Of a stretch of DNA of 64,000 bases, positions 1-64,000 are shown one piece after another. The notes under the pieces were generated by a model. That model ran no database searches and had not been told where the DNA came from. It worked only from the letters and a program-made list of their open reading frames with translations. The stretch's first letter is position 1; each line of letters opens with the position of its first letter. The stretch spans positions 4,208 to 68,207 of the forward strand of contig CAYNYL010000006.1 in assembly GCA_964401485.1 (NCBI GenBank), written 5' to 3'. The stretch is from an uncultured Gammaproteobacteria bacterium (lineage in GTDB: Bacteria; Patescibacteriota; Patescibacteriia; UBA9934). The translations under genes and the position numbers were made by a program.

Positions 1-1009
1 CTGCCGAAACCCATGAGACGACCCAAAACCGCATAACTACTTTTGGCTCCGGCCAGCCCTTTGCTTCAAAGTGGTGGTGGATTGGCGCAACGAGGAAAAT
101 TTTTCGTCCAAAGAGTTTTTTCGAAACAAGTTGGGCGATCGTTGTAAGACCCTCAACAACAAAGACGAGTCCGATAATCGGAAGAAAGAGCGCCGTGTTT
201 GTCAGCATCGCGACAACCGCAAGCGTAACCCCAAGCGACATCGCCCCCGTATCCCCCATGAAAAACCGCGCTGGGTAGATATTAAACCAAAGGAAGGCAA
301 GAAGGGCGCCAAGAACCACCCCGCAAAATCCGGCAAGCTCGTAACGTCCAAGAAGAAGCGCGATAATCGCGTACGCGGCAAACGCCGATGCGAGCGTCCC
401 ACCGGCAAGCCCGTCAAGCCCGTCGGTTTGATTAACGGAAAACGACGTGCCCACAAGAATTAAGATAAACATTGGAATATACCACCACCCGATCGTTACA
501 TCACCAATAAACGGGATGTGTAAAATATCGAACCCGAGTTTTACGAAAAACCACCAAGCGCCAATCGCCGCAATAACGGTATAAAGCGGGATCCGGTGGC
601 GCGCCTTAATCCCTCCGCCATTTCCCCCAATATTCTTTACGTTAAAAAAATCGTCGGCGAGCCCAAGGATTCCGGCGGACACAAGCGCAAACAGCGGAAG
701 CCAGGTTTGACCTCGCGAGAGAATATTCATTTTTGCAAGTCCGGCTTCAGGGACCACGACCACGCAAAGCGCAAAGACCGTCACAATCGCAAGCGTCGTT
801 CCCCAAACAATCACCCCGCCCATCGTCGGAGTCCCCGCCTTATCCTTGTGCAAACTCGCAAAAATCGGCGCCTGCGCCTTATCGCGAATCCGCTTCCCCA
901 TCTTCATCTTATAAAGCACACTCGTAAGAAGCGGCGTCCAAGCGATCGCCACAACGAAAGCAAGCGTCGTAAGAAGAAGGAGTTTCACGATATAGAAAGA
1001 CTCAACCAT
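1..1009 (-). CDS. mraY: Phospho-N-acetylmuramoyl-pentapeptide transferase MraY. N-terminus and core are present; the last ~20 C-terminal codons lie beyond the left edge, so no stop in window (hence absent from the ORF track).
   Basis: Hand translation of the minus strand from the ATG at 1007-1009 gives MVESFYIVKLLLLTTLAFVVAIAWTPLL...KDKAGTPTMGGV...NQTDGLDGLAGG...FMGDTGAMSLG...APIHHHFEAKGWPEPKVVMRFWVVSW. These are hallmark MraY motifs. The reading frame is open to position 1. Confidence 0.85.
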   Translation of the reverse strand, partial: MVESFYIVKLLLLTTLAFVVAIAWTPLLTSVLYKMKMGKRIRDKAQAPIFASLHKDKAGTPTMGGVIVWGTTLAIVTVFALCVVVVPEAGLAKMNILSRGQTWLPLFALVSAGILGLADDFFNVKNIGGNGGGIKARHRIPLYTVIAAIGAWWFFVKLGFDILHIPFIGDVTIGWWYIPMFILILVGTSFSVNQTDGLDGLAGGTLASAFAAYAIIALLLGRYELAGFCGVVLGALLAFLWFNIYPARFFMGDTGAMSLGVTLAVVAMLTNTALFLPIIGLVFVVEGLTTIAQLVSKKLFGRKIFLVAPIHHHFEAKGWPEPKVVMRFWVVSWVSA

Positions 1010-1415
1010 AATAAGCAAGATTAATGGCGACTAAGTGATAAACGGCAAGAAGCGCAAGGAGCGCGCAAAACGCACTCGTGACCGACGCGGTATAGCTCAC
1101 GAGCGGATCCTTCTTGTAAAAAATTGTGGAAAGAAGCGCATTGACGAGAAAAATACTAAGTGCGATTCCCGGAGACAAAAAGAGATAGTACCAATCCCCA
1201 ATCGTATCAACACCCGAGTGGACATTGTAATGGAGGGGTACAAAAAGTTGTGCCTTCGCTTCAGGAAGAAGCTGGTACCAAACATACCCAACCGAAAATG
1301 CGATAAGAAGAAGGCTGAACACGCTCATCCAAAAAAAGAACGGTCGGCGGTGAAGCGCGAGCGTCGAAATGACAAATTGTGCACCTTTTCGGATCATGGG
1401 ATCATTATACCGCAA
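1002..1415 (-). CDS. Small polytopic membrane protein, hypothetical. Alternative start MIRKGAQF at 1397. It overlaps the mraY start by 8 nt.
   Basis: 137-aa ORF with three or four hydrophobic helices (FFFWMSVFSLLLIAF..., YYLFLSPGIALSIFLVNALL, FCALLALLAVYHLVAI). It sits where murF would normally be. Confidence 0.45.
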   Translation of the reverse strand: MRYNDPMIRKGAQFVISTLALHRRPFFFWMSVFSLLLIAFSVGYVWYQLLPEAKAQLFVPLHYNVHSGVDTIGDWYYLFLSPGIALSIFLVNALLSTIFYKKDPLVSYTASVTSAFCALLALLAVYHLVAINLAYYG

Positions 1416-1629
1416 CTACGGATTTTATTTCAGGGATAGCGTCAATAATCGCCCGCTCCACCCCCATTTTCAGGGTTAACTGCGAAAATGGGCATCCTTT
1501 ACAGGACCCGGTCATCCGAACCCGAACAACCCCCTCCTCCAAATCCACCCCCGCAAGCTCAATATTTCCGCCGTGGCGAGCCAAGGCGGGGCGAATATAA
1601 GCGAAAACCTGTTCGATCCGTTCTTCCAT
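1405..1629 (-). CDS. NifU-like / Nfu-type Fe-S cluster assembly domain protein
   Basis: 74 aa with CxxC in MTGSCKGCPFSQLTLKMGVERAIIDAIPEI, typical of the NifU C-terminal (Nfu) domain. Confidence 0.7.
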   Translation of the reverse strand: MEERIEQVFAYIRPALARHGGNIELAGVDLEEGVVRVRMTGSCKGCPFSQLTLKMGVERAIIDAIPEIKSVVAV

Positions 1630-1701
1630 GCTATGAGGGTAACATACTTGACGAAAAATGCCATTTATCCTACTATATCCACACTATTTCGATAACCCAC
1701 T

Positions 1702-1983
1702 ATGGCACATAAGAAAGCCCAAGGATCTACAAGTAATGGACGAGACAGTTTAGCCAAACGCCTCGGCCTCAAAAAAGCAGCTGGTGAATTCGTTCGCACA
1801 GGTCAAATTTTGATCCGACAACGTGGAAGCAAGTACCGAGCGGGAGCAAACGTCGGAATCGGAAAAGACGATACCCTCTACGCAATCGCCGATGGAACCG
1901 TTTCCTTCAAGAAAAAGAAGGTCACAAACTTCCACGGAGCGTTGATGAAGAAAACCTTCGTCGAAGTACAAGCTACGGCTTAA
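1702..1983 (+). CDS. rpmA: 50S ribosomal protein L27
   Basis: [61 protein letters not shown] matches the L27 signature. Confidence 0.92.
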
Positions 1984-1997
1984 TAGATCAATAAAAG

Positions 1998-2027
1998 AAC
2001 CCCGGGTTTACGCCTGGGGTTTTTTTC
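1998..2027 (+). terminator. Rho-independent terminator after rpmA
   Basis: GC hairpin aaccccgggtttacgcctggggtt followed by TTTTTTT. Confidence 0.7.
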
Positions 2028-2091
2028 ATTTTACACAATGCCCGCCGCAACCTTTCGAGGTCACGACGGGCACACGACGGACGGCGTTCGA

Positions 2092-2673
2092 TCAATCTTC
2101 CTCGCGAAAGATCTCCGCCCACTTTTGAAGTGCCTCCTCGATCTGCGAGATCCTGGGCGGATCCGGATCGCGAGCGAGTCTCTGCTCGATTTCTCGAGAA
2201 GCTTCCTCAAATTCGGCGTAACCCGGAGTAATCGAGCGAGGCCACTCATCCTGACTGACCTCGTAGGAACCGGGCCACCACGCCTCTGGGCGGGGGACAT
2301 GCGTGTTGTAGGAAAACTCATCGCGACCCCGTTCATCGTCAATCACGAGTACCCTTGGCTCCAGACAGGAAAGCCACGTCGCGGCGAGCACGGATGCGCC
2401 ACAGTAACTCGCCGTGAGTGCAGAGTCATCGAACCCGACTCGATCATGCTCTGCAATCTCGAATCGCAGGATGTCATTCTCCATCCGCCTCGCGACTTCG
2501 GCCAGCTCGATGCTCCTCCACGCATCACGACCCACCCACGCTTGAACAATATCTGAGTAGACGACCCCCCGAACACACACGAGACACAGCACCAGGAAAA
2601 AGACCAAGACGCTATTCTTATGGTTCACGGAACCTCCAAGTATCCCCGGAATGGCGACCGAACATACTACCAC
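2092..2673 (-). CDS. Hypothetical exported protein, possibly a C39/papain-like cysteine peptidase
   Basis: Hydrophobic N-terminus (SVLVFFLVLCLVCV); a SYCGASVLAATWLS motif resembling the Cys box of Peptidase_C39-like domains; acidic C-terminus. Local GC (~57%) is higher than the backbone. Confidence 0.35.
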   Translation of the reverse strand: MVVCSVAIPGILGGSVNHKNSVLVFFLVLCLVCVRGVVYSDIVQAWVGRDAWRSIELAEVARRMENDILRFEIAEHDRVGFDDSALTASYCGASVLAATWLSCLEPRVLVIDDERGRDEFSYNTHVPRPEAWWPGSYEVSQDEWPRSITPGYAEFEEASREIEQRLARDPDPPRISQIEEALQKWAEIFREED

Positions 2674-2702
2674 GTTATCGCGGAAAAAGCAAGCGCCCGC
2701 CG

Positions 2703-3887
2703 CTAATCCATTTCAGCAGTTTTGATTCGGAATAGAGTTACAGCAACAATAACAAGCCCGAGGACGATAAACAGCGGATACTGGATATTGAACGTTGAGA
2801 GACGCGCGGCAAGGAGGAGGAGCGGGATATCAATCAACGCCTTAATAAGCGCAAGATTTGAGAGCGTGGTTGCGCGGTGATGTGAAGCGATGTGACGATT
2901 CACCGCCTCTGAGAACCATGGGGCACGGATATCGCAAAAGATGATAAGTAAAAGCATGGAGATAAAGAGAACCGGCACAGATTTCGAAAACGCAGAGACG
3001 ATCGAAAGTAGGACAAGGATCATTGCGCTCACCCTTAAAAGAACCCCGATGCGCACTCGCTCAAGGAGCGCCTTTGTGTACCATTTACCCGCAAACGTAA
3101 GCGCGTGCATCAGGAAGTAGAAAAGTCCGAGGAGGGTCACGGAAAGACCAAAAGATTCAAGGAGTGGCTGATAGCTCCGCCAAGCAATCACGGCCGCGAC
3201 AAAAATAAGCGTTGAGTTCATTGTCGCGCGCAGGAGAAACGGGGTGGAAAAAGCAACGCGAAGCGTTTCGATGTATGCGAGAGACTCGGTCTTTTCTAAT
3301 GATCGGCGATGCTCCGGCTCTTCAAGATAGGCAAGAAGAATAAAGGCGCCCATCGCAAACAAACAGTTTATTGCGATCAAAAGCGTGAACTGCCAAGGAA
3401 GGAGTTGTGAGGCGATAACAGCTCCGAGTGTCGGAGCAAAAATTTTGATAAAATGCCGCGCCGACTCAATTCGTGCGAACTCCCCCGCCATCTCTTTTTC
3501 ACGCCCAAGCTCTTTAAGAGAATCGTAAACGAGCGCCTGCGCCGTTCCGGAAAAACAGGATTCAGCAAGCGAAAGAAGAAGGAGCGTTAGCGCAAGTTCA
3601 AAAAACCCGTAAGCAAAAAAGGAAATGACAAGCGACGCGATCACGGCAACGACTCCGAACATGAGTAGAGGCTTTCGTCCGAAGCGATCGGCGAGATAGC
3701 CGGAGGGAATTTCAAAAAGCAGTGTGCCGACCGAATAAACGACCGTAAGATAAAAAATTTCCTCAACGGTAATCCCGCGTGCCAAATAAAATAGCGCGAT
3801 AATGGCGTTCAGCATCTTAAGCTCTGTAAACGCTCGAGCCCAAAAAAGGAGGCGTGAGTTGCGGGCTAGTCGGCTAAGGCGCTTCAT
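2703..3887 (-). CDS. MFS transporter. The ORF extends to 3989, but the likely start is MKRLSRLARN at 3887.
   Basis: About 12 TM helices. The GYLADRFGRKPLL motif between TM2 and TM3 is the MFS signature (G-x-L-a-D-r-x-G-r-k). Confidence 0.75.
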   Translation of the reverse strand: MKRLSRLARNSRLLFWARAFTELKMLNAIIALFYLARGITVEEIFYLTVVYSVGTLLFEIPSGYLADRFGRKPLLMFGVVAVIASLVISFFAYGFFELALTLLLLSLAESCFSGTAQALVYDSLKELGREKEMAGEFARIESARHFIKIFAPTLGAVIASQLLPWQFTLLIAINCLFAMGAFILLAYLEEPEHRRSLEKTESLAYIETLRVAFSTPFLLRATMNSTLIFVAAVIAWRSYQPLLESFGLSVTLLGLFYFLMHALTFAGKWYTKALLERVRIGVLLRVSAMILVLLSIVSAFSKSVPVLFISMLLLIIFCDIRAPWFSEAVNRHIASHHRATTLSNLALIKALIDIPLLLLAARLSTFNIQYPLFIVLGLVIVAVTLFRIKTAEMD

Positions 3888-3925
3888 ATAGTCGTAATGT
3901 CTAAAATACGCTACCCTTAGGCAGT

Positions 3926-5053
3926 ATGCAAACCCCTCTCTCCTATCTCGAAATCGACACGGAAGCCTTGCGGGCGAACGTAAGAGCACTTCGCTCGGAG
4001 CTTAAGGGCGGACAGAAGGTTGCCGGGGTGATAAAGGCAAATGCTTATGGGCACGGCGATACGCTCGTCGCAAAGGCGCTCGAAACGGAGGTCGATTATT
4101 TTCAAATTGACGATATCGAGGAGTGGCGCCGGATCCGACTGGTTACACAAAAACCGATTCTCCTTCTTGGCTACGTCCAAACAGAAGAAGCGCGCGAGCT
4201 TCTCGGAACCGAGACGGAACTCGCCGTGTTTTCAATGGAACAACTGCGCGAACTCGCTTCCCTGTCGCAAGATCAGCCCCTAAAGATCCACCTCACCTTT
4301 GACTGCCTCCTTGGACGCGAAGGTTTCCTTCCGATCGAAGCGGGGGACGTGATTTCATTCCTTAAAAGCGCGCCGTCACTCAAACTCTCCGGCGTCTACG
4401 CACACTTCGCGAACGTCGAAGACACAACCGATCAAACTCACGCGGTGAATCAAGTCACAACGCTGACCGAAATTGTTGAAGCATTCCTCGACGCAGGATT
4501 TTCACAGTTCGAGGTCCACCACTCTTCAACCGCCGGGTCCATGATTTTTGAGGATACGCGAGAGACGATTACGACACTCGCTCGCTTGGGCGTTGGGCTC
4601 TACGGATATTGGCCAGCGGATCATTTAAAAACCGCTTCGCATCTTACGAAGGTCTCTCTCACACCCGCGCTTCGATGGATAAGCCACGTCGCACAAGTAA
4701 AAACGATCCCTGCCGGACAATCGATCGGCTACGGTCGGACCCACGTCACGGACAAGGACACCGTGATCGCCCTTATCCCACAAGGCTACTCCGACGGATT
4801 CGATCGCGGTCTCTCCGGGAAGGGCCATGTGTTAATCGCGGGAGAAAAGCGTGCGGTTCTTGGTCGCGTGTCGATGAATATGCTCGTCGTCGACGTAACG
4901 GGAAGTAGCGTAGCGCGCGGCGATGAAGTGGTCCTTATCGGCCAACAAGGAAACGCATCGATCACAGCAACCGATATCGCAAACGAGATTAGCACAATCG
5001 ACTACGAAATCCTCGCGCGACTCTCGCCCCTCCTTCCTCGAATCGCAACATAA
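3926..5053 (+). CDS. alr: Alanine racemase
   Basis: N-terminal VAGVIKANAYGHGDTLVAKAL (PLP-binding Lys in AVVKANAYGHG-type motif), 375 aa, fold-type III PLP enzyme. Confidence 0.85.
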   Translation: MQTPLSYLEIDTEALRANVRALRSELKGGQKVAGVIKANAYGHGDTLVAKALETEVDYFQIDDIEEWRRIRLVTQKPILLLGYVQTEEARELLGTETELAVFSMEQLRELASLSQDQPLKIHLTFDCLLGREGFLPIEAGDVISFLKSAPSLKLSGVYAHFANVEDTTDQTHAVNQVTTLTEIVEAFLDAGFSQFEVHHSSTAGSMIFEDTRETITTLARLGVGLYGYWPADHLKTASHLTKVSLTPALRWISHVAQVKTIPAGQSIGYGRTHVTDKDTVIALIPQGYSDGFDRGLSGKGHVLIAGEKRAVLGRVSMNMLVVDVTGSSVARGDEVVLIGQQGNASITATDIANEISTIDYEILARLSPLLPRIAT

Positions 5054-5159
5054 TCCCCAGGGTGATCGTTGACCGAAGCGCCTACATATGTTTCAATGAA
5101 TTCATCCCGGATGGCTTTACACGAGCTCCTAGGGTGACGCAAAAATATCCCCAATAGCG

Positions 5160-5173
5160 CGAACATTTGTTCA
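5160..5173 (+). promoter_or_regulatory. Cheo-type SOS box (GAAC-N4-GTTC) upstream of the lexA-MTase fusion gene, embedded in the palindrome ATCCCCAA...TTGGGGAT (5148-5186)
   Basis: Sequence cgCGAACATTTGTTCAga is a perfect match to the Gram-positive LexA operator consensus CGAACRNRYGTTYG. It lies ~105 bp upstream of the ATG at 5277. Confidence 0.55.
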
Positions 5174-5276
5174 GACTGTTGGGGATTTTTTGTTGCCCCT
5201 AGCGTCAACTTTAGTTTTCCACAGGCTCATTCGTGACATGCTTCCTTTTTCGTATTTTTTCGTATATTGTTTGAAT

Positions 5277-6836
5277 ATGAGCAAAAATCGCAAGCATCAA
5301 ATCCTCGAATATATAAAAACCCATATAAAATCGAATGGCGGGTCTCCGACCCTTTACGAGATAAAAAACGGCGTTGGCTTAAAGTCTGTGTCAACGGTAC
5401 ACAAACACATCAAAGACTTGATCAGTGAGGATCTTTTACGAGATGACGGCTTGAATGGATACATCATAACCGCGCACTCAAGCAACACATCTAGTCGCGT
5501 TTCAGTTATTGGAACTATTACCGCAGGTGCCCCTATCGAAGCCATTGAAGACAACGACGATATCGTATGGGTTTCCGATCTACCGGCAAACAGCGATTTT
5601 TATGCATTGCGCGTAGCTGGCGACAGCATGATCGACGAAGGAATCTTCGATGGTGATTTAGTCATAATTAAAAAGCAAACCTCTGCAGAAAATGGCCAAA
5701 CCGTAGTAGCAATTATTGATAATAACCAAGCAACGTTAAAAAAAATATATAAAGAAAAGGGGGTCTTCCGCCTTCAGCCAGCCAATCAGAAAATGTTACC
5801 TCTTTTTAAAACCGAAGTTGAGGTACGCGGCATCGTCTGGTCTGTGATTCGTAATTTTAACAGACAGAAAGTTAATCAATCAAAAATCATACCTACAAAA
5901 GAGTGGCGCACTGTTGATTTATTTGCGGGCGTTGGGGGCATTCGTCTAGGTTTTGAAAAGGTTGGTTTTAGCACTGTATTCGCAAACGATTTCGAAGCCA
6001 AGTGTGCGGAAACATACAATACAAACTTTAAAACAACAAAATTAACAATCGAAGACATCACAAAAATTTCAACCAGTGATATTCCAGACTGCGACTTTGT
6101 TCTCGGTGGCTTTCCGTGCCAAGCATTCTCGATTGCGGGCTATCGTCACGGCTTCGAAGACCTGAAAGGTCGCGGAAATTTATTCTTCGATATAGCCCGA
6201 ATCATACAAGATAAACAACCCACCGGTTTTTTACTCGAAAACGTTAAAAACCTTAAATCTCACGACAATGGGAAAACTTTCAAAATTATAGAACAGACGC
6301 TTAGGGACCTGGGTTATTTTGTAAAAACTAAAATCCTGAACTCAATGGAATACGGTAACGTTCCACAGAACAGAGAACGCATTTATATAGTTGGCTTCAA
6401 GGATCAAAAAAGAGCCTCGCGATTTGAATTCCCAGAACCGATTCCACTCACAAAAACGATCAAGGATGTTTTAGAGGAAAATGTGGATGGGAAATACTAC
6501 TACAACGGCAAACCGCTATATGAACGATTAAAGAACGACGTAAGCGAAGAAAATTCCGTTTACCAATGGAGAAGGCAATACGTACGAAAGAATAAAAAAG
6601 GCGTCTGCCCAACGCTAACCGCAAATATGGGGACCGGTGGACACAATGTACCGATAATCTTTGACGGGCAAGGAATAAGGAAGCTCACGCCACGAGAATG
6701 TTTTAGGATACAAGGCTTCCCTGACAACTACAAATTACCCAAACTCGCCGATAGTGCGCTATATAAACAGGCTGGAAACTCAGTTTCCGTACCAGTCTTA
6801 ACAAGAATAGCCGAGCAAATAATGAAAGTATTATAA
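5277..6836 (+). CDS. LexA repressor (winged-HTH plus S24 peptidase domain) fused in-frame to a DNA (cytosine-5)-methyltransferase. The ORF opens at 5190, but the likely start is MSKNRKHQ at 5277.
   Basis: Residues 1-~200 align along their full length with LexA: ITAGAP (Ala-Gly cleavage site), RVAGDSMIDEGIFDGDLVIIKK (catalytic Ser and Lys), and C-terminal VRGIVWSVIRNF versus E. coli GLAVGVIRNG. Residues ~215-520 carry C5-MTase motifs: DLFAGVGGIRLGF (motif I), GGFPCQAFSIAG (motif IV, catalytic Cys), ENVKNL (VI) and QNRERIYIVGF (VIII). Confidence 0.85.
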   Translation: MSKNRKHQILEYIKTHIKSNGGSPTLYEIKNGVGLKSVSTVHKHIKDLISEDLLRDDGLNGYIITAHSSNTSSRVSVIGTITAGAPIEAIEDNDDIVWVSDLPANSDFYALRVAGDSMIDEGIFDGDLVIIKKQTSAENGQTVVAIIDNNQATLKKIYKEKGVFRLQPANQKMLPLFKTEVEVRGIVWSVIRNFNRQKVNQSKIIPTKEWRTVDLFAGVGGIRLGFEKVGFSTVFANDFEAKCAETYNTNFKTTKLTIEDITKISTSDIPDCDFVLGGFPCQAFSIAGYRHGFEDLKGRGNLFFDIARIIQDKQPTGFLLENVKNLKSHDNGKTFKIIEQTLRDLGYFVKTKILNSMEYGNVPQNRERIYIVGFKDQKRASRFEFPEPIPLTKTIKDVLEENVDGKYYYNGKPLYERLKNDVSEENSVYQWRRQYVRKNKKGVCPTLTANMGTGGHNVPIIFDGQGIRKLTPRECFRIQGFPDNYKLPKLADSALYKQAGNSVSVPVLTRIAEQIMKVL

Positions 6837-6840
6837 ACAA

Positions 6841-7926
6841 TTACTCTATACATCGCCTGATATCTGCGAGCATAATCTCTTCTTTACTTGGTATCATATC
6901 AACGATAGATTTGTGGGCGAAATATTCGTCGAAATCTTTTGACGATCTATCGAGTATTCCGAACTTTATAATATATGCTTTATCAGCCTGCAAGACTATA
7001 TCATTCAGCATCGCTTCGCCCGTGGTAATGATGGTTACGGAGCTCTTGCTATTCTTTATGAAACGTATATTTTGGATGCCGTCAACGTAGATATCCAGCA
7101 TCTTGTGGCTCGCTATAGCGTCCAAAACATTACCATTCCACCGATACAGCCCGTCCCCTTTCGGTGAAATTATATCGGAAAATGGTGTAATTGTTGAAAT
7201 AATTTTTGGGGACCTGGTTTCGCGTATGCGCTCTACATACACCGGGCTCTCCTTTGCAAAACACAGCGTGGAAAAAGACATAAAATCGTTTGCCATGCAA
7301 ACCGTGATAGGCTTAAGAGATCCCAAATTTGTGTTTTGACGATCAATTCGTGCAACCGAAGAGACGTCGCTATTGTCGTTCGATTTTATAAAGACTTCAT
7401 CGTTCATTTTTAAACCCTCATAAACGCTATCGTCGGTTACCGTCTGCTCAAAAAATGGCAAAAGATAGTCGCAATTAAGATTTGTTTCTACCAAGACCAA
7501 ATATTTATGATCGTAGCCCTGATTACGCAAACTTACCATGTATTGAGCTTTCTTGAATGTTTTTACTTCAATTTGTGGTGAGCCCTCGAGGGCGCGCCAT
7601 TCGTTCACGTACTCTACGAATGGTTTTAACTCTGTTCCAACTTTAATTCCAAGAACATCAGGAGCTATACCGGATTCCTTCGGTTTATACTTATAATAAT
7701 CAGAAATTACAGATAAATTGTCCGCTATCTTTGGCAAGAAATATTTATTAAAAATAACACTTTCGGGAATAATGTTGATCCAGCGATCAAAAATACCGCC
7801 TATGTAATCGCTCTTGCCACTCAACCCTCCATACATTCTTCCTCGTTGCGCCAATGAGCAAACAAAGTAGATATACGGTATAACGTCCTCTTTATTGATT
7901 ACTATTTCTTGATTGATTCTCTGCAT
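6841..7926 (-). CDS. Hypothetical protein, candidate Type II restriction endonuclease cognate to the adjacent C5-MTase
   Basis: Lies tail-to-tail with the MTase with a 4-bp gap and shares its low GC. A possible PD-(D/E)xK-like arrangement is present (APDVLGIKVG...SPQIEVKTFKK). No other recognisable family signature. Confidence 0.4.
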   Translation of the reverse strand: MQRINQEIVINKEDVIPYIYFVCSLAQRGRMYGGLSGKSDYIGGIFDRWINIIPESVIFNKYFLPKIADNLSVISDYYKYKPKESGIAPDVLGIKVGTELKPFVEYVNEWRALEGSPQIEVKTFKKAQYMVSLRNQGYDHKYLVLVETNLNCDYLLPFFEQTVTDDSVYEGLKMNDEVFIKSNDNSDVSSVARIDRQNTNLGSLKPITVCMANDFMSFSTLCFAKESPVYVERIRETRSPKIISTITPFSDIISPKGDGLYRWNGNVLDAIASHKMLDIYVDGIQNIRFIKNSKSSVTIITTGEAMLNDIVLQADKAYIIKFGILDRSSKDFDEYFAHKSIVDMIPSKEEIMLADIRRCIE

Positions 7927-7931
7927 ATCAT

Positions 7932-9551
7932 TTACTTCTTAGCCGCTTTTAAAAAGCCGAGGAACAACGGGTGTGGGGACAATGGACGCGACTGGAATTC
8001 GGGATGAAACTGTACGCCAACAAAGAACGGGTGATCTTTCACTTCAACGATTTCAACGAGACGATTGTCGGGCGACGTTCCCGCGATAACAAGACCCGCG
8101 GATTCGAGCACCTCTCTGTAATCATTATTAAACTCGAAACGGTGGCGGTGGCGTTCGCTAATCGAATCGGTTCCGTAAGCCTTTCGCGAAGCCGTCCCTT
8201 TCTTAAGTACGCACGGATACGAACCGAGACGAAGCGTTCCGCCGATCCCGCCCTCCTCAAGTTTTTCTTCTTGATCATCCATTAAATGGATCACCGGCGC
8301 CTTTGTTTTCGGTTTAATTTCGGTTGTTTGCGCGTCCTTAAGCCCGCACACATTTCGCGCGAATTCGATTACGGCGCACTGCATTCCGTAACACAGCCCG
8401 AGATACGGAATTTTATGCTCGCGGACATAATTAATCACCGCAATCTTTCCCTCGATCCCTCGCGACCCAAACCCGCCCGGAATAAGAATCCCGTCGAAGG
8501 TCTTAAGCTCCGCGAGTTTCTCGGGATGTTTTTCATATTCCTCGGCGTTTAGCCATTCAATCTTTGGCATTTGCCCAGTCGCCCATGACGCATGCTTAAT
8601 TGCCTCAAGAACCGAAAGGTACGCGTCGGTCAAGATAAAATCGCCGGTTGAGAAGTACTTTCCAACAACACCGATATGCACCTCTTTCTTCACCGTCGTA
8701 ATCGTCCTCACGAGTTTTTCAAACGCGCGAAGGTCTGCCGGCTTTGATTTCATTTTATATGAGCGCAAAACGGTTTCCGCAAACTTCTGTCGTTCAAAAT
8801 TAAGCGGAACTTCGTAAATAGAACGCGCATTCGGCGCTGTAATAATATGATCCTTCGGCACCCCGCAAAACCGCCCAAGCTTTTCACGTCTCGGTTCGTC
8901 AAGCTCCGCCTCCGAGCGACAAATAATAAAGTCCGGCACAATTCCGACACGATTAATTTCGCGCACGGCGTGTTGCGTCGGCTTTGTTTTCATTTCTCCA
9001 ATCGACGGCGGAACCGGAAGGTAACTTACAAGAATCGTCTTTACCGCGTCCGGATCCTTCATCTTCATCATCCGTAGAGCCTCAAGAAACAGAATATTTT
9101 CATATTCCCCAACCGTTCCCCCGATCTCGATTAACACAAAATCCGCCTTCGCCTTATCCGCGGCGTGTTCAATCCGCGCGATCACTTCTTCCGGTACACG
9201 CGGAACAACCTCGACGCATTTACCGTGATAATCCCCCCGGCGCTCGCGCTCGATCACACTTTGATACACGCGCCCGGTCGTCATGTAATTATCCCGCGTA
9301 ATATCAATATCGAGGAACCGTTCGTAGTTCCCAATATCTTGATCAGTCTCGTCACCGTCAACCGTTACAAACACTTCTCCGTGTTCAACCGGGTTCATCG
9401 TCCCGGCGTCCACGTTCACATACGGATCTATTTTTATCGCAGTAACTTTGTAACCCCGAGCCTTAAGGGTAAGTCCGAGCGCAGCGCTTGACGTCCCCTT
9501 TCCAACTCCCGACATGACTCCTCCTACGATAAATAGATACCGATGTTTCAT
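7932..9551 (-). CDS. pyrG: CTP synthase. Likely start MKHRYLFIVGG at 9551; the ORF extends to 9569.
   Basis: N-terminal GGVMSGVGKG P-loop-like motif and C-terminal class-I glutamine amidotransferase domain (GFGSRGIEGK...LGLCYGMQ...HPEF). Confidence 0.95.
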   Translation of the reverse strand: MKHRYLFIVGGVMSGVGKGTSSAALGLTLKARGYKVTAIKIDPYVNVDAGTMNPVEHGEVFVTVDGDETDQDIGNYERFLDIDITRDNYMTTGRVYQSVIERERRGDYHGKCVEVVPRVPEEVIARIEHAADKAKADFVLIEIGGTVGEYENILFLEALRMMKMKDPDAVKTILVSYLPVPPSIGEMKTKPTQHAVREINRVGIVPDFIICRSEAELDEPRREKLGRFCGVPKDHIITAPNARSIYEVPLNFERQKFAETVLRSYKMKSKPADLRAFEKLVRTITTVKKEVHIGVVGKYFSTGDFILTDAYLSVLEAIKHASWATGQMPKIEWLNAEEYEKHPEKLAELKTFDGILIPGGFGSRGIEGKIAVINYVREHKIPYLGLCYGMQCAVIEFARNVCGLKDAQTTEIKPKTKAPVIHLMDDQEEKLEEGGIGGTLRLGSYPCVLKKGTASRKAYGTDSISERHRHRFEFNNDYREVLESAGLVIAGTSPDNRLVEIVEVKDHPFFVGVQFHPEFQSRPLSPHPLFLGFLKAAKK

Positions 9552-9552
9552 A

Positions 9553-9993
9553 TTATTCTTCTGCTTCAATAATGACTGTAAGTTCCGCGTCGTATCCAGA
9601 ATCGAAGTTTACAACCGCCTCGTATTGCCCCGGCTCCTTCGTAGCTTCAAATGCGATCTGTTTCGGGTCGACTTTGATATCCATCTCTTTCAACGCTTTT
9701 GCAATTTCTTTGGCTGTAACAGCTGCGTAGAGTGTTCCATTATCAGCTTTTGCAAAAATCTCGACCTCGAGCCCGTCGATCGATTTCGCAAGTTCCCGTT
9801 CCGCGGCCTCCGTCTTTTTCTCTCGTCGCGCACCAGCCTTCTCTTGCTCGTCTTTTTGATGGAGCTTGTGCTCGCTCGCTTCTACCGCGAGATGTTGCGG
9901 AAAAAGAAAGTTGCGCGCGTAACCCTCGACCACTTCAACGATCTCGCCCTTGAGTCCAATTCGATCGACGTTTTCTAGTAGGATGACTCTCAT
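9553..9993 (-). CDS. rplI: 50S ribosomal protein L9
   Basis: [32 protein letters not shown] matches the L9 N-domain; 146 aa. Confidence 0.85.
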
Positions 9994-10562
9994 AGCTTGT
10001 TTTGTGCTTTAAGATAATCGAATGCTTTTTTAATAATTGGCTTCATGTCTTTATAGTTTGATCGAGCGGTCACTTCCTCAATCGGGATCCAGGCAACAGC
10101 ATGAATTTTCTCTCCGACTTTTTGTGATTTTGGAAGGCGAAGGCGGGTTTCCGGTCTTGCCTCAAAGAGGTAATAATGGATGAACTTATGGATAAGGCGC
10201 CCCTTGTGCACATAGCGATCCCGGAACCAAATATCGATCGACCCGAGCTCACACCGATAAATCATTTCCTCGATCCCGAGTTCCTCGCGCACTTCCCGCG
10301 CCGCCCCCTCCTCGAGACGCTCGTAACGGCGCACATGCCCCTTTGGGAATGTCCATTGCCCAAACGAATCCTTGAGCATCGCGACAAGCAAACCCCGGCG
10401 CGTCCGTTTATAGACGAGCCCACCCGCGGAAACCTCCTTTCGCGCATGTTCTCTACTTGATTTGCCCCTTGAGGTAAACGATTGCCGCGTCGAGTTGTGG
10501 TGTGGCGTTTTGTTTTGCATGTTCTTCTGTAAATGGAACAAGTTCATTTGGCTCAATACCAA
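9990..10562 (-). CDS. NUDIX hydrolase. The start is uncertain: the ORF overlaps the ctpA 3' end by ~110 nt, so the true start is probably an internal or alternative codon.
   Basis: Nudix box [24 protein letters not shown] (GX5EX7REUXEEXGU). Confidence 0.75.
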
Positions 10563-11667
10563 CTTTGTGAATTGATCGGCCGGTTGGAGTTAGCCATTCA
10601 GCAATCGTAAGCTTGATCGCTGAACCATCTTTAAGATCAAGGAGTTGCTGTACCGTTCCCTTTCCGAACGTTTGTTCACCGATAAGGTACCCAAGACCAT
10701 AGTCCTGGAGTGCTCCCGCAAGAATCTCGGAAGCGGAAGCCGATCCGCCGTTTACGAGAACGGCCGTTGGGATTCCTGCGAGCGTTGCAACCCCACCCGA
10801 GGTGTATGGCTCCTCGCGCTCCTGCATTCGCTCGATAACAACCGTTTGGTTTCCCGTCCAATATCCCGTGACATTGATCACCTGATCAAGAAGTCCGCCC
10901 GGATTATCGCGCAAATCAAGTACGATTCCCTTTGCCCCTTCGTTCTTCACTTCTTGTACCGCCTTGGCAAAAAGTCGCGTCGTATCTTCGTTAAACATGT
11001 GGATCGAGATGACCATAATTCCGTCGTCTCGCATTTCGTACTCGACGCTTTCGATCGTAATCTCGTCACGCACAATTTTCACCTCGAATGGCTTTGCGAC
11101 CCCGTCGCGGAAAATCGTAAGCGTAACGGTCGAGCCTTTCTCTCCACGAATAAGCGAAACCGCCTCGTTCACCGTCATCCCGTATGTCTCCGTGCCGTCA
11201 ATCGCAAGAATCATGTCATTTGCCCGAATCCCCGCTTTTGAAGCTGGGCTATTCTTAATTGGAGCAACAACGACGATCGAATCGTCTTTTGCATCGATTT
11301 CCGCTCCAATCCCCGAGAAGGTCCCGGCAACCTCTTGGTCAAAGGCCTCCGCCTCCTCCGGCGTGAAAAAGACCGAATACGGATCCTCGAGCCCCGAAAC
11401 AAGTCCGTGCATCGCGCCGTAGAACAAGTCACGCTCGGATACCGGTTGATGGACGTACTCATCCTTAATAAGCGCCCAGGCATTCCAAAACTCCCGAAAA
11501 TCAACATCGTCGGTTCGGACGGTGCCAAGATTCAAAACATTCCCCTCCCCCTCAGGAACGGCACTTTTTGACGTAACGTGGCCAAATTGATAGCCAAGAA
11601 CAAATAAAACGATACACCCAGCAACAAGTAACCACTGACTCTTTTTCATACCCTGCAAGTCTAGCAC
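10453..11667 (-). CDS. ctpA: Carboxy-terminal processing peptidase (S41 family), membrane-anchored
   Basis: N-terminal TM helix, a PDZ region (GIRANDMILAIDG) and the S41 catalytic region (LDLRDNPGGLLD ... GGSASASEILAGALQD). Confidence 0.85.
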   Translation of the reverse strand: MLDLQGMKKSQWLLVAGCIVLFVLGYQFGHVTSKSAVPEGEGNVLNLGTVRTDDVDFREFWNAWALIKDEYVHQPVSERDLFYGAMHGLVSGLEDPYSVFFTPEEAEAFDQEVAGTFSGIGAEIDAKDDSIVVVAPIKNSPASKAGIRANDMILAIDGTETYGMTVNEAVSLIRGEKGSTVTLTIFRDGVAKPFEVKIVRDEITIESVEYEMRDDGIMVISIHMFNEDTTRLFAKAVQEVKNEGAKGIVLDLRDNPGGLLDQVINVTGYWTGNQTVVIERMQEREEPYTSGGVATLAGIPTAVLVNGGSASASEILAGALQDYGLGYLIGEQTFGKGTVQQLLDLKDGSAIKLTIAEWLTPTGRSIHKVGIEPNELVPFTEEHAKQNATPQLDAAIVYLKGQIK

Positions 11668-11671
11668 ACTT

Positions 11672-12535
11672 CTAAACCGTCTGCATCTTCGAAAAAAACG
11701 CTTTAAGAGCCTCGGTTCGGTCTCGTAAAATTGGGCCTTTTGTGTTCAAAAGTGGAGCAAATTTTGGACATTTCGCCGGTCGCGGAAAAGCAGAAGAAGG
11801 AACCGGGATCCTCGGCGTCGAAACGTTCGCGATCGTAAAAATTTCCTCAGCAAATTCATACCAAGTCACCGGTTTTCCGCTGTTCACAAGATGGTAGACC
11901 CCGCCTCGCGCCTGCGCGTCGATAAGAGAACGCGTTGCGTCCGCGAGATCTGGCGCATAGGTTGGACATCCAACCTCTTCATTCACGATAGAAAGCGACG
12001 GCTTCTCGCTCGCAAGCTTGAGCATCATCGCGACGAAACTGATCTTCGCACCATCCGTTTTACCCGGCGCTCCAAAAAGTTTTGAAAGTCGAATAATAAG
12101 CGCATCCATGTTCGCCATCTGCACACCAACCTCCCCGGCAAGTTTCGTTTCCCCATATTTCGAGATTGGTCGCGGAAGATCATACTCGCGGTAACCTTCA
12201 GGCCTCGTACCCTCAAACACGTAATCGGTACTATAATGAACAAATCGTGCTCCGTACGTCTTACATGCCTCTGCGAGGTAAGTCGGGCCCTTGGCATTTA
12301 CAGCAAAGGCAAGGTCAAAAAAAGCTGGATCTTCAACGCGGTCGACGAGATTGTACGCAGCGGTATTCACAACAAGGCCAGGACTTGTCCTTGCAATAAA
12401 TGAAAAAACCGCTTGGCGATTTGTAATATCAAGCTCAACCCGATCCGTTTGGATAACTTCGTGGCCCGCTTCGGCAAATGTGCGGACAATCTCTTGGCCA
12501 AGCATCCCTCCCGCTCCAGTAACAACAACGCGCAT
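11672..12535 (-). CDS. rfbD: dTDP-4-dehydrorhamnose reductase. True start MRVVVTGAGG at 12535; the ORF opens at 12757.
   Basis: MRVVVTGAGGMLGQEIVRTF Rossmann motif and overall RmlD-like length and sequence. Confidence 0.8.
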   Translation of the reverse strand: MRVVVTGAGGMLGQEIVRTFAEAGHEVIQTDRVELDITNRQAVFSFIARTSPGLVVNTAAYNLVDRVEDPAFFDLAFAVNAKGPTYLAEACKTYGARFVHYSTDYVFEGTRPEGYREYDLPRPISKYGETKLAGEVGVQMANMDALIIRLSKLFGAPGKTDGAKISFVAMMLKLASEKPSLSIVNEEVGCPTYAPDLADATRSLIDAQARGGVYHLVNSGKPVTWYEFAEEIFTIANVSTPRIPVPSSAFPRPAKCPKFAPLLNTKGPILRDRTEALKAFFSKMQTV

Positions 12536-12536
12536 A

Positions 12537-13079
12537 TTAAAATCGAAGACCCGCGTCTTTAAGACCCGGCGCTTTCTCGTCGCGCGCCGAAAGGATCGGG
12601 GCTCCCGAAAGCGGCCACTCAACTCCAATCTCTGGTGCATCAAAACGGATATTCGCGTCAAGCGCTGGATCGTACATTTCACTCGTGAGATACAAGACAT
12701 CGCTGTCTTCGTACGCGAAAAATCCGTGTGCGCAATAACTTGGAATGAACATGACACGACGATTCTTTGCCGAGATTTCTACCCCAACCCAGTTCAAGTA
12801 CGTCGGAGACGACTTCCGCAAATCCACAATCACGTCAAAAATCGCTCCGTTCGTACACTGGACAATTTTGCCCATCGCTTTTGGCGGATGCTGAAAATGG
12901 AGTCCGCGAAGTACCCCTTTTGCCGACCGTGAGAAATTCGCCTGCTTTGGAACAAATGAAAGATCAAGCCCGCGATACTTCTCTTCGTGATAAAATTCAA
13001 AAAAACTTCCACGGTCATCGCCAAATACCTGTGGCTCAAGAAGAAATGCTCCGTCAATCGCAAGCGCCTGTTTTTTCAT
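12537..13079 (-). CDS. rfbC: dTDP-4-dehydrorhamnose 3,5-epimerase. True start MKKQALAIDG at 13079.
   Basis: LLEPQVFGDDRGSFFEFY...RGLHFQ cupin motifs of RmlC. Confidence 0.85.
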   Translation of the reverse strand: MKKQALAIDGAFLLEPQVFGDDRGSFFEFYHEEKYRGLDLSFVPKQANFSRSAKGVLRGLHFQHPPKAMGKIVQCTNGAIFDVIVDLRKSSPTYLNWVGVEISAKNRRVMFIPSYCAHGFFAYEDSDVLYLTSEMYDPALDANIRFDAPEIGVEWPLSGAPILSARDEKAPGLKDAGLRF

Positions 13080-13080
13080 A

Positions 13081-14088
13081 CTAGTTGGCACCAAACTGGA
13101 GGTTGTACCACTGCCTGTAGGAAGAGCTTTGACGAATTGGCCTCCACCAAGATTCATTCTTACGATACCAATCAACCATGTGTGCAAGGCCCTGATCAAA
13201 CGTGAGCGTCGGCGCCCAAGCAAGCTCCGTCTTCATTCGCGAAAAATCAATCGCGTAGCGTCTATCCTGCCCCGGCCGGTCTTTAATAAACTGAACCATC
13301 TCCTCGGTAACGCCCATGACCTTGATAAGCCGAAGCGCCGTCTCTCGGATCGAAAGTTCCGCGTCCCCGCCCATAAGATACGTCTCTCCGATACGCCCGC
13401 GATCAATGACCGCCAAAATTCCAAGGGCATGGTCACGCACATGAATCCAGTCACGAACCTGTGTTCCGTCCCCGTGGATCTGGATCTTTTGTCCATCAAG
13501 GACATTTGTAATCGAAATCGATAAGAACTTTTCCGGGTAAAGGAATGGTCCGTAATTGTTTGTACAATTTGAAATCGTTGCTTGAAGATTGTGTGTGTGG
13601 ATTCCGGCACGAACAAGGTGGTCGGAGGCAGCCTTCGTCGCGCTGTAGGGATTGCGTGGAGCGTAAGGAGATGCCTCGCTAAACTTCGCATCCGTTGGTC
13701 GCAGTTCCCCAAACACTTCATCCGTCGACACGTGGTGAAGTCGTTTTCCGAATTTCACGCAGGCGTCTACGAGTCGTTGCGTTCCAAGTACATTTGTAAG
13801 GATGAACGGTTCATTATCAACGATTGAACGATCAACGTGCGTTTCCGCAGCAAAGTTCACAACGAGATCAACCTTTGAAACGAGATCTTCAACAAGTTGT
13901 TTATTCACGATCGATCCGTACACAAACCGATAGCGAGGATCAGTTTGAAGATCGAGCGTGTTACTTAAATTGCCCGCGTAAGCGAGTGCGTCAAGATTGA
14001 TCACGGTCCAGTCCGGCTTTTGTTCAAAAAGAACCCGAATAAAGTGTGAGCCGATGAATCCGCACCCTCCGGTAACAAGAACCTGCAT
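13081..14088 (-). CDS. rfbB: dTDP-glucose 4,6-dehydratase
   Basis: MQVLVTGGCGFIGSHF, YSATKAASD (YxxxK) and full-length RmlB similarity. Confidence 0.9.
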   Translation of the reverse strand: MQVLVTGGCGFIGSHFIRVLFEQKPDWTVINLDALAYAGNLSNTLDLQTDPRYRFVYGSIVNKQLVEDLVSKVDLVVNFAAETHVDRSIVDNEPFILTNVLGTQRLVDACVKFGKRLHHVSTDEVFGELRPTDAKFSEASPYAPRNPYSATKAASDHLVRAGIHTHNLQATISNCTNNYGPFLYPEKFLSISITNVLDGQKIQIHGDGTQVRDWIHVRDHALGILAVIDRGRIGETYLMGGDAELSIRETALRLIKVMGVTEEMVQFIKDRPGQDRRYAIDFSRMKTELAWAPTLTFDQGLAHMVDWYRKNESWWRPIRQSSSYRQWYNLQFGAN

Positions 14089-14114
14089 AATAGGCTCACT
14101 TAACCGTCTTTTTC

Positions 14115-14519
14115 CTATTCGGTCAAGAGCCGAAGGACCTCGTCGAGCTCCTCCTTTGTTGGGGTTGTTTTAATAAAGGTTCGTGGCTGTCCGTCGTAGC
14201 GAGGCATGAAATGGAGGTGAGTGTGGAACACGTCTTGCCCTCCCGAGATTCCGTGGTTGAGACCGAGGTTGTAGCCAGTGGCACCAAGCGCCCTAAGGAC
14301 CTTCGGTGCGAGCCGGTGCGCGGTCGCCATAATCGCCTCAGCATCCTCGCTTGTGCCAAGACTCAAGGAGTCTGCGTGCACTTTCGGAATAATGAGGAAA
14401 TGCCCTCGCGTCACCGGCCCTATATCAAGAAAGGAAAATGTTTTTGAATCTTGATCGATAACACGGGAAGGAATCGTTCCGGAAATGATCTTGCAAAACA
14501 GACAGTCAGGATTTGTCAT
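14115..14519 (-). CDS. HIT-family (histidine triad) nucleotide hydrolase
   Basis: CLFCKII... and HTHLHFMP (HxHxHxx) motif. Confidence 0.8.
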   Translation of the reverse strand: MTNPDCLFCKIISGTIPSRVIDQDSKTFSFLDIGPVTRGHFLIIPKVHADSLSLGTSEDAEAIMATAHRLAPKVLRALGATGYNLGLNHGISGGQDVFHTHLHFMPRYDGQPRTFIKTTPTKEELDEVLRLLTE

Positions 14520-14721
14520 AATATAGGGTTACTAGAAATAGAATAAGACAAGGGAGGCAAAGAACGTAAAGAGGCATTACGAACGAAACGAAGCCCGGCC
14601 GAATCGCCTCAAGCGCAACAAAGAACGGGATCGAGAGAAAAGAGATGAGAAAAGCAAAACGTAGCATATTAGAGTCCGAATGGAAGGCGGTCGCGAAGCG
14701 CCTTAAGGAGCGCGCGTCCAC
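14506..14721 (-). CDS. Possible small membrane protein (53-71 aa)
   Basis: ORF with two hydrophobic helices in the HIT-to-14669 gene gap. No homology recognised; it may be non-coding. Confidence 0.25.
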   Translation of the reverse strand: MDARSLRRFATAFHSDSNMLRFAFLISFLSIPFFVALEAIRPGFVSFVMPLYVLCLPCLILFLVTLYYDKS

Positions 14722-16075
14722 GCAGTGGTGGCTTCGTAAAGGTCACTTCAATTTCTTGGACGCGAAAACTCTTGCCTTCGCGAGATACGGATGGCGACGA
14801 AAGTGCGAACGTAATGACGCCATTTGCATCAACGTATGGAGCGATCGCAAACGTCTGTTCGCCAATCACTCCGCCCTCGACTCGCTCCACCGATTGGTAA
14901 CTCGTAAGAATCGCGTCGACTTCGCGCGCCTCAAGATCGGCAAGTCCGCCGAGCCTCGTCCCTTCTGGATTGAAGAACTGATCCCGTGTAAATGCAATGA
15001 CGCCATCAACCGTTAGTCGCGCATCCCCCTTTGGAATCGTTACCGGAAGAACCCCCGTCTCGGTCGTCGAGAAATACACTTGCTCGCGCGGAGCGGAAAG
15101 CTCAAACGACTGATCTCCAACGCGAATCGTTTGCACCCCTTCAACGTGAAGTGTCTCCGCCGTTAGATCTTTTCCATTCGTAAACACGGTCTCACCATAC
15201 ACGTCGTCACTCCACCCAACCTGATCCCCAAACGATATCGCTTGAAGAAACACCCACTTTGTAAGCGTTGTGGTCCATTCTCGTAAGAAGAGATCGCTCG
15301 TCGTTGTCCATTCGATACGATACGGACCCTCCGGAAGATCCTCAATCCGAAGCGGGACCGCGATCCGTGAAAACGCTTGATCCTTCGAACGATTCCCATC
15401 ATCCGCCGTCACCCCTTCGTACACAACTTCGTCACGCTCATTGTAGACGCGAAACGTTAACGGATCCTCGCCGGTCGTACGATTCACATCCGTGAACGTA
15501 AACGTAACATCAAGCGGTTCATTTTTCACGTAAACGGCAACACGGTGTGAACCACGAAGTGACGTCTTTGTTGTACGCAATTCTCCGCTAGCTCGATATC
15601 CGGCAAGACGCAAAGGGACCGGGTTCTCGGCATGATAAAACGCGACTTCGGAGGCCGAGGAAATCGGGTCTCCGTCACGGGTAAAATACCGAAGTCCGTT
15701 CGCATAGACCTCCCTTGGCCAAGAAAGCTCCTCAAGGAGACGGTGATATAGCGGTCGCAAATCAAAAGCACGCGAAAACGGGTCGGCAAGCGGACCGATC
15801 TCAACGAGATCCGTTGTCATAGGGTCAAGCGCCACACGGACCGTCACAGTTTCATACTCCGAGCTCGGTGGCCGAACAGTGAAGTAAACCGGCTCACCAA
15901 TAACCTCAAATCCATTAAGCCGCTCTGTCGGCGAAAGGGCACTAACAAACGGAGATTGCTCACCCTCTTTAATTGAGGCAACCCGTTCACCGTCAATTTG
16001 AAGGTCAACCAAAAATAGTGCGACGAAGAGCGTCAACGGAATAGAAAGGATCGCTATTCGATAGCCAATCGTCAT
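14669..16075 (-). CDS. Hypothetical membrane-anchored extracytoplasmic protein (468 aa), co-operonic with the GT-C-like gene
   Basis: Single N-terminal TM (IAILSIPLTLFVALFLV) followed by a large soluble domain. Its start overlaps the upstream gene stop by 4 nt. Confidence 0.5.
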   Translation of the reverse strand: MTIGYRIAILSIPLTLFVALFLVDLQIDGERVASIKEGEQSPFVSALSPTERLNGFEVIGEPVYFTVRPPSSEYETVTVRVALDPMTTDLVEIGPLADPFSRAFDLRPLYHRLLEELSWPREVYANGLRYFTRDGDPISSASEVAFYHAENPVPLRLAGYRASGELRTTKTSLRGSHRVAVYVKNEPLDVTFTFTDVNRTTGEDPLTFRVYNERDEVVYEGVTADDGNRSKDQAFSRIAVPLRIEDLPEGPYRIEWTTTSDLFLREWTTTLTKWVFLQAISFGDQVGWSDDVYGETVFTNGKDLTAETLHVEGVQTIRVGDQSFELSAPREQVYFSTTETGVLPVTIPKGDARLTVDGVIAFTRDQFFNPEGTRLGGLADLEAREVDAILTSYQSVERVEGGVIGEQTFAIAPYVDANGVITFALSSPSVSREGKSFRVQEIEVTFTKPPLRGRALLKALRDRLPFGL

Positions 16076-17640
16076 AGTGAAGAAATACGATAAAGCGTTT
16101 CAGAACCAAACGATTCGATCGGCGAAATTGTAAGTCCAACGGGTCCAAGCCGCACCGTTTGAAGATACATAAGATCACGTTCGGGAAGCGTTACACCAAA
16201 ATAATACACTGGTCCAAGCCCCGCCATTTTTGGAAGCATGTAGTAGGTACGCTCACTACGAAGCGGGTGCACAACCCCTCGATCCGGATACAAATACTTG
16301 TCCGCATAGTCGGTAATGATCAATGCATTCTCCTCGGTAAGCGCAAGGATTTGCTCTTTATACTCGGCATTTTGAAGAAGAACCTCCCGCGTTTTAAGGA
16401 GCCCGTCATGCGACAAAAGAACGAGCCCTAGGTTCGCAAGAAGGAATGGCACAAGAAGAAGTCCAAGAATGAAGTCACGACGCTTCGAAATGACAAAGAA
16501 GGCGTGAGCAATAAAGGGAGTAGTAAGGACAAAGATCGGCAAAAAGTAGCGGATGTAGGAATTTCCAAGCGTAATAACCGAACGATCTGGATTATCGTAA
16601 AACACCCAACTCGCATAGACAAGAACTAGGTAGCCGGAAATCAACGCCGTAAGAAGAAGATAGGGTCTCGCGGGCTTCGGAAGCGCGATGATCCCGATAA
16701 ATACAAAAACCGCAATCCATGGGAATAGGACGACGAGATAGTTCGTCGCGTTACGTAGAATCGCACGTTCATGGATCCCAAACGGAAAGAGTACACCGAG
16801 AATTCCTGGATAGTCATCCTGTTTTACCGTTGGAAGAAACTCTGCCGATTCTTGAATCACAACCGCCGGCGTTTCATGCGCCTGGTAGCCCGTTTTAACG
16901 AGAGACCCGTACAGCTCTGCGTTCAGTCCAAGAAACGGCAGGCTCGCAAACAATCCGCCAAGAACAAAGACAAGAACCTGCGCACGAGACGCGAACGCCT
17001 TGAGAACCGCGTACAGCAAGAGCGCGAAAACGACAGGCGCAACCCAAACCACTTCATTCATCCGGAACGCCACAGCGAAGGCAAGAGCGACCCCCGCAAG
17101 CCCCATCTGCCAAACACTCTTTCGTCGCATCGCCTCAACCGCAAGAAAAAGAGCAAACAAAAGGAATGAGACAAAGGGAACATTGTGCATCAGTGCACGC
17201 CCCGAATAAAAGAGGAAGGCGGGATGGAGAAAAAGCAGGGCGCCCGAAAGGAGGGCAAACCGCTCATCATTTGTCGCGTAATACACAAGCCGTGCAAAAA
17301 CTAGAACAGCGAGCGCTCCAAACACCATCGTCAAATAAGGGATCACAAAGACCCCAACCGAAGCACCGATCGATCCGTAAAGCACAGGTAGTCCAATAAA
17401 ACTTTTTGGGACAACACGGCCCTCGAGGACAAGCGTACTTCGCGGACGTACAATTCCGTCAAGTTCTCCATTTCTCGCATCAGTAACCCCAATCTCCCCC
17501 TCCCTCGCAAACTGCTCAGCAAAGAGACGGTTCGCCGATTCATCGGGCGAATTTGAAACCCCAACCCCAACGACGAGGAGCGAAGAAATGACAAGATAGC
17601 AAAGTCCTGCCAGAATAAAGGTTGTCCAGTAAAATCGCAT
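16072..17640 (-). CDS. Polytopic membrane glycosyltransferase, GT-C fold (ArnT/PMT-like, polyprenyl-phosphate-sugar dependent)
   Basis: 522 aa with about 12 TM helices, an early extracytoplasmic loop carrying SPDESANR (DE-type motif), and adjacency to GT2 DPM1-like and GtrA-like genes. Confidence 0.55.
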   Translation of the reverse strand: MRFYWTTFILAGLCYLVISSLLVVGVGVSNSPDESANRLFAEQFAREGEIGVTDARNGELDGIVRPRSTLVLEGRVVPKSFIGLPVLYGSIGASVGVFVIPYLTMVFGALAVLVFARLVYYATNDERFALLSGALLFLHPAFLFYSGRALMHNVPFVSFLLFALFLAVEAMRRKSVWQMGLAGVALAFAVAFRMNEVVWVAPVVFALLLYAVLKAFASRAQVLVFVLGGLFASLPFLGLNAELYGSLVKTGYQAHETPAVVIQESAEFLPTVKQDDYPGILGVLFPFGIHERAILRNATNYLVVLFPWIAVFVFIGIIALPKPARPYLLLTALISGYLVLVYASWVFYDNPDRSVITLGNSYIRYFLPIFVLTTPFIAHAFFVISKRRDFILGLLLVPFLLANLGLVLLSHDGLLKTREVLLQNAEYKEQILALTEENALIITDYADKYLYPDRGVVHPLRSERTYYMLPKMAGLGPVYYFGVTLPERDLMYLQTVRLGPVGLTISPIESFGSETLYRISSL

Positions 17641-17643
17641 CTT

Positions 17644-19707
17644 TTGTCATGTTATACTAAAAAACGGTATTTTTCTATGCGCCTCCTCTCCCCCCTCTCT
17701 ACGACCCCATTTCTCCTCATTTTTGGGGTAGGAACGCTCCTAAACGGCCTTTTTTTGCGGTCCCCTGGGCTTGGGCTCATTTTTCTTATCGTTCTTGGTC
17801 TCGGAGCAGCAAAACGGCTCGGAAACCCCTTCGAGGGCGGGCTCATTCTTCTAAGTAGCATTATGCTCTTTTTTACGGGAGCATTCTACCTCGTCGACAT
17901 CCCCCGCCTTTTCTTTGCAGGAGCATTCCTCTTCTTCCTTTTTGGACTCATGCTTTTGCGACGCACAAGCGTCAAACGCGAATCGGAACGCGCCCCTCTT
18001 CTCTTTTATCCGCTCTGCCTCGCAACTGCCGTCCTCACCGCCCTCTTTTTCAATGCGGTCGCCCCTTTCGCAACGGAGCTTGCAACTCGCTCCCCTTGGC
18101 TCCTTCTCCCGCCATCAATCCTTCTTTATCCATTTTTCATCGGGATCCTTGCAACCATTACCGCCTTTGTCGCGGACGTGCGTCGAGGTGCGCTCCCGCT
18201 AATCCTTATTTCGGCGATCGGAACACTCCTCGCCTTCACCCTTTTCCCTCTCGGATACGGTTTTGACCCTTTCATTCACGAAGCAACGATTCGCCACATC
18301 CTTACCTTCGGAACGATTGATCCAAAACCGCTCTACTATATCGGACAGTACGCGCTCGAGCTTTTCCTTGTTCATCTTTTTGCGCTCGACCTTACGCTTC
18401 TCAACCAACTTCTCCTTCCGGTTCTCGCAATCCTCACCCTCCCGTTCGCGCTAAGCGCGGGGCTTCGCGGGGCTGGTGTAAAACAGGGGTTCGCTCTCCT
18501 TAGCCTCGTCGCCCTTCCATTCGGCGCGTTTATCATGACAACTCCGCAGGGGCTCGGCTATCTCTTTAGCGCCGTGATTTTATTTCTCACCCTTCCCGCT
18601 CTCGTCCGAGAACCACTCCCCGTACGACACGTAACGATCGCCCTCCTCGCGCTTGCGACACTCGCGATCCACCCGCTCGCCGGAATCCCAATCATTCTCT
18701 ATCTCGCACTCCTCTATACACGCACACGCATTCCACGCCTAAGCGCACTGATCGTTGTCGCTACTCCCCTTGCCCTTCCGCTCGTCTTCACTCTGCAAAG
18801 CGCTCTTTCGGGTAACGCAATCTCCATCCATTTGGACCGCATTCTCCCGTCGATTGCGTCCCTTCCTTTTGGATTTTTGACAACCCACTACGATCCGATT
18901 CTTGACCTACTCTATTTCTTTGGAGCGAATATTCTTCCGCTCCTGCTCCTCGTATCGCTTAGCCTTCTTTACACACTCCGCTCACACAAGGACCGCTCCC
19001 TTCTTCGAACCCCACTCCTCTTTGCTTTTCTTCTTTTCCTTTCCTCCCTCCTCCTTCGCGCCCTGTCGTTTGACTACCTCGCCGAACATGAACGTAACGA
19101 CTTTGCGGAGCGACTTTACGTCTTAATGACTCTGTTCCTTCTTCCGTCGCTCGCCGTTCTCTTTGATTCGATCCGCACCCGAATTCGCGGCCCTCTCCAT
19201 CTCACCGTCTTTACGCTCTTTGTTGCCACGCTGTTCACCGGAAACCTTTACCAAAGCTACCCTCGTCACGACGGGTATGCCCGCTCCGGTGGCTTTACGA
19301 TTTCGGCCTACGACCTCCTAACTGTGAGTGCGATTGAAGAAGATGCAAATGGCGCCCCCTACCTTGTCCTCGCAAACCAAGCCGTTTCCGCTGTAGCGCT
19401 TCGCGAATTTGGATTTAACAACCGCTACTACAACAACTCTTTCTTCTACCCGATTCCAACGGGAGGAAAACTCTACGAGCGCTACCTTGCAATGAATGAA
19501 TCTCCAACAAAAGAGAACGCAAAAAGCGCGATGGATCTTCTTTCGATCGACCGCGCCTACTTTGTCGTGAATGACTACTGGTGGGACAAGGAGCGTATTG
19601 TTGAGCAAGCAAAACTCGAATCAGATAGCTGGTTCGCAATCGGTGACGAACACCTATTTGTGTTTCTCTTTACGCGCGAGGAGGATTCGCTCGAATCGGT
19701 CCGTTAA
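17644..19707 (+). CDS. Large polytopic membrane protein (687 aa), putative second GT-C family glycosyltransferase or oligosaccharyltransferase-like
   Basis: More than 12 N-terminal TM helices plus a ~200-aa C-terminal soluble domain. It diverges from the 16072-17640 gene with a 3-bp gap, and its 3' end overlaps the convergent GT4 gene by 54 bp. Confidence 0.5.
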   Translation: MSCYTKKRYFSMRLLSPLSTTPFLLIFGVGTLLNGLFLRSPGLGLIFLIVLGLGAAKRLGNPFEGGLILLSSIMLFFTGAFYLVDIPRLFFAGAFLFFLFGLMLLRRTSVKRESERAPLLFYPLCLATAVLTALFFNAVAPFATELATRSPWLLLPPSILLYPFFIGILATITAFVADVRRGALPLILISAIGTLLAFTLFPLGYGFDPFIHEATIRHILTFGTIDPKPLYYIGQYALELFLVHLFALDLTLLNQLLLPVLAILTLPFALSAGLRGAGVKQGFALLSLVALPFGAFIMTTPQGLGYLFSAVILFLTLPALVREPLPVRHVTIALLALATLAIHPLAGIPIILYLALLYTRTRIPRLSALIVVATPLALPLVFTLQSALSGNAISIHLDRILPSIASLPFGFLTTHYDPILDLLYFFGANILPLLLLVSLSLLYTLRSHKDRSLLRTPLLFAFLLFLSSLLLRALSFDYLAEHERNDFAERLYVLMTLFLLPSLAVLFDSIRTRIRGPLHLTVFTLFVATLFTGNLYQSYPRHDGYARSGGFTISAYDLLTVSAIEEDANGAPYLVLANQAVSAVALREFGFNNRYYNNSFFYPIPTGGKLYERYLAMNESPTKENAKSAMDLLSIDRAYFVVNDYWWDKERIVEQAKLESDSWFAIGDEHLFVFLFTREEDSLESVR

Positions 19708-20871
19708 CCGCGACACGTAGTTCGAGAGTCCGTAATCGGATACCGTTGATTTAATCACCTCTTGCGATTGATAGTACAAATCGCGCTTCTCCATTACGTT
19801 TCTTACCGCTCGGCAATAATCCGCCAAATTCCCCGGTTCAAACATTACGCCGTTTTTTGGCTCCTGTATTAGTTCTCCAACTCCGCCAATATCCGCAGCA
19901 ACAACCGGAACCCCAGCCTGTAAACTTTCGTAAATTACCGTCGGGGAATTTTCATAGCAAAGCGACGGGACAACAAGCGCGTCCGCGATACCAAAGCAAC
20001 TTATGAGTTGGTCGATCGCGATATACCCGAGGTACGTAATCCGCTTATCCGCCTTTGCGGCCGCCGAAACCTCAGCGGAAAGCGTTCCTTCTCCCGCGAT
20101 AATAAGCTCCACTTCCGGCGGAAGCTCCTTCATCGCTTCAAGAAGAAGTCGAATCCCTTTGTGATACTCGAGCTGCCCAACAAAGAGAAGACGGAAATGT
20201 CCCTCTGGCTTTCCGGTACGAAGCACTGCCTGAAACTCCGGCGCTGGATTTGGAAGCACCTCTACTTTTGAATGTTTAAAAAATCCGTGCTTAAGATATT
20301 CATCCTTAAGAAATTGTGAGGGGAAAATAACAAGGTCTGGTTGGCCAAGAAGCATCCGACACACAAATCGATAGACGCCATATACAGGCGCGAAGATGCG
20401 TGGCTTCTTCTCTTCTCCTGCAAAGAGGAGCCCGGACGGATAGATGAGTTGGAGGTCATGCACGACGTGAACATGGGCGAGGCGCAGTTTTCGAATCGCT
20501 CCCGGAATTCGAAGACCGATACCTTTGAGATTATGTGTCACAACTACATCTGGCTGTTCGCCAGAAAGAATTTCTTCTACGCGCCTTGCCGGATAAGGAG
20601 AAAACGCGTCTATGATATGCCAAAGCAACCGCTTCAGGACGGGTTGCTTATAGTCATCAAGCAAATAGTAGAGATTTTTTGGATAGAATCGATAGACTGG
20701 TTCGGCATTTCGAGACGTTTCAATTGCATCATTCGCGGTTTTTCGGCGCGTTGAAATAACAAACGCGTCATGACCTCGTTCGCTCAATCCCTCAACCGTC
20801 CGTACAACAACGTGCTCGGCGCCACCTCGGACATAGGGAGGATAAAGATTCGATATAAAGCCAATCTTCAT
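19654..20871 (-). CDS. Glycosyltransferase family 4 (GT-B fold). Likely start MKIGFISN at 20871.
   Basis: N-terminal YPPYVRGGAEHVV and C-terminal E-x7-E-like region (PSLCYENSPTVIYESLQAGVPVVAADIGG). Confidence 0.8.
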   Translation of the reverse strand: MKIGFISNLYPPYVRGGAEHVVVRTVEGLSERGHDAFVISTRRKTANDAIETSRNAEPVYRFYPKNLYYLLDDYKQPVLKRLLWHIIDAFSPYPARRVEEILSGEQPDVVVTHNLKGIGLRIPGAIRKLRLAHVHVVHDLQLIYPSGLLFAGEEKKPRIFAPVYGVYRFVCRMLLGQPDLVIFPSQFLKDEYLKHGFFKHSKVEVLPNPAPEFQAVLRTGKPEGHFRLLFVGQLEYHKGIRLLLEAMKELPPEVELIIAGEGTLSAEVSAAAKADKRITYLGYIAIDQLISCFGIADALVVPSLCYENSPTVIYESLQAGVPVVAADIGGVGELIQEPKNGVMFEPGNLADYCRAVRNVMEKRDLYYQSQEVIKSTVSDYGLSNYVSRLTDRFERILLARKEKHK

Positions 20872-21917
20872 ATAACCTCGTTGTAACATGATTCTAGCCG
20901 ATCGAACAGCACGGCCGGCGCATAGCGCTCGCGAGCTCTCACCGAAGCATTTCGGCCAAGGAGCGCAAGGCGATCGGGGCTTGCGAGGACCTCGTTAAGA
21001 AGAACGGCGAGCCGATCCGCATCCGAAGGCGGGGTAATAAACCCGGTAACACCGTGTTCAACGACCGTTCGCACTCCCGGGAGATCCGAAACAATCGAGG
21101 GCGTCCCGCTAAGCGCAGACTCAACCGTCACAATACCGAATGCTTCCGCCTTTGTCGTCGATGGAAGAAGGTGCACCCAGGCTCGCCGATAGGCTTTCGC
21201 TTTATCTTCGTCGGACAGCGCGCCGAGAAAACGAACGCGATCTTGAAGCCCGAGACGCTTCGCCAACGTCTCAAACACCCCTCGCAAATTTCCGTCCCCA
21301 ACAAGTTCAAGAACAACCCCAGGGGTTGAAACATGGACCAGGGCACGAAGGAGAATCGGAATCCCTTTAAAATAATGTGCGCTATCCATTCCCCCGACAA
21401 ATAACAGTGTTGGTTGGCTCGCACGTTCAAGCGCATTTGGAAAAAAGAGATGTTCATCCGCTCCAAACGGAAGCTCAATAACGGACGGGTGCACCACCCC
21501 TTGTGCCGAAAGATAATCCGCACTACTTACAAACAACCGTTTTGCGGTGCGCAAAATTGGCCCCTCGCCAAGAATCCGACTAAGCCAAAAAATCCATCCC
21601 TTTATTCCAGTCCCGGTCGCGCGCATGTGAAACGTTGCAACAAGCGGGATTTTGAATAGTCGACAAGCAATCGCTGTAAACACCTGTGCCCCGTAAAACG
21701 GATAGTGAAGATGAACAAGGTCAAATGACCGCAATCGCCAAAGGAGACTAAAAAATAGTCGCGCGTTTCCAAAACGAAGCGCCACCCGATCGCTTCCCGA
21801 ATGAAAAACAACAACTTCGTGCCCACGGGCGCGTAGTGCCTCCGTGTAATCCTTTGCGACCTGACCAATTCCTCCTCGCTCCGGCGGATAGACGCAAACA
21901 ACCTGTGCGATTCTCAT
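20868..21917 (-). CDS. Glycosyltransferase family 1/4 (GT-B fold). Likely start MRIAQVV at 21917.
   Basis: VYPPERGGIGQVAKDY N-terminal motif; C-terminal LLPSTTKAEAFGIVTVESALSGTPSIVSDLPG. Confidence 0.8.
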   Translation of the reverse strand: MRIAQVVCVYPPERGGIGQVAKDYTEALRARGHEVVVFHSGSDRVALRFGNARLFFSLLWRLRSFDLVHLHYPFYGAQVFTAIACRLFKIPLVATFHMRATGTGIKGWIFWLSRILGEGPILRTAKRLFVSSADYLSAQGVVHPSVIELPFGADEHLFFPNALERASQPTLLFVGGMDSAHYFKGIPILLRALVHVSTPGVVLELVGDGNLRGVFETLAKRLGLQDRVRFLGALSDEDKAKAYRRAWVHLLPSTTKAEAFGIVTVESALSGTPSIVSDLPGVRTVVEHGVTGFITPPSDADRLAVLLNEVLASPDRLALLGRNASVRARERYAPAVLFDRLESCYNEVI

Positions 21918-21918
21918 A

Positions 21919-22995
21919 CTACCAACGAACAACGAATTGAATCCCCTTTGTTAAAAGCGTAAGTACTGGGTTCGCGAACCGTTCAACGATAAAACTCGAT
22001 TGCTCCTGCGCCTCGATGCGCCCCGAAAAAAGCGCGACAAGTTCGCGATCCGAAATCACACGAAGGCGCTTTGTGCGGGTGCGAATGGAAAAAATCAGCC
22101 GGTACGTACGAAGCCGAAGCCACTCACGCCAAGCCCAACGCTTCGCCGAAAACCACCCACCTTTTATCGCAAGAAGAGTCGTCGCCCCCTCGACCGCAAC
22201 CAAGATCGGTAAAACAAGAAGGAGCGTCAGGGGCTTCAAATATCCAAACAATACAACGTGGCGATAGAGCTCCATCCAAGCAAATTTTTTCGGGTTGCGC
22301 GTAAAGGCGTAGTCGTGGAGCGCCAGCGCCTTTGACGCGAGAACGTTACGATACCCCGCGATACGAAATCGGAGTCCCCACTCAAGGTCTTCGTGATACA
22401 TGAAGAACCGATCCTCGAGTAGACCCACCTCCTTAATCACGGAGGTCTTTACAAGAAGGGCCGCACCCGTCGCATACGTTACGTCCTCTACCTCTTCAAA
22501 CACTCTCTGCGAACGCTTCGTCCCATTATCACGCGCATACCCAAAACCAGCGATATGAACGATTCCCCCGCTCACGTTAATCACCTCAGGCGATTTCATA
22601 TGTAGTACGAGCGGTTGAACGCTCGCGATCTTCTCGTCCCCTTCCGCAACCGCCACCATTCGCTCAATCGTTTCAGGTTCTAAAACGAGGTCTCCGTTGT
22701 GAAGAAGAATGTACTCATACCCTCGCTCAATCGCCCAAGTGATCGCTAAATTATTCCCTCCCGAAAATCCGTGATTCTTTCCATCATCAAGAAGCACCAC
22801 TTCCGGTAAATCCTTCTTCGAGCGCGGAAGAAATTCCGTTTGAACGATCTCGCTCGCGTTTCCCGTCGATCCATTTGGAATACAAACAAATGTCAGAGCC
22901 TCTTTCGGGTAAGTTTGCGAAGCGATCCCATCCGCAACCATCCGCATGTACTCCTCGGCCCCATAACAAAGATAGAGGATGGCAACGCGCTTCAT
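21919..22995 (-). CDS. Glycosyltransferase family 2. Likely start MKRVAILY at 22995.
   Basis: VAILYLCYGAE...LLDDGKNHGFSGGNN and a DxD-like HNGDLVLEP motif; GT-A fold. Confidence 0.75.
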   Translation of the reverse strand: MKRVAILYLCYGAEEYMRMVADGIASQTYPKEALTFVCIPNGSTGNASEIVQTEFLPRSKKDLPEVVLLDDGKNHGFSGGNNLAITWAIERGYEYILLHNGDLVLEPETIERMVAVAEGDEKIASVQPLVLHMKSPEVINVSGGIVHIAGFGYARDNGTKRSQRVFEEVEDVTYATGAALLVKTSVIKEVGLLEDRFFMYHEDLEWGLRFRIAGYRNVLASKALALHDYAFTRNPKKFAWMELYRHVVLFGYLKPLTLLLVLPILVAVEGATTLLAIKGGWFSAKRWAWREWLRLRTYRLIFSIRTRTKRLRVISDRELVALFSGRIEAQEQSSFIVERFANPVLTLLTKGIQFVVRW

Positions 22996-22996
22996 A

Positions 22997-23329
22997 TTAT
23001 TCTGGACGCTTAGCATCACGAATTGCGATCTCGCGCGTTAAATTCGTAATCTCTTTTCGGAGACTCTCTTGCTTCACCATGATTCGATAATTTACGTAAA
23101 ACAACAAGACGAGCGCGAGGTAGACAAGGAGATCCGCTCCCCGTCCAACTCCAACAAATTTTGCAACAATATCCGTCGATTCCGGTGTAATCGCAACGGC
23201 AATGACAAGAAGCCAGCCGATGCTCCAAATCGTCATCCACCACTTGCTTACCCGCTCTGCACGGAATTGGCGATAACTATGAAAAAGCGCAAAGACTGCA
23301 AACGTAACAAGAAGAATTTGAAAAATCAT
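22997..23329 (-). CDS. DUF2304/GtrA-like small membrane protein, commonly paired with polyprenyl-phosphate glycosyltransferases
   Basis: 110 aa with three or four TM helices followed by a short basic cytoplasmic tail. It is sandwiched between the two GT2 genes with 4-nt overlaps. Confidence 0.55.
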   Translation of the reverse strand: MIFQILLVTFAVFALFHSYRQFRAERVSKWWMTIWSIGWLLVIAVAITPESTDIVAKFVGVGRGADLLVYLALVLLFYVNYRIMVKQESLRKEITNLTREIAIRDAKRPE

Positions 23330-24009
23330 AGTTCATCAAAAAATTTATCATGGAAAAAATCCGCAAGGATCTTAAAGCCACCCATGAATGACTGTCCTTT
23401 TTTTAGCGTCTCGTCGGTATATCGGATCGTCACCGGTCGCTCAACGTACCTCAAGCGTCCAACAACAATCTCGTCGAGGATTTCGGACGCATGAGCCATT
23501 CGGTCGAGCGTGATACGCAACTTTTCCGCCGTCTTTCTTGAGAGCGCGCGAAACCCGTTGTGCGTATCGGTAAGTCGAATCCCAGAAATCAACATCGTAA
23601 AAAGAAGGGCCGGCTTAAGGGTTAACCACTTACGAATAAATGGCATCGACGTTCCTCCGCGAAGAAAGCGAGAACCGAGCACAATATCCGCCTCTCCCTT
23701 CGCGATCGGATCCACAAGTCGCGCAATCTCGTCACCCCGCATCTGCCCATCCGCGTCAAAATGAACGATAATATCCGCGTCGAGGTGCCGAAGCGCATAG
23801 TCGGTCGCCGTTTGAAGCGCCGCCCCCTGACCTCGGTTGATCGGATGACGAAGAACGATCGCCCCCGTCGAAAGTGCAACGTCACCCGTTTCGTCAGACG
23901 AGCAATCGTCAACAACGACAACAAAATCGACAAATGCCTTTGCATCCAAAATCGCCTCCCGAACCCTTGTCCCCTCATTATACGCGGGAATGACAGCAAC
24001 GATTTTCAT
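23326..24009 (-). CDS. GT2 polyprenyl-phosphate sugar synthase (DPM1/GtrB/ArnC-like)
   Basis: MKIVAVIPAYNEGTRVREAI...VVVVDDCSSDET...HFDADGQ (DAD motif). Confidence 0.85.
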   Translation of the reverse strand: MKIVAVIPAYNEGTRVREAILDAKAFVDFVVVVDDCSSDETGDVALSTGAIVLRHPINRGQGAALQTATDYALRHLDADIIVHFDADGQMRGDEIARLVDPIAKGEADIVLGSRFLRGGTSMPFIRKWLTLKPALLFTMLISGIRLTDTHNGFRALSRKTAEKLRITLDRMAHASEILDEIVVGRLRYVERPVTIRYTDETLKKGQSFMGGFKILADFFHDKFFDEL

Positions 24010-24023
24010 AGAAAAACCGTAGC

Positions 24024-25025
24024 TTATTTCGGCTCCGTGGTCAATAATAGCTTGTTCGCACGGATATAATCGATCGTCTTCTTAAGCCCGTCATCCATCT
24101 TTATAAGCGGGGTCCAAGAAAGCGTCTCGCGCGCCTTCGAAATGTCGGCAACCCCCGTCTCGGGCGAAAACATCGGTTCCTCTTGGTAGCTGATCGTTGA
24201 GCTCGACTCCGTAAGCGCTACAATACGCTCGGCGAGCGCGCCAAGCGTCACCGGCGTATCCGATCCAAAGTTTACTGCCGAAGCGACACCATCCTCGCGC
24301 ATAAGCCGAATAAGCCCATTGATTAGGTCCGTAACATAGAGAAGCGAGGTCGTCGCGTCCTTCGAGCCCTTTACAATCACCGGTTCGTTACTTAACGCTT
24401 GAAGAATCATGTCTGGAATTTGGTGACCGTCAAAGACCGGCATACGGGGACCAAACGTACGGAAGATTCGAGCGATCGGCGCAACGATTCCGTAAAGATC
24501 CGCATAGGTTGCAAACATCGTTTCGGCAAACCGCTTCCCCTCGTCGTAACTCGCCCTCGCCGAGAGATGGTCAACAATCCCAAGATCATCTTCACGCAAA
24601 CGCCCATCGCCGTCTCCGTACACAACGGAACTCGAGCAAAGAAGAATCCGTGACTGATACTTCACCGCAACCTCAAGGAGATGATGCGTTCCGATAGAAT
24701 GAGATAGGAGCGACTCAAGACGGTGGTCCGGAAAATGCTCGATCGAGACGGGGGACGCGACGTGATAGATCTCCTGGATTCCATTATGTGCGATCTGAAA
24801 AGATTCAAGTTCAGGCTGTGTTTCTAGATCGAAGGGACGGTTAATATCCAACCGGAGAAACTGAAAATTCGGTTGACGAAGGAACGGATCAATATTGCGG
24901 ACATGTCCCGTTGTAAAATCATCAAGACAAATAACGCGATTCCCTTCGCGAAGGAGTGCCTCACAAAGGAATGACCCGATAAACCCCGCTCCACCGGCAA
25001 CGAGAACGATTTTTGATTGCTCCAT
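24024..25025 (-). CDS. NAD-dependent sugar-nucleotide epimerase/dehydratase, UDP-glucuronate decarboxylase (UXS)-like
   Basis: VLVAGGAGFIGSFLCEALLREGNRVICLDDFTTGHVRNI and YDEGKRFAE (YxxxK). Confidence 0.85.
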   Translation of the reverse strand: MEQSKIVLVAGGAGFIGSFLCEALLREGNRVICLDDFTTGHVRNIDPFLRQPNFQFLRLDINRPFDLETQPELESFQIAHNGIQEIYHVASPVSIEHFPDHRLESLLSHSIGTHHLLEVAVKYQSRILLCSSSVVYGDGDGRLREDDLGIVDHLSARASYDEGKRFAETMFATYADLYGIVAPIARIFRTFGPRMPVFDGHQIPDMILQALSNEPVIVKGSKDATTSLLYVTDLINGLIRLMREDGVASAVNFGSDTPVTLGALAERIVALTESSSTISYQEEPMFSPETGVADISKARETLSWTPLIKMDDGLKKTIDYIRANKLLLTTEPK

Positions 25026-25026
25026 A

Positions 25027-26562
25027 TTACTTAGCTAATGAAGTTCGTTTTTTCATAATGCTTTTATCGACCGCGATAGGGGACTCGATAACCGCGCCTT
25101 CTCCAAACTTTGAAAAGTGCGTCGGCTCGACGTCGATCACGTAGTCCGCCCAGTCCGAGCCATACATTGCGATCGCCACTTCCTCCGTCTTAATGTGCCG
25201 TAAGTAAGGCCGATACGGGTTTTCCGGATTCTGCATCACGGCGAAGACCGCCGGCACCGATTGAATCTTTACGAGCACAACACCATATTTTGGAAGCGCG
25301 ATTCCTCCAAGATCGATCGCTCCAAGTTCCGCATCGGTTACAACTTCGACCGGGGAAAAGTCATCTTCCCACGTAAAGTAACTCTGACTGTTGATAAAAA
25401 TGTAACGCTTTCCCTTTACGACTGCGTAGACAGCGCTTGATCCGGCCGTGCGAATATAACGAGCGTCTTCCCCCGCCTCCTCCGGCGTCACAAATGATTC
25501 GCCTGCGGTCAACGCCTTTGCGACATTAAGTCGCCCCGCACCAAGATGCGCTTTCTCGGGTTCGGTATCCGGAATTGCATCAACGCCAGCCTCAAGCGCA
25601 AGGCGAACTCCGGTCGGAGTCAGATTCGGATACTTCGCGAGAAGAAGTGCCGAGGCGCCAACAACCATCGGGGCGGCAACCGATGTTCCCTGCCAACCAT
25701 TGTCGTAGAAATCATCATATCCGTTCACCGCGTCTTGGTATGAAAGTCCAAAAATCGACACTCCCGGCGCAACAAGATCCGTGCACTCCGATCCATAATT
25801 TGAAAAATCTGCTCGTTCGTCGCGACGATCACTCGCCCCAACCCCGATAACGTAATCATCCTCCCCGCTTCGCAAACAGACCGGATAGACCGTTTTATCA
25901 TTCGCGTTCACATTCGCATTCCCCATCGCCGCCACTATCACAACGCCGCTATGAAATGCATACGCGATCGCATCATTCAAAATATCATCCGACTCGTATC
26001 CCGAGAAACTTAAATTGATAATATCCGCGCCATTTGCAACCGCGTAGTAAATCGCATTCGCGACATCGGTCGAAGAGCCGGCTCCCGCACTATTTAGTCC
26101 GCGAAGCGACATAAGCCTCACCCTCCAGGCGATACCCGATGTCCCAACACTATTATTCCCGAGTGCCCCAACAATCCCCGCAACCATCGTCCCGTGCGTC
26201 ATAGCGATCGGATCGAGCTCATCTTCGGTAACGTCTGGTGTTGGATCATTATCATCTGAAACGAAATCCCACCCATTACGGTCGTCGATAAATCCGTTTT
26301 GATCATTATCGATTCCATCGATCGGATCATCGTTCACCCAAATATTTCCCGCAAGATCCGGGTGGTCAAGATCAATTCCGCTATCGATAATCGCAACAAC
26401 TACGCTCGACGCGTCTGTTTGCGTATCCCAAGCGTCAAAAGCGCCAATCTGCTCCAAATACCACTGATCCGATACGTTCGGATCATTCGATTCGCGCGCT
26501 AAAACCGGAGCACTAATCGCAAACTGACCAAGCAACAAAAGAGACGCGACGAATTGCTTCAT
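25027..26562 (-). CDS. Secreted subtilisin-like serine peptidase (S8) with a C-terminal ~130-aa conserved domain shared with two neighbouring proteins
   Basis: Signal peptide MKQFVASLLLLGQFAISAPVLA. Catalytic triad motifs VAIIDSGIDLDHPDL (D), HGTMVAGIVGA (H) and GTSVAAPMVVGASALL (S). C-terminal domain SSAVYAVVKGKRYIF...VLVKIQSVPAVFAV...DWADYVIDVEP...MKKRTSLAK. Confidence 0.85.
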   Translation of the reverse strand: MKQFVASLLLLGQFAISAPVLARESNDPNVSDQWYLEQIGAFDAWDTQTDASSVVVAIIDSGIDLDHPDLAGNIWVNDDPIDGIDNDQNGFIDDRNGWDFVSDDNDPTPDVTEDELDPIAMTHGTMVAGIVGALGNNSVGTSGIAWRVRLMSLRGLNSAGAGSSTDVANAIYYAVANGADIINLSFSGYESDDILNDAIAYAFHSGVVIVAAMGNANVNANDKTVYPVCLRSGEDDYVIGVGASDRRDERADFSNYGSECTDLVAPGVSIFGLSYQDAVNGYDDFYDNGWQGTSVAAPMVVGASALLLAKYPNLTPTGVRLALEAGVDAIPDTEPEKAHLGAGRLNVAKALTAGESFVTPEEAGEDARYIRTAGSSAVYAVVKGKRYIFINSQSYFTWEDDFSPVEVVTDAELGAIDLGGIALPKYGVVLVKIQSVPAVFAVMQNPENPYRPYLRHIKTEEVAIAMYGSDWADYVIDVEPTHFSKFGEGAVIESPIAVDKSIMKKRTSLAK

Positions 26563-26583
26563 ACGCGCCCATTGTATCACGGT

Positions 26584-27273
26584 TTATCTCAGTCCACACG
26601 TGACCCGCGCCTGCTCAAGGTCGTTACGAAGGGCGGTTTTCAGCTCTTCTTCATCGGTAAGGCGAATCGCATTCTCAAAATAGTCGTACGCGGTATCGCA
26701 TGAGCCGTACTTCAGCTCCCACTCCGCCAAATAGTACATAAACGTTGGATTTTGACCCTCCGCCTGTACAGCGAGATCGAGCAACGCCTTAACGTCATCT
26801 TTACGCTCGCCGTTAGGCGCCTGTTCTTCGATAATCTGGATAAGACTGAGAACATATTGTTGTGAAACAAACATCGAAAGCACTTGACGATAGGCACTCT
26901 CAGCCGTTCGCAAATCACCACGAAGGCGCATTACTTCCGCATACTGCGCCCAAGCGACATAGCTCACAGGACTAAGCTCGAGGTAAGTCTCGTACGTTTC
27001 GGCCGCTGATTTCAAATCCCCAAGGAGCTCATAGTCATAGGCGAGAACGGTATAAAGATCCCAATCCACTTCCCCGACCGACTCTTGCGCCTCGATCGCG
27101 GAACGCGTGACCGCTACACGTTGCTCAACAAGATCGCGCATCTCGGGCGCGAGTTCGATCTCGCGTGTATCAATCAACCCCGTCTCTTCAGGCTTCTTAT
27201 CGCGTGGGAGAATCAAAACCACGAGCACAATAATGACAGCCGGAATAATCCAAAATAGACGTTTTACGTTCAT
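26584..27273 (-). CDS. Membrane-anchored TPR-repeat protein
   Basis: N-terminal TM (LFWIIPAVIIVLVVLIL) followed by several TPR-like helical repeats (YETYLELSP..., AEVMRLRGDLRTAESAYRQ...). Confidence 0.65.
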   Translation of the reverse strand: MNVKRLFWIIPAVIIVLVVLILPRDKKPEETGLIDTREIELAPEMRDLVEQRVAVTRSAIEAQESVGEVDWDLYTVLAYDYELLGDLKSAAETYETYLELSPVSYVAWAQYAEVMRLRGDLRTAESAYRQVLSMFVSQQYVLSLIQIIEEQAPNGERKDDVKALLDLAVQAEGQNPTFMYYLAEWELKYGSCDTAYDYFENAIRLTDEEELKTALRNDLEQARVTCGLR

Positions 27274-27300
27274 ATAGGCGCATCCTACCACGGCGAGCTA

Positions 27301-27336
27301 AAAAAACAAGAAAACCGAGAGGGCTACTCTCGGTTC
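27301..27336 (-). terminator. Rho-independent terminator downstream of the 27352-28920 gene
   Basis: Stem aaccgagag/ctctcggtt (9 bp, 5-nt loop), followed on the minus strand by TTCTTGTTTTTT. Confidence 0.75.
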
Positions 27337-27351
27337 TTGTTTGCTGTATTT

Positions 27352-28920
27352 CTATTTGAGTGATGTGCGCTTCTTCATCATCGTTCGATCGACCATGATG
27401 TCGGAGCTCGCCTCGATATCCTCACCTTGTCCAAAACGGTTGAAGAAGGTTGGCTCAATATCGATTACGTAGTCAGCCCAGTCGTTACCGTACATCGCCT
27501 TCGCGATGTTTTCCGTAAGAATGTGGCGGAGGACTGGGGTAATCCCGTCTTGTCCTTCCGTAAGAGCATAGACGTAAGGAACTGATTGAATCTTTACGAG
27601 AACAACACCAGCCTTTGGAAGCATCGATCCTTCAAGTGGGAATTTCGCAAGATCCTCGTCATTCAAGGTAACGACGTGATCGAAGGTGGAGTGCCAGGTA
27701 AAGTAGGTCTTTGCATCAAGGAACACTCTTCGTCCAAAATCGTTCGTGATATAGTAGACCGCTGACGAATTTCGCGACTTAACAACGTCACCCGGTTCAA
27801 TTCCACTAACAGGCGACTCGCCAACAACCTCTTCCTCATCTGGCATATCTTCATCGGTAACGACCGTGAATGTAGCAGAATCTGTTGCGAGTGTTGATGC
27901 GAGATCCGTGAGGGACGCGGTGATAGTGATTGAGTCTGCACCAATTGTCGAAGGAACATTCCAGGTGAATTCACCATCGTTTTTGGTATTTGTCGCAATC
28001 ATCTTTGTTACACCGTTTTCCGTGTAGGAAAGGCTTACATATTGCGCAGAACCCATCGTCGTCCACTCAAGCTCAATCGGTTGACCTGGAAATACTTCCG
28101 GCGAAACTCCCGCGATCAAATCAATCGCGTTGATTGGAGCTGGCTGCGTATCAAGCGAGGCGGCTGAGCAGGAGCTAACAATGAAGCTATAATCCGCGTA
28201 TGTCACCAAACTTATAACGGATCCAGCGTCAGCGTCAATCGTTGATTCATCAAGTGCGATTGTGTAGGTCGTTCCGCAAAGCATTGGCGACGAAGAGGCA
28301 AGCGTAACCGTTGTATCACCCGTTCCGCTCCATGTTTCGGTGAAGGTTCCTGGATCAGGGGTAATCGTGAATTCGGTATCTTCAACAAAGGAGGCATCCA
28401 TCGGCTCCGAGAAGTTGAAAACAAGTGAGGCGAATTTTGACGCGCCGCTTGAACCACTAGCCGGAGAGGTGCTCGTAATAACTGGCGCCGCAGCATCGGT
28501 CGCAGCTTGCGAGGCCTTTGCTGACATCGCCCCTTCAGTAAGGGTAACCGAACCGGCCGTGCCCGCGTTTGCGTAAGAAATAACAGGATTCGTCGCTCCT
28601 CCAGTCACGTTTGCGGTTGTCGTAACGGTAATATCAAGGTATTGATCGCTACCCGTGCAGGTAAGGGCTGTAACTGCCGTTACACCAATCGATCCAGCCG
28701 TGTTCACCGTCCAATCACCCGCTTCATACGTACACGCAGTCACATTCTCATCTCCACCCATATCCCATCGAATCGTCTCGACGGTTCCGTTCGTATTGTT
28801 GTCGCGATACGTTGCCAAGTTAATATCGTCTGCCGCAAGCGACTGTCCAGCAAAAAGGAAGAGGCTTGCAAAAAGTGCGAACGATGAAACGATCGCTCCT
28901 TTTACTACATAGTTTGTCAT
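27352..28920 (-). CDS. Secreted Thr/Ser-rich hypothetical protein carrying the same C-terminal conserved domain as the S8 peptidase. True start MTNYVV at 28920.
   Basis: Signal peptide SSFALFASLFLFAGQSLAA. C-terminal SSAVYYITNDFGRRVF...VLVKIQSVPYVYAL...DWADYVIDIEP...MKKRTSLK aligns residue by residue with the S8 C-terminus. Confidence 0.6.
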   Translation of the reverse strand: MTNYVVKGAIVSSFALFASLFLFAGQSLAADDINLATYRDNNTNGTVETIRWDMGGDENVTACTYEAGDWTVNTAGSIGVTAVTALTCTGSDQYLDITVTTTANVTGGATNPVISYANAGTAGSVTLTEGAMSAKASQAATDAAAPVITSTSPASGSSGASKFASLVFNFSEPMDASFVEDTEFTITPDPGTFTETWSGTGDTTVTLASSSPMLCGTTYTIALDESTIDADAGSVISLVTYADYSFIVSSCSAASLDTQPAPINAIDLIAGVSPEVFPGQPIELEWTTMGSAQYVSLSYTENGVTKMIATNTKNDGEFTWNVPSTIGADSITITASLTDLASTLATDSATFTVVTDEDMPDEEEVVGESPVSGIEPGDVVKSRNSSAVYYITNDFGRRVFLDAKTYFTWHSTFDHVVTLNDEDLAKFPLEGSMLPKAGVVLVKIQSVPYVYALTEGQDGITPVLRHILTENIAKAMYGNDWADYVIDIEPTFFNRFGQGEDIEASSDIMVDRTMMKKRTSLK

Positions 28921-29001
28921 AGGTTCACTCATAGAATTATGCGTTAATGATACTCTTAAGGCGCTATAAAATCGAGGCCACTTGTGGAAAACATCAAACA
29001 A

Positions 29002-29030
29002 AAACCCCGCGTTTCCGCGGGGTTTTTGCG
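29002..29030 (-). terminator. Rho-independent terminator downstream of the giant surface-protein gene
   Basis: ccccgcg-tttc-cgcgggg hairpin flanked by an A-run and a T-run (also bidirectional). Confidence 0.7.
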
Positions 29031-29063
29031 CTCATGCGCTAGGCGATGAACTTGAGGCGTTCA

Positions 29064-32000
29064 TTAGAAGATGAACGAACCTCCGGTGACTGGAAGACCT
29101 TCTACGAGGTAAGCGCCCCAGTACGAATCATCGTCCGTGCTGTCGGCCCATACACTCGCCTCTCCATCATCTTGCCAGAGCAAGCTTCCTGGAATGCGGT
29201 ACATATCGTCGTCTGTATTGCTCAACGATGCGTACGCTACTGGCGTTGTACCAGCGTATCCACGAATTACCGTCAACGTGTTGCTCGAAATTCCGATAAC
29301 GAGCATGCGTTCACTTGACGAAGGCGAAGCTCCACCGTCTGCATCGGTTTCATCGTAAGCGATGATATCACCAACAGAGTAGGCAGATCCACTGTCAACA
29401 GCGATCGTTGTATCCGTGATAGCGATCGCGGATTCATTCGTCGAGTTAGCAATTTCGATCATTGAGCTTACGATATAGTCTCCAGGGATCGAAACCTGCA
29501 AGATATCATCTTGCGTGGTCGAAGCTCCTACTGCGTTCATGTAGAGCACGTAGGTTGCCGTCGTTCCCTTCGGTACAACGATTTGATCCGTGGCACCGAG
29601 GGTCAATGTTACGAATCCAGCGTCAGCCGCCGTTGTCGTACAATCTGCACCCGTCGTTGCTTGAAGTTCCCAATCGCTGTCTGAACCCTCGATTGGATCT
29701 GAGAGGTTCGAGCTCTTGTAGAGCGTGAAGTCCGTTGTATCAAGTACGGTACCAACAGCTGCGTCGGTGTCGCATTGATTCCAGTTGCTTCCAGCATTGT
29801 CAGACGTCGAGAGTTTGAAAACCAACTCTTGAAGAACAACGTCCTCGTTTGCTGCTGCCGCTACGTTGAATCGAAGCGCTTCCATTACTGCAGGAACAGC
29901 ATTTCCCGATGGGGTTGAAGCTGAAACTGAGAATGTTGGAGCCGTTTCCTTAACCGTGAAACGTGCAGCCGTCGAAACAGCTGTTCCGCTGTCATCGTTA
30001 AGTGATTCACCAGATGAAGCTCCGATAGCCTTGAAGTTGTCATCGCCCGATGTGTCCATGAAAAGACCCATTGAGACGTACTCGTTCGAGGTTGCAGATC
30101 CTCCAGCTGTTCGGTCGGTTACTGGTACGTTTACCAATACCTTTACCTTTGCAGCGTTTTCAATCGTTACTGGGATTGAAAGACCTGTGAACTTCGCTTC
30201 GTATCCGCTTGTGAATCCACCCGTTACCGGCACTGTTGCGCCGGCAGCATTGGTGTACTCAAGGGTTACCAAGTTGATGTTGTTCGTGTAGGTCGAAGCA
30301 TCTGTTCCGGTAAGCATTCCAGCCGCTTCTTCAGAAACCGTCAACGTTTGAAGAGTGAAGTCTTCTTTCGCTGCCGTGAATCGGAATGTTGAAACGTGGT
30401 TGCTTGACATTCCCGTCAAGAGGAAGTCTGGCGTTGGGGTTGATGAATCAATTCCCATTGCAAGAGTTCCAACAGAGTCAACGGTAAGAACCTTTGAGAC
30501 AGATGCAGGGGTTGTTGCACCTCCGATGTCTGCTCCGGTTGGGGTAACCGTTGTTCCGTCCTCATCTTGTGCGGTCATGTCTGAATCCGCATCAAGCGTG
30601 AATCCGAAGTATCCAGAGTTCGTGGTTGATGGGTTTGCAAGGTTACACTTGAGATCAAGTTGTACGCTCGCTCCCGCTGCCACCTTCCAGCTGAATCCAT
30701 CGTACACGAGGTTTGCACCTGAGTTCGAAGGAGAGACTGGTCCATCGATCAATGTATCACCAACGTAGATCGAGCATGAGCTGATGTAGTCAGTAACCGT
30801 AACATCCCAGTCAGCATCAGCATCACTACTGTCGTCATCCACAGAGTTTCCTGCCGTGAACGTTCCAGAAGAGGCATCGTTTGAGTAAACGTCGATCGTA
30901 AGATCTGAAACCGTAACCTGACCAGCCTCTGAAGCAACAACGTTGTACGAGTTAACGAGAACGTTGCTTGAGTTTTGCACCGTTACTGGGTTCACTGGCG
31001 TTGAAGCGAGAGAAACCGTAAGTGATGCTGACTTCGCTGTTTGCGCTTGTCCCGTGATATCGCTCGAAGGAACGATATTTGAGGTTGAAAGCGCATCTCC
31101 TCGTCCGTCTTGTACGGTAAGTCCAGAGATATCTACCGCTGCTCCGAATTCTGTTCCGGATGTAACATCGTTGTCGATGTCCGCAAGTACTTGAAGTGTC
31201 ATCGTTTCTCCGGCCGCCATTTCAAAGTCATCCGTGAAATCGATGATTTGCGCAGCGTCTTCGGCGTCAAGAGTATCTCCGGTGATATCCGCTTCGTTTG
31301 TGTCATCATCCGTCGTCACATCAAGCTCAAGAGGTCCCATAACAACCGTTCCGGTTGCCTTGTCGACAATCTTGATGTCTGTAATGTTCGCCGTATCCGA
31401 AGCACCGATGAGTCCGGTGTTGTCTCCGGTGCCTCCACCGTCTTCATCTCCATCGAATGGATCATTATCGTCGTCGTCACCGAAAACGATAACGTCGAGG
31501 TCCTGGATCGTGAGACGTTGTGTCGCGCTTACCGTGAACTCAAGAAGAACTTGGTCTTGGCTGTTTGTTCGGATGTCCGAAGCGGTTGGACCCACAAAAG
31601 CGAGGTTCAAATCTCCGCCTTGGATTGTCGAGAACGAACAGTCGCTTGACGAACTAGCACAAGTGCCATTCGTCTCAGCTCCGCTCGAATCTCCTCCATC
31701 GTATCCACCTCGGTTGATCGTCATTCCGAAACCGTAGTCTCCACCAACGATAAGGAAGTCCGTATCGTTTTCTGTGTAAACTTCGACTGTGTCCGCAGCT
31801 TCTCCACCGATGTCAGCTGAAACTTTCAAGGTCTTTCCTTGTCCTTCCGTGATGGAAAGTGGGGATGCGAGCTTGAATGAAACGAGCTTGTCTCCGATGT
31901 AGGTTCCTGTGGCAAGAAGGGTCGTATCATTCCAGAGCTTGTAGTCTGTGTGATCCGCACCATTGTCAACCTTCAAGGTGACTTCTTGTACCGAAGCGTC

Positions 32001-33299
32001 TTCGGATGATGGGGTGAGTCGGAATTGTCCGATAACCGCATCATTTTGTCCGATCGTTGGGTTCGTCATTGTACCGTTTTTCGCGATAGTGACTGATCCA
32101 ACCGTAACGGTTCCGATTGTGTGGGTGTTTCCAGAAACTGGGAACGATCCACCAACCGATCCTCCGTTCGCGTCAACATCTGATGCTGAAGCGAGCGAGA
32201 ATTGTACTTGAGCTCCAACCGTTGAGCCCGAAGCAACCTCTGCACGAAGCGTAAGCGTTCGTGTTTCATTTGCCGCAAGGTCAAGGTCAAGGCTTCCGAA
32301 TGTTACCTTTCGTGTTGAAGCGTTTACTGAACGAGCTTCGGTCAATCGCATTTCTCCCTCGTAGAGGTAGACGTTTGAAAGATTTGAAGTTAATCCAAGC
32401 GCTCCCATGGTAAGTGTCAATTGATTGACTGTTGCCGCTTCTGAACCAGCCTTTACGTTGAAGCTGAAGAGCTTAACGCCGTTCGCCGACTTTGGAAGAG
32501 TCGAAGAAGCTGGGTTTGAAGATGCAGCCATAACCGTTACTGCTCCGGTTGAGGATGTTTCGTCGCAACCTGTTTGTGAGGCGTCAACGAGTCCGCAATC
32601 ACGTGCTGTAATATCTGAACCGGATGCAAGAGCTGAATCATCGATGTTCGCTCCATCAAGGAACCAACCATCGTTCATGTAGTTTGCAGTTCGGCCAGCG
32701 CTTGAAACCATGCGCTTTTCACCATCCCATGAGAGATAGTAGCTTCCTCCGTCCATGTACATCGCACCATCGAACGCCGTAGCGGTCATGAGCGAAGCAC
32801 CGACTGAGTAATCTTCGAAGAAGACGTCTGGAACATCGTCAATGTTTGTGTTCCAGTTGCTTCCCGCGAAATCTGTTGCAACGGTTTCTGTTTCAATCCA
32901 GTGGATGTTTCCATCGGTTGAAACAGCATAGGTCTTAGGAGCCGATTGGATTTTGATCCATCGTGATCCTGGGCGATAAACGACGTTTCCTCCGAGCGGG
33001 ATAGCCGCGAGAGATGAGTCGGAAATCGTTTGTACTCCGCTGAAGGTTGTTCTCCAGGTCTTGTACGTTTTTTCATTTGGGAAGATGTAGCGCTCGCCGT
33101 CGTATCCGTAGAAGTAGACGGTTGAAAGCGATGTTCCGCGGATCAAGTCTCCTGCCGCTGCAGCGCTCGCGTCTTGAGGCAAGCTCAATCCGGCAAGGCC
33201 GAGAGAAAGGATCGTTGCTCCAGCGACGATCGCTGTAAGAACGCGCTTCCCAACTGATGTTAGGGAGTTATCCATAAGTTTATAGTGTCCTTTTTTCAA
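29064..33299 (-). CDS. Giant (1411 aa) secreted surface protein: Thr/Ser/Gly/Asp-rich with Ig-like/DUF11-like repeats and an N-terminal copy of the ~130-aa shared domain
   Basis: Signal peptide with an Ala-rich cleavage region. N-terminal STVYFYGYDGERYIF...WIKIQSAPKTYAVS... aligns with the C-terminal domains of the two downstream proteins. Low-complexity beta-rich composition typical of adhesins and S-layer-associated proteins. Confidence 0.7.
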   Translation of the reverse strand: MKKGHYKLMDNSLTSVGKRVLTAIVAGATILSLGLAGLSLPQDASAAAAGDLIRGTSLSTVYFYGYDGERYIFPNEKTYKTWRTTFSGVQTISDSSLAAIPLGGNVVYRPGSRWIKIQSAPKTYAVSTDGNIHWIETETVATDFAGSNWNTNIDDVPDVFFEDYSVGASLMTATAFDGAMYMDGGSYYLSWDGEKRMVSSAGRTANYMNDGWFLDGANIDDSALASGSDITARDCGLVDASQTGCDETSSTGAVTVMAASSNPASSTLPKSANGVKLFSFNVKAGSEAATVNQLTLTMGALGLTSNLSNVYLYEGEMRLTEARSVNASTRKVTFGSLDLDLAANETRTLTLRAEVASGSTVGAQVQFSLASASDVDANGGSVGGSFPVSGNTHTIGTVTVGSVTIAKNGTMTNPTIGQNDAVIGQFRLTPSSEDASVQEVTLKVDNGADHTDYKLWNDTTLLATGTYIGDKLVSFKLASPLSITEGQGKTLKVSADIGGEAADTVEVYTENDTDFLIVGGDYGFGMTINRGGYDGGDSSGAETNGTCASSSSDCSFSTIQGGDLNLAFVGPTASDIRTNSQDQVLLEFTVSATQRLTIQDLDVIVFGDDDDNDPFDGDEDGGGTGDNTGLIGASDTANITDIKIVDKATGTVVMGPLELDVTTDDDTNEADITGDTLDAEDAAQIIDFTDDFEMAAGETMTLQVLADIDNDVTSGTEFGAAVDISGLTVQDGRGDALSTSNIVPSSDITGQAQTAKSASLTVSLASTPVNPVTVQNSSNVLVNSYNVVASEAGQVTVSDLTIDVYSNDASSGTFTAGNSVDDDSSDADADWDVTVTDYISSCSIYVGDTLIDGPVSPSNSGANLVYDGFSWKVAAGASVQLDLKCNLANPSTTNSGYFGFTLDADSDMTAQDEDGTTVTPTGADIGGATTPASVSKVLTVDSVGTLAMGIDSSTPTPDFLLTGMSSNHVSTFRFTAAKEDFTLQTLTVSEEAAGMLTGTDASTYTNNINLVTLEYTNAAGATVPVTGGFTSGYEAKFTGLSIPVTIENAAKVKVLVNVPVTDRTAGGSATSNEYVSMGLFMDTSGDDNFKAIGASSGESLNDDSGTAVSTAARFTVKETAPTFSVSASTPSGNAVPAVMEALRFNVAAAANEDVVLQELVFKLSTSDNAGSNWNQCDTDAAVGTVLDTTDFTLYKSSNLSDPIEGSDSDWELQATTGADCTTTAADAGFVTLTLGATDQIVVPKGTTATYVLYMNAVGASTTQDDILQVSIPGDYIVSSMIEIANSTNESAIAITDTTIAVDSGSAYSVGDIIAYDETDADGGASPSSSERMLVIGISSNTLTVIRGYAGTTPVAYASLSNTDDDMYRIPGSLLWQDDGEASVWADSTDDDSYWGAYLVEGLPVTGGSFIF

Positions 33300-33420
33300 T
33301 CAAGAATGAAAGAGTAAACGGCCTGACGGCCTCGACCTTTGAAGTTTACCCGGTAATTAACATGGGGGACGCGAACGCGTTCCCTTGCAGGGGCACACTT
33401 TGCCCGCGCAAGGAAACACG

Positions 33421-34467
33421 TTACTCCACCACGGTCTCTGCATCTTCGGTCTCCGGTTCTTCCTGCGAGCTATTGGCGAAGATGATAGCATCTTCCGCCT
33501 CTGCAAGGAGAGCCTCGATTGTGAGTAAGTGCCCTTCCGCTGTCGCGAGGAGATCGAAGGCGGTTCGATAACTTGCCGTTGCGGCAAAGTCCATTGAGTC
33601 AAAGAGCGCAGTGGAAACAGAATTTACGTTGTATTCAAGTTCTCCGAGTTGCTCTTGCGTGACCGCTGGATTTTTCCCGGCAAGTGCGCGAATTCGATCG
33701 ATACGCGCGAGGTCAAATGTTTGGCGCTCCTTGATCGAAGTGAACCGGTTTTGGTAGGCCCGCTTTGCATTCTCCGTCGTCGTCACGTTTTCCTTGAGTT
33801 CTTCGTGCGCTTCGACAATGACCGCAACCGCCGTGTTTGAGGCGGACTCGGTCGCCGTCATCGCCTCCTTTCCTTCTGCCGTACCAACATTCACCTGGAT
33901 CTCCGACGAGAATGACTTCAGCTTCTCATCGACAGCGCTCGCGATCGTCGAGGCCTCACTCGTCTTTTCACTTCGCAGAATTTCGAGATCCGCCTGCGCC
34001 TGCGCGATCTGTGTCGAGAAACCTTTCATTGCGGTCTGTACCTTCGCTTTCGCCTCGTCGCTCTCCCCCGCTACCGCCGTCGCCTCGTCGAGTCGCCGTT
34101 TTGCGAACTCAGTATGAAGGATCGCCTTTTTCTCCCTCGAAGCAAGCCGGAGTTGCGCCCGCTCGGTTGCGAGCTTAACGCTATATAAGGAATCGCCCGG
34201 GAGCGAGCTCGACGCCCGAACCGTCGTTAAAGATCCTCCGAAGGCAATGACAAAAAACGCCACGACAACCGTTACCGGCATCGAGACAAATCCACGGAAA
34301 TAGAAACCCACCGTCGCAAAAACCGTTTCAAATTTAGAAACTTCTTTCTCTTCCCCGCCAATCGCCGAGAGGAGCATCGCTCGCGCTCGCGCCTTCTCAA
34401 CCAAAGAAACCGCTCCGAACTTCGGATCATCGCGACGGCTCTTCAATTGGTGAAGAAGGTCATTCAT
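33421..34467 (-). CDS. Putative anti-sigma factor: single-pass membrane protein with an extracytoplasmic coiled-coil/helical domain
   Basis: Start lies 1 nt after the ECF sigma stop. It has a cytoplasmic N-terminal segment, one TM (VTVVVAFFVIAFGGSLTTV) and a long helical C-terminal region. No family signature recognised. Confidence 0.45.
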   Translation of the reverse strand: MNDLLHQLKSRRDDPKFGAVSLVEKARARAMLLSAIGGEEKEVSKFETVFATVGFYFRGFVSMPVTVVVAFFVIAFGGSLTTVRASSSLPGDSLYSVKLATERAQLRLASREKKAILHTEFAKRRLDEATAVAGESDEAKAKVQTAMKGFSTQIAQAQADLEILRSEKTSEASTIASAVDEKLKSFSSEIQVNVGTAEGKEAMTATESASNTAVAVIVEAHEELKENVTTTENAKRAYQNRFTSIKERQTFDLARIDRIRALAGKNPAVTQEQLGELEYNVNSVSTALFDSMDFAATASYRTAFDLLATAEGHLLTIEALLAEAEDAIIFANSSQEEPETEDAETVVE

Positions 34468-34468
34468 A

Positions 34469-34999
34469 TTAGACAGACTCTTTCAGCGCTTTTTTCGCGC
34501 GTGAGAGGAGAACCCTGACATTATTTGATGTTTTTTCTAGTGCCCCCGCGATTTCCTTAATCGACATCTGATCAAGGAACCGCATCACGAGAACTTCTCT
34601 ATACTCTTCTTTCAATTTTTTCATGGCCCGCAGGAGCTCATCGCTCTCTTCGTGGATCATGACCTGCTCGACAAGGACGTCGGCACCCGAAAGCATTTCA
34701 GCCGATTCGAGCCCATCCTCACGTCTCTTACTTTGTGCCCGATAGAAATCGGCAATCAAGTTCCTCGCGATCTTATAGAAGAGCGCACCAGCGTTCTCTA
34801 CCTGACTCGACGTCGTGAACTCCCAGCCGCGAAGAAAGACTTCGCTTGTGAGTTCGTCGACATCTTCTTTTTTCGCGAGCTTGAAAAGAAGGAAGCGTCG
34901 AATGCGCTCGTAGAACAAGTCGTACAGTTCCGCATATGCTTTCGCATCTTGGAAGCGGTACACACGAAAAAGAAGAAATCGTTGACGGCGCATTGACAT
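34469..34999 (-). CDS. ECF-type sigma-70 family RNA polymerase sigma factor
   Basis: Region 2 (DVDELTSEVFLRGWEF...FYKIARNLIADFYR) and region 4 HTH (LKEEYREVLVMRFLDQMSIKEIAGALEKTSNNVRVLLSRAKKALKE). Confidence 0.8.
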   Translation of the reverse strand: MSMRRQRFLLFRVYRFQDAKAYAELYDLFYERIRRFLLFKLAKKEDVDELTSEVFLRGWEFTTSSQVENAGALFYKIARNLIADFYRAQSKRREDGLESAEMLSGADVLVEQVMIHEESDELLRAMKKLKEEYREVLVMRFLDQMSIKEIAGALEKTSNNVRVLLSRAKKALKESV

Positions 35000-35128
35000 G
35001 TAATAAGACGGAGAAATTCTAGAATCATTACAGCGACCCCTTAATGGCTCCAGTTATCCACAGTTCGCATAAACTGACAAGACTAGCTTTGACATTTTTC
35101 TCTCTTATGTCTACGCTAGAGTAGACAT

Positions 35129-35413
35129 ATGGAACAAACACAACCGATCCGTCTCTCCGTTTCGGAAGCCTCGCGCCTCTTTGGCGTCAGTTCTCGCACG
35201 ATCCGTCGTGCAATCGCAAATAATGAAATTGCGTACATCGTTGTGCACGGCCGTTACAAGATCCAATTCGAATCTCTCTTAAAATGGTCCCAAAGTAGTA
35301 CCACGGTTCGCAACAAACGCGACAAAAGCGGGATCGGCCAGTTTGTCGATCGCTGGAGGATTAAAAATAAGCTCTTCTCGCCAAACGCTCCGATAATCGA
35401 AGAAGAGGAATAA
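35129..35413 (+). CDS. HTH_17/excisionase-family DNA-binding protein
   Basis: LSVSEASRLFGVSSRTIRRAIANNEIAYIVVHGRYKI is a classic MerR-superfamily HTH_17 motif; 94 aa. Its stop overlaps the start of the next gene (TAATATG). Confidence 0.6.
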   Translation: MEQTQPIRLSVSEASRLFGVSSRTIRRAIANNEIAYIVVHGRYKIQFESLLKWSQSSTTVRNKRDKSGIGQFVDRWRIKNKLFSPNAPIIEEEE

Positions 35414-35414
35414 T

Positions 35415-36602
35415 ATGGACGCTCAACTTTTCGAAGCGTACAAAGCGCTTCGCGTCCCGTCGGTAGCAAAATCCGTCAGACAAGATTACAAAACGCTGAA
35501 TGAAAAAAAGGGTACGTTTCTTAAAACGCGAGAAATCCCGACGTTTACTTACGAGAAAGCGGGACGCGTGTCCGTTCAAAATTATCTAAAACGCCTCGAA
35601 CGCTTTAAACGACTCCTTGCAAATTCAACCCTTAATCCGATCGTACGAGAACTCTATGAGGAAAAAGTACGAGAACTCGAGATCAAGGGCCAACTTATTA
35701 TCGCCGTACAACAAGAGGACGACGCAAAGGTAAGTACTCTCTCTGGCGAACTACATTCCTTCCCAAAAACAAGCCTAGAAACGGTCAACGCCGAGCTCGA
35801 AGAACGGCTCCGATTTGCTGAAACCTTTCATCTTCATCGTAACCCGATAGACGCTGACCAATTTTCGAAAATGGTCGAAGTGCTTCTTGCGCGTTACGAC
35901 ATCGCCGACACAAAGATCGCCCGTACCGTCCGAAAAACAATTCGAATCTCACACACTTCAACCGACAAACAAACAATCTACATCCCGCATAAACTTAAAC
36001 TCTCAAGATCCCGCGCCCGACGCGTTCTTACACATGAAATCGAGGGTCATCTCCTTCGACGCGCGAATGCCTATACCCAACCGCTCCACCTCCTTCGAGT
36101 AGGACTTTCGGGCTATATGGCAACTGAGGAAGGAATCGCGACCTATCTCCAAAAAAAGGCCGACACACACGAGAAGCGATTCGACCCTGGATTTTGGGAT
36201 CTCTTTGCGACAGTGCTAACAAAGACAAATGATTTCAACGGCGTATTTGATGCGCTTTATTCCGCGAAACTTCGACTTCTTGAAAAGCAAGGCGTTGAAG
36301 ATGCAAAAACACACGCGGAAGATTCGGCGTGGACGCTTTGCCTTCGCGCCTACCGCGGAATTCGACACCCAAATACTCCAGGCCTCGGTTACTATCGTGA
36401 CCACCTCTACCGAGAAGGATTTTCAGAGGTACGAGAGGCAATTACGCAAAACCCTAGGATTCTTTCCGAACTCTTTATCGGAAAGGTCTCACTTCGTCAT
36501 CTTCCAAAACTAAAAGAACTCAGGCTTTCTAATTCCCGAGTTCCAAAACTGCTTGCCGGCGAGGTCGTGAAACTTATTCGTGAGCGAGAACGCCGTGCTT
36601 AA
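35415..36602 (+). CDS. DUF1704-like protein with an HExxH zincin motif (putative metallopeptidase/amidase)
   Basis: THEIEGHLLRRANAY (HEIEGH) and TEEGIATYLQ (QEGLA-like motif). Confidence 0.55.
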   Translation: MDAQLFEAYKALRVPSVAKSVRQDYKTLNEKKGTFLKTREIPTFTYEKAGRVSVQNYLKRLERFKRLLANSTLNPIVRELYEEKVRELEIKGQLIIAVQQEDDAKVSTLSGELHSFPKTSLETVNAELEERLRFAETFHLHRNPIDADQFSKMVEVLLARYDIADTKIARTVRKTIRISHTSTDKQTIYIPHKLKLSRSRARRVLTHEIEGHLLRRANAYTQPLHLLRVGLSGYMATEEGIATYLQKKADTHEKRFDPGFWDLFATVLTKTNDFNGVFDALYSAKLRLLEKQGVEDAKTHAEDSAWTLCLRAYRGIRHPNTPGLGYYRDHLYREGFSEVREAITQNPRILSELFIGKVSLRHLPKLKELRLSNSRVPKLLAGEVVKLIRERERRA

Positions 36603-37434
36603 GAAGCGACGCCATCTCGATTTGATCAACAATCGCCGTCGCCCGTTTCTCCCATGTTGAGCGGATTTCGACTTCAACGCGTGCCTCGTGACCAAGAATC
36701 ATCCATTCTTCAATCGTCGTCGGTTCATCTTTTGGTGCGAGGCTTCCCGTGTACACCGTTCCATAACTCATCGTCTCCTCGCGCATGTCGCTCGTCGTCA
36801 CAACGCCGAGTGCGCCGCTAAAGAGCGCGTAAAGGGTGCTTGCGTCACGTGCCTCGGGAACATGGATCGTTCCTTTCATGTGAAGCGCCTCCCCGCCAAA
36901 AATCGCAACTGGGTAACGGCCAAGAAATCGTCGAACCGCTTGCTTCACTTCCTGTTGTTCAAGGGAGCGAGCGTCAATAAGCATGTACCCCTTTGCATCA
37001 AGTCCATAAACCGAAAGAAGTGTCGGACTAATGATTCCCCGCTTTTTCTCAATCCCATCAACAATTTGCACAACAGTTGTCGCAAAAACCGCGCTGATCG
37101 ATTTGGCCGGGGTACGTTCCGCGATAACGATCGTTGTGCGTGGAGCGAGAACGCGTGCAAACGCAACGTCAATAACAGCGGGCGAAACGAAGAAAATGTG
37201 GGTTGGGCGAGTCCAAAGAAGCTCAACAATCAACCCAAACTGACGCAAACCAGGAAGCTTAGAAAACGTTCCGATATCGACAAAGTCGCGTCGTGATTCA
37301 TTCATTTTTTGAAAGAATAGAGCCCGAACCGTGTGCTTCTTTGCCCCAAAAATCGAACCAATGCCGAAAATCCAAGCAATTTCGCTTGTTTTTTGTTTCG
37401 GAGAGTCGATGATCATTAAACGCATAAGGGGCAA
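36574..37434 (-). CDS. Hypothetical protein (286 aa)
   Basis: ORF with protein-like composition, convergent to and overlapping the 35415-36602 gene by 29 nt. No family recognised. Confidence 0.35.
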   Translation of the reverse strand: MPLMRLMIIDSPKQKTSEIAWIFGIGSIFGAKKHTVRALFFQKMNESRRDFVDIGTFSKLPGLRQFGLIVELLWTRPTHIFFVSPAVIDVAFARVLAPRTTIVIAERTPAKSISAVFATTVVQIVDGIEKKRGIISPTLLSVYGLDAKGYMLIDARSLEQQEVKQAVRRFLGRYPVAIFGGEALHMKGTIHVPEARDASTLYALFSGALGVVTTSDMREETMSYGTVYTGSLAPKDEPTTIEEWMILGHEARVEVEIRSTWEKRATAIVDQIEMASLLKHGVLAHE

Positions 37435-37533
37435 TTCTAGCAGATTTAAGCCATTTTGTCAAAAAGAAATAGGGCCCGAAGCATTTCTGCTTCGAGCCCT
37501 CTTCACCCGCGTGTGTTCACGCGAGTGGACGAA

Positions 37534-40500
37534 TCACTGGCCGGTGTAGGCGACGCGCCAGAAGGTCGTTCCACCCTCCGTACGCCGCTCGATCCGACAC
37601 AGACTCGTGTCGTTGAGGTACGCCCCACCGAGATGCACCGTCGAGATGCCGAGCGAGCCCTGGAGCTCGATCGACCAGTCGCCGGTCGTGAAACTCGCTC
37701 CCCGCGTCGCCGAGTCGAAACTCGACGTCGAGAGAAGGTTCATTCCACGAACGTACCGAACCGTCGTCGGCGTCCCCACGCTCGAGAGCGTGTAGGAGGC
37801 GAGCGGACCGGTCGCGGTCACCGACAGGGTCGAACCGCTCACCGCACAGGTCAGGGCGATCTGACACTGGTAGGTCGTCTGGTTGGCACAGCTGTACGCC
37901 GTCCAAGCAGTCGTCCCACCCGTTCCGCCGGTTCCGCCCGACGTGCCGGTCTCATCGACCTGCCCGTCACAGTCGTCGTCGATGGTGTTGCCCGCAACTT
38001 CCGACGCTCCCGGATGAACCGAGGGCTTGAGGTCGTCGCAGTCGTTGCCATCGTCGTCGAAGGGCGCGTACTCGATCTCGCGCTCGGGCATCTCGTCACA
38101 GGCGAAGATCGACGGCCGACCGTCATCTCCGTACCCGTCCTCGTCGCGATCCTGCAACCATTCGATGGTCGCGGGATCCGAGGGGAGCGGACTCTCGTCG
38201 ACCTGCCCGTCGCAGTCGTCGTCGAGATCGTTGCACCGTTCCTGCGCTCCCGGGTTGCGGGAGGCGGTCGTCGGGGCGCAGTCGCCCGCGACGCTCGCGA
38301 AGCCGGACCGGATCGTACAGGCCTGGATCGTACTCGAGGCGACTCCGTACGAGTCGCTGTCCACGTCCGCGTAGAAGGTCGAGGCGCCGATCGCCCCGTC
38401 CTCGTCGATGACCGTGTCGCAGTCATCGTCGACACCGTTGCACCGCTCGCTCGCGCTCGGGCTGACCGCCGAGTTCGAGTCGTTGCAGTCGGTCGCCACC
38501 GCGTAGTAGCCGGTGGGCGCCGTGCACGCCTGCGTCGTCGTTGCGCTTCCCGCGAAGAGGTCGCGGTCGGCGTCGAGGTAGAAGGTCATCTTGACCCCCT
38601 CGTCGATTCCGCCGATGCAGTTGTTGTCGACCCCGTCGCAGACCTCGGTCGCGTTCGGGTTGATGAGCCGGGAGAGGTCATCGCAGTCGTTCGCGTTCGT
38701 CACGAGTCCGCTCGTGCGCGTGCAGGAAGCCTGCGTCTCGGTCATGCTCCCGAAGGAGTCGCCGTCCCGATCGACGTTGAACGTGGTCATGTCGACCGCG
38801 TTCTCGTCGACCGCACCACTGCAGTTGTCGTCGACACCGTTGCACCGCTCGGAAGCACCGGGCTTCACGGCGGGGTCGCTGTCGTTGCAGTCAGTCGAGC
38901 GGGCGGAGTAGCCCGTCGGGACCGTGCACGCGAGCGTCGTCGGCGAGGGCACCCCGTAGGTGTCGCCGTCCGCGTCGCGGTAGAACGTCGTTCCGCCGGT
39001 CGCCCCGGCCTCGTCGATCTGCGCGTCGCAGTCGTCGTCGTAGCCGTTGCAGGCCTCAACGCCGTTCGGGTTGACCGCGACCTTGGTGTCGTCGCAGTCG
39101 TCGTTGTTCGCCGTGTAGCCGGAAGGCGCGCTACACGCCTGCACGGTGTCACGTCCGCCGAAGGTGTCGGCGTCGGCGTCCTTGTAGTACGTGTACGTTG
39201 CGCCCTCATCGGTGGAACCATCGCAGTCGTCATCCTTCCCGTTGCACACCTCCGTGGCGCCGGGGAAGATGGAGCGGTTCCGATCGTCGCAGTCCTGGCT
39301 GTTCGCGACGAGTCCGACCGTGGCCGTACAGGCACGGATCGGCGCACCGAGGTCTCCGAAGAGATCCCGATCGGTGTCGGCGTAGAACGTGATCATGTCG
39401 ACCGCGTTCTCGTCGATCTCCGCGTCGCAGTCATCGCTCACCCCGTTGCACCGCTCTTGGGCGCCCGGGTTGATCGCGACGTTGCCGTCGTTGCAGTCGC
39501 CGGTGCGGGCGATGTACCCGACCGGCGCCGTGCAGGCGACCTGCGTGCGATTCGGATCACCGTACGTGTCGGTGTCCGCGTCGAGGTACCAGGTCGCTCC
39601 ACCGGTCGCGCCGGCCTCGTCGATCTGCGTGTCACAGTCGTTGTCGACCGCGTCGCAGACCTCGCTCGCACCAGGACGAATCGCGACATTCCCGTCGTTG
39701 CAGTCGCCAGCGAGGGCGACGTAGCCCGACGGGATCGCGCTCGGACACCCGGGAGTGGTCTGCGTCTGCAGCCCGTACCCGTCGCCGTCCGCGTCGCGGT
39801 AGTAGGCGACTTGGACATTCTCGTCGACCTGCCCGTCACAGTCCTGATCCGCGCCATCGCAGACCTCCGACCCTCCGGGCCGGATGTCACTACGCGTGTC
39901 GTTGCAGTCCGTGTTCGTCGTCGCGAATCCCGCGCTGATCGTACAGGCCCGAACCGTCTGCGTCGTTCCGAACCCGTCTCGGTCCGTGTCGACGAAGAAC
40001 GTCGTGCCGTTGACGGGGTCGTTGTTGACGAGCCCGTCGCAGTCGTTGTCGAACGTGTCGCAGACCTCGCTCGCGCCGGGATTGACCGACGCGACACCGT
40101 CGTTGCAGTCGAACGCCGAGCGCACCGCGACCCAACCGGTCGGCGGAGGCGCGCAGAACTGATGCGAGCCGACGGCGTTTCCCCACCCGTCCCGATCGGA
40201 ATCGGGGAAGTAGGTCGTCGTCCCTTCGGCGTCATCTTCGTTCGCGACCCCGTCGCAGTCATCGTCGTGCGTCGTCGAGCAGAGCTCTTCGGCGTCCGGG
40301 TTGACCGAGGCGAGGCCGTCGTTGCAGTCGCCACCCTCGGCCGTGTAGCCGGGAGGGGCGGTGCAGGCGAGCACCGTCGTCTGGGAATTCCCGAAGGTAT
40401 CCCCGTCCGAATCGGCGTAGAACGTCCGACTTCCGGTTGCTCCGGTCTCGTTGTTCGTGCCGTCGCAGTCGTTGTCGATCGTGTCACAGACCTCGGCGAC

Positions 40501-40992
40501 GCCCGGGTTGACCGAGGCGACGCTGTCGCAGGACTCGTAGCCCAGCTGATCGCCGTTCTCGACGTAGCCGGGTTGCGGACCGCACGCGCGTTCGACGATC
40601 GTCGCGTTCACCGCGTACCGATCGCCGTCCGCGTCGACGAGGAACTGGCACACCTCGTCGGGGCTCACTCCTTCGTCGACCTGCCCGTCGCAGTCGTTGT
40701 CGAATCCGTCGCTCCGCTCGAGCTCTCCGGGGTTGATCCCGGCGAGCCCACCCTCGACACCGTCGAGGGAACGTCCCCCGACATCCGCCATCACGTCGGC
40801 GCAATCGCCGTCGCGATCGATGTATCCCCGGGGGGCCGTGCTCGCGCACGTGGAAGTGTTGCTCCGGCCGAAGCCGTCGCTGTCCGCGTCCGCGAACCAC
40901 TCCCTTTCGCCGGCGGGGCAATCACCCCCGTCGACCTGAAGACAGCCTGACCCCGCGACCACCATGGTCGCGAGGAGCGCAAGGTAGCGCAT
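37534..40992 (-). CDS. Giant lipoprotein (1152 aa) built from ~14-15 tandem MopE-type putative metal-binding repeats, with a distinct Thr/Gly-rich C-terminal domain
   Basis: Signal/lipobox MRYLALLATMVVAGSGC. Repeats of the form YxDADGDGYG...ACxxPxGY...DCNDxxxxxxPGAxExCNGxDDDCDGxxDE. The gene is strongly GC-rich (~65%). Confidence 0.8.
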   Translation of the reverse strand: MRYLALLATMVVAGSGCLQVDGGDCPAGEREWFADADSDGFGRSNTSTCASTAPRGYIDRDGDCADVMADVGGRSLDGVEGGLAGINPGELERSDGFDNDCDGQVDEGVSPDEVCQFLVDADGDRYAVNATIVERACGPQPGYVENGDQLGYESCDSVASVNPGVAEVCDTIDNDCDGTNNETGATGSRTFYADSDGDTFGNSQTTVLACTAPPGYTAEGGDCNDGLASVNPDAEELCSTTHDDDCDGVANEDDAEGTTTYFPDSDRDGWGNAVGSHQFCAPPPTGWVAVRSAFDCNDGVASVNPGASEVCDTFDNDCDGLVNNDPVNGTTFFVDTDRDGFGTTQTVRACTISAGFATTNTDCNDTRSDIRPGGSEVCDGADQDCDGQVDENVQVAYYRDADGDGYGLQTQTTPGCPSAIPSGYVALAGDCNDGNVAIRPGASEVCDAVDNDCDTQIDEAGATGGATWYLDADTDTYGDPNRTQVACTAPVGYIARTGDCNDGNVAINPGAQERCNGVSDDCDAEIDENAVDMITFYADTDRDLFGDLGAPIRACTATVGLVANSQDCDDRNRSIFPGATEVCNGKDDDCDGSTDEGATYTYYKDADADTFGGRDTVQACSAPSGYTANNDDCDDTKVAVNPNGVEACNGYDDDCDAQIDEAGATGGTTFYRDADGDTYGVPSPTTLACTVPTGYSARSTDCNDSDPAVKPGASERCNGVDDNCSGAVDENAVDMTTFNVDRDGDSFGSMTETQASCTRTSGLVTNANDCDDLSRLINPNATEVCDGVDNNCIGGIDEGVKMTFYLDADRDLFAGSATTTQACTAPTGYYAVATDCNDSNSAVSPSASERCNGVDDDCDTVIDEDGAIGASTFYADVDSDSYGVASSTIQACTIRSGFASVAGDCAPTTASRNPGAQERCNDLDDDCDGQVDESPLPSDPATIEWLQDRDEDGYGDDGRPSIFACDEMPEREIEYAPFDDDGNDCDDLKPSVHPGASEVAGNTIDDDCDGQVDETGTSGGTGGTGGTTAWTAYSCANQTTYQCQIALTCAVSGSTLSVTATGPLASYTLSSVGTPTTVRYVRGMNLLSTSSFDSATRGASFTTGDWSIELQGSLGISTVHLGGAYLNDTSLCRIERRTEGGTTFWRVAYTGQ

Positions 40993-41181
40993 GGTTCACC
41001 TCGTTGTGAATGACCAAACTTCAAGAATCGGGATTATTCCCGATCTTGCGCAAGGCGACAATTCCCTACGTAAGACAAGGAAAAATGAAGGAGCTTTTTA
41101 TCATAAAATCTAAAAAACGTCAACCGTTAGCGGAGAAAGAAGAAACCCCACCCCCGAGCGTTCTCGGAAGTGGGGTCAGTT

Positions 41182-43791
41182 TCAGGGGACAGAGAGGTAG
41201 AGCTCGCCCACCTGTGGGTTCGCGAGGTCAAGGACACACGCCTCGTTTTCAACCGGGTCGAGCGCGATTCCATCGCGCAAAACACGGGCAAAACGGACTT
41301 GGCCCCCGTCGTAGGGCTTTGAGGCAACGGTAAACTGGAACGGACCATTGAGCGGATTGCGCGAGATGACGTGGACCGCCGTCTCGCCAAGCCAAGGCGT
41401 TCCGTTCACCGTCCCCCCGCTCGCGCGAAGCTCGCCAACCTCGAGCGTTGCCCCGCTCGTTGGATGGACGAGCGCCGGCGTGAGCCAGGGCCTGACCACC
41501 CCCCGTGCATAGACGCGGAGCGGAAACACCGGATCATCGACAAGCTCGCACCAAACGACGAGGCATCCCGCATCCGTGTCGAGCGCGTCAACCAAGGTGT
41601 CGCAATCGTTGTCCGCGCTATCGTTGCAGACTTCGACTGCGCCCGGGTAAACGCTCGGATCATCGTCGTCACAGTCCCCCGTCTCAAGTGCATAGTCGCC
41701 GGAGGCCGGCTCAACGCACCGAGTAACCGAGGCCGCTCCGCCGACACCGTCGACATCGTGGTCCGCGTACCACCGCGTCGCGCCCGTGACGCTGTCCGCG
41801 TCATCGACGAGCAAATCGCAATCGTTATCGACCCCGTCGCAGATCTCGTCTGCTCCCGGGCGAATCGCTGCGACCGTGTCGTTGCAATCCCCCGCGCGTT
41901 GCACGTATCCCGGCGGGACCGTACAGCTCGCAAGTGACTGCGTAGACGTTCCCCAGGTATCGGCGTCCTGATCTCGGTACCAAGTTACCGACTGCGCGCC
42001 CTCGTCGATCGAGGAATCGCAATCGTTATCAAGTCCGTCACAGAGTTCCGGGGCGCCGGGGTACCGCGTCGACCGCGTGTCGTCGCAATCCCCGGCTCGC
42101 GAGGCGAAGCCAGGCGGAATCGTACAGGCGCTCATGGCCGTACCAACTCCGTAGGTATCGCGATCAACGTCCGTGTAGTAGGCGACGAGAAGGCCTTCGT
42201 CGATCTGCGTGTCGCAGTCGTCGTCGAACCCGTTGCACGTCTCTACCGCTCCGGGATAGATCGACGCGACCGCGTCGTTACAGTCCCCACCAACCGACAC
42301 GTACCCGCTCGGACGAGAACAGGCGAGACGCGTTGTACTTCCGCCAAACGCATCCCCGTCCCCATCGACATACCACGTCGTGCGCCCACTCGGCGCCGTG
42401 TCGAAGTCGTCAACGAGCGTGTCGCAGTCGTCGTCGAACCCGTTGCACCGCTCTTCGGCGCTCGGGTTGACGCTCGCGAGGCCGTCGTCACAGTCTCCCG
42501 CAACCGCGGTGTAACCCGTCGGGCGAAAGCAGGCCCGCGTCGTCACCCCTGTGTTTCCGTACTGATCGGCGTCCGAGTCCGCGTACCAAAGGAGCGGATC
42601 CGTCGCGTCCGTTTCCCCGCCCTGGCAGTTATTGTCCGTGCCATTGCAGGTTTCCAGCGCTCCAGGATACACATCCGGCCGACCGTCGTGACAGTCTCCA
42701 GCCGTTTCGACATATCCGCTTGGTTGATCGCAGGTGGCAACGCTCGCGGAAGGATCTCCCGCACCGTCACCGTCGTTATCACGATAGTAGGTCGTACGAC
42801 CAATCGCGTCCGACTCATCGCCGGAGCAATTGTTGTCGACCCCATCGCAGTAATCGAATTCCTGCGGATTCACCTGGAACGAATCGTCGTTACAGTCTGA
42901 GCCATCAAGAACATGGCCCGGAACGCTCGTACAGCCGATCACCGGATCCGCATCACCATCGCCGTATCCGTCCCCATCGAGATCCGGATAGTAGCGATTG
43001 AAGCCGAGCGTGTCTTCGTCATCGGCATCGACCGCAAGATCGCAGTCGTTGTCGACCCCATCACACACCTCGAGCGCACCGGGGAACACGTCGTCGTTTG
43101 AGTCGTCACAGTCATTGCTGTTCTCCGCGAGCACTCCCTGCTCGCAAGAGAGCACGACCTCTAACGAACCGAAACCGTCGCCGTCGAGATCCTCGAAGTA
43201 CGTACGGAGGTCACTCGCGTCGAGGTCGGTCACCTCGTCGCAGTCGTTATCGATCCCGTCACACACCTCGAGCGCCCCAGGCGAAACGAGTCCATTCGTG
43301 TCGTCGCAGTCTCCCGCATCCGGCACGAACCACCGATACGCCACCTCCCGAGCCTCGCCGTCGCACGAACGAAGCGTTTGTGCGCCCCCTCCGTAGCCGT
43401 CGAGATCATCGTCGCGGTAGACCATGAATGCGCCGTCGTTTCCGTTCGGCTCGTCCACGCCATCCACGCAGTTGTTATCGATCCCGTCACAGAACTCCAA
43501 GGCTCGCGGGAAGACGGCGCCATTCTCGTCGTCGCAATCACCGGTCTTCACCGCATGGGTGTCCGAGTGGTCGCAGTGCGACGTGAACGAGATCGTGGGC
43601 TCCATGCCACCAAATCCGTCCCTATCGCGATCGACGTAGTAGGTCGTCTCCTCGTAGCTCCAGGTGCGCGAACCGCATTCCTCAACGAGTGATGCGATCC
43701 GTGCCTCCTGCTCTTCCTCGATCCTCTCAAGGCGAAGTCGACACCCACCAAGGGCGAGAACTAAGCCCAAAACAACGAAAAGCCGTTGCAT
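41182..43791 (-). CDS. Second giant lipoprotein (~870 aa) of MopE-type repeats with a different C-terminal domain. Likely start MQRLFVV at 43791.
   Basis: Lipobox LVLALGGC. About 12 repeats such as DCDDTNGLVSPGALEVCDGIDNDCDEVTD and DCNDAVASIYPGAVETCNGFDDDCDTQIDEG. High GC. Confidence 0.8.
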   Translation of the reverse strand: MQRLFVVLGLVLALGGCRLRLERIEEEQEARIASLVEECGSRTWSYEETTYYVDRDRDGFGGMEPTISFTSHCDHSDTHAVKTGDCDDENGAVFPRALEFCDGIDNNCVDGVDEPNGNDGAFMVYRDDDLDGYGGGAQTLRSCDGEAREVAYRWFVPDAGDCDDTNGLVSPGALEVCDGIDNDCDEVTDLDASDLRTYFEDLDGDGFGSLEVVLSCEQGVLAENSNDCDDSNDDVFPGALEVCDGVDNDCDLAVDADDEDTLGFNRYYPDLDGDGYGDGDADPVIGCTSVPGHVLDGSDCNDDSFQVNPQEFDYCDGVDNNCSGDESDAIGRTTYYRDNDGDGAGDPSASVATCDQPSGYVETAGDCHDGRPDVYPGALETCNGTDNNCQGGETDATDPLLWYADSDADQYGNTGVTTRACFRPTGYTAVAGDCDDGLASVNPSAEERCNGFDDDCDTLVDDFDTAPSGRTTWYVDGDGDAFGGSTTRLACSRPSGYVSVGGDCNDAVASIYPGAVETCNGFDDDCDTQIDEGLLVAYYTDVDRDTYGVGTAMSACTIPPGFASRAGDCDDTRSTRYPGAPELCDGLDNDCDSSIDEGAQSVTWYRDQDADTWGTSTQSLASCTVPPGYVQRAGDCNDTVAAIRPGADEICDGVDNDCDLLVDDADSVTGATRWYADHDVDGVGGAASVTRCVEPASGDYALETGDCDDDDPSVYPGAVEVCNDSADNDCDTLVDALDTDAGCLVVWCELVDDPVFPLRVYARGVVRPWLTPALVHPTSGATLEVGELRASGGTVNGTPWLGETAVHVISRNPLNGPFQFTVASKPYDGGQVRFARVLRDGIALDPVENEACVLDLANPQVGELYLSVP

Positions 43792-43901
43792 TAGCCCCCC
43801 AATCATGTCCTTAACGGACAGGTAATCGTATCGGAAAACTGGGTTTTTGTAAAGAAAAAGCTGTTGACAGGGAAAAAGACCCGTGCTACTCTCTTTGCAT
43901 T

Positions 43902-44192
43902 ATGAAAGCGGACATCCACCCAACTTATCACGAAGCCGTAACGGCAACATGTGCCTGCGGAGCGACCTACGCAATCGGTTCGACCCACGATTCAATCTTT
44001 GTCGAACTTTGTAAGGCTTGCCACCCGTTCTACACAGGAAAGCAAAAGATTCTCGATACGGCGCGTCGCGTAGAGAAGTTCCAATCAAAGGCGACGAAGA
44101 AATCGACCGCCACTCTTGGACACAAAGCAAAACTCGAAAAGAGCGCTGCGCGTGCAAAGAAGCGTGAAGAAAAGAAAGCAAAAGGAGCGTAA
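43902..44192 (+). CDS. rpmE: 50S ribosomal protein L31
   Basis: [49 protein letters not shown] is the L31 zinc-ribbon signature. Confidence 0.9.
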
Positions 44193-44208
44193 CAACGCCC
44201 CCGATCAA

Positions 44209-44238
44209 GCAACACCCGAAAAACGGGTGTTGTTTTTA
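44209..44238 (+). terminator. Rho-independent terminator after rpmE
   Basis: caacacccg-aaaaa-cgggtgttg hairpin followed by TTTTT. Confidence 0.75.
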
Positions 44239-44242
44239 TCCT

Positions 44243-45298
44243 ATGCAACTCCTCGAACAACTTGAAAAACAACAAATCGCTCTTAAAGCGACCGAAGCGA
44301 GACTTTCAGATCCCGCCGTGCTTCAAAATCAAAAAATGCTAAAGGACGTTACACGAGAATACCAGCGTCTAAACGACATCGTTGCAAAAGGTGAAGCGCT
44401 AAGAAAGGCGGTTGCAAACCTCGAAAGCGCCAAGGCATCGCTTAATGACACCGATCCAGATATTCGTGCCCTCGCCGAAGAAGAAATCCTCTCTCTTGAA
44501 GAAGCGATCCCCTCGCTCGAACTAACGTTTAAGCGAGCGCTCATTCCGGAAGATCCTCTCGACGCCCACGACGCAATTATCGAAATCCGAGCCGGAGCAG
44601 GTGGAGACGAAGCCTCCCTCTTTGCCGGCGACCTTTACCGCATGTACTCACATTTCGCCGAAAATCACGGGCTTCGTGTTGAAATTTCCTCACAAAGTCT
44701 TAACGACGTTGGCTTTAAAGAACTCGTGTTTGAAATCATCGGAACTGGTGCCTACGGAAAAATGAAATACGAATCAGGTGTTCACCGAGTTCAACGTGTT
44801 CCTGAAACGGAAAAACAAGGCCGAATCCACACCTCAACCGTCACAGTTGCCGTATTCCCGAAAATCGAGGAACAAGAGTTCGAGCTCAACATGAACGACT
44901 TAACAATCGAAGCGACAACCTCACAGGGTGCGGGAGGACAAAGCGTTAACACGACCTATTCGGCAATCCGCATCGTCCACAAGCCAACAGGAATTGTTGC
45001 CTATTGCCAAGACGAACGTTCGCAACGACAAAACAAAGAAAAGGCACTGAACGTAATTCGGGCGCGTGTTTTTGCCCATGAACAAGAACAAAAGCGACAA
45101 GCGATGGAAGCCGAGCGTCGAGACCAAATCGGCTCCGGCGACCGAAGTGAAAAAATCCGAACCTACAATGGCCCACAAGATCGCGTCACCGACCACCGAA
45201 TCAAACAAAGCTGGCACAACCTCCCTGGAATTCTCGCTGGCAACCTCGACGAGATCGTCGACGCATTAAAACGCGCCGAAGAAGAACTCTCGCTATGA
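44243..45298 (+). CDS. prfA: Peptide chain release factor 1
   Basis: GGQ motif ([12 protein letters not shown]), PxT-region context, 351 aa. Confidence 0.95.
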
Positions 45299-46167
45299 CA
45301 ATCCTTGAAGCGCTCACATTTGGCGAACAACGACTTAAGTCGCGCTTCAAAGCGACCGAGCTAGGCTCCCCACGAATCGACGCACAAGTACTCCTCGCAA
45401 GCGTGCGAGGCAAGGGTTCAAGCTATCTCTTCTCGCACATGGAAGAAGAGCTCCCACTCGACACCGAACGACGCTATCGTAAAGCGATTGATCGTCGAGC
45501 AACCTTCGAGCCCGTCGCCTATATCGTCGGCCACAAAGCATTTTATGGACGCGATTTTTTTGTCACAAAAGACACCTTGATTCCACGCCCAGAAACGGAA
45601 CTTCTTGTTGACGAAGCAATCAAGGCCATCGATACCCGCCCACTCATCCTTGATATCGGAACAGGCTCAGGAGCCATTGCAATCACCCTGGCTCTCGAAA
45701 CACGCCGACCGATTCTTGCCTTCGATCTCTCAAAAGAAGCGCTCGCCGTCGCAAAAAAGAACGCATCGGCGCTTTCGGCCGATGGCCTCGTCCATTTCGA
45801 ACAAGGAAACCTTCTTTCTCCACTTACAAAAGACCGAGTCCCCTACTCCGACTTCTCGTCGCTTATTATTTGCGCAAATCTTCCCTATCTCCCAGCTAGC
45901 ACGATTCCATCCCTTGATCCGGACGTTCGTCTCTTTGAGCCGACACTCGCGCTCGATGGAGGCATTGATGGACTCGATCTCTATCACGCGCTCCTTGATG
46001 AACTAAAAGCCCACGCCAATCTTCTCCCTAAAAAACAAACGATTCTTTGTGAAATCGACCCTTCGCAACCCGCACTTATCTCCGCTCTCGCGACAACTTA
46101 CGGATACACGGTAAAAATAGAAAACGATCTTAGTTCGAAACCCCGTCTTGCGATTCTATCGAAATAG
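45295..46167 (+). CDS. prmC: Release-factor glutamine N5-methyltransferase PrmC/HemK
   Basis: Overlaps the prfA stop by 4 nt. SAM motif [13 protein letters not shown] and NLPY (NPPY-type) motif in ICANLPYLP. Confidence 0.85.
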
Positions 46168-47200
46168 CGCTCGCACTCTCGAGCGTATCGACAATATGAA
46201 TCCAGGTGCGCCCGAGGTTGATCGCAACCTCTTTTCCATTTACATCATAGAACCGTAGGCGCTCCTCGTTTGATGCTTTTTTCCAAGTAATTTCTTGCAC
46301 CACCCCGTCTTGCGCGAAAAGACCGTATCCATCCCCAATCGTCGTAACTGCTTTTCGACCTTTCTCGTCGATTGTACGCACATCGGTCTCAATCACAACA
46401 ATCGAATCAACAATAACATTCGCGCCATTTTCAACCGTCATCACTTCATCTCCCTGAATACGCGTATAGCGATTTGTCTCCGAATCATAGTCCCAGCGCA
46501 CGCGGTACACTCCTAGCGATTGATTTACGCGTAACGATTCGTTTCCACGCGATGCTCCCTCTTTCCTCTTCCAGAGTCCGTACTGAAATGGCGCAACGTT
46601 AAACTCCTCGATCGCCCCGCGAAGCGACTCAATGCTCGTAAACACGTTGTGCGGCGCGTAGCGGCCGTTCGTTGTCTGGCGGTAAAAATATTCGCTTTGG
46701 AAAAACTGATCGAGGTCTTGAACAGAGTCCGTACCGTGGACTTTATCGAGCGCCTCAGGCGAACCCCCGACGTGTGCATAAATCGCCCCAAACTCCGATG
46801 CGTAATCAATATAATACGGGCGCGCCGATCGCACCGGACCAATTTTTTTTGTTTCCTGATCCTCCCGGAAAAATGCAAGGAAACGAGGAATATCTCCCTC
46901 AACCGGCGCTTCGATCACAAGAAACGCATCCTCGAGTCCCGAGAGTGGCCAAGCGTCGTAAGCATTCTCGATCATGACTCCAAAAATAACCGCACGCTCC
47001 TCCTCGATAACAACACTTTCTTCTTCGTCGCTTGGTGTAACGCTCGGCGCCTCGCTAGACCCACGCAGCACGAAGAAAAGAACAATAGCCACAACAAACA
47101 GAACACCGAAGAGAACGGCAGCGAGAGCGTAACGAAAAGAAACGAGCAGTGAAAGCCCGTTTCTTAATCGGTGTTTGAGTTGCGTTAAACGCTTCTTCAC
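46130..47200 (-). CDS. Membrane-anchored hypothetical protein, DUF3048 (YerB-like) candidate
   Basis: N-terminal TM (LAAVLFGVLFVVAIVLFFVL) followed by a soluble domain; family resemblance only. Its 3' end overlaps the prmC 3' end by 38 bp. Confidence 0.4.
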   Translation of the reverse strand: MKKRLTQLKHRLRNGLSLLVSFRYALAAVLFGVLFVVAIVLFFVLRGSSEAPSVTPSDEEESVVIEEERAVIFGVMIENAYDAWPLSGLEDAFLVIEAPVEGDIPRFLAFFREDQETKKIGPVRSARPYYIDYASEFGAIYAHVGGSPEALDKVHGTDSVQDLDQFFQSEYFYRQTTNGRYAPHNVFTSIESLRGAIEEFNVAPFQYGLWKRKEGASRGNESLRVNQSLGVYRVRWDYDSETNRYTRIQGDEVMTVENGANVIVDSIVVIETDVRTIDEKGRKAVTTIGDGYGLFAQDGVVQEITWKKASNEERLRFYDVNGKEVAINLGRTWIHIVDTLESASAISIESQDGVSN

Positions 47201-47202
47201 AC

Positions 47203-47898
47203 TTATTTCTTTTCTTTTTCTGCTTTTTCCTTTTCAGCTGCCGCAGCCTTCTCCGCTTCAATCTTCGCGTTTTGTTCCGCAACCTTATCTTCAACAGGCG
47301 CATCAAGAGCCGCGAGTTCCTCTTCAGAGCGAGGAGGTTGCACGCTCGCAACCGCGAGACTCATATCCGTCTTTACCTCGATTCCCGCTGGAATCACGAT
47401 ATCGGAAACGTGAATCACATCTTCAAAGGTCTTAAGCCCTGTAACATCTACCTCGATTTCACGAACGAGAGCCGATGGAAGCGCAAGCACTTCAAGCTCA
47501 TCAACTGCGTGTGCAAAGGTTCCACCAAGCTCCTTAACCGCTGGAGCAAGTCCAACGAATTTAAGCGCAATCGTCGCCTCAACCTTCTTACTCATGTCTA
47601 CCGCACGAAAATCAACGTGCGTAACGAAGTCGGTCATCGGATCAAATTGGATATCTTGCAAAAGCACGTTGAAGGTCTTTCCTTCAGCGTCGAGCGTGAT
47701 AACCGTACTTTCTCCCGCTTCCTTATAAAGCTTCGCAACTTGGTTGCGGTCAAGAGTAAGCATCATCGGTTCCGTACCAAATCCGTACAAAACACCCGGA
47801 ACTTTTCCTTCAGCGCGAAGGTCATCCGTGTGTCGTCCTTTAATAATGCGTTTTTCCGCATGAATTGTTGCCATTTCCATAGAATGCCCGTATTTCAC
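47203..47898 (-). CDS. 50S ribosomal protein L25 / general stress protein Ctc, with a Lys/Ala/Glu-rich C-terminal tail
   Basis: ATIHAEKRIIKGRHTDDLRAEGKVPGVLYG matches the L25 N-domain; 231 aa Ctc-type length. Confidence 0.85.
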   Translation of the reverse strand: MKYGHSMEMATIHAEKRIIKGRHTDDLRAEGKVPGVLYGFGTEPMMLTLDRNQVAKLYKEAGESTVITLDAEGKTFNVLLQDIQFDPMTDFVTHVDFRAVDMSKKVEATIALKFVGLAPAVKELGGTFAHAVDELEVLALPSALVREIEVDVTGLKTFEDVIHVSDIVIPAGIEVKTDMSLAVASVQPPRSEEELAALDAPVEDKVAEQNAKIEAEKAAAAEKEKAEKEKK

Positions 47899-48191
47899 AT
47901 AATTTTTATAAAACTGTCAAGTTTTAGGGCATTGTGGACAGCAATCACGTCATCCACCGAAACGGCTTCATTTTGCCAAAAACGAAGGATTTCAAAGCGA
48001 CGAAGGTCCGTCGGCATCCCTAAAACCTGAAGCGCCCCGTCAACTTCCTTCATCGAAAACAACATGGAAAGCTTACACTCTTCACATTCTCCATGAAAGA
48101 TATCCTCAATCTCTCTTCGATCAACAAGCACGAGCTGACCAGAACGGTAGGTAGAACGACACTTGGGACATGCGAAGAAAGAATGATTCAT
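47895..48191 (-). CDS. Small zinc-ribbon protein
   Basis: CPKC...(26 aa)...CEEC C4 arrangement; 98 aa. Confidence 0.4.
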   Translation of the reverse strand: MNHSFFACPKCRSTYRSGQLVLVDRREIEDIFHGECEECKLSMLFSMKEVDGALQVLGMPTDLRRFEILRFWQNEAVSVDDVIAVHNALKLDSFIKIM

Positions 48192-48194
48192 ACG

Positions 48195-49325
48195 TTAAGT
48201 ATACCACGGGGTATCCGTACCATCCCCTGGACGGATTCGCAAGACAATACTTTGCGCGAGCGCAACTAAGGAAAAGGAAAGAAGGAGCGAACTTCCTCCA
48301 TAGCTCACGAACGGTAGGGTGACGCCGGTCGCCGGTAGAAGCGAGAGATTGACCCCGATAATAACAAAAGACTGGATAAAAAACGCCGCAAAAATACCAA
48401 CGAGAAGAAAGACCGTGAACCCATCGCGCGCACGAGCGGTTAGTCGAAGTAAACGATACAAGAGAAGAAACAGCGCCGTAAATAACACCGTTACACCGAT
48501 AAACCCAAGCTCCTCGGCGATAATCGCAAATACAAAGTCCGTGTGACTTTCCGGTAAAAACTTAAGCTGACTTTGGGAACCAAAACCAAGCCCCTTTCCA
48601 AATAACTGACCGGAACCGATCGCGATTTTTGCTTGAATCAGGTTGTAGCCGCTATCGAGCGGATCAAGACCCGGCCGAAGAAACACCTCGATACGTTCCC
48701 GCTGATAATCCTCAAACAAAAGCCCCCAAGAAAGTGTAAAGACAAGTGCGAAAATACCTCCCAGGATCGCGAGATGCGAAAGACGGATCCCAGCGAACAA
48801 AAGGAAGATGCCCCAAATTCCGACAAGCATTCCCGCACTTCCAAGATCAGGCTGTAAAAGCACAAGAAGAACCGGGATGCCGACAATCATTCCACTTTGA
48901 TATATCTCCTTCCACCCAAAATAGTATCGAGCATGTTCCCCAAAGTACCGAGCAAGCGCAAGGATCAAGGCGAACTTCATAAACTCAACCGGCTGAAATG
49001 AGAAGAAACCGAAGTCAAACCATCCTTTCGTTCCTCCAAACACACGCCCGAAAATGATAACAAGGACTAGGAGCACGTTTCCACCGATATACATGAGCCG
49101 GGCGTAGTTACGCCACTGCAAATAATGGAAGTTGAGAATGAATACAGCAAGAAGAAGTCCAATCGCGCTTGCGATCACTTGCTTTCGAAGAAGAAGAAAC
49201 TGCCCCGCCTCCCGTCCAAGTTCTACGGAATAGATCGCCGAAAATCCAAAAAGAAGGAGAACAAAGACTGCGACAAGGATAAACCAATCAAATGATTGCA
49301 GGGTTTTGAGAAGACGGTCGAACAT
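48195..49325 (-). CDS. SEDS-family peptidoglycan glycosyltransferase (RodA/FtsW)
   Basis: About 10 TM helices. Conserved motifs GGSKGWFDFGFFSFQPVEF-type, PESHTDFVFA and PFVSYGGSS. Confidence 0.85.
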   Translation of the reverse strand: MFDRLLKTLQSFDWFILVAVFVLLLFGFSAIYSVELGREAGQFLLLRKQVIASAIGLLLAVFILNFHYLQWRNYARLMYIGGNVLLVLVIIFGRVFGGTKGWFDFGFFSFQPVEFMKFALILALARYFGEHARYYFGWKEIYQSGMIVGIPVLLVLLQPDLGSAGMLVGIWGIFLLFAGIRLSHLAILGGIFALVFTLSWGLLFEDYQRERIEVFLRPGLDPLDSGYNLIQAKIAIGSGQLFGKGLGFGSQSQLKFLPESHTDFVFAIIAEELGFIGVTVLFTALFLLLYRLLRLTARARDGFTVFLLVGIFAAFFIQSFVIIGVNLSLLPATGVTLPFVSYGGSSLLLSFSLVALAQSIVLRIRPGDGTDTPWYT

Positions 49326-49334
49326 GTACCCACT

Positions 49335-50258
49335 CTAGAAGAAGAGGCGCTCTTCTTCAAGGCTCGAGGTACTATCCATGTAGACATCTGGATCGAGGTA
49401 ATCAATCATCGGAAGAATCCGAACCTCGCCAACCGTTGGCGCCGATCCATACCATTGAAGTTCAACATCACGAGATTCGCCGACCTCAAGCCCTCGAAGC
49501 GTCACGGTATTCACCCCAATGACCGTTCCAGATCGTTCAATAAGAACGAGAAAGGTCGGGCTCCAATAGGCGTAGGGAGTTGAGTTTTCGAGCGTAAACC
49601 GAGTTCGTGTAATTTCAGCGCCATCGACCAGGACCGTTTCGTGGCGCGCATTAAGAAAACGAAAATCATTGTGCGCAAAAATCCACTCCGAAATCGTCGC
49701 CGTCCCAGCGCCCGGAAGATTGCGCGGGTTCAATCGCTCAAAGACGATATCTTTGATAAGTACATCGCTAACCCCTGGGCGACTCGTTGAGGGAACGCGG
49801 TAGGCAAGAAGTCCACCTTCACTCTTTGGCATGATCGTCGCCTTCGCCAATTCCGTCTCCCCGTCCCCGGTTTCAAACGTATACGTGATCATCGCCGCCC
49901 ACTGTTCATTCGCGTTCTCAACTGGTGCAAAAAAATCATAGGTTCCTTCCGTATTTTGAAAAACGCTCGTCGAGCCAATAATCAAGGAAGAAGCCGCTCC
50001 CGATCTCGCTGCCTCCGCGTGTACGCGCGTGTTTTCCGCCATGCGCGCCACGAGCCGTTTATCAACAAACTGTCCATTTGAGACATATGCCCCAAGCGAA
50101 AAGAGCACGAAGAGCAGAAGCACGAGATCAATTCCCGCCCAAAGTCCCCAAAAAAGCCGAACAAGAAGCGGTTTTCCAACCTCAATCGCCGTATCGCGCC
50201 GATACGCGAAATCAATCTCTTTAAACGCTCCAGCTCGCTTATCCTCCCCTTCCTGCAT
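49335..50258 (-). CDS. Hypothetical single-pass membrane protein upstream of rodA/ftsW
   Basis: TM helix LFWGLWAGIDLVLLLFVLFSL followed by a ~250-aa soluble domain. No family recognised. Confidence 0.4.
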   Translation of the reverse strand: MQEGEDKRAGAFKEIDFAYRRDTAIEVGKPLLVRLFWGLWAGIDLVLLLFVLFSLGAYVSNGQFVDKRLVARMAENTRVHAEAARSGAASSLIIGSTSVFQNTEGTYDFFAPVENANEQWAAMITYTFETGDGETELAKATIMPKSEGGLLAYRVPSTSRPGVSDVLIKDIVFERLNPRNLPGAGTATISEWIFAHNDFRFLNARHETVLVDGAEITRTRFTLENSTPYAYWSPTFLVLIERSGTVIGVNTVTLRGLEVGESRDVELQWYGSAPTVGEVRILPMIDYLDPDVYMDSTSSLEEERLFF

Positions 50259-50285
50259 ATAGACTAGTATAGCAAATTCTTGTAA

Positions 50286-52295
<2,010 letters not shown>

Positions 52296-52335
52296 TCCCT
52301 TGCAAAGAAGTTCCTTCCGTGGTATGTTGTCCACA

Positions 52336-52358
52336 ACAGCCCCGGAAGGGCTTTTTAA
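52336..52358 (+). terminator. Possible rho-independent terminator after gyrB
   Basis: Short GC stem agccc-cggaa-gggct followed by TTTTT. Confidence 0.45.
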
Positions 52359-52369
52359 AATAGTAAAAT

Positions 52370-52672
52370 ATGGCACTAAACAATCCGGTCGTGAATTACT
52401 TGCGTGAGTCGAAAATCGAACTCGAAAAGGTAAGTTGGCCAACGCGTAAAGACACCGTTCGCTACACGCTTGCTGTAATCTTGTTCGCCGTGATCCTTGG
52501 AGCATTTTTCGCAGTCGTTGACCAAGCATTCAACCTCGGCGTCCTTACTCTCCTTGACCTCTCGGAAACAACGGCCCCTGCCCCATCGCTCGACATCAGC
52601 GACATCACAACGACCCCGGTCGAAGTTGACGCCGACGCAACCGAGCCGGTAGCGACCGAACCTGCAAACTAA
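52370..52672 (+). CDS. secE: Preprotein translocase subunit SecE
   Basis: YLRESKIELEKVSWPTRKDTVRYTLAVILFAVILGAFFAVVD is the typical SecE C-terminal TM; it lies immediately upstream of nusG. Confidence 0.75.
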   Translation: MALNNPVVNYLRESKIELEKVSWPTRKDTVRYTLAVILFAVILGAFFAVVDQAFNLGVLTLLDLSETTAPAPSLDISDITTTPVEVDADATEPVATEPAN

Positions 52673-52673
52673 T

Positions 52674-53219
52674 ATGGCAAAACAAACAGCGAATTACGGC
52701 CGACGCTGGTATGCGATCCATACCTACTCCGGCTACGAAGAAAACGTACTTGATAACCTCAAGCAACGAATTGATACGATGGACATGGAAGAAAAAATCT
52801 TCAGCGTCCTCGTTCCAAAGGAAAAGAAAATTAAGATTAAAAACGGAAAGCGTCGCGTGATCGAGGAGAAGATTTTCCCTGGATATGTGCTCGTTGAGAT
52901 GATCGTAACCGACGATTCTTGGTACGTTGTGCGAAATACGCCAAACGTTACGGGATTCATTGGCGCCGGAACAACTCCGACCCCAATTCCACAAGAAGAA
53001 ATCGATGCGCTTATGAAGCGCGTCGGTGTCGACGAACCGGAATTTACGCTCGATGTTTCGGTCGACGATCCGGTAACGATTACAGACGGTCCATTCAAGG
53101 GTCAACAAGGAAAGGTTGCGGAAATCGACGAACAACGTGGAAAGATGAAAGTACTCGTTTCCATGTTCGGCCGAGAGACTCCTGTCGAACTCGACTTCCT
53201 TCAAGTCAAAAAGGTTTAA
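52674..53219 (+). CDS. nusG: Transcription termination/antitermination factor NusG
   Basis: NGN domain (WYAIHTYSGYEENV) and KOW motif (FPGYVLVEM ... GPFKGQQGKVAEID). Confidence 0.9.
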   Translation: MAKQTANYGRRWYAIHTYSGYEENVLDNLKQRIDTMDMEEKIFSVLVPKEKKIKIKNGKRRVIEEKIFPGYVLVEMIVTDDSWYVVRNTPNVTGFIGAGTTPTPIPQEEIDALMKRVGVDEPEFTLDVSVDDPVTITDGPFKGQQGKVAEIDEQRGKMKVLVSMFGRETPVELDFLQVKKV

Positions 53220-53226
53220 AAAGATA

Positions 53227-53250
53227 CGCCCACCCGGGCGTGTTTTTTTA
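53227..53250 (+). terminator. Rho-independent terminator after nusG
   Basis: cgccc-acc-cgggcg hairpin followed by TGTTTTTTT. Confidence 0.75.
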
Positions 53251-53278
53251 TCTAGCGATTGCTATACTTTGTACAACT

Positions 53279-54142
53279 ATGTCTTTTATTACACTTATCA
53301 TCGCCATGATCATCGAACTAACGATGACTTCGTTTATCGCGTCTACCGACGTTTCATATAATGGTGACGGCAAGGGCGAGTATCCAACGAATCTAGCCCA
53401 AGTAGAACCCAATCGAGGTGAAACAGAGGAAGGCTCAAGACTTCGCGCCGAAAATATCGCACAGGTTGAAACGCAAGCAAAAGCAATGGAACAAACGCTT
53501 GCCGAGGGCGAAAGAACATGGATCGGACGCATTGCCGGTGAAGTCGACGATTCGGACGGAAGCCTTCCCACCATTCCATTCGAAATCGTTAAGGTTGAAA
53601 ATGGGGCTGAAACAGTCGTCTACAGCACGATCGTTTACACTTACTCTAGTACAACGATCAGCGTTCAAGACGATAGCGTCGTCATTTCCGATTACCAAGG
53701 TGCGCCGGAGGGTGGACATTTTACCGATATTTTCTTTGTTAACGGAGAAGAACGGTACCGCGTGGAATACGGTGGCGCCTGGGGCTATGTACGCTCGCTT
53801 ACCGTCAAAAAAGAATCCACGCCTCAATTCGATATTTTACTTGCGTCAAGCGAGCAATGCGTACATAGAACCCTTTACGATTCGAGCGAAACGCCCGATC
53901 AAACCGAGGTAACGGGGCTTATTCTCGTCGAATTTCAGTACAATGAATTCTACCCGATTCCAAAAGGTCCAATCGCGGTACCATGCGAATTTATAGATTC
54001 CGTACAATATAATCCAACATTTAGAGTGGAGAGTATCACGCCAATCGTAAATGGCATCGCGATTACGCTTCCTGGTGGCAGAAAGGCGTTTGTTGAGATC
54101 GCAGATGACGGCACGGCAGATGTTATTTATCCAAACTTTTGA
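53279..54142 (+). CDS. Hypothetical secreted protein (288 aa) inserted between nusG and rplK
   Basis: ATG at 53279 after the nusG terminator; N-terminal hydrophobic segment MSFITLIIAMIIELTMTSFIA. The 52919 ORF in the track is an upstream read-through artefact in another frame from nusG. Confidence 0.45.
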   Translation: MSFITLIIAMIIELTMTSFIASTDVSYNGDGKGEYPTNLAQVEPNRGETEEGSRLRAENIAQVETQAKAMEQTLAEGERTWIGRIAGEVDDSDGSLPTIPFEIVKVENGAETVVYSTIVYTYSSTTISVQDDSVVISDYQGAPEGGHFTDIFFVNGEERYRVEYGGAWGYVRSLTVKKESTPQFDILLASSEQCVHRTLYDSSETPDQTEVTGLILVEFQYNEFYPIPKGPIAVPCEFIDSVQYNPTFRVESITPIVNGIAITLPGGRKAFVEIADDGTADVIYPNF

Positions 54143-54768
54143 AGGAGAATCGGAACCTGTTCGTCAAAAACCACGAGCGTTACTCGATCATTGTCAAAGA
54201 ATGTATAGCGGAACACGAGGGGAAGTGAAAAAATGGTTTGCAGGATAACAGAGAGAGCTTCCGGGTTTTCGAGTCGGAAGGAAACGATCGCGAGGTCAAC
54301 CTCTCCCGCTGTCATCGTCGTGTGCAGTTCCGGTTCTTGTGAAAACGCCGCAAGATGATCCATCGGAAAAAAGAGATCTATCCCCTCTTTCGTATTGAGC
54401 GTAATCGGTATCGAGCCTCCGCGTCTTTGAACCCACGCCTCGGTTAATCTCGCGACGTGCATATCGGTATACCGACAATGTGCAAGTCCATTCCAAACAG
54501 AAACATCTCGGACAATAGGCGTCGGCTGTACATAATGTGAGTGATGTTTTTGCATTCTTCGGAGCGCCATTACGATAGCGGGTATCGAGACCTGTCGCCC
54601 AACCGCACCACTGACCGACGCTTGAATTACCCGGGCGTACGCAGTGATATTGAGAAATCCTCTTGTGAAAGCCTCTCTTGCAGACGTATCCAACAAAAAC
54701 GCTTCTTTGATGTGGTTTTGAAGTTTTGGGTAGGCCACCTCTGCCTGGTACTGACCCTTTGACAGCAT
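54127..54768 (-). CDS. Hypothetical protein (213 aa)
   Basis: Protein-like ORF convergent to and overlapping the 53279-54142 gene by 16 nt. No family recognised. Confidence 0.35.
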   Translation of the reverse strand: MLSKGQYQAEVAYPKLQNHIKEAFLLDTSAREAFTRGFLNITAYARVIQASVSGAVGRQVSIPAIVMALRRMQKHHSHYVQPTPIVRDVSVWNGLAHCRYTDMHVARLTEAWVQRRGGSIPITLNTKEGIDLFFPMDHLAAFSQEPELHTTMTAGEVDLAIVSFRLENPEALSVILQTIFSLPLVFRYTFFDNDRVTLVVFDEQVPILLQKFG

Positions 54769-54886
54769 ATTTTTGTTATAATTATAACAGAATCGTTAGA
54801 TTTATAACAAAAGCGAGGCCTAAAAGAGTGCCGAGGTGGGATGCCCATACCACCCACGAAAAAATGATCCTAAAATCCCCCGAGGT

Positions 54887-54915
54887 TTGACAAAAATCCA
54901 CAAATAGGGCAAAAT
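54887..54915 (+). promoter_or_regulatory. Candidate sigma-70 promoter for rplK-rplA (TTGACA-17 nt-CAAAAT)
   Basis: Perfect -35 hexamer at 54887-54892 and a 5/6 -10 match at 54910-54915, ~65 nt upstream of the rplK ATG. Confidence 0.4.
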
Positions 54916-54980
54916 CCCAGCACTAATTCACGACATAGTTGCCGTCCAAAAAACGGAATCTATTCTAAAAATACGTCGTT

Positions 54981-55406
54981 ATGGCAGAGAAAAAGATCAA
55001 AGCCGTCGTCAAAATTCAGGCGACGGGAGGTGCCGCGACTCCAGCGCCACCGCTCGGACCGATCCTCGGTCAACAAGGAGTCAACATTGCGCAGTTTGTT
55101 AATGACTTTAACAACGCCACGCAAGATCGAAAGGGAGAAATCGTTCCAGCCGTCCTTACGATTTACGAAGACCGAAGCTTTAGCTTCGTCCTTAAAATCG
55201 CCCCAGCGTCAGAGCTTATCAAAAAAGCAGCGAAGATCGCTAAGGGATCCGGAAAGCCACTTTCCGAGAAAGTCGGATCGATTACGAAGGATCAGCTCCG
55301 CGAAATCGCGACAGCAAAACTTCCAGACCTTAATACAAACGACGTGGACCGAGCGATGAACATTATCGCCGGAACATGCCGACAGATGGGCGTTGAGATC
55401 AAATAA
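54981..55406 (+). CDS. rplK: 50S ribosomal protein L11
   Basis: KIQATGGAATPAPPLGPILGQQGVNIAQFVNDFN is the L11 N-terminal signature. Confidence 0.95.
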   Translation: MAEKKIKAVVKIQATGGAATPAPPLGPILGQQGVNIAQFVNDFNNATQDRKGEIVPAVLTIYEDRSFSFVLKIAPASELIKKAAKIAKGSGKPLSEKVGSITKDQLREIATAKLPDLNTNDVDRAMNIIAGTCRQMGVEIK

Positions 55407-55407
55407 T

Positions 55408-56091
55408 ATGAATAAACGCTATACGGAAGCAAAAGCGAAAATCAACAAGTCGCAGCTTCACTCAATCACCGAAGCCGTCGCACTCGTACAGAGCATGCCA
55501 AAGGCAGCTTTCGACGAAACCGTTGAGATCCATGTTCGCGTCGGAATCGACCCAAAGCAAGGAGACCAACAGGTACGAGGAACAATCGCCCTTCCACACG
55601 GATCGGGAAAGCAGGTCCGCGTCGCCGCCTTCGTCGACAGTGCAAATGAAACAGCCGCAAAGAACGCGGGAGCAGATATCGTCGCTACAGAAGAAACGAT
55701 TGAACAAATCGTTGCAACCGGAAAAATCGACTTTGACGTCGCGGTTGCCGTTCCAGCAATGATGCCTAAGCTCGCTAAGGCCGCGAAGGTTCTCGGACCT
55801 CGTGGACTCATGCCGAACCCAAAGACAGATACAGTTGGACCAAACATCGAAAAAATGATCACGGAACAAAAGGGTGGAAAGGTCTCGTTTAAGAACGACA
55901 ACACCTGCAATATCCACACGATCGTTGGTAAAGTATCGTTTGACGCGACAAAACTCGCCGAAAACATCGCACTTACCCTTGAGACAATCAAGAAAGCAAA
56001 ACCAAACTCGTCAAAAGGAGTCTATATGAAGACCGCCTTCCTCACGACGACAATGGGACCATCAATCAAACTCGATCTCTCTACGATCTAA
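55408..56091 (+). CDS. rplA: 50S ribosomal protein L1. Likely start MNKRYTEAK at 55408; the ORF opens at 55393.
   Basis: Full-length L1 similarity: VEIHVRVGIDPKQGDQQVRGTIALPHGSGK..., MPKLAKAAKVLGPRGLMPNPK. Confidence 0.95.
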   Translation: MNKRYTEAKAKINKSQLHSITEAVALVQSMPKAAFDETVEIHVRVGIDPKQGDQQVRGTIALPHGSGKQVRVAAFVDSANETAAKNAGADIVATEETIEQIVATGKIDFDVAVAVPAMMPKLAKAAKVLGPRGLMPNPKTDTVGPNIEKMITEQKGGKVSFKNDNTCNIHTIVGKVSFDATKLAENIALTLETIKKAKPNSSKGVYMKTAFLTTTMGPSIKLDLSTI

Positions 56092-56097
56092 GGAAAA

Positions 56098-56125
56098 GCG
56101 CCCACACGGGCGTTTTTTCTTTTTT
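56098..56125 (+). terminator. Rho-independent terminator after rplA
   Basis: gcgccc-aca-cgggcg hairpin followed by TTTTTTCTTTTTT. Confidence 0.8.
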
Positions 56126-56132
56126 CGGGGGC

Positions 56133-56801
56133 GTGCTAAGCTTTTCTCGTATGATCCTTACCCGCGCGCATATTCTAGACCGGATTAAGACTGGGGACCT
56201 CGCGTTTACGCCCGCGCTTGACCAATTCCAGCTCCAACCCCACGCAATCGACCTTCGCCTCGGTTACCGATTTCTTATTCCGAAGAATTGGATGATGACG
56301 GACCGCGGGCGAAAGGCGCTTACGGTTTCGATTGAGCCGGATCAGTTTCACGCCGAACACTTTGATGAAGTCATATTACAGCCGGGTCAGTACTTTGAAT
56401 TACTCCCGAATGAATTTGTTATCGGAACAAGCCTGGAGAAAATCGAAATGCGGGCGGGTGATTTAATGGCGATTTTGTTTCCGCGAACGTCGACCAACCG
56501 CCGAGGGATCAACCTGTCGCTTTCCGGGATCATTGACGCCGGCTACTCGGGCACGCTTATTTTCCCGATGAAAAACGAGGCGGGTAACCAAGTAATCCGA
56601 ATTTTCCCGGGCGAGCGCGTATGCCAAATCGTCTTTGAAGAACTCTCCTCTTCCCTTTCCCCGGAAGAAGCAAATCTCCACGGGCTCAACCAAGCAAAAT
56701 ACACGAACGCGGGTAACAATTTTAAAGTCGATAAGCAGGAAGAAACCTCCCTTTTAACCGCTGGCGATCTTGATAAACTCAAACAAAACTACCCTCTATG
56801 A
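56133..56801 (+). CDS. dcd: dCTP deaminase (dUTPase superfamily)
   Basis: IDAGYSGTLIFPMKNEAGNQVIRIFPGERVCQIVF matches the dCTP deaminase / beta-clam fold core. Confidence 0.75.
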   Translation: MLSFSRMILTRAHILDRIKTGDLAFTPALDQFQLQPHAIDLRLGYRFLIPKNWMMTDRGRKALTVSIEPDQFHAEHFDEVILQPGQYFELLPNEFVIGTSLEKIEMRAGDLMAILFPRTSTNRRGINLSLSGIIDAGYSGTLIFPMKNEAGNQVIRIFPGERVCQIVFEELSSSLSPEEANLHGLNQAKYTNAGNNFKVDKQEETSLLTAGDLDKLKQNYPL

Positions 56802-57232
56802 CGCGACCAAGCTGGGACGAGTACTTTATGAGCATGGCAGAGCTCGCCTCTACACGCTCCACCTGCGACCGCCTTCAAGCAGGAGCAATATTAGTAAAAG
56901 ATAAGCGGGTTCTTGCCACGGGATACAACGGCTCGCCAGCCGGCCTTGATCACTGTGATGACGTTGGTCACCTTATGGAAGATGGCCACTGCATACGCAC
57001 TCTTCACGCAGAAGAAAACACCCTGCTCCAATGCGCAAAGTTTGGAGTTATAAGTGAGGGATCAACGATTTACACAGTCGCCTCTCCCTGCTACCACTGC
57101 TTCAAAAAGCTTGTAGCAGGAGGGGTGAAGGAGATCGTGGCAAAAAAAATCTATCGAGACAGCACAATTGAGCAATCCTGCAAGAACGCAGGGATTGTCT
57201 TCCGTCTGTTTACAAAATCCGATAATGCATGA
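56798..57232 (+). CDS. dCMP (deoxycytidylate) deaminase, ComEB-like
   Basis: HAEENTLLQ (H(A/C)E) and PCYHCFKKL (PCxxC) zinc-binding motifs of the CDA fold. Confidence 0.85.
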   Translation: MTRPSWDEYFMSMAELASTRSTCDRLQAGAILVKDKRVLATGYNGSPAGLDHCDDVGHLMEDGHCIRTLHAEENTLLQCAKFGVISEGSTIYTVASPCYHCFKKLVAGGVKEIVAKKIYRDSTIEQSCKNAGIVFRLFTKSDNA

Positions 57233-57716
57233 GCACCGCGCTCTCGTTGAGCATCTTTGATTCAACAAATTTTAGGCGCTGGTTGAACTTACCGGAAACA
57301 AATGGAACGCCGTCGCCGAAGACAATTGGCTCGATTGTCGCAAAGACGTCGGTCACGAGTCCCGCTTCGAGAAATGCCGAGTAGATTTGTGCTCCACCGC
57401 CAATAACAACCTTCTCGTAACCACGATTTTTAAGATCCTCGAGGATTTCCTTCGGGGATTTTTCGGTCCATTCTACTTGCCCCGGAAGTGATTCCTTCCC
57501 CAACACATCGCGAGTCATGATAACAAGCAGGCGGTCTTTTAATGGTCTATTGATTGTTGCGAAAGTTGCGCTTCCCATGATAACAACGCGAGCCTCTTTC
57601 GTTTTCGAAACAAAGTACGCCGTGTCTTCTTTACTCGTCCAAACAAGCGACGACTCGTCTTTCGCGCAAGAGATCTTCCCATCAAGCGACAATGCAACAA
57701 CAATTTCTACCTTCAT
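57210..57716 (-). CDS. folA: Dihydrofolate reductase
   Basis: MKVEIVVALSLDGKI...VIMGSATF...GGAQIY matches type I DHFR motifs; 168 aa. Confidence 0.85.
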   Translation of the reverse strand: MKVEIVVALSLDGKISCAKDESSLVWTSKEDTAYFVSKTKEARVVIMGSATFATINRPLKDRLLVIMTRDVLGKESLPGQVEWTEKSPKEILEDLKNRGYEKVVIGGGAQIYSAFLEAGLVTDVFATIEPIVFGDGVPFVSGKFNQRLKFVESKMLNESAVLMHYRIL

Positions 57717-58594
57717 ACAGCAATCTCAAATTCAATTTTCGGGTGGCATTGATAATTAAGAATCCGCGTATCCGTATAATTCCACGCAAAGATCGACGCG
57801 AAGTTATCCGTTTCGATCGTCGGGAGCGGGAAGGCACTCGCCTCACGAGACAACTGCTCGCGTGCGCCGACAACGTGATTCTCGTAAATATGAACGTCCG
57901 CTAAAAATCCGACGAGTTTTCCTGGGGTAAATCCCGTTTCTTTTGCGAGCAAGTGAAGAAGGAGCGCGTAGCTAGCGATATTAAACGGAAGTCCAAGCAT
58001 CGTATCAACGGACCGCTGATTCCACAAAAGATTAATCTTTCCGTCGATCACCGTTACCTGAAAGCCATAATGACACGGCGGAAGCGCAACCTCTTCGAGC
58101 ACGGACGGATTCCATGCCATTACGATCATCCTACGATCCCGCGGATTCGTCTTTAATTTATGAACGAGCTTCTTTAACTGGTCGACGCCTTTTCCTTCGT
58201 AGTTCGTAAAAAACTGGTCATAAGGCGCGTTATAGTGACGCCACTGAAATCCGTAGATTGGACCAAGCTCGCGCGCCTCTAGCATGCGCTTCTTCGACTC
58301 CTCGTCGTGTCCGTACGGCGCAACCTTTGGGCTCGCCCACTCGTCCCAAATATGGTTGTTGCGATCAATAAGCCATTGTTTATCGGTAATCCCCTTAATA
58401 AAAAACTCGAGTTCGGAAGCGATCAGGCGAAACGGGACTTTCTTTGTCGTGAGGAGCGGAAATCCCTCCGCCATATCATGCTCAAACATCGCTCCAGCCG
58501 TCGTAAACGCCTTAACTCCGGTTCGTGTCTCAACAAGCACCCCCTGATCAAGAATCCGCTTCACAATATCCAAGTAGGCTTTCATATCCCCCAA
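57713..58594 (-). CDS. thyA: Thymidylate synthase (ThyA type)
   Basis: RTGVKAF, LPPCHYGFQVTV (catalytic Cys), ASYALLLHLLA; 293 aa. Overlaps the folA start by 4 nt. Confidence 0.95.
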   Translation of the reverse strand: MGDMKAYLDIVKRILDQGVLVETRTGVKAFTTAGAMFEHDMAEGFPLLTTKKVPFRLIASELEFFIKGITDKQWLIDRNNHIWDEWASPKVAPYGHDEESKKRMLEARELGPIYGFQWRHYNAPYDQFFTNYEGKGVDQLKKLVHKLKTNPRDRRMIVMAWNPSVLEEVALPPCHYGFQVTVIDGKINLLWNQRSVDTMLGLPFNIASYALLLHLLAKETGFTPGKLVGFLADVHIYENHVVGAREQLSREASAFPLPTIETDNFASIFAWNYTDTRILNYQCHPKIEFEIAV

Positions 58595-58681
58595 ACCTTA
58601 ACACGCCTATTTCCTTGATTTTAGAGCCCTTGGGGATATCTAATTTTTCAGGGTTCTCTGGCATTGATACCGTGCAGTCGT

Positions 58682-59113
58682 ATGAAGCTTCCGGTTAAGC
58701 GCCTTGTAAAACACGCCGTCCTTCCCGCCTACCAGACCTCGGGGTCGGCCGCCTTTGATTTAGCGATTATTGAAGATATCGCGATTCCGCCTCGAGGGAT
58801 CGTTAAAGTTCGGACAGGGCTTGTTATCCAAACACCACCGGGACATGTGCTTATTTTGGCGTCCCGCTCATCAAACCCGATGAAGAAAGGGATTGATCTT
58901 GCAAATTCGATTGGGGTGATCGATAGCGACTATCGCGGGCCGGAGGACGAGATCCTTCTAGTCCTCGTTAACTTAACGGAGGCGGAAGTGCGACTCGAGA
59001 AAGGTGACCGCGTCGCACAAGGGATGATTATTCCGGTCGTACAGGCGGAGATTACCGAAATCCTCGCGATTGAAGAGCCGTCGCGCGGAGGATTTGGAAC
59101 AACGGGAAGATAG
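58682..59113 (+). CDS. dut: dUTP diphosphatase. Likely start MKLPVKRL at 58682.
   Basis: YQTSGSAAFDL, RSSNPMKKGIDLANSIGVIDSDYRG and GDRVAQ match dUTPase motifs I-IV. Confidence 0.9.
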   Translation: MKLPVKRLVKHAVLPAYQTSGSAAFDLAIIEDIAIPPRGIVKVRTGLVIQTPPGHVLILASRSSNPMKKGIDLANSIGVIDSDYRGPEDEILLVLVNLTEAEVRLEKGDRVAQGMIIPVVQAEITEILAIEEPSRGGFGTTGR

Positions 59114-59114
59114 T

Positions 59115-59822
59115 ATGAAAGGGAAATTTATCATGGTTGACGGAATTACGGGGAGCGGAAAATCGACCGTGTTTCGGTTTATGCAGGAAATGCTCCGGTG
59201 CAACAAAAGCGCCGTGACAAAAGAGTGGTTTAAGGCAAATGGACGACCGCCAAAGATTTCAGACTTTCCGGAGGAGCAAATTCTCTTTACGTGCGAACCA
59301 ACGTATTGGTGGGTTGGCGCGTCGATTCGAGACGAACTCTCGCACCATCCCGACCGCTACTTCGCCCCACTTCTCGCGCAGGCCTTTTCGCTCGATCGCT
59401 ACCTCCAATATCAAACACTGATTATTCCGGCCATCGACGTCGGTAAAACGATTATCCAAGAGCGCGGATTTACGAGTTCCGTGATTATCCAGCCGATAAT
59501 GAAGCATGGGCCGACGCTTGAAGAACTCCTCGCCCTTCCCGGAAATGCCGAGGCGCTCAAGAATCCTCCCGATCACTTCATTTTCCTCGACCTTGACCCA
59601 GACGTTGCCGCCGAACGCCTAAAGCTCCGCGACACCGAAAACAAAGGCGTTTTCGAGCAAACCGAGATCCTCCGCGCAACCGCCGAACGATTCCGCGCCC
59701 CTTGGTTCCGAGAACTTCTTACTTCGCGCGGGACAAAAATCCACACACTCAACGCAAATCAACCGCTCGATATGATTAAAAGCGATCTCTTTGGTATAAT
59801 GAAGGAAATTTTTTCCCTATGA
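59115..59822 (+). CDS. tmk: Thymidylate kinase-like (dTMP or deoxynucleoside monophosphate kinase)
   Basis: P-loop MKGKFIMVDGITGSGKST at the N-terminus, in dNK/TMK-fold context immediately after dut. Specificity is uncertain. Confidence 0.65.
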   Translation: MKGKFIMVDGITGSGKSTVFRFMQEMLRCNKSAVTKEWFKANGRPPKISDFPEEQILFTCEPTYWWVGASIRDELSHHPDRYFAPLLAQAFSLDRYLQYQTLIIPAIDVGKTIIQERGFTSSVIIQPIMKHGPTLEELLALPGNAEALKNPPDHFIFLDLDPDVAAERLKLRDTENKGVFEQTEILRATAERFRAPWFRELLTSRGTKIHTLNANQPLDMIKSDLFGIMKEIFSL

Positions 59823-60700
59823 AAACGCTTCCAAGCATTGGTTCGCTCCTTGATCGCTCCTTCGAGCTCTATTTTAAGAATATCCGAACGTTTATTTCGA
59901 TTTCCCTCCTCTATTTCGTGGCTTCCATCCCCTTTATTATCGGTACGGTTCTCGCTCCGGGAAAAGATATCGCCTTCCTGGTTGCTAACGGGCTCGTCTC
60001 TCCTGTCGAAAAAATTGGACTCGCGCTAAATGGGATCACAACGATTGTCACGGTTCTCGTTCTATCCCTCCTCGTAACAATCGGCGTGATAATCGCAAGC
60101 AAGCGCCTTCTTGAAAATAAATCGGCAGACAAAAAAGAGGTTCTTGCCGAAGGAGTAAGAAGCGGGGTAAACGTGATTCTTGTTAAGCTGTACCAATTTT
60201 TCTTAACAATGGTGCCACTTATCGCAATCGCTCCGGGAGGGCTCCTTATAACACTCGCCGTAAACCGTGGCGTTGGCCTCCTCTCGCTCGTTGGAGTATT
60301 CCTGTACTTCTTCGGGCTCATCATTGCCATCGCGGGTATTTTGTATATCGGTGTTCACCTCCAATTCGGTCAATTTCTCACCATCCTTTCAAAGCAAGGT
60401 CCCGTTGAGGCCCTTATCAGTTCACGAAACCTTGTGCGGGGTCGACTCCTTGCAACAATCCTCCGACTCATTGTTCCAAAAACGATTATCTTCACCGGCT
60501 TCTTTATTAGTCAGCTTATTGCTTTCGTTCTTCTCACGATTCTCTTCTTCTACCTCCCGTTTGAATCAACAGATGTCGTCTCAAAAATCGCGGACATTAT
60601 TGCGCACCTTCTTCGAATGGCTCTCCTTGTCATTTGGTTCCCACTCTTTACGGTGACCGATACGATCCTCTTCAATGATCTCGAAGATACTCGATTCTAG
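59819..60700 (+). CDS. Hypothetical polytopic membrane protein (293 aa)
   Basis: Six or seven predicted TM helices; no family recognised. Confidence 0.45.
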   Translation: MKTLPSIGSLLDRSFELYFKNIRTFISISLLYFVASIPFIIGTVLAPGKDIAFLVANGLVSPVEKIGLALNGITTIVTVLVLSLLVTIGVIIASKRLLENKSADKKEVLAEGVRSGVNVILVKLYQFFLTMVPLIAIAPGGLLITLAVNRGVGLLSLVGVFLYFFGLIIAIAGILYIGVHLQFGQFLTILSKQGPVEALISSRNLVRGRLLATILRLIVPKTIIFTGFFISQLIAFVLLTILFFYLPFESTDVVSKIADIIAHLLRMALLVIWFPLFTVTDTILFNDLEDTRF

Positions 60701-60719
60701 GGCGATTCCATTACAAACA

Positions 60720-61292
60720 ATGCTCTTCATCTTTGCATTGGCGTATTTTTATAGTGGCATCAGCTTTTCCCCTTCAATCGCCCTTCCGCTCAAACTACTC
60801 TTCGGTGGCCTCTTTATACTCGGACTCATCGTCGCGCATCTCGTCATTGTACAAGACCTCCGTGTCCCAAGCACAAAAGGAATCCTCCTTGGGCTCCTAA
60901 CCCTTGCCGTCCTCACCGTGTTTATCCTCACGGGCCTTGTCTTTTTCATTGTACCCGGAGTAATTCTCACCCTACTTCTCTTTCCGGTACCAGCCCTCGC
61001 CTCAAGCTCCAAACTCACGCCCGCAAAGGCGACAATCGTGCAACTTCGAACACTGAAGGGTGCGCTCATCTCAACCATTGCTAGACGCTCCCTCCTCTTT
61101 GCCGGCATCGCCCTTGGCTTCATTCTATTTTTCACCTCAGCCCTCCTCCTTCTTGCCCACGGGAATATCCCCTCGGCCTTTCTTGCCATTTCCCGTCCAT
61201 CAATGATCCACGAATTTATAGGCCTTTTTTACACAATTCTTCTTCTCCCATTCTATTCGGATTACGTCCGAAAAATCTTGCGAAACTCGTAG
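60720..61292 (+). CDS. Hypothetical polytopic membrane protein (about 190 aa)
   Basis: Four or five TM helices. The ORF opens at 60675, but the likely start is MLFIFALAYF at 60720. Confidence 0.4.
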   Translation: MLFIFALAYFYSGISFSPSIALPLKLLFGGLFILGLIVAHLVIVQDLRVPSTKGILLGLLTLAVLTVFILTGLVFFIVPGVILTLLLFPVPALASSSKLTPAKATIVQLRTLKGALISTIARRSLLFAGIALGFILFFTSALLLLAHGNIPSAFLAISRPSMIHEFIGLFYTILLLPFYSDYVRKILRNS

Positions 61293-61315
61293 AATTGCGG
61301 TACAGTCGGGTCATT

Positions 61316-62788
61316 ATGCGACTCTCTCCTGTTATCGGGCTCGAAACCCATATTCAGCTCAAAACCAAGAGCAAACTCTTCTCTGGCGCTCAAAACGCCG
61401 TAGATGACGCAGAACCAAATGCGCACATTAGCGCGATTGATCTTGGACATCCAGGAACCCTTCCTGTACCAAACGCACAGGCGATCGAATGGGCGGTACG
61501 TCTTAGCCTTGCACTCAACGGAGAAATCGCAACGATTTCGAAATTCGATCGAAAGCACTACTTTTACCCTGACCTTCCAAAGGCCTACCAGATTTCCCAG
61601 TTCGACGCCCCAATCATGCAAAATGGGTGGCTCGAAATTGACGTACCTGGCCATACCAATCCGGTAAAAATCCGAATTGAGCGACTCCATCTTGAAGAAG
61701 ACGCCGCCAAAAACATCCACGGTGCGGACGGAAAGAGTTACGTCGATTATAATCGCGCTGGCGCCCCACTTTGCGAAATCGTCACAAAGCCTGACTTTAG
61801 AAATTCCGCGGAAGCAAAAGCCTACCTCCAAGAGCTTCGACTTATTGCACGAACGCTCGGAGTTTCGGATGCGGATATGGAAAAGGGTCAGCTTCGTTGC
61901 GACGTCAACATTTCATTGCGCGAAGTAGACGAGAACGGCGTACCGGTAAGCGATGTACTCCACCCAAAAACAGAGATCAAGAACGTTAACTCGTTCCGCA
62001 ACGTTGAACGCGCGATCGAGTATGAAATTAAGCGACAGACCGAACTTTGGGAAAAGGGTGCGATCCCTTCCGTAACAACGACTCGCGGATGGAATGATGA
62101 AAAGCAAGCAACGGAACTCCAACGTGAAAAAGAGGGTTCCGCAGACTACCGTTATTTCCCTGAACCAGACATTCCACCAATGGATCTTCGCGAACTTGAA
62201 CGCGATCTTAAGCGCACCCTTCCGGAGCTCCCTCGCGCAAAACGAGAACGATTTGTTACGGAGTACGGGCTTAAACCGGAAGATGCGAAACAATTTGTCG
62301 ACGAACCAGCTCTTGCGACATTTGTTGAGCGCGTCTATTCAGAGCTTCAAACCTACGAGAAAAATGATGCCTATACAAAACTTGTTCCAAGTTGGATTTT
62401 AAACAAACTCCAGGGGCTTCTCGCAGATCGAGGCGCAAGCGTCGAAACAATGAAGCTCACGCCGGAAAACTTCGCCGAATTTCTCTCTCTCCTTGCAACC
62501 GGAGCAATCACTGGGCCAACTGGTCTAAAAGTACTTGAGAAAATGCTCGAGGACGGATCGGATCCAAGCCACGTTGTTGAATCCCTCGGCGCGAAACGTA
62601 TCGATAGCGTAGACGCGCTCGAGTCCGTAATTGACGGAGTCCTTGCGGAAAACCCGAAAGAAGTTGAACGCTACAAGGCAGGCGAGAAGAAACTCCTCCA
62701 ATTCTTCCTTGGCCAAGTAATGAAAGAAACGCGCGGGAACGCCGATCCGGAACTCACGGCAAAACTCCTCTCCGACAGACTCGCCTAA
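61316..62788 (+). CDS. gatB: Asp-tRNA(Asn)/Glu-tRNA(Gln) amidotransferase subunit B. Likely start MRLSPVIGLE at 61316.
   Basis: VIGLETHIQL, HYFYPDLPKAYQISQ, C-terminal YqeY-like GatB domain (LQFFLGQVMKETRGNADP). Confidence 0.9.
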   Translation: MRLSPVIGLETHIQLKTKSKLFSGAQNAVDDAEPNAHISAIDLGHPGTLPVPNAQAIEWAVRLSLALNGEIATISKFDRKHYFYPDLPKAYQISQFDAPIMQNGWLEIDVPGHTNPVKIRIERLHLEEDAAKNIHGADGKSYVDYNRAGAPLCEIVTKPDFRNSAEAKAYLQELRLIARTLGVSDADMEKGQLRCDVNISLREVDENGVPVSDVLHPKTEIKNVNSFRNVERAIEYEIKRQTELWEKGAIPSVTTTRGWNDEKQATELQREKEGSADYRYFPEPDIPPMDLRELERDLKRTLPELPRAKRERFVTEYGLKPEDAKQFVDEPALATFVERVYSELQTYEKNDAYTKLVPSWILNKLQGLLADRGASVETMKLTPENFAEFLSLLATGAITGPTGLKVLEKMLEDGSDPSHVVESLGAKRIDSVDALESVIDGVLAENPKEVERYKAGEKKLLQFFLGQVMKETRGNADPELTAKLLSDRLA

Positions 62789-62795
62789 ATTGACA

Positions 62796-62842
62796 AAGAG
62801 CGTACCTATGGCATAGTGGCTATAGATACGCTCTTTTGTTTT
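62796..62842 (+). terminator. Rho-independent terminator after gatB (10-bp stem, long loop)
   Basis: aaagagcgta ... tacgctcttt perfect 10-bp stem followed by TTGTTTT. Confidence 0.7.
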
Positions 62843-62844
62843 GG

Positions 62845-62923
62845 GGGTGGTCTTCCCGCATCAAGCGAGGGGAATCGAGGAGAGGAAGATAGCGCATACG
62901 CCTGTTGCAAAGAAGGCCACCCC
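62845..62923. repeat. 12-bp inverted repeat GGGGTGGTCTTC / GAAGGCCACCCC with a 55-nt spacer, followed by a second hairpin gcccgc-N13-gcgggc (62948-62972)
   Basis: Seen directly in the gatB-miaA convergent intergenic region. Confidence 0.5.
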
Positions 62924-62971
62924 TATCACATTTGTTCTATCCCGTTTGCCCGCCAGCCTCTGCTGTGCGGG

Positions 62972-63682
62972 CTATTCTTTTAGAAAATCGGTTGCGAGAG
63001 CGATTGCTTCTTGCGTTCCGGCCACAACCTTGGCGTCCCCGTGATGTCGCCACCAAGTCCACTGACGCTTCGCGTAATGCCTCGAATCGCGCTTCATTTG
63101 TCGCACCGCTTCGTCAAATGGAATCTCGCCTCGAATATAGCGCACAAACTGCCGGTAACCGATACCCGTCATGCTTGGGATATCCGATCCGTATGCCTCA
63201 TACACTCGTCGCACCTCTTCTTCGAATCCCGACGCAATCATCGCGTCAACGCGCTCGTCTACGCGTGCGTATAGCGTCTCACGCTCCATTCCAGTCATAA
63301 GCGTCAACACCTCGTATTTTTTCTCTCCAACAGATTTCGTTGCGAAATCGTAATTATCGGTTAACGCTGACAAGTAGAGTCCCGTCCCCCCAACGACGAT
63401 CGGGACATGACCACGCGCCACAATCTCCTCAATCGTCCGTTCAGCAAACTGCTTAAAATCAAATACGGTCCAAGGTTCGTTTGGAAGCACCAAATCAAGG
63501 CCATGGTGTGGAACATCTCCCTGCTCGTCCTTTGTTACCTTAGCAGTCCCGATATCCATCCCCCTGTAGACGGTGCGCGAATCCGCAACAACAATTTCAC
63601 CGCCGACAGCTCTCGCGAGCTCGATCGAAAGCGCCGTCTTTCCACTTCCCGTAACTCCCGCAATTACAATAATCTTCTGCAT
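62972..63682 (-). CDS. miaA: tRNA dimethylallyltransferase
   Basis: P-loop IVIAGVTGSGKTALSIELA and DSRTVYRGMDIGTAK match the MiaA core. Confidence 0.85.
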   Translation of the reverse strand: MQKIIVIAGVTGSGKTALSIELARAVGGEIVVADSRTVYRGMDIGTAKVTKDEQGDVPHHGLDLVLPNEPWTVFDFKQFAERTIEEIVARGHVPIVVGGTGLYLSALTDNYDFATKSVGEKKYEVLTLMTGMERETLYARVDERVDAMIASGFEEEVRRVYEAYGSDIPSMTGIGYRQFVRYIRGEIPFDEAVRQMKRDSRHYAKRQWTWWRHHGDAKVVAGTQEAIALATDFLKE

Positions 63683-63703
63683 ACACGTTGCTCTTTTTTC
63701 GAG

Positions 63704-64000
63704 CTACGCGTGCTTCACTTCATCAAGAAGCTTCTCTTGAGAAACAATTCGCTCCTCTCCGCCAAACACCGTGATTCGTAGTGGCTCACCAGCAATCTCT
63801 TTTTCTCCAATGACAATGCTCCAAGGAATCTTTGCCATCGCCGAATTTCGAATCTTCTTTCCAACACCTTCGTTTGACGCATCTACCGTTGCACGAATTC
63901 CCGCCTCTTCAAGCTTCGCGAGTAGACCCTTCGCAAATCCCTCAAACTGATCGGAGACCGTGATAAGACGAATCTGCTCCGGCGCAAGCCAAAATGGGAA
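63704..64000 (-). CDS. Partial CDS (C-terminal ~98 aa only): class-II aminoacyl-tRNA synthetase anticodon-binding domain, most like threonyl-tRNA synthetase
   Basis: Hand translation of the minus strand gives FPFWLAPEQIRLITVSDQFEGFAKGLLAKLEEAGIRATVDASNEGVGKKIRNSAMAKIPWSIVIGEKEIA...DEVKHA, stop TAG at 63704-63706. This resembles the ThrS/ProS/HisS-type C-terminal domain. Confidence 0.5.
   Translation of the reverse strand, partial: FPFWLAPEQIRLITVSDQFEGFAKGLLAKLEEAGIRATVDASNEGVGKKIRNSAMAKIPWSIVIGEKEIAGEPLRITVFGGEERIVSQEKLLDEVKHA

Follow-up and report, generated by a model that had tools for sequence, protein, structure and literature searches.

The window, by which we mean the whole 64-kb stretch of DNA that was analysed, contains an alanine racemase gene (alr) followed by a gene that joins a LexA repressor to a C5 DNA methyltransferase, and, on the opposite strand, an ORF of 361 residues that is convergent with this fusion gene. 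The three genes and the features of the spacer between the first two are listed in Table 1.

Table 1. Genes and sequence features at the alr-fusion locus (positions are those of the window)
Feature	Position	Strand	Evidence and remarks
alr (alanine racemase)	3926..5053	+	Pfam Ala_racemase_N and Ala_racemase_C; TAA stop at 5051-5053
Long interrupted hairpin, read as a bidirectional intrinsic terminator	5129..5202	.	RNA folding of both strands; inverted repeats I1 and I2
Cheo-like palindrome CGAACATTTGTTCA	5160..5173	.	Exact pattern match; hairpin tip, judged a chance SOS-box resemblance
GTTG-N10-CAAC, 4-bp inverted repeat, unsupported as a feature	5192..5209	.	Not conserved in the alignment of relatives
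TTTTCCACA, match to the DnaA-box consensus TTWTNCACA	5215..5223	+	Lies 23 nt before the direct repeat
Tandem direct repeat TTTTCGTAT-T-TTTTCGTAT, period 10	5247..5265	+	Units 5247-5255 and 5257-5265; proposed LexA operator
TATATT, -10-like hexamer	5263..5268	+	Overlaps the second repeat unit; inferred from conservation only
LexA-C5 DNA methyltransferase fusion gene (519 aa)	5277..6836	+	Pfam LexA_DNA_bind, Peptidase_S24 and DNA_methylase
361-aa ORF, probable cognate restriction endonuclease	6841..7926	-	Gene context only; convergent with the fusion gene

The fusion protein consists of a LexA DNA-binding domain, an S24 autopeptidase domain (Ala83-Gly84, Ser117, Lys155) and an HhaI-like C5 methyltransferase domain. 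It scored above the cut-off of the NCBIfam lexA equivalog model (TIGR00498; 148 bits vs 111), it was also matched by the dcm model, and its best match in the PDB was M.HhaI (2e-62). Residues G84, S117 and K155 do not vary in either family alignment; A83 does not vary in one of them and reaches at least 90% conservation in the second. With a winged HTH, an S24 domain, an Ala-Gly site and a Ser/Lys dyad, the protein has the defining parts of a LexA repressor, and self-cleavage is predicted.

The fusion gene and its convergent partner differ in base composition from the DNA around them: the stretch from approximately 5200 to 7930, between alr and pyrG, is about 40% G+C, compared with about 50% on either side. 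In a syntenic relative (L169), whose alr is 66% identical and whose gene order is MFS, alr and then convergent pyrG, L9, NUDIX and S41, the cassette is absent and just 103 bp separate alr from pyrG; thus, the fusion gene and the 361-aa ORF are best seen as an inserted cassette. This cassette recurs in unrelated neighborhoods, and the copy closest to that in the window (L164, protein 82% identical) lies beside a tRNA gene. The partners found downstream of 63 fusion genes are nearly always convergent ORFs of 180 to 390 aa, and they belong to many families. Because these convergent partners include nucleases of the MvaI/BcnI (22 loci), Bsp6I (8 loci) and NgoFVII-like (4 loci) families, we regard the gene pairs as type II restriction-modification cassettes that carry LexA on the methyltransferase. 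From these comparisons, the fusion gene in the window is assigned as the methyltransferase of a mobile, low-GC cassette of this type.

The 361-aa ORF itself had no sequence match in Pfam, NCBIfam or the PDB, its AlphaFold model was poor (pLDDT 62), and a Foldseek search against the PDB came back empty. In L164, L166, L011 and L111, a homolog of this ORF is found downstream of the fusion gene and convergent with it; in L072, L080 and L081, which are loci from Clostridia and Tenericutes, a homolog lies next to an unfused C5 methyltransferase. By this gene context, the ORF is the probable cognate nuclease of the cassette. It has no direct repeat of its own; its ATG lies 5 nt past the pyrG stop on the minus strand, and it may be transcribed by read-through from pyrG.

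An earlier note on this DNA had drawn attention to the spacer between alr and the fusion gene, where it saw a perfect SOS box of the Gram-positive (Cheo) type in the middle of an extended palindrome. The exact match to GAAC-N4-GTTC was borne out: the core GAACATTTGTTC occupies 5161-5172 within the longer palindrome. The outer arms are also present, with slightly different limits; ATCCCCAA begins one base earlier than had been stated (5147-5154), its counterpart TTGGGGAT lies at 5179-5186, and 24 nt separate them. Both the core and the arms are parts of a long hairpin. An A-run (AAAAA, 5141-5145) is followed by the main stem (5147-5158 paired with 5174-5186) and then by a T-run (TTTTTT, 5186-5191); at the apex, GAAC (5161-5164) pairs with GTTC (5169-5172) around the tetraloop ATTT (5165-5168), and the outer pairing is AGGG with CCCU. 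The inverted-repeat search returned arms at 5142-5165 and 5168-5191 (24 nt, 79% complementary) and a second, outer pair at 5129-5146 and 5185-5202. Any apex of this kind is a 4-N4-4 palindrome by geometry, which accounts for the Cheo-like palindrome as the tip of the hairpin.

The hairpin is far more stable than expected from its composition. The plus-strand RNA of 5130-5200 folds with -32.7 kcal/mol, compared with a mean of -15.0 for shuffled sequences (z = -6.0; none of 200 shuffles was as stable), and the minus strand folds with -29.7 kcal/mol (z = -5.7). The structure is retained in both the MFE and the centroid folds of the entire 223-nt intergenic region. It is located approximately 80 nt past the alr stop, ahead of the cassette. 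Because the A-run precedes the stem and the T-run follows it, the element reads as a stem and then a T-run on both strands, TTTTTT on the plus strand and TATTTTT, with five consecutive T, on the minus strand. A custom scan of the window placed the hairpin (5131-5200) among the strongest hairpin-plus-T-run sites on both strands; terminators with the same succession of A-run, stem and T-run were seen elsewhere in the window at 28968-29059 (bidirectional), 37461-37520, 44178-44237 and 56065-56125, as well as at 1965-2026. A simple scan of 4800-5600 for terminators and sigma-70 promoters called nothing; its terminator part permitted only loops of 3 to 8 nt and uninterrupted stems, which excludes an interrupted hairpin, and folding was used instead. 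An Rfam search of 4900-5400 returned one chance-level miRNA match only (E = 0.87).

A stable, G+C-containing stem-loop, a 3' U-run and a position downstream of a stop codon are all found here, and the simplest reading is that the hairpin is a rho-independent bidirectional terminator behind alr. Known terminators of this class have the same stem-loop with an A-run and a T-run after a stop codon; however, the stem in the window is longer than usual (approximately 16 bp) and is interrupted by internal loops, which makes it atypical. We found no relatives of the hairpin by sequence, hence there was no covariation to evaluate, and an alignment of eight members of the window's clade showed zero conservation across it. 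The alr-pyrG spacer of L169 does not resemble the hairpin DNA and contains no comparably strong hairpin (z = -1.4). That spacer is unrelated and folds no better than shuffles, and the hairpin may derive either from the host or from the insertion junction. The upstream similarity between the window and the closest cassette copy starts at TTTTCCACA (5215), and by this comparison the hairpin is judged not to be part of the cassette. Among the smaller repeats, the GTTG-N10-CAAC pair mentioned in the earlier note was found where expected (5192-5195 and 5206-5209) and is trivial, with arms of only 4 bp. The short repeats D1-D3, I4 and I5 are at chance level, judged by their length.

A different picture emerged for the DNA next to the fusion gene. 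The earlier note had mentioned in passing a direct repeat beside the TATATT hexamer; such a repeat is present, 85 bases past the palindrome, although it lies at 5247-5265 and not at 5242-5262 as stated. TTTTCGTAT-T-TTTTCGTAT is the sole match of its kind in the 64 kb, even when up to 3 mismatches are allowed. A position weight matrix (PWM) built from seven relatives, with the window left out, gave 34.3 bits to 5245-5268, compared with 14.9 bits for the next best site in the window. PWM hits of approximately 17 bits at 8304-8328 and 37348-37372 are intragenic and at background level, and no further operator sites were found in the window. The reduced pattern TTCG-N6-TTCG is at chance level in the window (9 copies vs 10.8 expected), with its other copies being intragenic.

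Within the window's clade, the arrangement of this region is fixed. In all 11 loci it reads GCT, 4 nt, TTTTCGTAT, one base and TTTTCG(T/G)(A/T)T. In eight of these loci the distance was measured, and the first TTC is at position -28 relative to the ATG; the layout is the same in the three others. No variation is seen in the TTTTC and TTCGT cores of the clade alignment, and when eight clade members are aligned, conservation does not extend beyond the stretch of the repeat and the -10 hexamer. All 11 loci have TATAAT, TATATT or TATACT at the same place, 6 to 8 nt ahead of the start codon, and the hexamer overlaps the second repeat unit; in the window, the ATG at 5277 lies 8 nt past TATATT. Upstream of the repeat there is no canonical -35 hexamer, and a full sigma-70 promoter was not called. 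Because the spacing between the -10 hexamer and the ATG is so short, the fusion mRNA is probably leaderless.

For a broader comparison, we assembled a set of about 90 regions upstream of LexA genes, 10 from GTDB genomes and 80 from metagenomes, the latter with the LexA part alone as the query. The GTDB scan, which used a full-length alignment, was swamped by generic C5 methyltransferases and recovered 10 fusion loci; six closer relatives (71-82% identical) were added by exact look-up. The pattern TTC[GT]-N6-7-TTC[GT] was found in 81 of 87 upstream-200 regions, whereas shuffled sequences averaged 6.4 and never exceeded 16; related loci are phylogenetically non-independent, and the counts from this sample exceed the number of independent observations. 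When 634 kb of fetched loci were scanned with the PWM at a threshold of at least 16-18 bits, 83 of the 88 hits lay no more than 220 nt upstream of a LexA gene. Of the five other hits, three are strong: one precedes a second LexA-methyltransferase fusion gene in L122, and the other two, from the near-identical pair L117 and L118, are some 25 nt ahead of a 382-aa ORF next to vsr.

The repeat accompanies LexA in three architectures: fusions to a C5 methyltransferase (approximately 515 aa), fusions to an N4/N6 methyltransferase (approximately 621 aa; NCBIfam) and stand-alone LexA proteins (196-199 aa). Its period is 10 in the window's clade and 11 in most other loci, so that the family ranges from 10 to 11, and in 14 loci it is inverted and located just downstream of the -10 hexamer. 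Because the repeat follows the LexA domain, in either orientation and on either side of the -10 hexamer, it behaves as an operator and not as a core promoter element. Its period of about one helical turn, its presence at lexA promoters across Patescibacteria and its specificity to them are what would be expected of a direct-repeat operator. Thus, the operator appears to travel with the LexA domain through three gene architectures, and the tandem direct repeat in the window is likely the LexA operator of the fusion gene.

A second element recurs in the same regions. Of 90 regions upstream of LexA genes, 47 contain the DnaA-box consensus TTWTNCACA (shuffle mean, 2.6) and 40 contain TTATCCACA (shuffle mean, 0.14); the box is usually located 21 to 25 nt upstream of the repeat. 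The closest cassette copy has the same box at the same distance from the repeat as the window, although the 23-nt spacer between them differs. Judged by its consensus and its recurrent position, the motif in the window is a putative DnaA box.

Taken together, these observations point with good confidence to two unrelated things in the spacer, a terminator (5129-5202) and a control region of the fusion gene (5215-5276) in which the direct repeat would serve as the LexA operator. Transcription of alr would stop at the hairpin. The fusion gene would be under its own promoter, with TATATT as the -10 hexamer and a start at approximately 5275-5277. The LexA domain, dimerized via the S24 domains, would bind the direct repeat and block RNA polymerase, which would result in negative autoregulation, and RecA-stimulated self-cleavage at Ala83-Gly84 would detach the DNA-binding domain and lead to de-repression. 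The proposal of the earlier note that the fusion gene is regulated by its own LexA moiety is therefore retained in part: it is plausible via the direct repeat and not via the Cheo-like palindrome.

On the one hand, there were reasons to take the palindrome seriously as a functional LexA operator that the fusion's LexA domain, or a separate host LexA of the Gram-positive type, would bind and that would contribute to SOS control. It has the exact GAAC-N4-GTTC core, preceded by a C and with an AT-rich spacer, as in the Cheo box (CGAAC-N4-GTTCG); it is intergenic and upstream of a lexA-type gene; and the (T/G)TTCG half-site of the family resembles the GTTCG half of the Cheo box, one half of the palindrome scoring weakly with the direct-repeat PWM. 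On the other hand, that score, the best inside the hairpin (9.2 bits), is lower than those of several random sites in the window. The palindrome is not conserved: the window copy is the sole one among 87 upstream-200 regions, with none in the 86 others, and none was found within 260-300 nt upstream of the six closer relatives. In the 64-kb window, GAAC-N4-GTTC occurs four times, compared with 1.9 expected, and at least four copies were present in 13 of 100 shuffles, so that its count is at chance level there; the three other copies are intragenic (at 10666 in an S41 peptidase gene, at 13455 in a sugar dehydratase gene and at 44870 in prfA). The ORFs of the window that were scanned include neither a second lexA nor a classical SOS gene (recA, uvrA or dinB). 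The center of the site is approximately 97 bp upstream of the -10 hexamer and 110 bp upstream of the ATG, with the 3' arm of the hairpin and its T-run in between, and occlusion of the promoter from there is impossible. The site is also outside the DNA that the window shares with its closest cassette copy, it is wholly accounted for as the apex of a terminator-like hairpin, and the LexA family to which the neighboring gene belongs goes with a direct repeat and not with a palindrome. As an operator of the fusion gene, it fails on both position and conservation. We consider this explanation very improbable indeed; the SOS box that headed the earlier note is judged a false positive and the palindrome a bystander.

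The two remaining alternatives concern the hairpin and the repeat separately. The hairpin could be a relic of cassette integration, such as a junction, a recombination site or a small repeat element, and neither a terminator nor an operator. The low G+C content of the inserted cassette relative to its surroundings, the short and unrelated spacer of L169 and the short repeats D2 and I5 that flank the region are all compatible with such an origin. However, there is no second copy of the hairpin at the other end of the cassette and none in the cassettes of L164 and L166, D2 and I5 are, by our estimate, short enough to have arisen by chance, and the A-run, stem and T-run anatomy on both strands is that of a terminator between convergent transcription units. 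Thus, a relic is an unlikely explanation. As to the repeat, the two TTTTCGTAT units might belong to the core promoter or bind some regulator that is not LexA, for example DnaA or a CPR-specific factor, in which case there would be no LexA autoregulation at this locus. The repeat does fill the promoter spacer and overlap the -10 hexamer, no -35 hexamer is recognizable, and the DnaA-box-like motif co-occurs with it. Nevertheless, the repeat changes its orientation and its side of the -10 hexamer from locus to locus, is nearly confined in 634 kb to the upstream regions of LexA genes and tracks the LexA domain through three architectures; in addition, a direct-repeat LexA motif has been reported for Patescibacteria, according to the description in a citing paper (PMC7739468). 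We find this alternative quite improbable.

The preferred reading, a LexA operator at the promoter of a LexA-methyltransferase fusion gene, has parallels among known systems. Methyltransferases of the SsoII/EcoRII/MspI type autoregulate via an N-terminal HTH, and C-protein controllers also regulate restriction-modification systems. The predicted arrangement in the window resembles the SsoII/EcoRII/MspI type in having an N-terminal DNA-binding domain on a C5 methyltransferase, an operator over its own promoter and a two-gene cassette of methyltransferase and nuclease. In contrast to that type, the N-terminal module here is a complete LexA, with a winged HTH and an S24 domain in which the Ala-Gly site and the Ser/Lys dyad are intact. 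To our knowledge, relief of repression by RecA-stimulated cleavage is lacking in both the SsoII/EcoRII/MspI-type and the C-protein systems, whereas it could operate here.

Direct-repeat operators are not new for LexA. The study of Sanchez-Osuna, Barbe and Erill (2017, Environ Microbiol 19:3465) on Patescibacteria is listed in PMC7739468 among those on LexA proteins that have evolved to recognize a direct repeat. As far as that description goes, the likeness to the window is considerable: the phylum is the same, the protein is a LexA equivalog, and a direct repeat is located upstream of lexA. In the window's clade the period is 10 (TTTTCGTAT-N-TTTTCGTAT), compared with 11 in most other loci, and the LexA of the window is fused to a restriction-modification methyltransferase. 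Thus, direct-repeat LexA operators were already known in Patescibacteria, and the candidate operator in the window would add another case. The SOS box of Alphaproteobacteria, GTTC-N7-GTTC (as quoted in PMC8565304), also repeats a TTC-containing tetranucleotide in direct orientation, at a start-to-start distance of 11, and some members of our family, for example L142 and L160, read GTTCGG-N5-GTTCGG. However, it belongs to another phylum, the core of the repeat described here is TTTC(G/T) and not GTTC, and the window's clade has a period of 10; nothing was found that points to common descent of the two.

The distinction between the palindrome and the direct repeat matters for predictions. The Cheo reading would give the LexA of Patescibacteria a Gram-positive-type SOS motif, and regulon predictions made from it would be wrong; TTTTCGTAT-N-TTTTCGTAT overlapping the -10 hexamer, on the other hand, is a usable operator model for the clade. 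The methyltransferases fused to LexA belong to at least two unrelated classes, and their partner nucleases to at least three recognizable families in addition to unannotated ones. The literature searched contained no relevant paper on LexA-methyltransferase fusions, and the incorporation of LexA into restriction-modification methyltransferases across the phylum, often together with a DnaA box, may be a new pattern. We suggest, tentatively and with less than even confidence, that cleavable LexA is routinely fused to the methyltransferases of type II cassettes in Patescibacteria; that the operator, often with a DnaA box, makes their expression autoregulated, damage-inducible and possibly tied to replication; that the result is a "restriction alleviation" switch; and that the window is one instance of a general SOS-controlled design. 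A self-cleaving SOS repressor inside the methyltransferase of mobile restriction-modification cassettes is a design worth testing. The same operator layout is found in a locus whose record bears the name Candidatus Saccharibacteria bacterium TM7i (CP075337.1, L170). If a culture of this strain can be had, the idea of an SOS-controlled cassette is directly testable there.

LexA proteins in Patescibacteria are mostly fused to a methyltransferase rather than stand-alone (related loci L084-L163, L004-L024, and L170-L172), and among the 80 metagenome loci a LexA that appears to be stand-alone is present in just 3. In the related loci, C5 methyltransferase fusions are about 501-528 aa long, and N4/N6 methyltransferase fusions about 621 aa (508 aa in locus L122). 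Downstream of the fusion gene lies a restriction endonuclease gene, nearly always in convergent orientation; among the nuclease families are MvaI/BcnI, Bsp6I, an NgoFVII-like family, the family of the 361-aa ORF, and several with no Pfam match. Two differing fusion genes, separated by 1.2 kb, are found on the same contig in L122, each with its own upstream direct-repeat site; an ORF resembling the MvaI/BcnI family and a small HTH ORF lie between them.

A second motif accompanies the LexA-type direct repeat, the proposed LexA operator. In the window, the DnaA-box-like sequence TTTTCCACA is separated from the downstream repeat by 23 nt, and L164, the closest copy of the cassette, has an identical motif at an equal distance, with a spacer that is not alike in sequence. 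The window, L164, and roughly half of the related loci carry the motif: among 90 regions upstream of LexA genes, 40 contain TTATCCACA or its complement, versus a shuffle mean of 0.14, with the motif mostly 21-25 nt ahead of the LexA repeat and in both orientations. Within the hairpin downstream of alr, GCGC (5157-5160) borders the Cheo-like motif; this tetranucleotide is the recognition sequence of M.HhaI itself, the relative of solved structure that is nearest to the methyltransferase part.

The end of the -10-like hexamer is followed by the ATG after 6-8 nt in all 11 clade loci compared (the window, 5263-5279, and L084, L085, L086, L090, L164, L166, L167, and L170-L172), and no Shine-Dalgarno sequence precedes the ATG in the window or the 10 other loci. 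Taken together, this spacing and the absence of a Shine-Dalgarno sequence indicate that the fusion-gene mRNAs of this clade are probably leaderless. The second repeat unit, the -10 hexamer, and the start codon are covered by an inverted repeat, ATTTTTTCGTATATT / AATATGAGCAAAAAT, whose right arm, AATATGAGCAAAAAT, encodes the conserved MSKN start of the fusion protein. This inverted repeat could represent a third, degenerate half-site, or it could be due to chance.

Features in the window and related loci (scores from the position weight matrix for the family direct repeat)
Feature	Locus	Coordinates	Strand	Score (bits)	Remark
Two differing LexA-methyltransferase fusion genes	L122	3974-5866 and 7059-8585
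DnaA-box-like TTTTCCACA	window	5215-5223			fits consensus TTWTNCACA
Inverted repeat ATTTTTTCGTATATT / AATATGAGCAAAAAT	window	5254-5268 / 5274-5288			80% complementary
LexA-type direct repeat	L117	2440-2464		26.5
LexA-type direct repeat	L118	1842-1866		23.6
Period-11 repeat of family type TGTTTTCGGTTTAATTTCGGTTGTT	window	8304-8328	+	17.2	within pyrG
Protein with nine MopE-type metal-binding repeats	window	41182-43806

L117 and L118 each also have a strong direct repeat, located ~25 nt upstream of a minus-strand ORF of 382 aa whose neighbours are a vsr-like gene and the fusion gene. From this placement, a second gene, possibly the nuclease gene, may be under LexA control in some cassettes. In the window, TGTTTTCGGTTTAATTTCGGTTGTT is upstream of the 361-aa ORF, at ~380 nt from its start; this repeat is probably background, because an unrelated site (37348-37372) has an equal score.

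The two-gene cassette (5200-7930; about 40% G+C versus about 51% for the genome) is inserted between the convergent alr and pyrG genes, where L169, a syntenic relative without the cassette, has merely 103 bp (3248-3350). The ATG of the minus-strand 361-aa ORF (7926) is 5 nt past the pyrG stop (7932), and the final codons of pyrG are unlike those in L169. In L164 (82% identical; about 4870-4945), the cassette is immediately 3' of a tRNA gene, whose end (...GGTTCGAATCC...CCA) is about 14 nt ahead of the DnaA-box-like motif. This location fits a cassette that is mobile through tRNA-associated integration.

Several large ORFs in the window (1411, 1164, 687, 522, and 468 aa; 29064-33299, 37456-40950, and 14669-19707) have no Pfam match. 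Relatives of the host alr product in the protein collection do not exceed 66% identity, which indicates that the host is a member of a poorly sampled lineage.

Follow-up and report, generated by a model that had tools for sequence, protein, structure and literature searches.

Why should a DNA methyltransferase begin with what looks like a whole LexA repressor, peptidase included? This question is raised by a single gene in the 64-kb stretch of DNA that we analysed, referred to here as the window. The gene joins a LexA module, in one reading frame, to a C5-cytosine methyltransferase. The features of the locus are collected in Table 1.

Table 1. Features of the LexA-methyltransferase locus, in window coordinates
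Feature	Position	Strand	Remarks
Inserted mobile R-M cassette	5058..7937		2,880 bp; 40.6% GC, versus ~52% for the genome
Terminator-like hairpin and U-run	5139..5193	+	Left arm of cassette; dG -26.2 kcal/mol, z = -6.1
Inferred fusion promoter	5238..5268	+	-35-like GCTT block 5240-5243; -10 TATATT 5263-5268
Putative operator TTTTCGTAT-T-TTTTCGTAT	5247..5265	+	Tandem direct repeat, period 10 bp; overlaps -10
LexA-C5 methyltransferase fusion gene	5277..6836	+	519 aa, one unbroken ORF
LexA winged-HTH DNA-binding domain	5289..5420	+	Residues 5-48; PF01726 and TIGR00498
S24 peptidase/dimerisation domain	5505..5837	+	Residues 77-187; Peptidase_S24 PF00717, 90 bits
Ala83-Gly84 autocleavage bond (ITA/GAP)	5523..5528	+	E. 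coli A84-G85 in alignment
Nucleophile Ser117 (GDSM)	5625-5627 (codon)	+	E. coli LexA S119
General base Lys155 (ATLKK)	5739-5741 (codon)	+	E. coli LexA K156
Flexible S24-methyltransferase linker	5853..5900	+	Residues ~193-208, ~15 aa
M.HhaI-like C5 cytosine DNA methyltransferase domain	5907..6827	+	Residues 211-517; DNA_methylase PF00145
Probable cognate restriction endonuclease	6841..7926	-	361 aa, unnamed PD-(D/E)XK family; motif and predicted fold; convergent to fusion

The fusion is real, as was originally predicted. ORF analysis of the window finds the 519 codons uninterrupted, the identical protein is encoded on three contigs from different runs, and at least 120 ortholog clusters (62-100% identity, 100% coverage) have the same continuous three-domain architecture. 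Because of these contigs and clusters, a stop, frameshift or assembly artefact at the S24-methyltransferase junction is ruled out. The linker between the two domains differs in sequence and length among aligned orthologs, which fits a genuine interdomain linker, and residues 195-206 have a pLDDT below 50 in an AlphaFold model.

All three expected Pfam domains are matched: LexA_DNA_bind at residues 5-48 (33.6 bits, cut-off 23.7), Peptidase_S24 (Table 1) and DNA_methylase, at 318.6 bits and covering profile positions 2-324 of 324. The NCBIfam equivalog model for lexA, TIGR00498, matches residues 4-194 (148.2 bits, cut-off 110.95). The recognition helix of the winged HTH is approximately SVSTVHKHIKDL (residues 37-48), and in an alignment of the ortholog group A1 the residues S39, T40, H42, H44 and L48 are invariant. 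The methyltransferase domain also matches the C5 superfamily model TIGR00675 (347 bits, NCBIfam) and PADLOC MTase_II (424 bits). It carries the FAGVGG, PCQ, ENV and QNRER sequences that had been pointed out initially; motifs I, IV, VI, VIII and X are present together with a target-recognition region, all invariant in the 19 orthologs of group A1. The original label of 'Dcm-type' was too specific. Dcm proper is ruled out by a score of 176 bits for PRK10458, against a cut-off of 710, and the nearest solved structure in a PDB sequence search is M.HhaI, with 216 bits and an end-to-end alignment. In addition, the neighbour of the fusion is a PD-(D/E)XK nuclease candidate and not Vsr, so the vsr linkage of Dcm proper is lacking here, and the Dcm target CCWGG is not depleted in this genome.

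Can the fused LexA still cut itself? Judged by its residues, it apparently retains the complete self-cleaving machinery. Among 159 fusions, the glycine of the scissile bond is kept in 158 and the alanine in 152, the catalytic serine in 158 and the lysine in all. Bond and dyad together are kept in 39/39 divergent fusions and in about 119 of the 120 close ones; 72 standalone LexAs retain them at an equal rate. The idea of a cleavage-competent LexA has therefore survived, with the bond and dyad conserved as strictly as in genuine LexAs, but the lysine had been placed wrongly. The 'IIKK' residues to which it was assigned, K132/K133, align with H134/K135 of E. coli LexA and are freely variable among homologs; the alignment gives K155, in ATLKK, as the catalytic residue.

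The predicted promoter of the fusion gene provides an indication of what the DNA-binding domain may do. The upstream regions of eight orthologs are otherwise unrelated, and the promoter block is the only part of them that can be aligned; orthologs have TATAAT at the -10 position. A consensus promoter scanner did not call this promoter, because its -35 is weak. The ATG is only 8 nt past the -10, so the mRNA is probably leaderless or nearly so. Leaderless regulator transcripts are common in restriction-modification (R-M) systems controlled by C proteins.

The interval between -35 and -10 is occupied by a tandem direct repeat that reaches into the -10. Its 9-mer unit, TTTTCGTAT, has just these two exact copies in 64 kb. 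The same repeat is in the same position at L083, L084 and L087-L090, and all close orthologs have a tandem repeat at -30 to -12 between flanks that cannot be aligned. Variant tandem repeats precede the genes of other fusion clades and methyltransferase classes, e.g. repeats of the TTCG type, one unit every 10-11 bp, upstream of LexA fusions to beta and gamma N-methyltransferases. Under a stringent definition, the repeat is found in 11/19 fusion promoters compared with 5/6,543 background windows, although the 19 promoters are phylogenetically related and the statistic thus overstates their independence. The repeat unit co-varies with the recognition helix of the LexA module. An unfused ortholog (L009, 72% identical) has neither the LexA module nor the repeat, and no operator repeat was found upstream of the endonuclease (R) genes. 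Because this predicted operator is conserved in the gene's own promoter, it is very likely that the LexA part has a regulatory function.

A further candidate for the operator was considered and rejected. Upstream of the promoter there is a terminator-like hairpin, the tip of which is a Cheo-box-like palindrome, CGAACATTTGTTCA, at 5160-5173. The palindrome is the tip of a stable hairpin, and GAAC-N4-GTTC is not enriched in the window (four occurrences versus 1.9 expected, the other three within coding sequence). Neither hairpin nor palindrome is conserved upstream of orthologs. The hairpin probably insulates the methyltransferase (M) promoter from read-through out of alr.

The gene resides in a mobile cassette, a low-GC island (Table 1). 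Two strains with an empty site, L174 and L175, are ~95% identical to our sequence up to position 5057 and from 7938 onwards, and between alr and pyrG they carry 113 unrelated bp. The cassette locus differs in each genome that we compared. Comparison with the empty site revealed no terminal inverted repeats and no target duplication at the cassette ends. Within its 2.9 kb we found no ORF beyond the fusion and the 361-aa gene, and neither a separate small C gene nor a C-box palindrome; the promoter repeat is a direct one.

The 361-aa protein is the probable cognate restriction endonuclease. This assignment comes from a structure prediction, which gives a nuclease-like fold, and from a catalytic motif (P89-D90...E120-V121-K122, encoded at ~7561-7662) that is invariant among homologs. 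Nearly all of its matches are nucleases or restriction endonucleases, while PDB, Pfam, NCBIfam and PADLOC contain no sequence match. We considered whether it is a homolog of the TM7i NgoFVII-like endonuclease and found no sequence relation. The family comprises ~420 clusters, and would define a restriction endonuclease family that has not been annotated. The ATG of the 361-aa gene is 5 nt past the stop of pyrG on the same strand, and transcription reading through from pyrG probably drives its expression independently. With an adjacent putative cognate endonuclease, the locus has the composition of a type II R-M system. Elsewhere, orthologs of the fusion adjoin RE_Bsp6I, RE_NgoFVII_C and RE_Alw26IDE genes at different loci, and at all loci the partner ORF tightly abuts the 3' end of the fusion gene.

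The endonuclease partners of the orthologs point to GCNGC as the probable target of the methyltransferase, and so does the depletion of this site in our genome: 101 occurrences are observed versus 219 expected (O/E ~0.47, z = -7.9), with control 5-mers near an O/E of 1. The avoidance is heterogeneous between genomes. It is missing in the fusion hosts L083, L084, L010 and L090 (O/E 0.9-1.06), and we have rejected the idea that it is universal in hosts of the fusion. Since several other hosts do not avoid GCNGC, both the specificity and the activity of the methyltransferase are putative. Membership of an R-M system, an earlier guess, is nevertheless borne out by the adjoining nuclease candidate, the endonuclease families beside orthologs and the GCNGC avoidance in this genome. 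GCNGC methylation and restriction are a likely obstacle to the genetic manipulation of Saccharibacteria, the group to which the nearest named orthologs belong (Candidatus Saccharibacteria).

The fusion is not an isolated case: LexA-methyltransferase fusions are common in CPR/Patescibacteria. There are hundreds of clusters and all methyltransferase classes are represented (m5C, m4C/m6A beta, Dam-like alpha and gamma). The fused LexA modules form one clade, apart from standalone LexAs, and are joined only to DNA methyltransferases, of four Pfam families. Collections of cultured phages and plasmids yielded standalone LexAs only, with at most 40% identity, and IMG/VR one contig bearing a fusion (L094). 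A scan of genome contigs returned mostly generic C5 methyltransferases and hence few fused loci. The fusions have been in databases since 2012, under the names 'LexA' or 'transcriptional repressor LexA' (PGAP, UniRef). As had been supposed, the architecture has not been characterised as far as we could find: our search, the scope of which did not extend to Sanchez-Osuna et al. 2017, reportedly a key study of the Patescibacteria SOS regulon, found no published description. The fusion is one of a large and apparently undescribed family in these ultra-small bacteria. Hundreds of 'transcriptional repressor LexA' entries are in fact R-M methyltransferases, a misleading starting point for reconstructions of the Patescibacteria SOS regulon.

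What would such a protein do? Taken as a whole, the explanation that we regard as probable is a mobile type II R-M cassette whose methylase contains a RecA*-cleavable autorepressor, serving both homeostasis and a damage-induced boost of methylation. The S24 domain would mediate dimerisation, and the two winged HTHs of the dimer would sit on the tandem TTTTCGTAT-N-TTTTCGTAT repeat over the -10. Because the dimer is proposed to occupy its own promoter, the methylase would be negatively autoregulated: expressed at a high level upon entering a naive cell and throttled once the protein has built up. DNA damage would give rise to RecA-ssDNA filaments, and this damage may include double-strand breaks made by the endonuclease of the cassette itself when methylation lags; unbalanced R and M activity is known to induce SOS (PMC3874152). 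The filaments would stimulate the Ser117/Lys155-catalysed cutting of Ala83-Gly84, which would release the DNA-binding domain, derepress the promoter and leave a free S24-methyltransferase enzyme. Methylation capacity would thus rise just as unmethylated repair DNA or self-restriction arises. Where the two genes converge, as they do here, increased transcription of M would in addition extend into the R gene in antisense orientation. By analogy with the fragments of E. coli LexA, the S24-methyltransferase fragment could instead be degraded, giving the opposite net effect. We saw no recA in the window and none in related loci totalling 343 kb, and no second lexA in the window or the loci retrieved; these are partial sequences and not whole genomes, and to our knowledge RecA is near-universal.

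How else could these observations be explained? The LexA part may be just a dimeric DNA-binding unit for methylase homeostasis, with RecA-stimulated cleavage having no physiological role and its residues being kept for structure or for slow constitutive turnover. The putative operator would fully account for autoregulation, the known methyltransferase-borne regulators need no stress input (PMC3874152), and the absence of recA from the sequences examined is in line with this reading, as is the replacement of the P1 alanine by glycine or threonine in 6 of 120 close orthologs. However, a simple HTH would be far cheaper than a 200-aa LexA, and the serine, lysine and scissile glycine are unchanged, as in bona fide LexAs, across fusions that share only 30-40% identity. 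LexA relatives that do not cleave have typically lost such residues, e.g. the LexA of Synechocystis. We consider this explanation unlikely, although it is the alternative that we take most seriously. Cleavage could also act as a damage-triggered suicide switch, with the logic of abortive infection or post-segregational killing: upon phage infection or severe damage degrons would be bared, the S24-methyltransferase, as the 'antitoxin', destroyed and the cell killed by the endonuclease. The C-terminus exposed by cleavage, ...I(A/T)A, resembles the ...VAA end of cleaved E. coli LexA, which is recognised by ClpX. Some of the cassettes are situated in defence islands, the probably independent expression of R from pyrG would suit such a switch, R-M systems act as toxin-antitoxin modules and several toxin-antitoxin systems are LexA-controlled (PMC3874152). 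Yet cleavage would derepress the M promoter as well, so that the methyltransferase would be replenished; existing methylation lasts for generations, so that its loss would act slowly; and the methyltransferase domain is intact and would still be tied to a stable dimerisation domain. A suicide switch seems to us quite improbable.

It is highly improbable that the fusion is a genuine global SOS repressor which happens to carry a methylase and controls repair genes throughout the genome. True, the equivalog cut-off is passed, both PGAP and UniRef annotate these proteins as LexA and the window has no second lexA. But the 2.9-kb insertion that carries the gene varies between strains and is missing in a ~95%-identical relative, the gene is found at a different locus in each genome, some Saccharibacteria have it unfused or lack it, the operator 9-mer is found nowhere else in 64 kb, and the LexA modules of the fusions have a clade of their own, apart from standalone LexAs. 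Finally, if the neighbouring ORF encoded no nuclease, the fusion might be an orphan methylase that regulates expression by methylation and has no part in defence. We give this almost no credence: the PD...EXK motif of the neighbour is invariant, its matches are almost exclusively nucleases, a tight 3'-abutting partner is present at all loci and in some cases belongs to a recognised endonuclease family, and this genome shows a strong avoidance of GCNGC.

A damage-sensitive methylase would bear on a long-standing question: how does a host survive its own type II R-M system during establishment, DNA repair and stress? The solutions known to us are C proteins, methyltransferase-borne HTH regions and antisense RNAs, and we know of none that detects DNA damage directly. 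With LexA covalently attached to the protective methylase, the SOS signal would be linked directly to the R-M balance. It would also widen the LexA repertoire by a mobile, single-operator, enzyme-tethered form with predicted direct-repeat recognition, and by a function in CPR bacteria, whose genomes are reduced and about whose regulation hardly anything is known. A broader idea can be put forward tentatively, and we are inclined to doubt rather than to believe it: that there is a CPR-centred LexA subfamily whose sole job is to be an in-cis proteolytic switch for R-M methyltransferases of every class, acting on tandem direct repeats of one helical turn in place of palindromes and forming a self-damage feedback loop, in which breaks from self-restriction would lead to RecA*, to cleavage of the LexA-methyltransferase and to increased methylase output. 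If true, no earlier R-M system would be known to contain its own DNA-damage sensor, and the loop could be seen as the type II equivalent of restriction alleviation.

The fusion resembles several known systems and differs from each. Autoregulation by the methyltransferase itself is known for EcoRII, SsoII, Ecl18kI and ScrFI; in the SsoII-type C5 enzymes (M.SsoII, M.Ecl18kI, M.EcoRII, M.MspI and M.ScrFIA) an N-terminal extension binds an operator in the enzyme's own promoter and represses synthesis (PMC3874152). The fusion likewise has an N-terminal DNA-binding domain and a conserved repeat, its predicted operator, overlapping the promoter. However, the SsoII-type extensions are simple HTHs of ~70 aa with no peptidase, whereas the fusion has a whole LexA of ~200 aa with hinge, scissile bond and S24 domain, which adds a potential DNA-damage input. 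Its operator candidate consists of direct repeats in tandem, the R gene has a convergent or tandem arrangement where it is divergent in SsoII, and the LexA module is also attached to N4/N6 methyltransferases. With a LexA-type winged HTH and S24 peptidase at its N-terminus, the fusion is therefore an analogue and not a member of the SsoII-like family, and we infer that it is a novel variety of methyltransferase-borne R-M autoregulation.

With the canonical LexA of E. coli and B. subtilis (TIGR00498) the fusion shares domain order, Ala-Gly bond, Ser/Lys dyad, a score above the equivalog cut-off and, probably, autoregulation. Canonical LexA, though, is a standalone core gene product of ~200 aa, and the fusion is a 519-aa enzyme on a mobile, strain-variable cassette. 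Its apparent target is a single local operator; no multi-gene SOS regulon with a palindromic SOS box was found in the 64 kb examined. This candidate operator has direct repeats of (T)TTCG(G/T) and is neither of the LexA palindromes GAAC-N4-GTTC and CTGT-N8-ACAG. Most LexAs bind inverted repeats, and it would be unusual for a dimer to sit head-to-tail on direct ones, but the alpha-proteobacterial operator is an established direct repeat, GTTC-N7-GTTC, and by analogy this is the nearest precedent.

The M.HhaI-like methyltransferase recalls the GCNGC systems of the M.Bsp6I, M.Fnu4HI and M.NgoFVII type, as does the pairing of orthologs with RE_Bsp6I and RE_NgoFVII_C. Compared with these enzymes, the LexA module and operator are additions and the specificity is predicted; in this window, moreover, the partner comes from a PD-(D/E)XK family that has no name and shows no sequence relation to the NgoFVII-like enzyme. 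In R-M systems with C proteins (C.PvuII, C.AhdI, C.Esp1396I), a dimeric HTH regulator at the promoter of the system itself times M versus R, as we propose here, but in the fusion the regulator is covalently part of the methyltransferase and potentially switchable by proteolysis. The locus would also resemble the SOS-regulated toxin-antitoxin modules (tisB/istR, symE/symR, dinJ-yafQ and yafNO; PMC3874152), which tie an addiction or defence module to DNA damage, and functionally it would be analogous to the damage-induced protection from self-restriction known as type I 'restriction alleviation'. The wiring differs. The toxin-antitoxin modules respond to the host LexA acting in trans on an SOS box and restriction alleviation to the degradation of HsdR by ClpXP, whereas in the fusion the predicted sensor is in cis, on the protective enzyme itself.

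The LexA-methyltransferase fusion, M, is a single uninterrupted open reading frame of 519 codons that matches three Pfam models above their curated cut-offs (see table). It is also hit by the NCBIfam LexA equivalog TIGR00498 (148 bits, cut-off 111, residues 4-194) and by TIGR00675, the C5-methyltransferase superfamily model (347 bits). A frameshift or assembly artefact is excluded, because the identical protein was recovered from three contigs of different sequencing runs and at least 120 further clusters share this uninterrupted domain arrangement (62-82% identity, 100% coverage). The few named clusters are all Candidatus Saccharibacteria, labelled 'transcriptional repressor LexA'. The AlphaFold model (pLDDT 78.5) has three folded domains, with low confidence at residues 67-70 (the LexA hinge) and 195-206 (the S24-MTase linker, which varies in both sequence and length across orthologs). 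The fusion proposed in the original prediction is therefore real, although two of its details need correcting. An alignment with E. coli LexA, whose homology tblastn confirmed, identifies A83-G84 as the scissile bond, S117 as the nucleophile and K155 in 'ATLKK' as the general base; the lysines of 'IIKK', previously named as catalytic, are not so and vary freely. Nor is the enzyme Dcm in the strict sense, as PRK10458 reaches 176 bits where its cut-off is 710; among solved structures the best relative is M.HhaI.

Features of the window and of related fusion loci
Feature	Locus	Position	Strand or orientation	Remark
Fusion gene (M)	window	5277-6836	+	
LexA_DNA_bind	fusion	residues 5-48		
Peptidase_S24	fusion	residues 77-187		
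DNA_methylase	fusion	residues 211-517		
Tandem direct repeats (9-mer)	window	5247-5255, 5257-5265		
361-aa partner ORF (R)	window	6841-7926	minus, convergent	
RE_NgoFVII_C partner	TM7i, L090		convergent	
RE_Bsp6I partner	L084-L086		tandem	
RE_Bsp6I partner	L089		convergent	
Partner of same 360-aa family as window R	L087			
Unnamed 271-aa partner ORF	L088			
Promoter repeat CTTTCGGT x2	L092			other MTase class
Promoter repeat TTCGGTA x2	L093			other MTase class
Promoter repeat AACCGAAA x2	L091			other MTase class
Promoter repeat ATCGAAA x2	L094			other MTase class; just downstream of perfect TTGACT-17-TATAAT promoter

When the LexA part alone was searched against 1.84 billion representatives, the best matches were N-terminal LexA modules in proteins of 300-890 aa. 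Their C-terminal partners are all DNA methyltransferases and belong to four Pfam families (C5 DNA_methylase, N6_N4_Mtase, MethyltransfD12 and N6_Mtase/Eco57I/TaqI_C), and no other kind of partner was found. In a neighbour-joining tree, built without bootstrap support and from a sample biased toward the query, all 53 fused modules fall in one clade of 66 sequences and 78 ordinary LexAs fall outside it. The clade includes 13 'unfused' sequences, mostly of 220-280 aa, which are probably truncated. Members with a named source trace to Saccharibacteria, Nealsonbacteria, 'Patescibacteria group', a 2012 aquifer bin and one Omnitrophota. Their loci again carry convergent partner ORFs, e.g. L093:4001-8800 is a complete type IIS system of the Alw26I/Eco31I kind, with an Eco57I-type m6A M1 bearing the LexA module, an overlapping C5 M2 and a convergent RE_Alw26IDE. 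The Ala-Gly cleavage bond and the catalytic Ser and Lys are retained in 39/39 divergent and about 119/120 close fusions, a level equal to that in 72 standalone LexAs. PGAP and UniRef name these 480-890-aa restriction-modification (R-M) methyltransferases just 'transcriptional repressor LexA', a label that could mislead attempts to reconstruct SOS regulons or to count LexAs in Patescibacteria.

M and the convergent R form an island of 39-41% GC in a genome of about 52%. In two strains with flanks about 95% identical to the window, L174 and L175, alr is directly followed by pyrG; window 5058-7937 (2,880 bp) stands where L174:5133-5245 has 113 unrelated bp, and likewise in L175. The cassette is therefore a strain-variable insertion. 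It has clipped the last pyrG codons (...KAAKGRGN* became ...KAAKK*), and no terminal inverted repeats, terminal direct repeats or target duplication were found at its ends. Within the 113 bp, L174:5150-5195 holds four GTAC-centred repeats about 11 nt apart (TGTACGAAATCGTACAATTTGTACCAAATGGTACAAAA) that could be a binding array or a recombination hotspot. Orthologous fusions lie at unrelated loci in other genomes, always with an ORF immediately 3'. Some neighbourhoods are defence/TA islands (L084-L086:3300-7300, with ThsB_TIR, GIY-YIG plus SLFN-type helicase and MazG-like genes; L092:500-7700, with AbiEii, HicA and NYN genes), and the L089 cassette adjoins a serine recombinase and a terminase-like gene. 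Since Nanosyncoccus (L009) has an unfused, 72%-identical methyltransferase with a tandem Bsp6I-sized ORF, the LexA module is an optional extra on an otherwise standard R-M system.

Upstream regions of the orthologs can be aligned only over the last ~45 nt. This block reads GCTT-N4-TTTTCGTAT-N-TTTTCGTAT(A) and runs into a TATAAT-like -10 located 6-9 nt before the ATG. The two window copies of the 9-mer are the only exact ones in the 64 kb. In more distantly related C5 fusions the repeats are either of the TTCGG type, with a period of 11 bp, or read TTTTCTAAT. By a stringent definition, 11/19 fusion promoters carry a tandem repeat versus 5/6,543 background windows (nominal P ~1e-28, indicative only because the loci lack independence). 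Changes in the repeat unit are accompanied by changes in the predicted recognition helix, and there is no tandem repeat upstream of R genes or at the unfused L009. On this comparative evidence, the LexA module most likely binds the tandem repeat and autoregulates the methylase gene. A direct-repeat operator has a precedent in the alpha-proteobacterial SOS box, GTTC-N7-GTTC.

In the left arm of the cassette, upstream of the M promoter, lies a very stable, terminator-like hairpin with a U-run (5139-5193, dG -26.2, z = -6.1) that may insulate M from alr read-through. A near-consensus Gram-positive SOS box, the Cheo-box-like palindrome CGAACATTTGTTCA (5160-5173), makes up its loop and the tip of its stem. 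As this palindrome is a hairpin tip and is unconserved elsewhere, we rejected it as the main operator; it could conceivably serve as a host-LexA site.

R has about 420 homolog clusters, all 'hypothetical' and, where named, from CPR taxa; no Pfam, NCBIfam or PADLOC model matches the family. P89-D90...E120-V121-K122 is invariant, and the confidently predicted, beta-rich C-terminal half (residues ~200-340) is probably a DNA-recognition domain. R represents an unannotated, CPR-restricted PD-(D/E)XK family, a candidate new family of GCNGC restriction endonucleases. R genes seem to sit just downstream of housekeeping operons and to rely on read-through for expression, M having its own regulated promoter: L090 R lies 33 nt past rplK (L090:7759-7793). 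Window R shares its strand with pyrG and begins 5 nt past the pyrG stop codon (7926-7934); as it lacks an operator, read-through from the host probably drives its expression.

Bsp6I recognises GCNGC and NgoFVII the related GCSGC. As the target-recognition region of the fusions is nearly invariant, these partners suggest GCNGC as the putative target. Independently of the partners, the window shows a 2-fold depletion of GCNGC (101 sites observed vs 219 expected, z = -7.9) that extends to all four variants, and CCWGG, CCNGG and GANTC are not depleted there. Avoidance recurs around the fusions in L007, L088 and L089 and is absent in L083, L084, L010 and L090, which fits a mobile cassette with differing residence times. 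There is also a mild shortage of GGNCC in the window (O/E 0.73, z = -2.7) and a strong one of both CCNGG and GGNCC around L007 (O/E 0.28), hinting at further R-M pressures in these lineages.

We consider it reasonably probable that the methylase has, through the fusion, a self-cleavable autorepressor of its own. The analysis shows the architecture, the R-M setting and mobility of the cassette, the conserved cleavage residues and the conserved repeat that overlaps the promoter; the steps of the mechanism are inference. A dimer on the tandem repeat would repress M. Activated RecA, arising from external damage or from self-restriction while methylation lags, would stimulate cleavage at A83-G84; an imbalance between R and M activity is known to trigger SOS (PMC3874152). 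Cleavage would release the DNA-binding domain, derepress M and free the S24-MTase enzyme. Since the 3' ends of M and R abut, derepressed M transcription would also run antisense to R.

An autorepressor without physiological cleavage would share the conserved repeat, and is unlikely; the cleavage residues are as conserved as in standalone LexAs. It is quite unlikely that damage triggers loss of the methylase, which amounts to suicide; cleavage at A83-G84 would leave the S24-MTase part in one piece. The fusion is LexA by structural definition, as a genuine global SOS regulator would be, yet it is not a stand-alone core gene and no palindromic SOS-box regulon was found within the 64 kb, and we regard this role as improbable. 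An orphan epigenetic methylase is highly improbable; an ORF always lies immediately 3' of the fusion.

Full-text searches, with a 2017 paper on the Patescibacteria SOS regulon outside their scope, found no description of natural LexA-methyltransferase fusions, and neither the 2013 review of R-M regulation (PMC3874152) nor a 2026 preprint on CPR methyltransferases contains them. The original prediction knew of no such fusion, which agrees with the literature searched; in the databases such fusions are widespread. In their working, the closest known systems are the SsoII/EcoRII-type methyltransferases with an N-terminal autoregulatory HTH (PMC3874152); the fusion is not a member, because its regulatory region is LexA. 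Given this likeness and the silence of the literature, the fusion would belong to a known kind, methyltransferase-borne R-M autoregulation, and appears to be a new form of it that uses LexA as the regulatory region and is widespread but unremarked in databases.

Follow-up and report, generated by a model that had tools for sequence, protein, structure and literature searches.

The locus examined here raises the question of whether an open reading frame of 361 amino acids, lying tail-to-tail with a C5 DNA methyltransferase gene, encodes the restriction endonuclease that belongs to that methyltransferase. A first-pass annotation of the window (by which we mean the whole stretch of 64,000 nucleotides that was analysed) had proposed that it does, and this proposal is supported by the linkage of the two genes across genomes, a set of invariant residues, a nuclease-like predicted fold, controller-type genes in related cassettes, and the avoidance of GCNGC in host DNA. 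Our preferred reading is that the protein supplies the cutting activity of a mobile Type II restriction-modification (R-M) cassette, with GCNGC as its predicted target and a LexA-fused, self-cleavable methyltransferase as its partner, and we put the probability of this reading at roughly 0.72.

The features of the locus are collected in Table 1. Direct reading of the sequence agrees with the layout described at the first pass: the stop codons of the methyltransferase gene (6834-6836) and of the endonuclease gene (6841-6843) face each other 4 bp apart, a spacer that leaves no room for a terminator, and the endonuclease ATG (7924-7926) follows the pyrG stop (7932-7934) after 5 nt on the same strand. 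Convergent spacing of 0-13 bp recurs in most cassettes with a LexA-fused methyltransferase. The low GC content that had been ascribed to the frame is borne out by the composition profile, in which GC is 0.38-0.42 over approximately 5250-7900 and about 0.47-0.55 in the flanks. Both cassette genes lie in this island of roughly 40% GC, in a genome of roughly 51% GC, and the island is bounded by a terminator-like hairpin after alr on one side and by the pyrG stop on the other.

Table 1. Features of the locus. Positions are those of the window; ranges given in residues refer to the endonuclease protein.
Feature	Position	Strand	Basis or detail
Candidate Type II restriction endonuclease gene	6841..7926	-	361 aa, ATG start; ORF listing and direct reading
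Predicted cognate methyltransferase gene, LexA-C5 fusion, 519 aa	5277..6836	+	Pfam, NCBIfam, start placed by alignment
Ala83-Gly84 codons, predicted LexA self-cleavage bond	5523..5528	+	Alignment of 21 fusions
Spacer between convergent stop codons, 4 bp	6837..6840	none	Direct reading
Junction ATGAT, 5 nt, pyrG stop to endonuclease ATG	7927..7931	-	Direct reading
Low-GC island (~40% GC), inserted two-gene cassette	5190..7931	none	Composition profile
Direct repeat TTTTCGTATT/TTTTCGTATA, candidate operator for the LexA domain	5247..5266	+	Conservation, shuffles
DnaA-box-like nonamer TTTTCCACA, differing from TTATCCACA at one position, on the upstream side of the methyltransferase promoter	5215..5223	+	
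PD-(D/E)XK-type nuclease domain, N-terminal (predicted)	~residues 1-200		E55, D90, E120, K122
Beta-rich module, C-terminal	~residues 200-361		AF2 model

That the frame is a genuine gene, and did not arise by chance, follows from the 421 homologues recovered at E ≤ 1e-3, most of them 60-70% identical over the full length. The family has 178 representative clusters, from Patescibacteria, Clostridia, Bacilli and archaea, and the identical protein sequence is present on 3 contigs in public data; homologues were not found in annotated plasmids and phages. As the first-pass annotation had noted, the protein belongs to no recognisable family: it has no match in Pfam, NCBIfam, PADLOC or PHROGs, none of 71 relatives has a Pfam match either, searches of PDB sequences with the single sequence and with a profile found nothing, and a cluster look-up attached no family name. 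Judged against these collections, it would represent a new family of PD-(D/E)XK Type II endonucleases.

An alignment of 71 sequences reaching down to 23% identity contains eight invariant columns in all (D76, Y80, D90, G93, W110, E120, K122 and E334), and E55 is conserved in at least 90% of them. The PD-(D/E)xK-like arrangement that had been pointed out earlier (APDVLG...PQIEVK) is present, P89-D90 and E120-V-K122 being invariant in alignment A1, and the family displays the PD-(D/E)XK residue order (E)...(P)D...(D/E)xK. Structure prediction, which had been suggested as a check, gave a nuclease-like AF2 model from a deeper alignment (pLDDT 93.3, pTM 0.88), in which a long helix bearing E55 comes first, D90 precedes a strand, and E120-x-K122 belong to the core strand that follows. 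A first model, built from close homologues only (pLDDT 75.6), had a poor N-terminal half and an uninformative fold search, and was replaced. With the final model, the best Foldseek matches in a viral library were to proteins of approximately 150-170 aa, at a probability of 0.97-0.99 (E = 1.6e-3 to 9e-3), and two of these phage proteins carry the name 'Restriction endonuclease'; the top ranks in the PDB went to EcoRV and the Hjc resolvases at a non-significant level (E ≥ 0.3, probability ≤ 0.13). From the model and the alignment together we infer that the N-terminal domain is a PD-(D/E)XK nuclease whose predicted metal-binding and catalytic set is E55, D90, E120 and K122. The C-terminal module of 160 residues has no fold match and probably aids DNA binding or recognition. 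In some relatives it is present in 2-4 tandem copies, which is unusual for a Type IIP enzyme.

The association with a methyltransferase extends well beyond the window. Among 72 genome loci encoding relatives, 62 had enough flanking DNA to be evaluated, and a C5 methyltransferase lies within approximately 2 kb in 60 of these, from Patescibacteria to Clostridia and Bacilli; all partners in the linked loci are of the C5 class. Gene order differs between groups, the family gene being convergent with a LexA-fusion methyltransferase in Patescibacteria, in tandem behind the methyltransferase with a gap of 2-15 bp in 10 Bacilli loci, and separated from it by a small gene in Clostridia and others. The two-gene cassette recurs at loci L001-L026 in surroundings that bear no relation to one another, and because the flanking genes are unrelated between loci, the pair moves as a unit. 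In 29 loci the immediate neighbour of the family gene is a co-directional Bsp6I-like (RE_Bsp6I) gene, which may come before or after it. In 6 of 20 related cassettes a gene for a 73-aa HTH_3 protein (E = 1.6e-12) ends 1-9 nt before the endonuclease ATG, and by its sequence and position this arrangement reads as the classic operon of a C-protein gene followed by an endonuclease (R) gene; the window contains no controller-type HTH gene upstream of the endonuclease, and pyrG is found there instead. The first-pass annotation had named copies of the gene without an adjacent methyltransferase as evidence against an R-M pair. Two such copies were found, at the syntenic archaeal loci L028 and L029, while linkage held in the remaining 60 of 62. 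These archaeal copies have no methyltransferase within 5 kb and retain all conserved family residues; an active toxic endonuclease without a methyltransferase would be odd.

The predicted target comes from site avoidance and from the relatives of the methyltransferase. No 5-mer is more strongly depleted than GCNGC, either in the window or in three other groups of hosts. Outside the island, the observed/expected ratio (O/E) for the window is 0.47 (z = -7.8); the Patescibacteria loci give 0.49, the Clostridia-type loci 0.37 and the Bacilli loci 0.34. When the central base is split, GCSGC and GCWGC rank 1 and 2 of 512 5-mers by depletion. The depletion is absent in the two methyltransferase-less archaeal loci (O/E 0.98 and 1.14), and the deamination product GTNGC shows no enrichment (O/E 1.03-1.06). 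At locus L035 a Bsp6I-like endonuclease lies beside a methyltransferase that shares 57% identity and a conserved target-recognition core with the methyltransferase domain of the window, and enzymes of the Bsp6I/Fnu4HI type act on GCNGC (PMC9465063, PMC4926085). When named, characterised methyltransferases close to the L035 enzyme were sought, no specific enzyme names came back. On these grounds the partner methyltransferase is probably GCNGC-specific and the endonuclease most likely cuts unmethylated GCNGC, in which case the C5 methyltransferase expressed from the convergent gene would protect the sites of the host. The avoidance shows that the site is under selection in these lineages, and not which protein cuts it. 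A GCGC target, raised by the fact that M.HhaI is the best PDB match, was rejected, as GCGC has an O/E of 1.03 and the recognition loops differ.

CAC1502 (Cac824I) has been tied experimentally to GCNGC restriction (PMC2817722). Its primer-derived fragments yielded no exact word matches to the family, and their reading frames conflict. The fragments 'GSLSGLFK' and 'IKIPEQL'/'KVVPES' bear a vague resemblance to family motifs.

The annotation had also drawn attention to the position of the endonuclease gene behind pyrG, and here a qualification is needed. The 5-nt gap stands, and a scan of the junction found no promoter-like or terminator-like site; the placement is peculiar to the present genome, an accident of insertion and not a design principle of the system. 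The cassette is absent from the pyrG loci of relatives in 80 of 80 cases, in a comparison whose closest members are just 69-71% identical and which contains no 'empty site' genome. Related cassettes elsewhere supply the endonuclease gene with a C gene or a promoter of its own (a TGnTATAAT box approximately 10 nt before the ATG), and insertion would have cost the present gene this promoter or controller. Since no terminator follows pyrG, read-through expression is to be expected, with transcription presumably coming from the rplI-pyrG unit, and a Shine-Dalgarno-like AAGAAG at -14 to -9 of the ATG, within the end of pyrG, makes translational coupling to pyrG conceivable.

Other readings of the family protein need to be considered alongside that of a restriction endonuclease. 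It is unlikely, in our estimate, to be an accessory nuclease or DNA-binding partner of GCNGC C5 systems, either as a helper or second subunit of Bsp6I-like enzymes or as a Vsr-like protein in T:G repair after deamination of 5-methylcytosine, which would leave the window methyltransferase an orphan under LexA regulation. An accessory role retains this share of probability because a Bsp6I-family gene is tightly coupled to the family gene, in either order, at 29 loci and because the solitary archaeal copies are tolerated. A repair function would also suit the exclusive association with C5 methyltransferases, which are prone to deamination, and could account for unenriched GTNGC despite methylation if repair were efficient, and the repetition of the C-terminal module in some relatives likewise fits an accessory protein. 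Yet a Bsp6I-like gene is missing from the window, from 19 of 20 LexA cassettes and from the 10 Bacilli loci, where GCNGC is avoided just as strongly, and in ten loci two methyltransferases and two nucleases form two complete pairs (in L042, for instance, the order is family nuclease, methyltransferase, Bsp6I-like nuclease, methyltransferase). An upstream controller-type gene of the kind that directly precedes the family gene is characteristic of endonuclease genes, the mobility of the two-gene cassette is high, and the family protein has no sequence, profile or fold similarity to Bsp6I-like proteins or to Vsr, for which no match appeared in Pfam, NCBIfam, PDB sequences or the Foldseek results.

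The location behind pyrG, unique among the 80 loci compared, together with the loss of the promoter or C gene that relatives possess, could alternatively mean that the endonuclease gene is a silenced or domesticated remnant with negligible expression, and that the LexA-methyltransferase is functionally an orphan. We consider this quite improbable: the frame is untruncated, none of the invariant or nearly invariant family residues has been lost, its protein sequence is identical on three public contigs, a ribosome-binding-like sequence precedes its ATG, and GCNGC is strongly avoided in the DNA of the host. More improbable still is a modification-dependent nuclease, of Type IV or resembling BisI, with methylated GCNGC or some other modified DNA as its substrate. 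BisI-family enzymes are of the PD-(D/E)XK type and recognise methylated GCNGC (PMC11347163, PMC4926085), and solitary archaeal copies would pose no problem for such an enzyme, but at 60 of 62 loci its target would be the very DNA that its tightly linked methyltransferase modifies. Nor do the BisI-family PDB structures (NhoI, Eco15I) match in sequence or fold, and the motif is a canonical ExK where QxK has been reported for the BisI family (PMC11347163). A restriction endonuclease cognate to the adjacent methyltransferase is the reading that we carry forward.

The partner methyltransferase carries a complete LexA at its N-terminus. Its domains follow the order LexA_DNA_bind (PF01726), Peptidase_S24 (PF00717) and C5 DNA_methylase (PF00145); the N-terminal ~200 aa score 148.2 bits against the NCBIfam lexA equivalog TIGR00498 (cutoff 110.95), and the methyltransferase scores 347 bits against NCBIfam dcm. 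The start codon was chosen from an alignment of 21 fusion proteins, which points to the ATG at 5277, in preference to the TTG at 5190, as the most likely true start. Counted from this ATG, the predicted self-cleavage bond Ala83-Gly84 is followed by the nucleophile Ser117 (in GDSM) and the base Lys155 (in ATLK), and the Ala-Gly site, the serine and the lysine are kept in 21 of 21 fusions. The LexA-C5 methyltransferase architecture is found in at least 120 clusters, mostly from Patescibacteria, and fusions to Xre-HTH domains are also numerous in the same methyltransferase clade. Within the literature covered, a search for LexA-methyltransferase fusions returned nothing relevant. NCBI annotates the fusions either as plain 'LexA' or as plain 'methyltransferase', and such labels can lead to errors when the SOS regulons and defence systems of candidate-phyla bacteria are reconstructed.

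The candidate operator at this locus is a direct repeat, in contrast to the palindromes that known LexA dimers bind. The repeat has the unit TTTTCGTAT and overlaps a -10-like box (TATATT, 5263-5268) of the methyltransferase promoter; no second copy exists in the window, and 100 shuffles gave no match. Of 20 other cassettes, 17 carry this repeat or a related one (TTCGGnTT-N3-TTCGGTTATAAT) at the equivalent site and at no other place within the cassette, such that the conserved repeat overlaps the methyltransferase promoter only. Of 20 related cassettes, 13 have the exact DnaA-box sequence (TTATCCACA/TGTGGATAA) where the window has its upstream nonamer. A Gram-positive-type LexA box, GAACATTTGTTC (5161-5172), upstream of the methyltransferase gene, was considered as the operator and rejected, as it occurs at chance frequency in the window and is absent from the 20 other cassettes; the pattern GAAC-N4-GTTC is at chance level in the window and is not conserved among the cassettes.

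The earlier suggestion that the balance of methyltransferase to endonuclease responds to DNA damage is better grounded than before, because the Ala-Gly, Ser and Lys residues are kept in every fusion and because the repeat is confined to the methyltransferase promoter; it continues to be a deduction from sequence. Regulation by N-terminal DNA-binding domains of C5 methyltransferases is an established mechanism (SsoII, Ecl18kI; PMC3978073, PMC2760811). Through its winged helix, the fusion would probably bind the direct repeat at the -10 box of its own gene and keep its synthesis at a set level. DNA damage, including breaks made by the endonuclease when methylation falls short, would lead to RecA-stimulated cleavage at Ala83-Gly84, freeing the DNA-binding domain from the methyltransferase, and its loss would derepress the promoter and raise methyltransferase production. 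A self-monitoring R-M system of this kind, in which breaks act through RecA and self-cleavage to yield more methyltransferase, is a tentative proposal to which we assign a minor share of belief; were it true, the cassette would have built-in negative feedback against autoimmunity. The upstream DnaA box may further couple this loop to replication. In the small genomes of Patescibacteria the LexA of the mobile element may also be the sole LexA of the cell, in which case the wiring of the SOS response would be joined to that of a selfish defence element.

If the assignment is right, it adds an endonuclease family that is new to Pfam, NCBIfam, PADLOC, PHROGs and the PDB, and that comes with a concrete predicted site, GCNGC. 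Known modes of controlling R-M systems comprise C proteins, antisense RNAs and non-cleavable HTH-methyltransferase fusions. Fusion of the methyltransferase to a damage-cleavable LexA would possibly constitute a new control principle for a toxic R-M system, and a RecA-sensitive switch, if it exists, would tie genome protection directly to DNA damage.

Several known systems resemble the cassette in part. The Type IIP systems Bsp6I, Fnu4HI and Cac824I, which combine a GC^NGC endonuclease with a G5mCNGC C5 methyltransferase, share its predicted target, and the Bsp6I type is also a compact, mobile cassette of two genes whose methyltransferases are close relatives (57% identical) of the one in the window. 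The endonuclease, in contrast, is unrelated in sequence to the Bsp6I family, the window protein having no match to PF09504, being twice as long, and bearing an extra C-terminal module. Homology to the Bsp6I-like neighbours had been suspected from a shared 'PDVL...VK' and was rejected by hhalign, which gave a probability of 0.1% with 13 of these neighbours. The order of catalytic-type residues matches that of EcoRV-like and Hjc-like nucleases, in which a helix glutamate is followed by D and then (D/E)xK on successive strands (E45, D74, D90 and K92 being the equivalent catalytic-type residues of EcoRV), although the fold matches fall short of significance, sequence similarity is absent and the 160-residue C-terminal module is again additional.

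With regard to regulation, Type II systems controlled by C proteins include PvuII, BamHI, Esp1396I and AhdI, and the 73-aa HTH_3 gene of the six related cassettes occupies a typical C-gene position. These cassettes differ from the classical systems in combining a C gene with a regulator-fused methyltransferase, a predicted double layer of control, while the window has no C gene and its endonuclease gene directly follows pyrG. SsoII and Ecl18kI (PMC3978073, PMC2760811) likewise fuse a DNA-binding domain to the N-terminus of a C5 methyltransferase, and as in those systems a conserved operator-like element, here a candidate one, lies at the methyltransferase promoter. The N-terminal region of SsoII has no sequence relation to that of the window fusion, however, and the candidate operator of the latter is a direct repeat. 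The genes of SsoII and Ecl18kI are divergent, whereas those of the window cassette are convergent, so one operator cannot serve both promoters. Finally, the regulator fused to the window methyltransferase is an entire LexA, S24 self-cleavage domain included, in which the Ala-Gly, Ser and Lys residues are intact, so that DNA damage could bring about an irreversible switch in regulation.

Our analysis supports the main proposal of the first-pass annotation, that the ORF is the cognate restriction endonuclease of the adjacent methyltransferase, through methyltransferase linkage, invariant D/E/K residues and GCNGC avoidance. We put the probability of this reading at roughly 0.7; most likely, the ORF encodes the endonuclease component of a Type II restriction-modification (R-M) cassette of the GCNGC type. 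The cassette is mobile and has two genes, one for a nuclease-type protein with invariant D/E/K and one for a C5 methyltransferase of the GCNGC type joined to an intact LexA; the promoter of the methyltransferase gene bears an operator-like repeat. Coordinates read directly bear out the 361-aa ORF, its end 4 bp from the methyltransferase stop and its spacing 5 nt behind pyrG on the same strand, and the low GC content noted earlier agrees with the composition profile of the window (0.38–0.42 in the two-gene island versus approximately 0.47–0.55 in the flanks).

For all four homologues on long contigs, the gene converges on that of a LexA-S24-methyltransferase fusion, the stops being 0–5 bp apart and the neighbourhoods otherwise unrelated. 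A scan of species-representative genomes yielded 72 loci in Patescibacteria, Clostridia, Bacilli, Erysipelotrichaceae, Alphaproteobacteria, Sphaerochaetaceae, Cyanobacteria and two archaea, and phmmer over all of their ORFs placed a C5 methyltransferase within ~2 kb of the family gene in 60; ten of the 72 end at a contig edge on the relevant side, leaving 62 evaluable. The genes are convergent in the Patescibacteria clade with the LexA fusion, in tandem with the methyltransferase first (2–15 bp gap) in 10 Bacilli loci, and parted by a small gene in many Clostridia-type loci, while 10 loci have two methyltransferases. As the linkage outlasts these shifts of order, orientation and host, it bears the hallmark of a restriction-modification pair. 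The first-pass annotation had held that copies lacking an adjacent methyltransferase would speak against the pairing; 60 of the 62 evaluable loci are linked, but the syntenic archaeal loci L028 and L029 have no C5 methyltransferase beside the family gene. Around these solitary homologues (52–53% identical) lie genes for a fatty-acid desaturase, a wyosine radical-SAM protein and a glycosyltransferase, with no methyltransferase within 5 kb, and it is odd that all 23 conserved residues are intact in them. Other defence-type genes lie by some cassettes: an Mrr_cat gene (Type IV restriction) directly upstream of the endonuclease gene in L011, and a faint ThsB_TIR match upstream in L001.

The ORF is a genuine gene, and the family to which it belongs has no name. 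As first described, it has no recognisable family: it matched nothing in Pfam, NCBIfam, PADLOC or PHROGs, nor any PDB sequence when queried singly or as a profile, and 71 diverse members matched no Pfam model. The family is thus absent from these five resources. A large protein collection held 421 homologues, most of them 60–70% identical and full length and all unnamed or "hypothetical", and a profile run exhaustively against 1.84 billion representatives recovered 178 clusters. P89-D90 and E120-V-K122 are invariant across 42 close homologues; across 71 sequences with identities as low as 23%, invariance is limited to eight columns, D90, E120 and K122 among them, and conservation of E55 is 90% or higher. 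An AlphaFold2 model from a deeper alignment (pLDDT 93.3, pTM 0.88) places E55 in a long helix (42–66), D90 just before strand 93–96 and E120/K122 in strand 119–125, with a beta-rich C-terminal half (~200–361). Foldseek against the PDB gave no significant match; the highest ranks went to EcoRV, with many entries, and to Hjc resolvases of several archaea. Among predicted viral structures, the closest matches were proteins of ~150–170 aa (probability 0.97–0.99, E = 1.6e-3 to 9e-3), two of them named "Restriction endonuclease"; a protein named "PD(D/E)XK endonuclease" and a Holliday-junction resolvase came further down. The motif of the PD-(D/E)xK-like arrangement proposed earlier stands, and we regard the PD-(D/E)XK assignment as likely but unproven. 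An odd feature is found in relatives of 645–722 aa (P0192, P0212, P0214, P0217, P0223, P0238, P0239, P0252, P0255), none with a Pfam domain, in which one N-terminal nuclease domain precedes 2–4 copies, in tandem, of the beta-rich module of the C-terminal half (~230–358 in the profile); this module is therefore an independent, repeatable unit.

One may postulate instead that the family protein has an accessory role and is not the endonuclease itself, as 29 loci hold, directly next to the family gene and co-directional with it, a gene of a known family, RE_Bsp6I (PF09504; ~185–200 aa, Pfam E down to 4.6e-25), in either order. Profile comparison found the two families to be unrelated. No Bsp6I-like gene occurs in all 64 kb of the window, however, nor in 19/20 other LexA cassettes or 10/10 Bacilli tandem loci, and two-nuclease loci often carry two methyltransferases, as two pairs (in L042, family gene, methyltransferase, Bsp6I-like gene, methyltransferase). 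The family protein also showed no likeness to Vsr in Pfam, NCBIfam, PDB sequence or PDB fold searches. Further against an accessory role, six of 20 LexA cassettes have an Xre-type HTH_3 gene (PF01381, E = 1.6e-12; 73–81 aa) ending 1–9 nt before the family ATG, the usual place of R-M controller proteins; both regulators, this gene and the LexA fusion, are thus found in one cassette. We regard the endonuclease reading as the more probable, and in the 29 Bsp6I-bearing loci either two R-M systems of overlapping specificity may have fused or two nucleases may serve a single system. A remnant of a controller-like HTH_3 gene was seen in L013.

GCNGC was suspected because of these Bsp6I-like neighbours, as Bsp6I/Fnu4HI-type methylases modify G5mCNGC (PMC9465063, PMC4926085, PMC11347163). 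Over its methyltransferase domain, the window protein shares 57% identity with the L035 enzyme adjoining a Bsp6I-like gene, and the recognition core (YQWRR...VCPTLTANMGTGGHNVP) is nearly identical; it is exactly in this core that the window domain is unlike M.HhaI. GCNGC is depleted in the window outside the island (O/E 0.47; 100 observed, 215 expected; z -7.8) and in 20 Patescibacteria loci (0.49, z -9.1), Bacilli loci (0.34, z -4.6) and Clostridia-type loci (0.37, z -10.8), and the cassette itself has 1 site where ~4 are expected. GCSGC and GCWGC rank 1 and 2 for depletion among 512 strand-merged 5-mers in both the window and the Patescibacteria set. Because GTNGC, the product of deamination, shows no enrichment (1.03 and 1.06) whereas outer-G changes do, this looks like selection against the site rather than mutational decay. 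The methyltransferase-less archaeal loci L028 and L029, a natural control, show no depletion (O/E 0.98 and 1.14). These patterns support restriction pressure on GCNGC in cassette-bearing lineages, though avoidance does not prove which protein cuts. Cac824I (CAC1502), which may belong to the present family, is an experimentally validated GCNGC enzyme (PMC2817722, PMC4736252).

The methyltransferase combines LexA_DNA_bind, Peptidase_S24 and C5 DNA_methylase domains, and its LexA part exceeds the NCBIfam equivalog cutoff (148 bits vs 111). Alignment of 21 fusions sets its start at the ATG at 5277 (519 aa). The Ala-Gly bond, GDSM-type serine and ATLK lysine (A83-G84, S117 and K155 here) are kept in 21/21 fusions, so self-cleavage is probably functional. 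This architecture occurs in at least 120 clusters, and a literature search of a limited collection found no paper on it. NCBI calls the fusion "transcriptional repressor LexA" (P0461, P0468, P0478, P0497) and JGI "DNA (cytosine-5)-methyltransferase 1" (P0434, P0449, P0490), an inconsistency that could skew surveys of SOS regulons and defence systems in Patescibacteria.

Upstream of the methyltransferase ATG, a conserved 10–11 bp direct repeat runs into the -10 box; it was found in 17/20 other cassettes, is unique in the window (0 in 100 shuffles) and was not found at the endonuclease side of the cassettes. LexA dimers normally bind palindromes, whereas this candidate operator is a direct repeat. 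A Gram-positive-type LexA-box look-alike, GAAC-N4-GTTC, was rejected, as it is no commoner in the window than chance predicts and does not occur in the other cassettes. An exact DnaA-box nonamer lies ~20 nt upstream of the repeat in 13/20 related cassettes, a hint that DnaA and replication may have a bearing on methyltransferase expression. In the window, 8 nt separate the end of the methyltransferase's -10-like box from the ATG, and a TGnTATAAT-like box lies ~10 nt before the endonuclease ATG in several cassettes (L003, L009, L010, L018, L020, L024); such proximity suggests leaderless or near-leaderless mRNAs for the methyltransferase and, in several cassettes, the endonuclease.

Table. Locations of features of the cassette and of related loci
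Feature	Location	Strand	Remarks
Endonuclease ORF	6841-7926	minus	ATG start
Endonuclease stop codon	6841-6843	minus	Convergent methyltransferase stop at 6834-6836
Endonuclease start ATG	7924-7926	minus	pyrG stop at 7932-7934
Terminator-like hairpin	5149-5192		After alr; CCCCAA...TTGGGG, then T-run; loop holds GAACATTTGTTC
GAAC-N4-GTTC box	5161-5172		GAACATTTGTTC
DnaA-box-like nonamer, window	5215-5223		TTTTCCACA
DnaA-box nonamer, related cassettes	L004, L007, L008, L010, L011, L013, L015, L018-L023		TTATCCACA/TGTGGATAA
Direct repeat, window subgroup	5247-5266		TTTTCGTATT/TTTTCGTATA
Direct repeat, other subgroup			TTCGGnTT-N3-TTCGGTTATAAT
Methyltransferase -10-like box to ATG	5263-5279
Sigma-70-like match	7169-7197	minus	TCAACA-17-TATAAT, 10/12
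HTH_3 genes, Patescibacteria	L007:172-393; L008:4769-4990; L015:283-504; L016:569-790; L019:171-416; L022:4040-4282
Bsp6I-like genes, examples	L035:4690-5250; L061:6138-6728; L024:4921-5484
Solitary homologues	L028:4956-6113; L029:3681-5051		Poseidoniales / Methanobacteriota MAGs
Mrr_cat gene	L011:44-763
ThsB_TIR match	L001:4893-5585

The endonuclease gene of the window has neither the controller gene nor the near-ATG TGnTATAAT box known from relatives. A scan of the pyrG-ORF junction found no promoter-like or terminator-like site, the nearest upstream promoter-like match on this strand being ~1.4 kb off, within pyrG; a Shine-Dalgarno-like AAGAAG stands at -14 to -9 of the ATG. Promoter-like matches in the region total no more than in shuffles, and the best, sigma-70-like, lies inside the endonuclease gene on its coding strand. 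The cassette is absent at all 80 pyrG loci of relatives, 46 of which keep rplI-pyrG synteny; the coupling to pyrG is therefore an accident of insertion. In this genome, the gene would be transcribed by read-through from rplI-pyrG.

We propose that the endonuclease would cut unmethylated GCNGC and that the LexA fusion would repress its own promoter via the direct repeat; DNA damage, including self-inflicted breaks, would then trigger RecA-dependent cleavage at A83-G84 and raise methyltransferase synthesis. A LexA-fused methyltransferase is an unusual partner for the endonuclease. Most close relatives in the clade of the L035 methyltransferase (P0286-P0389; ~430 aa) carry an N-terminal Xre-type HTH (PF01381/PF12844) in the place taken by LexA in the Patescibacteria versions, so that one enzyme has been fused to two regulator types and regulator-methyltransferase fusion emerges as a theme. 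SsoII and Ecl18kI are likewise regulator-methyltransferase fusions (PMC3978073, PMC2760811).
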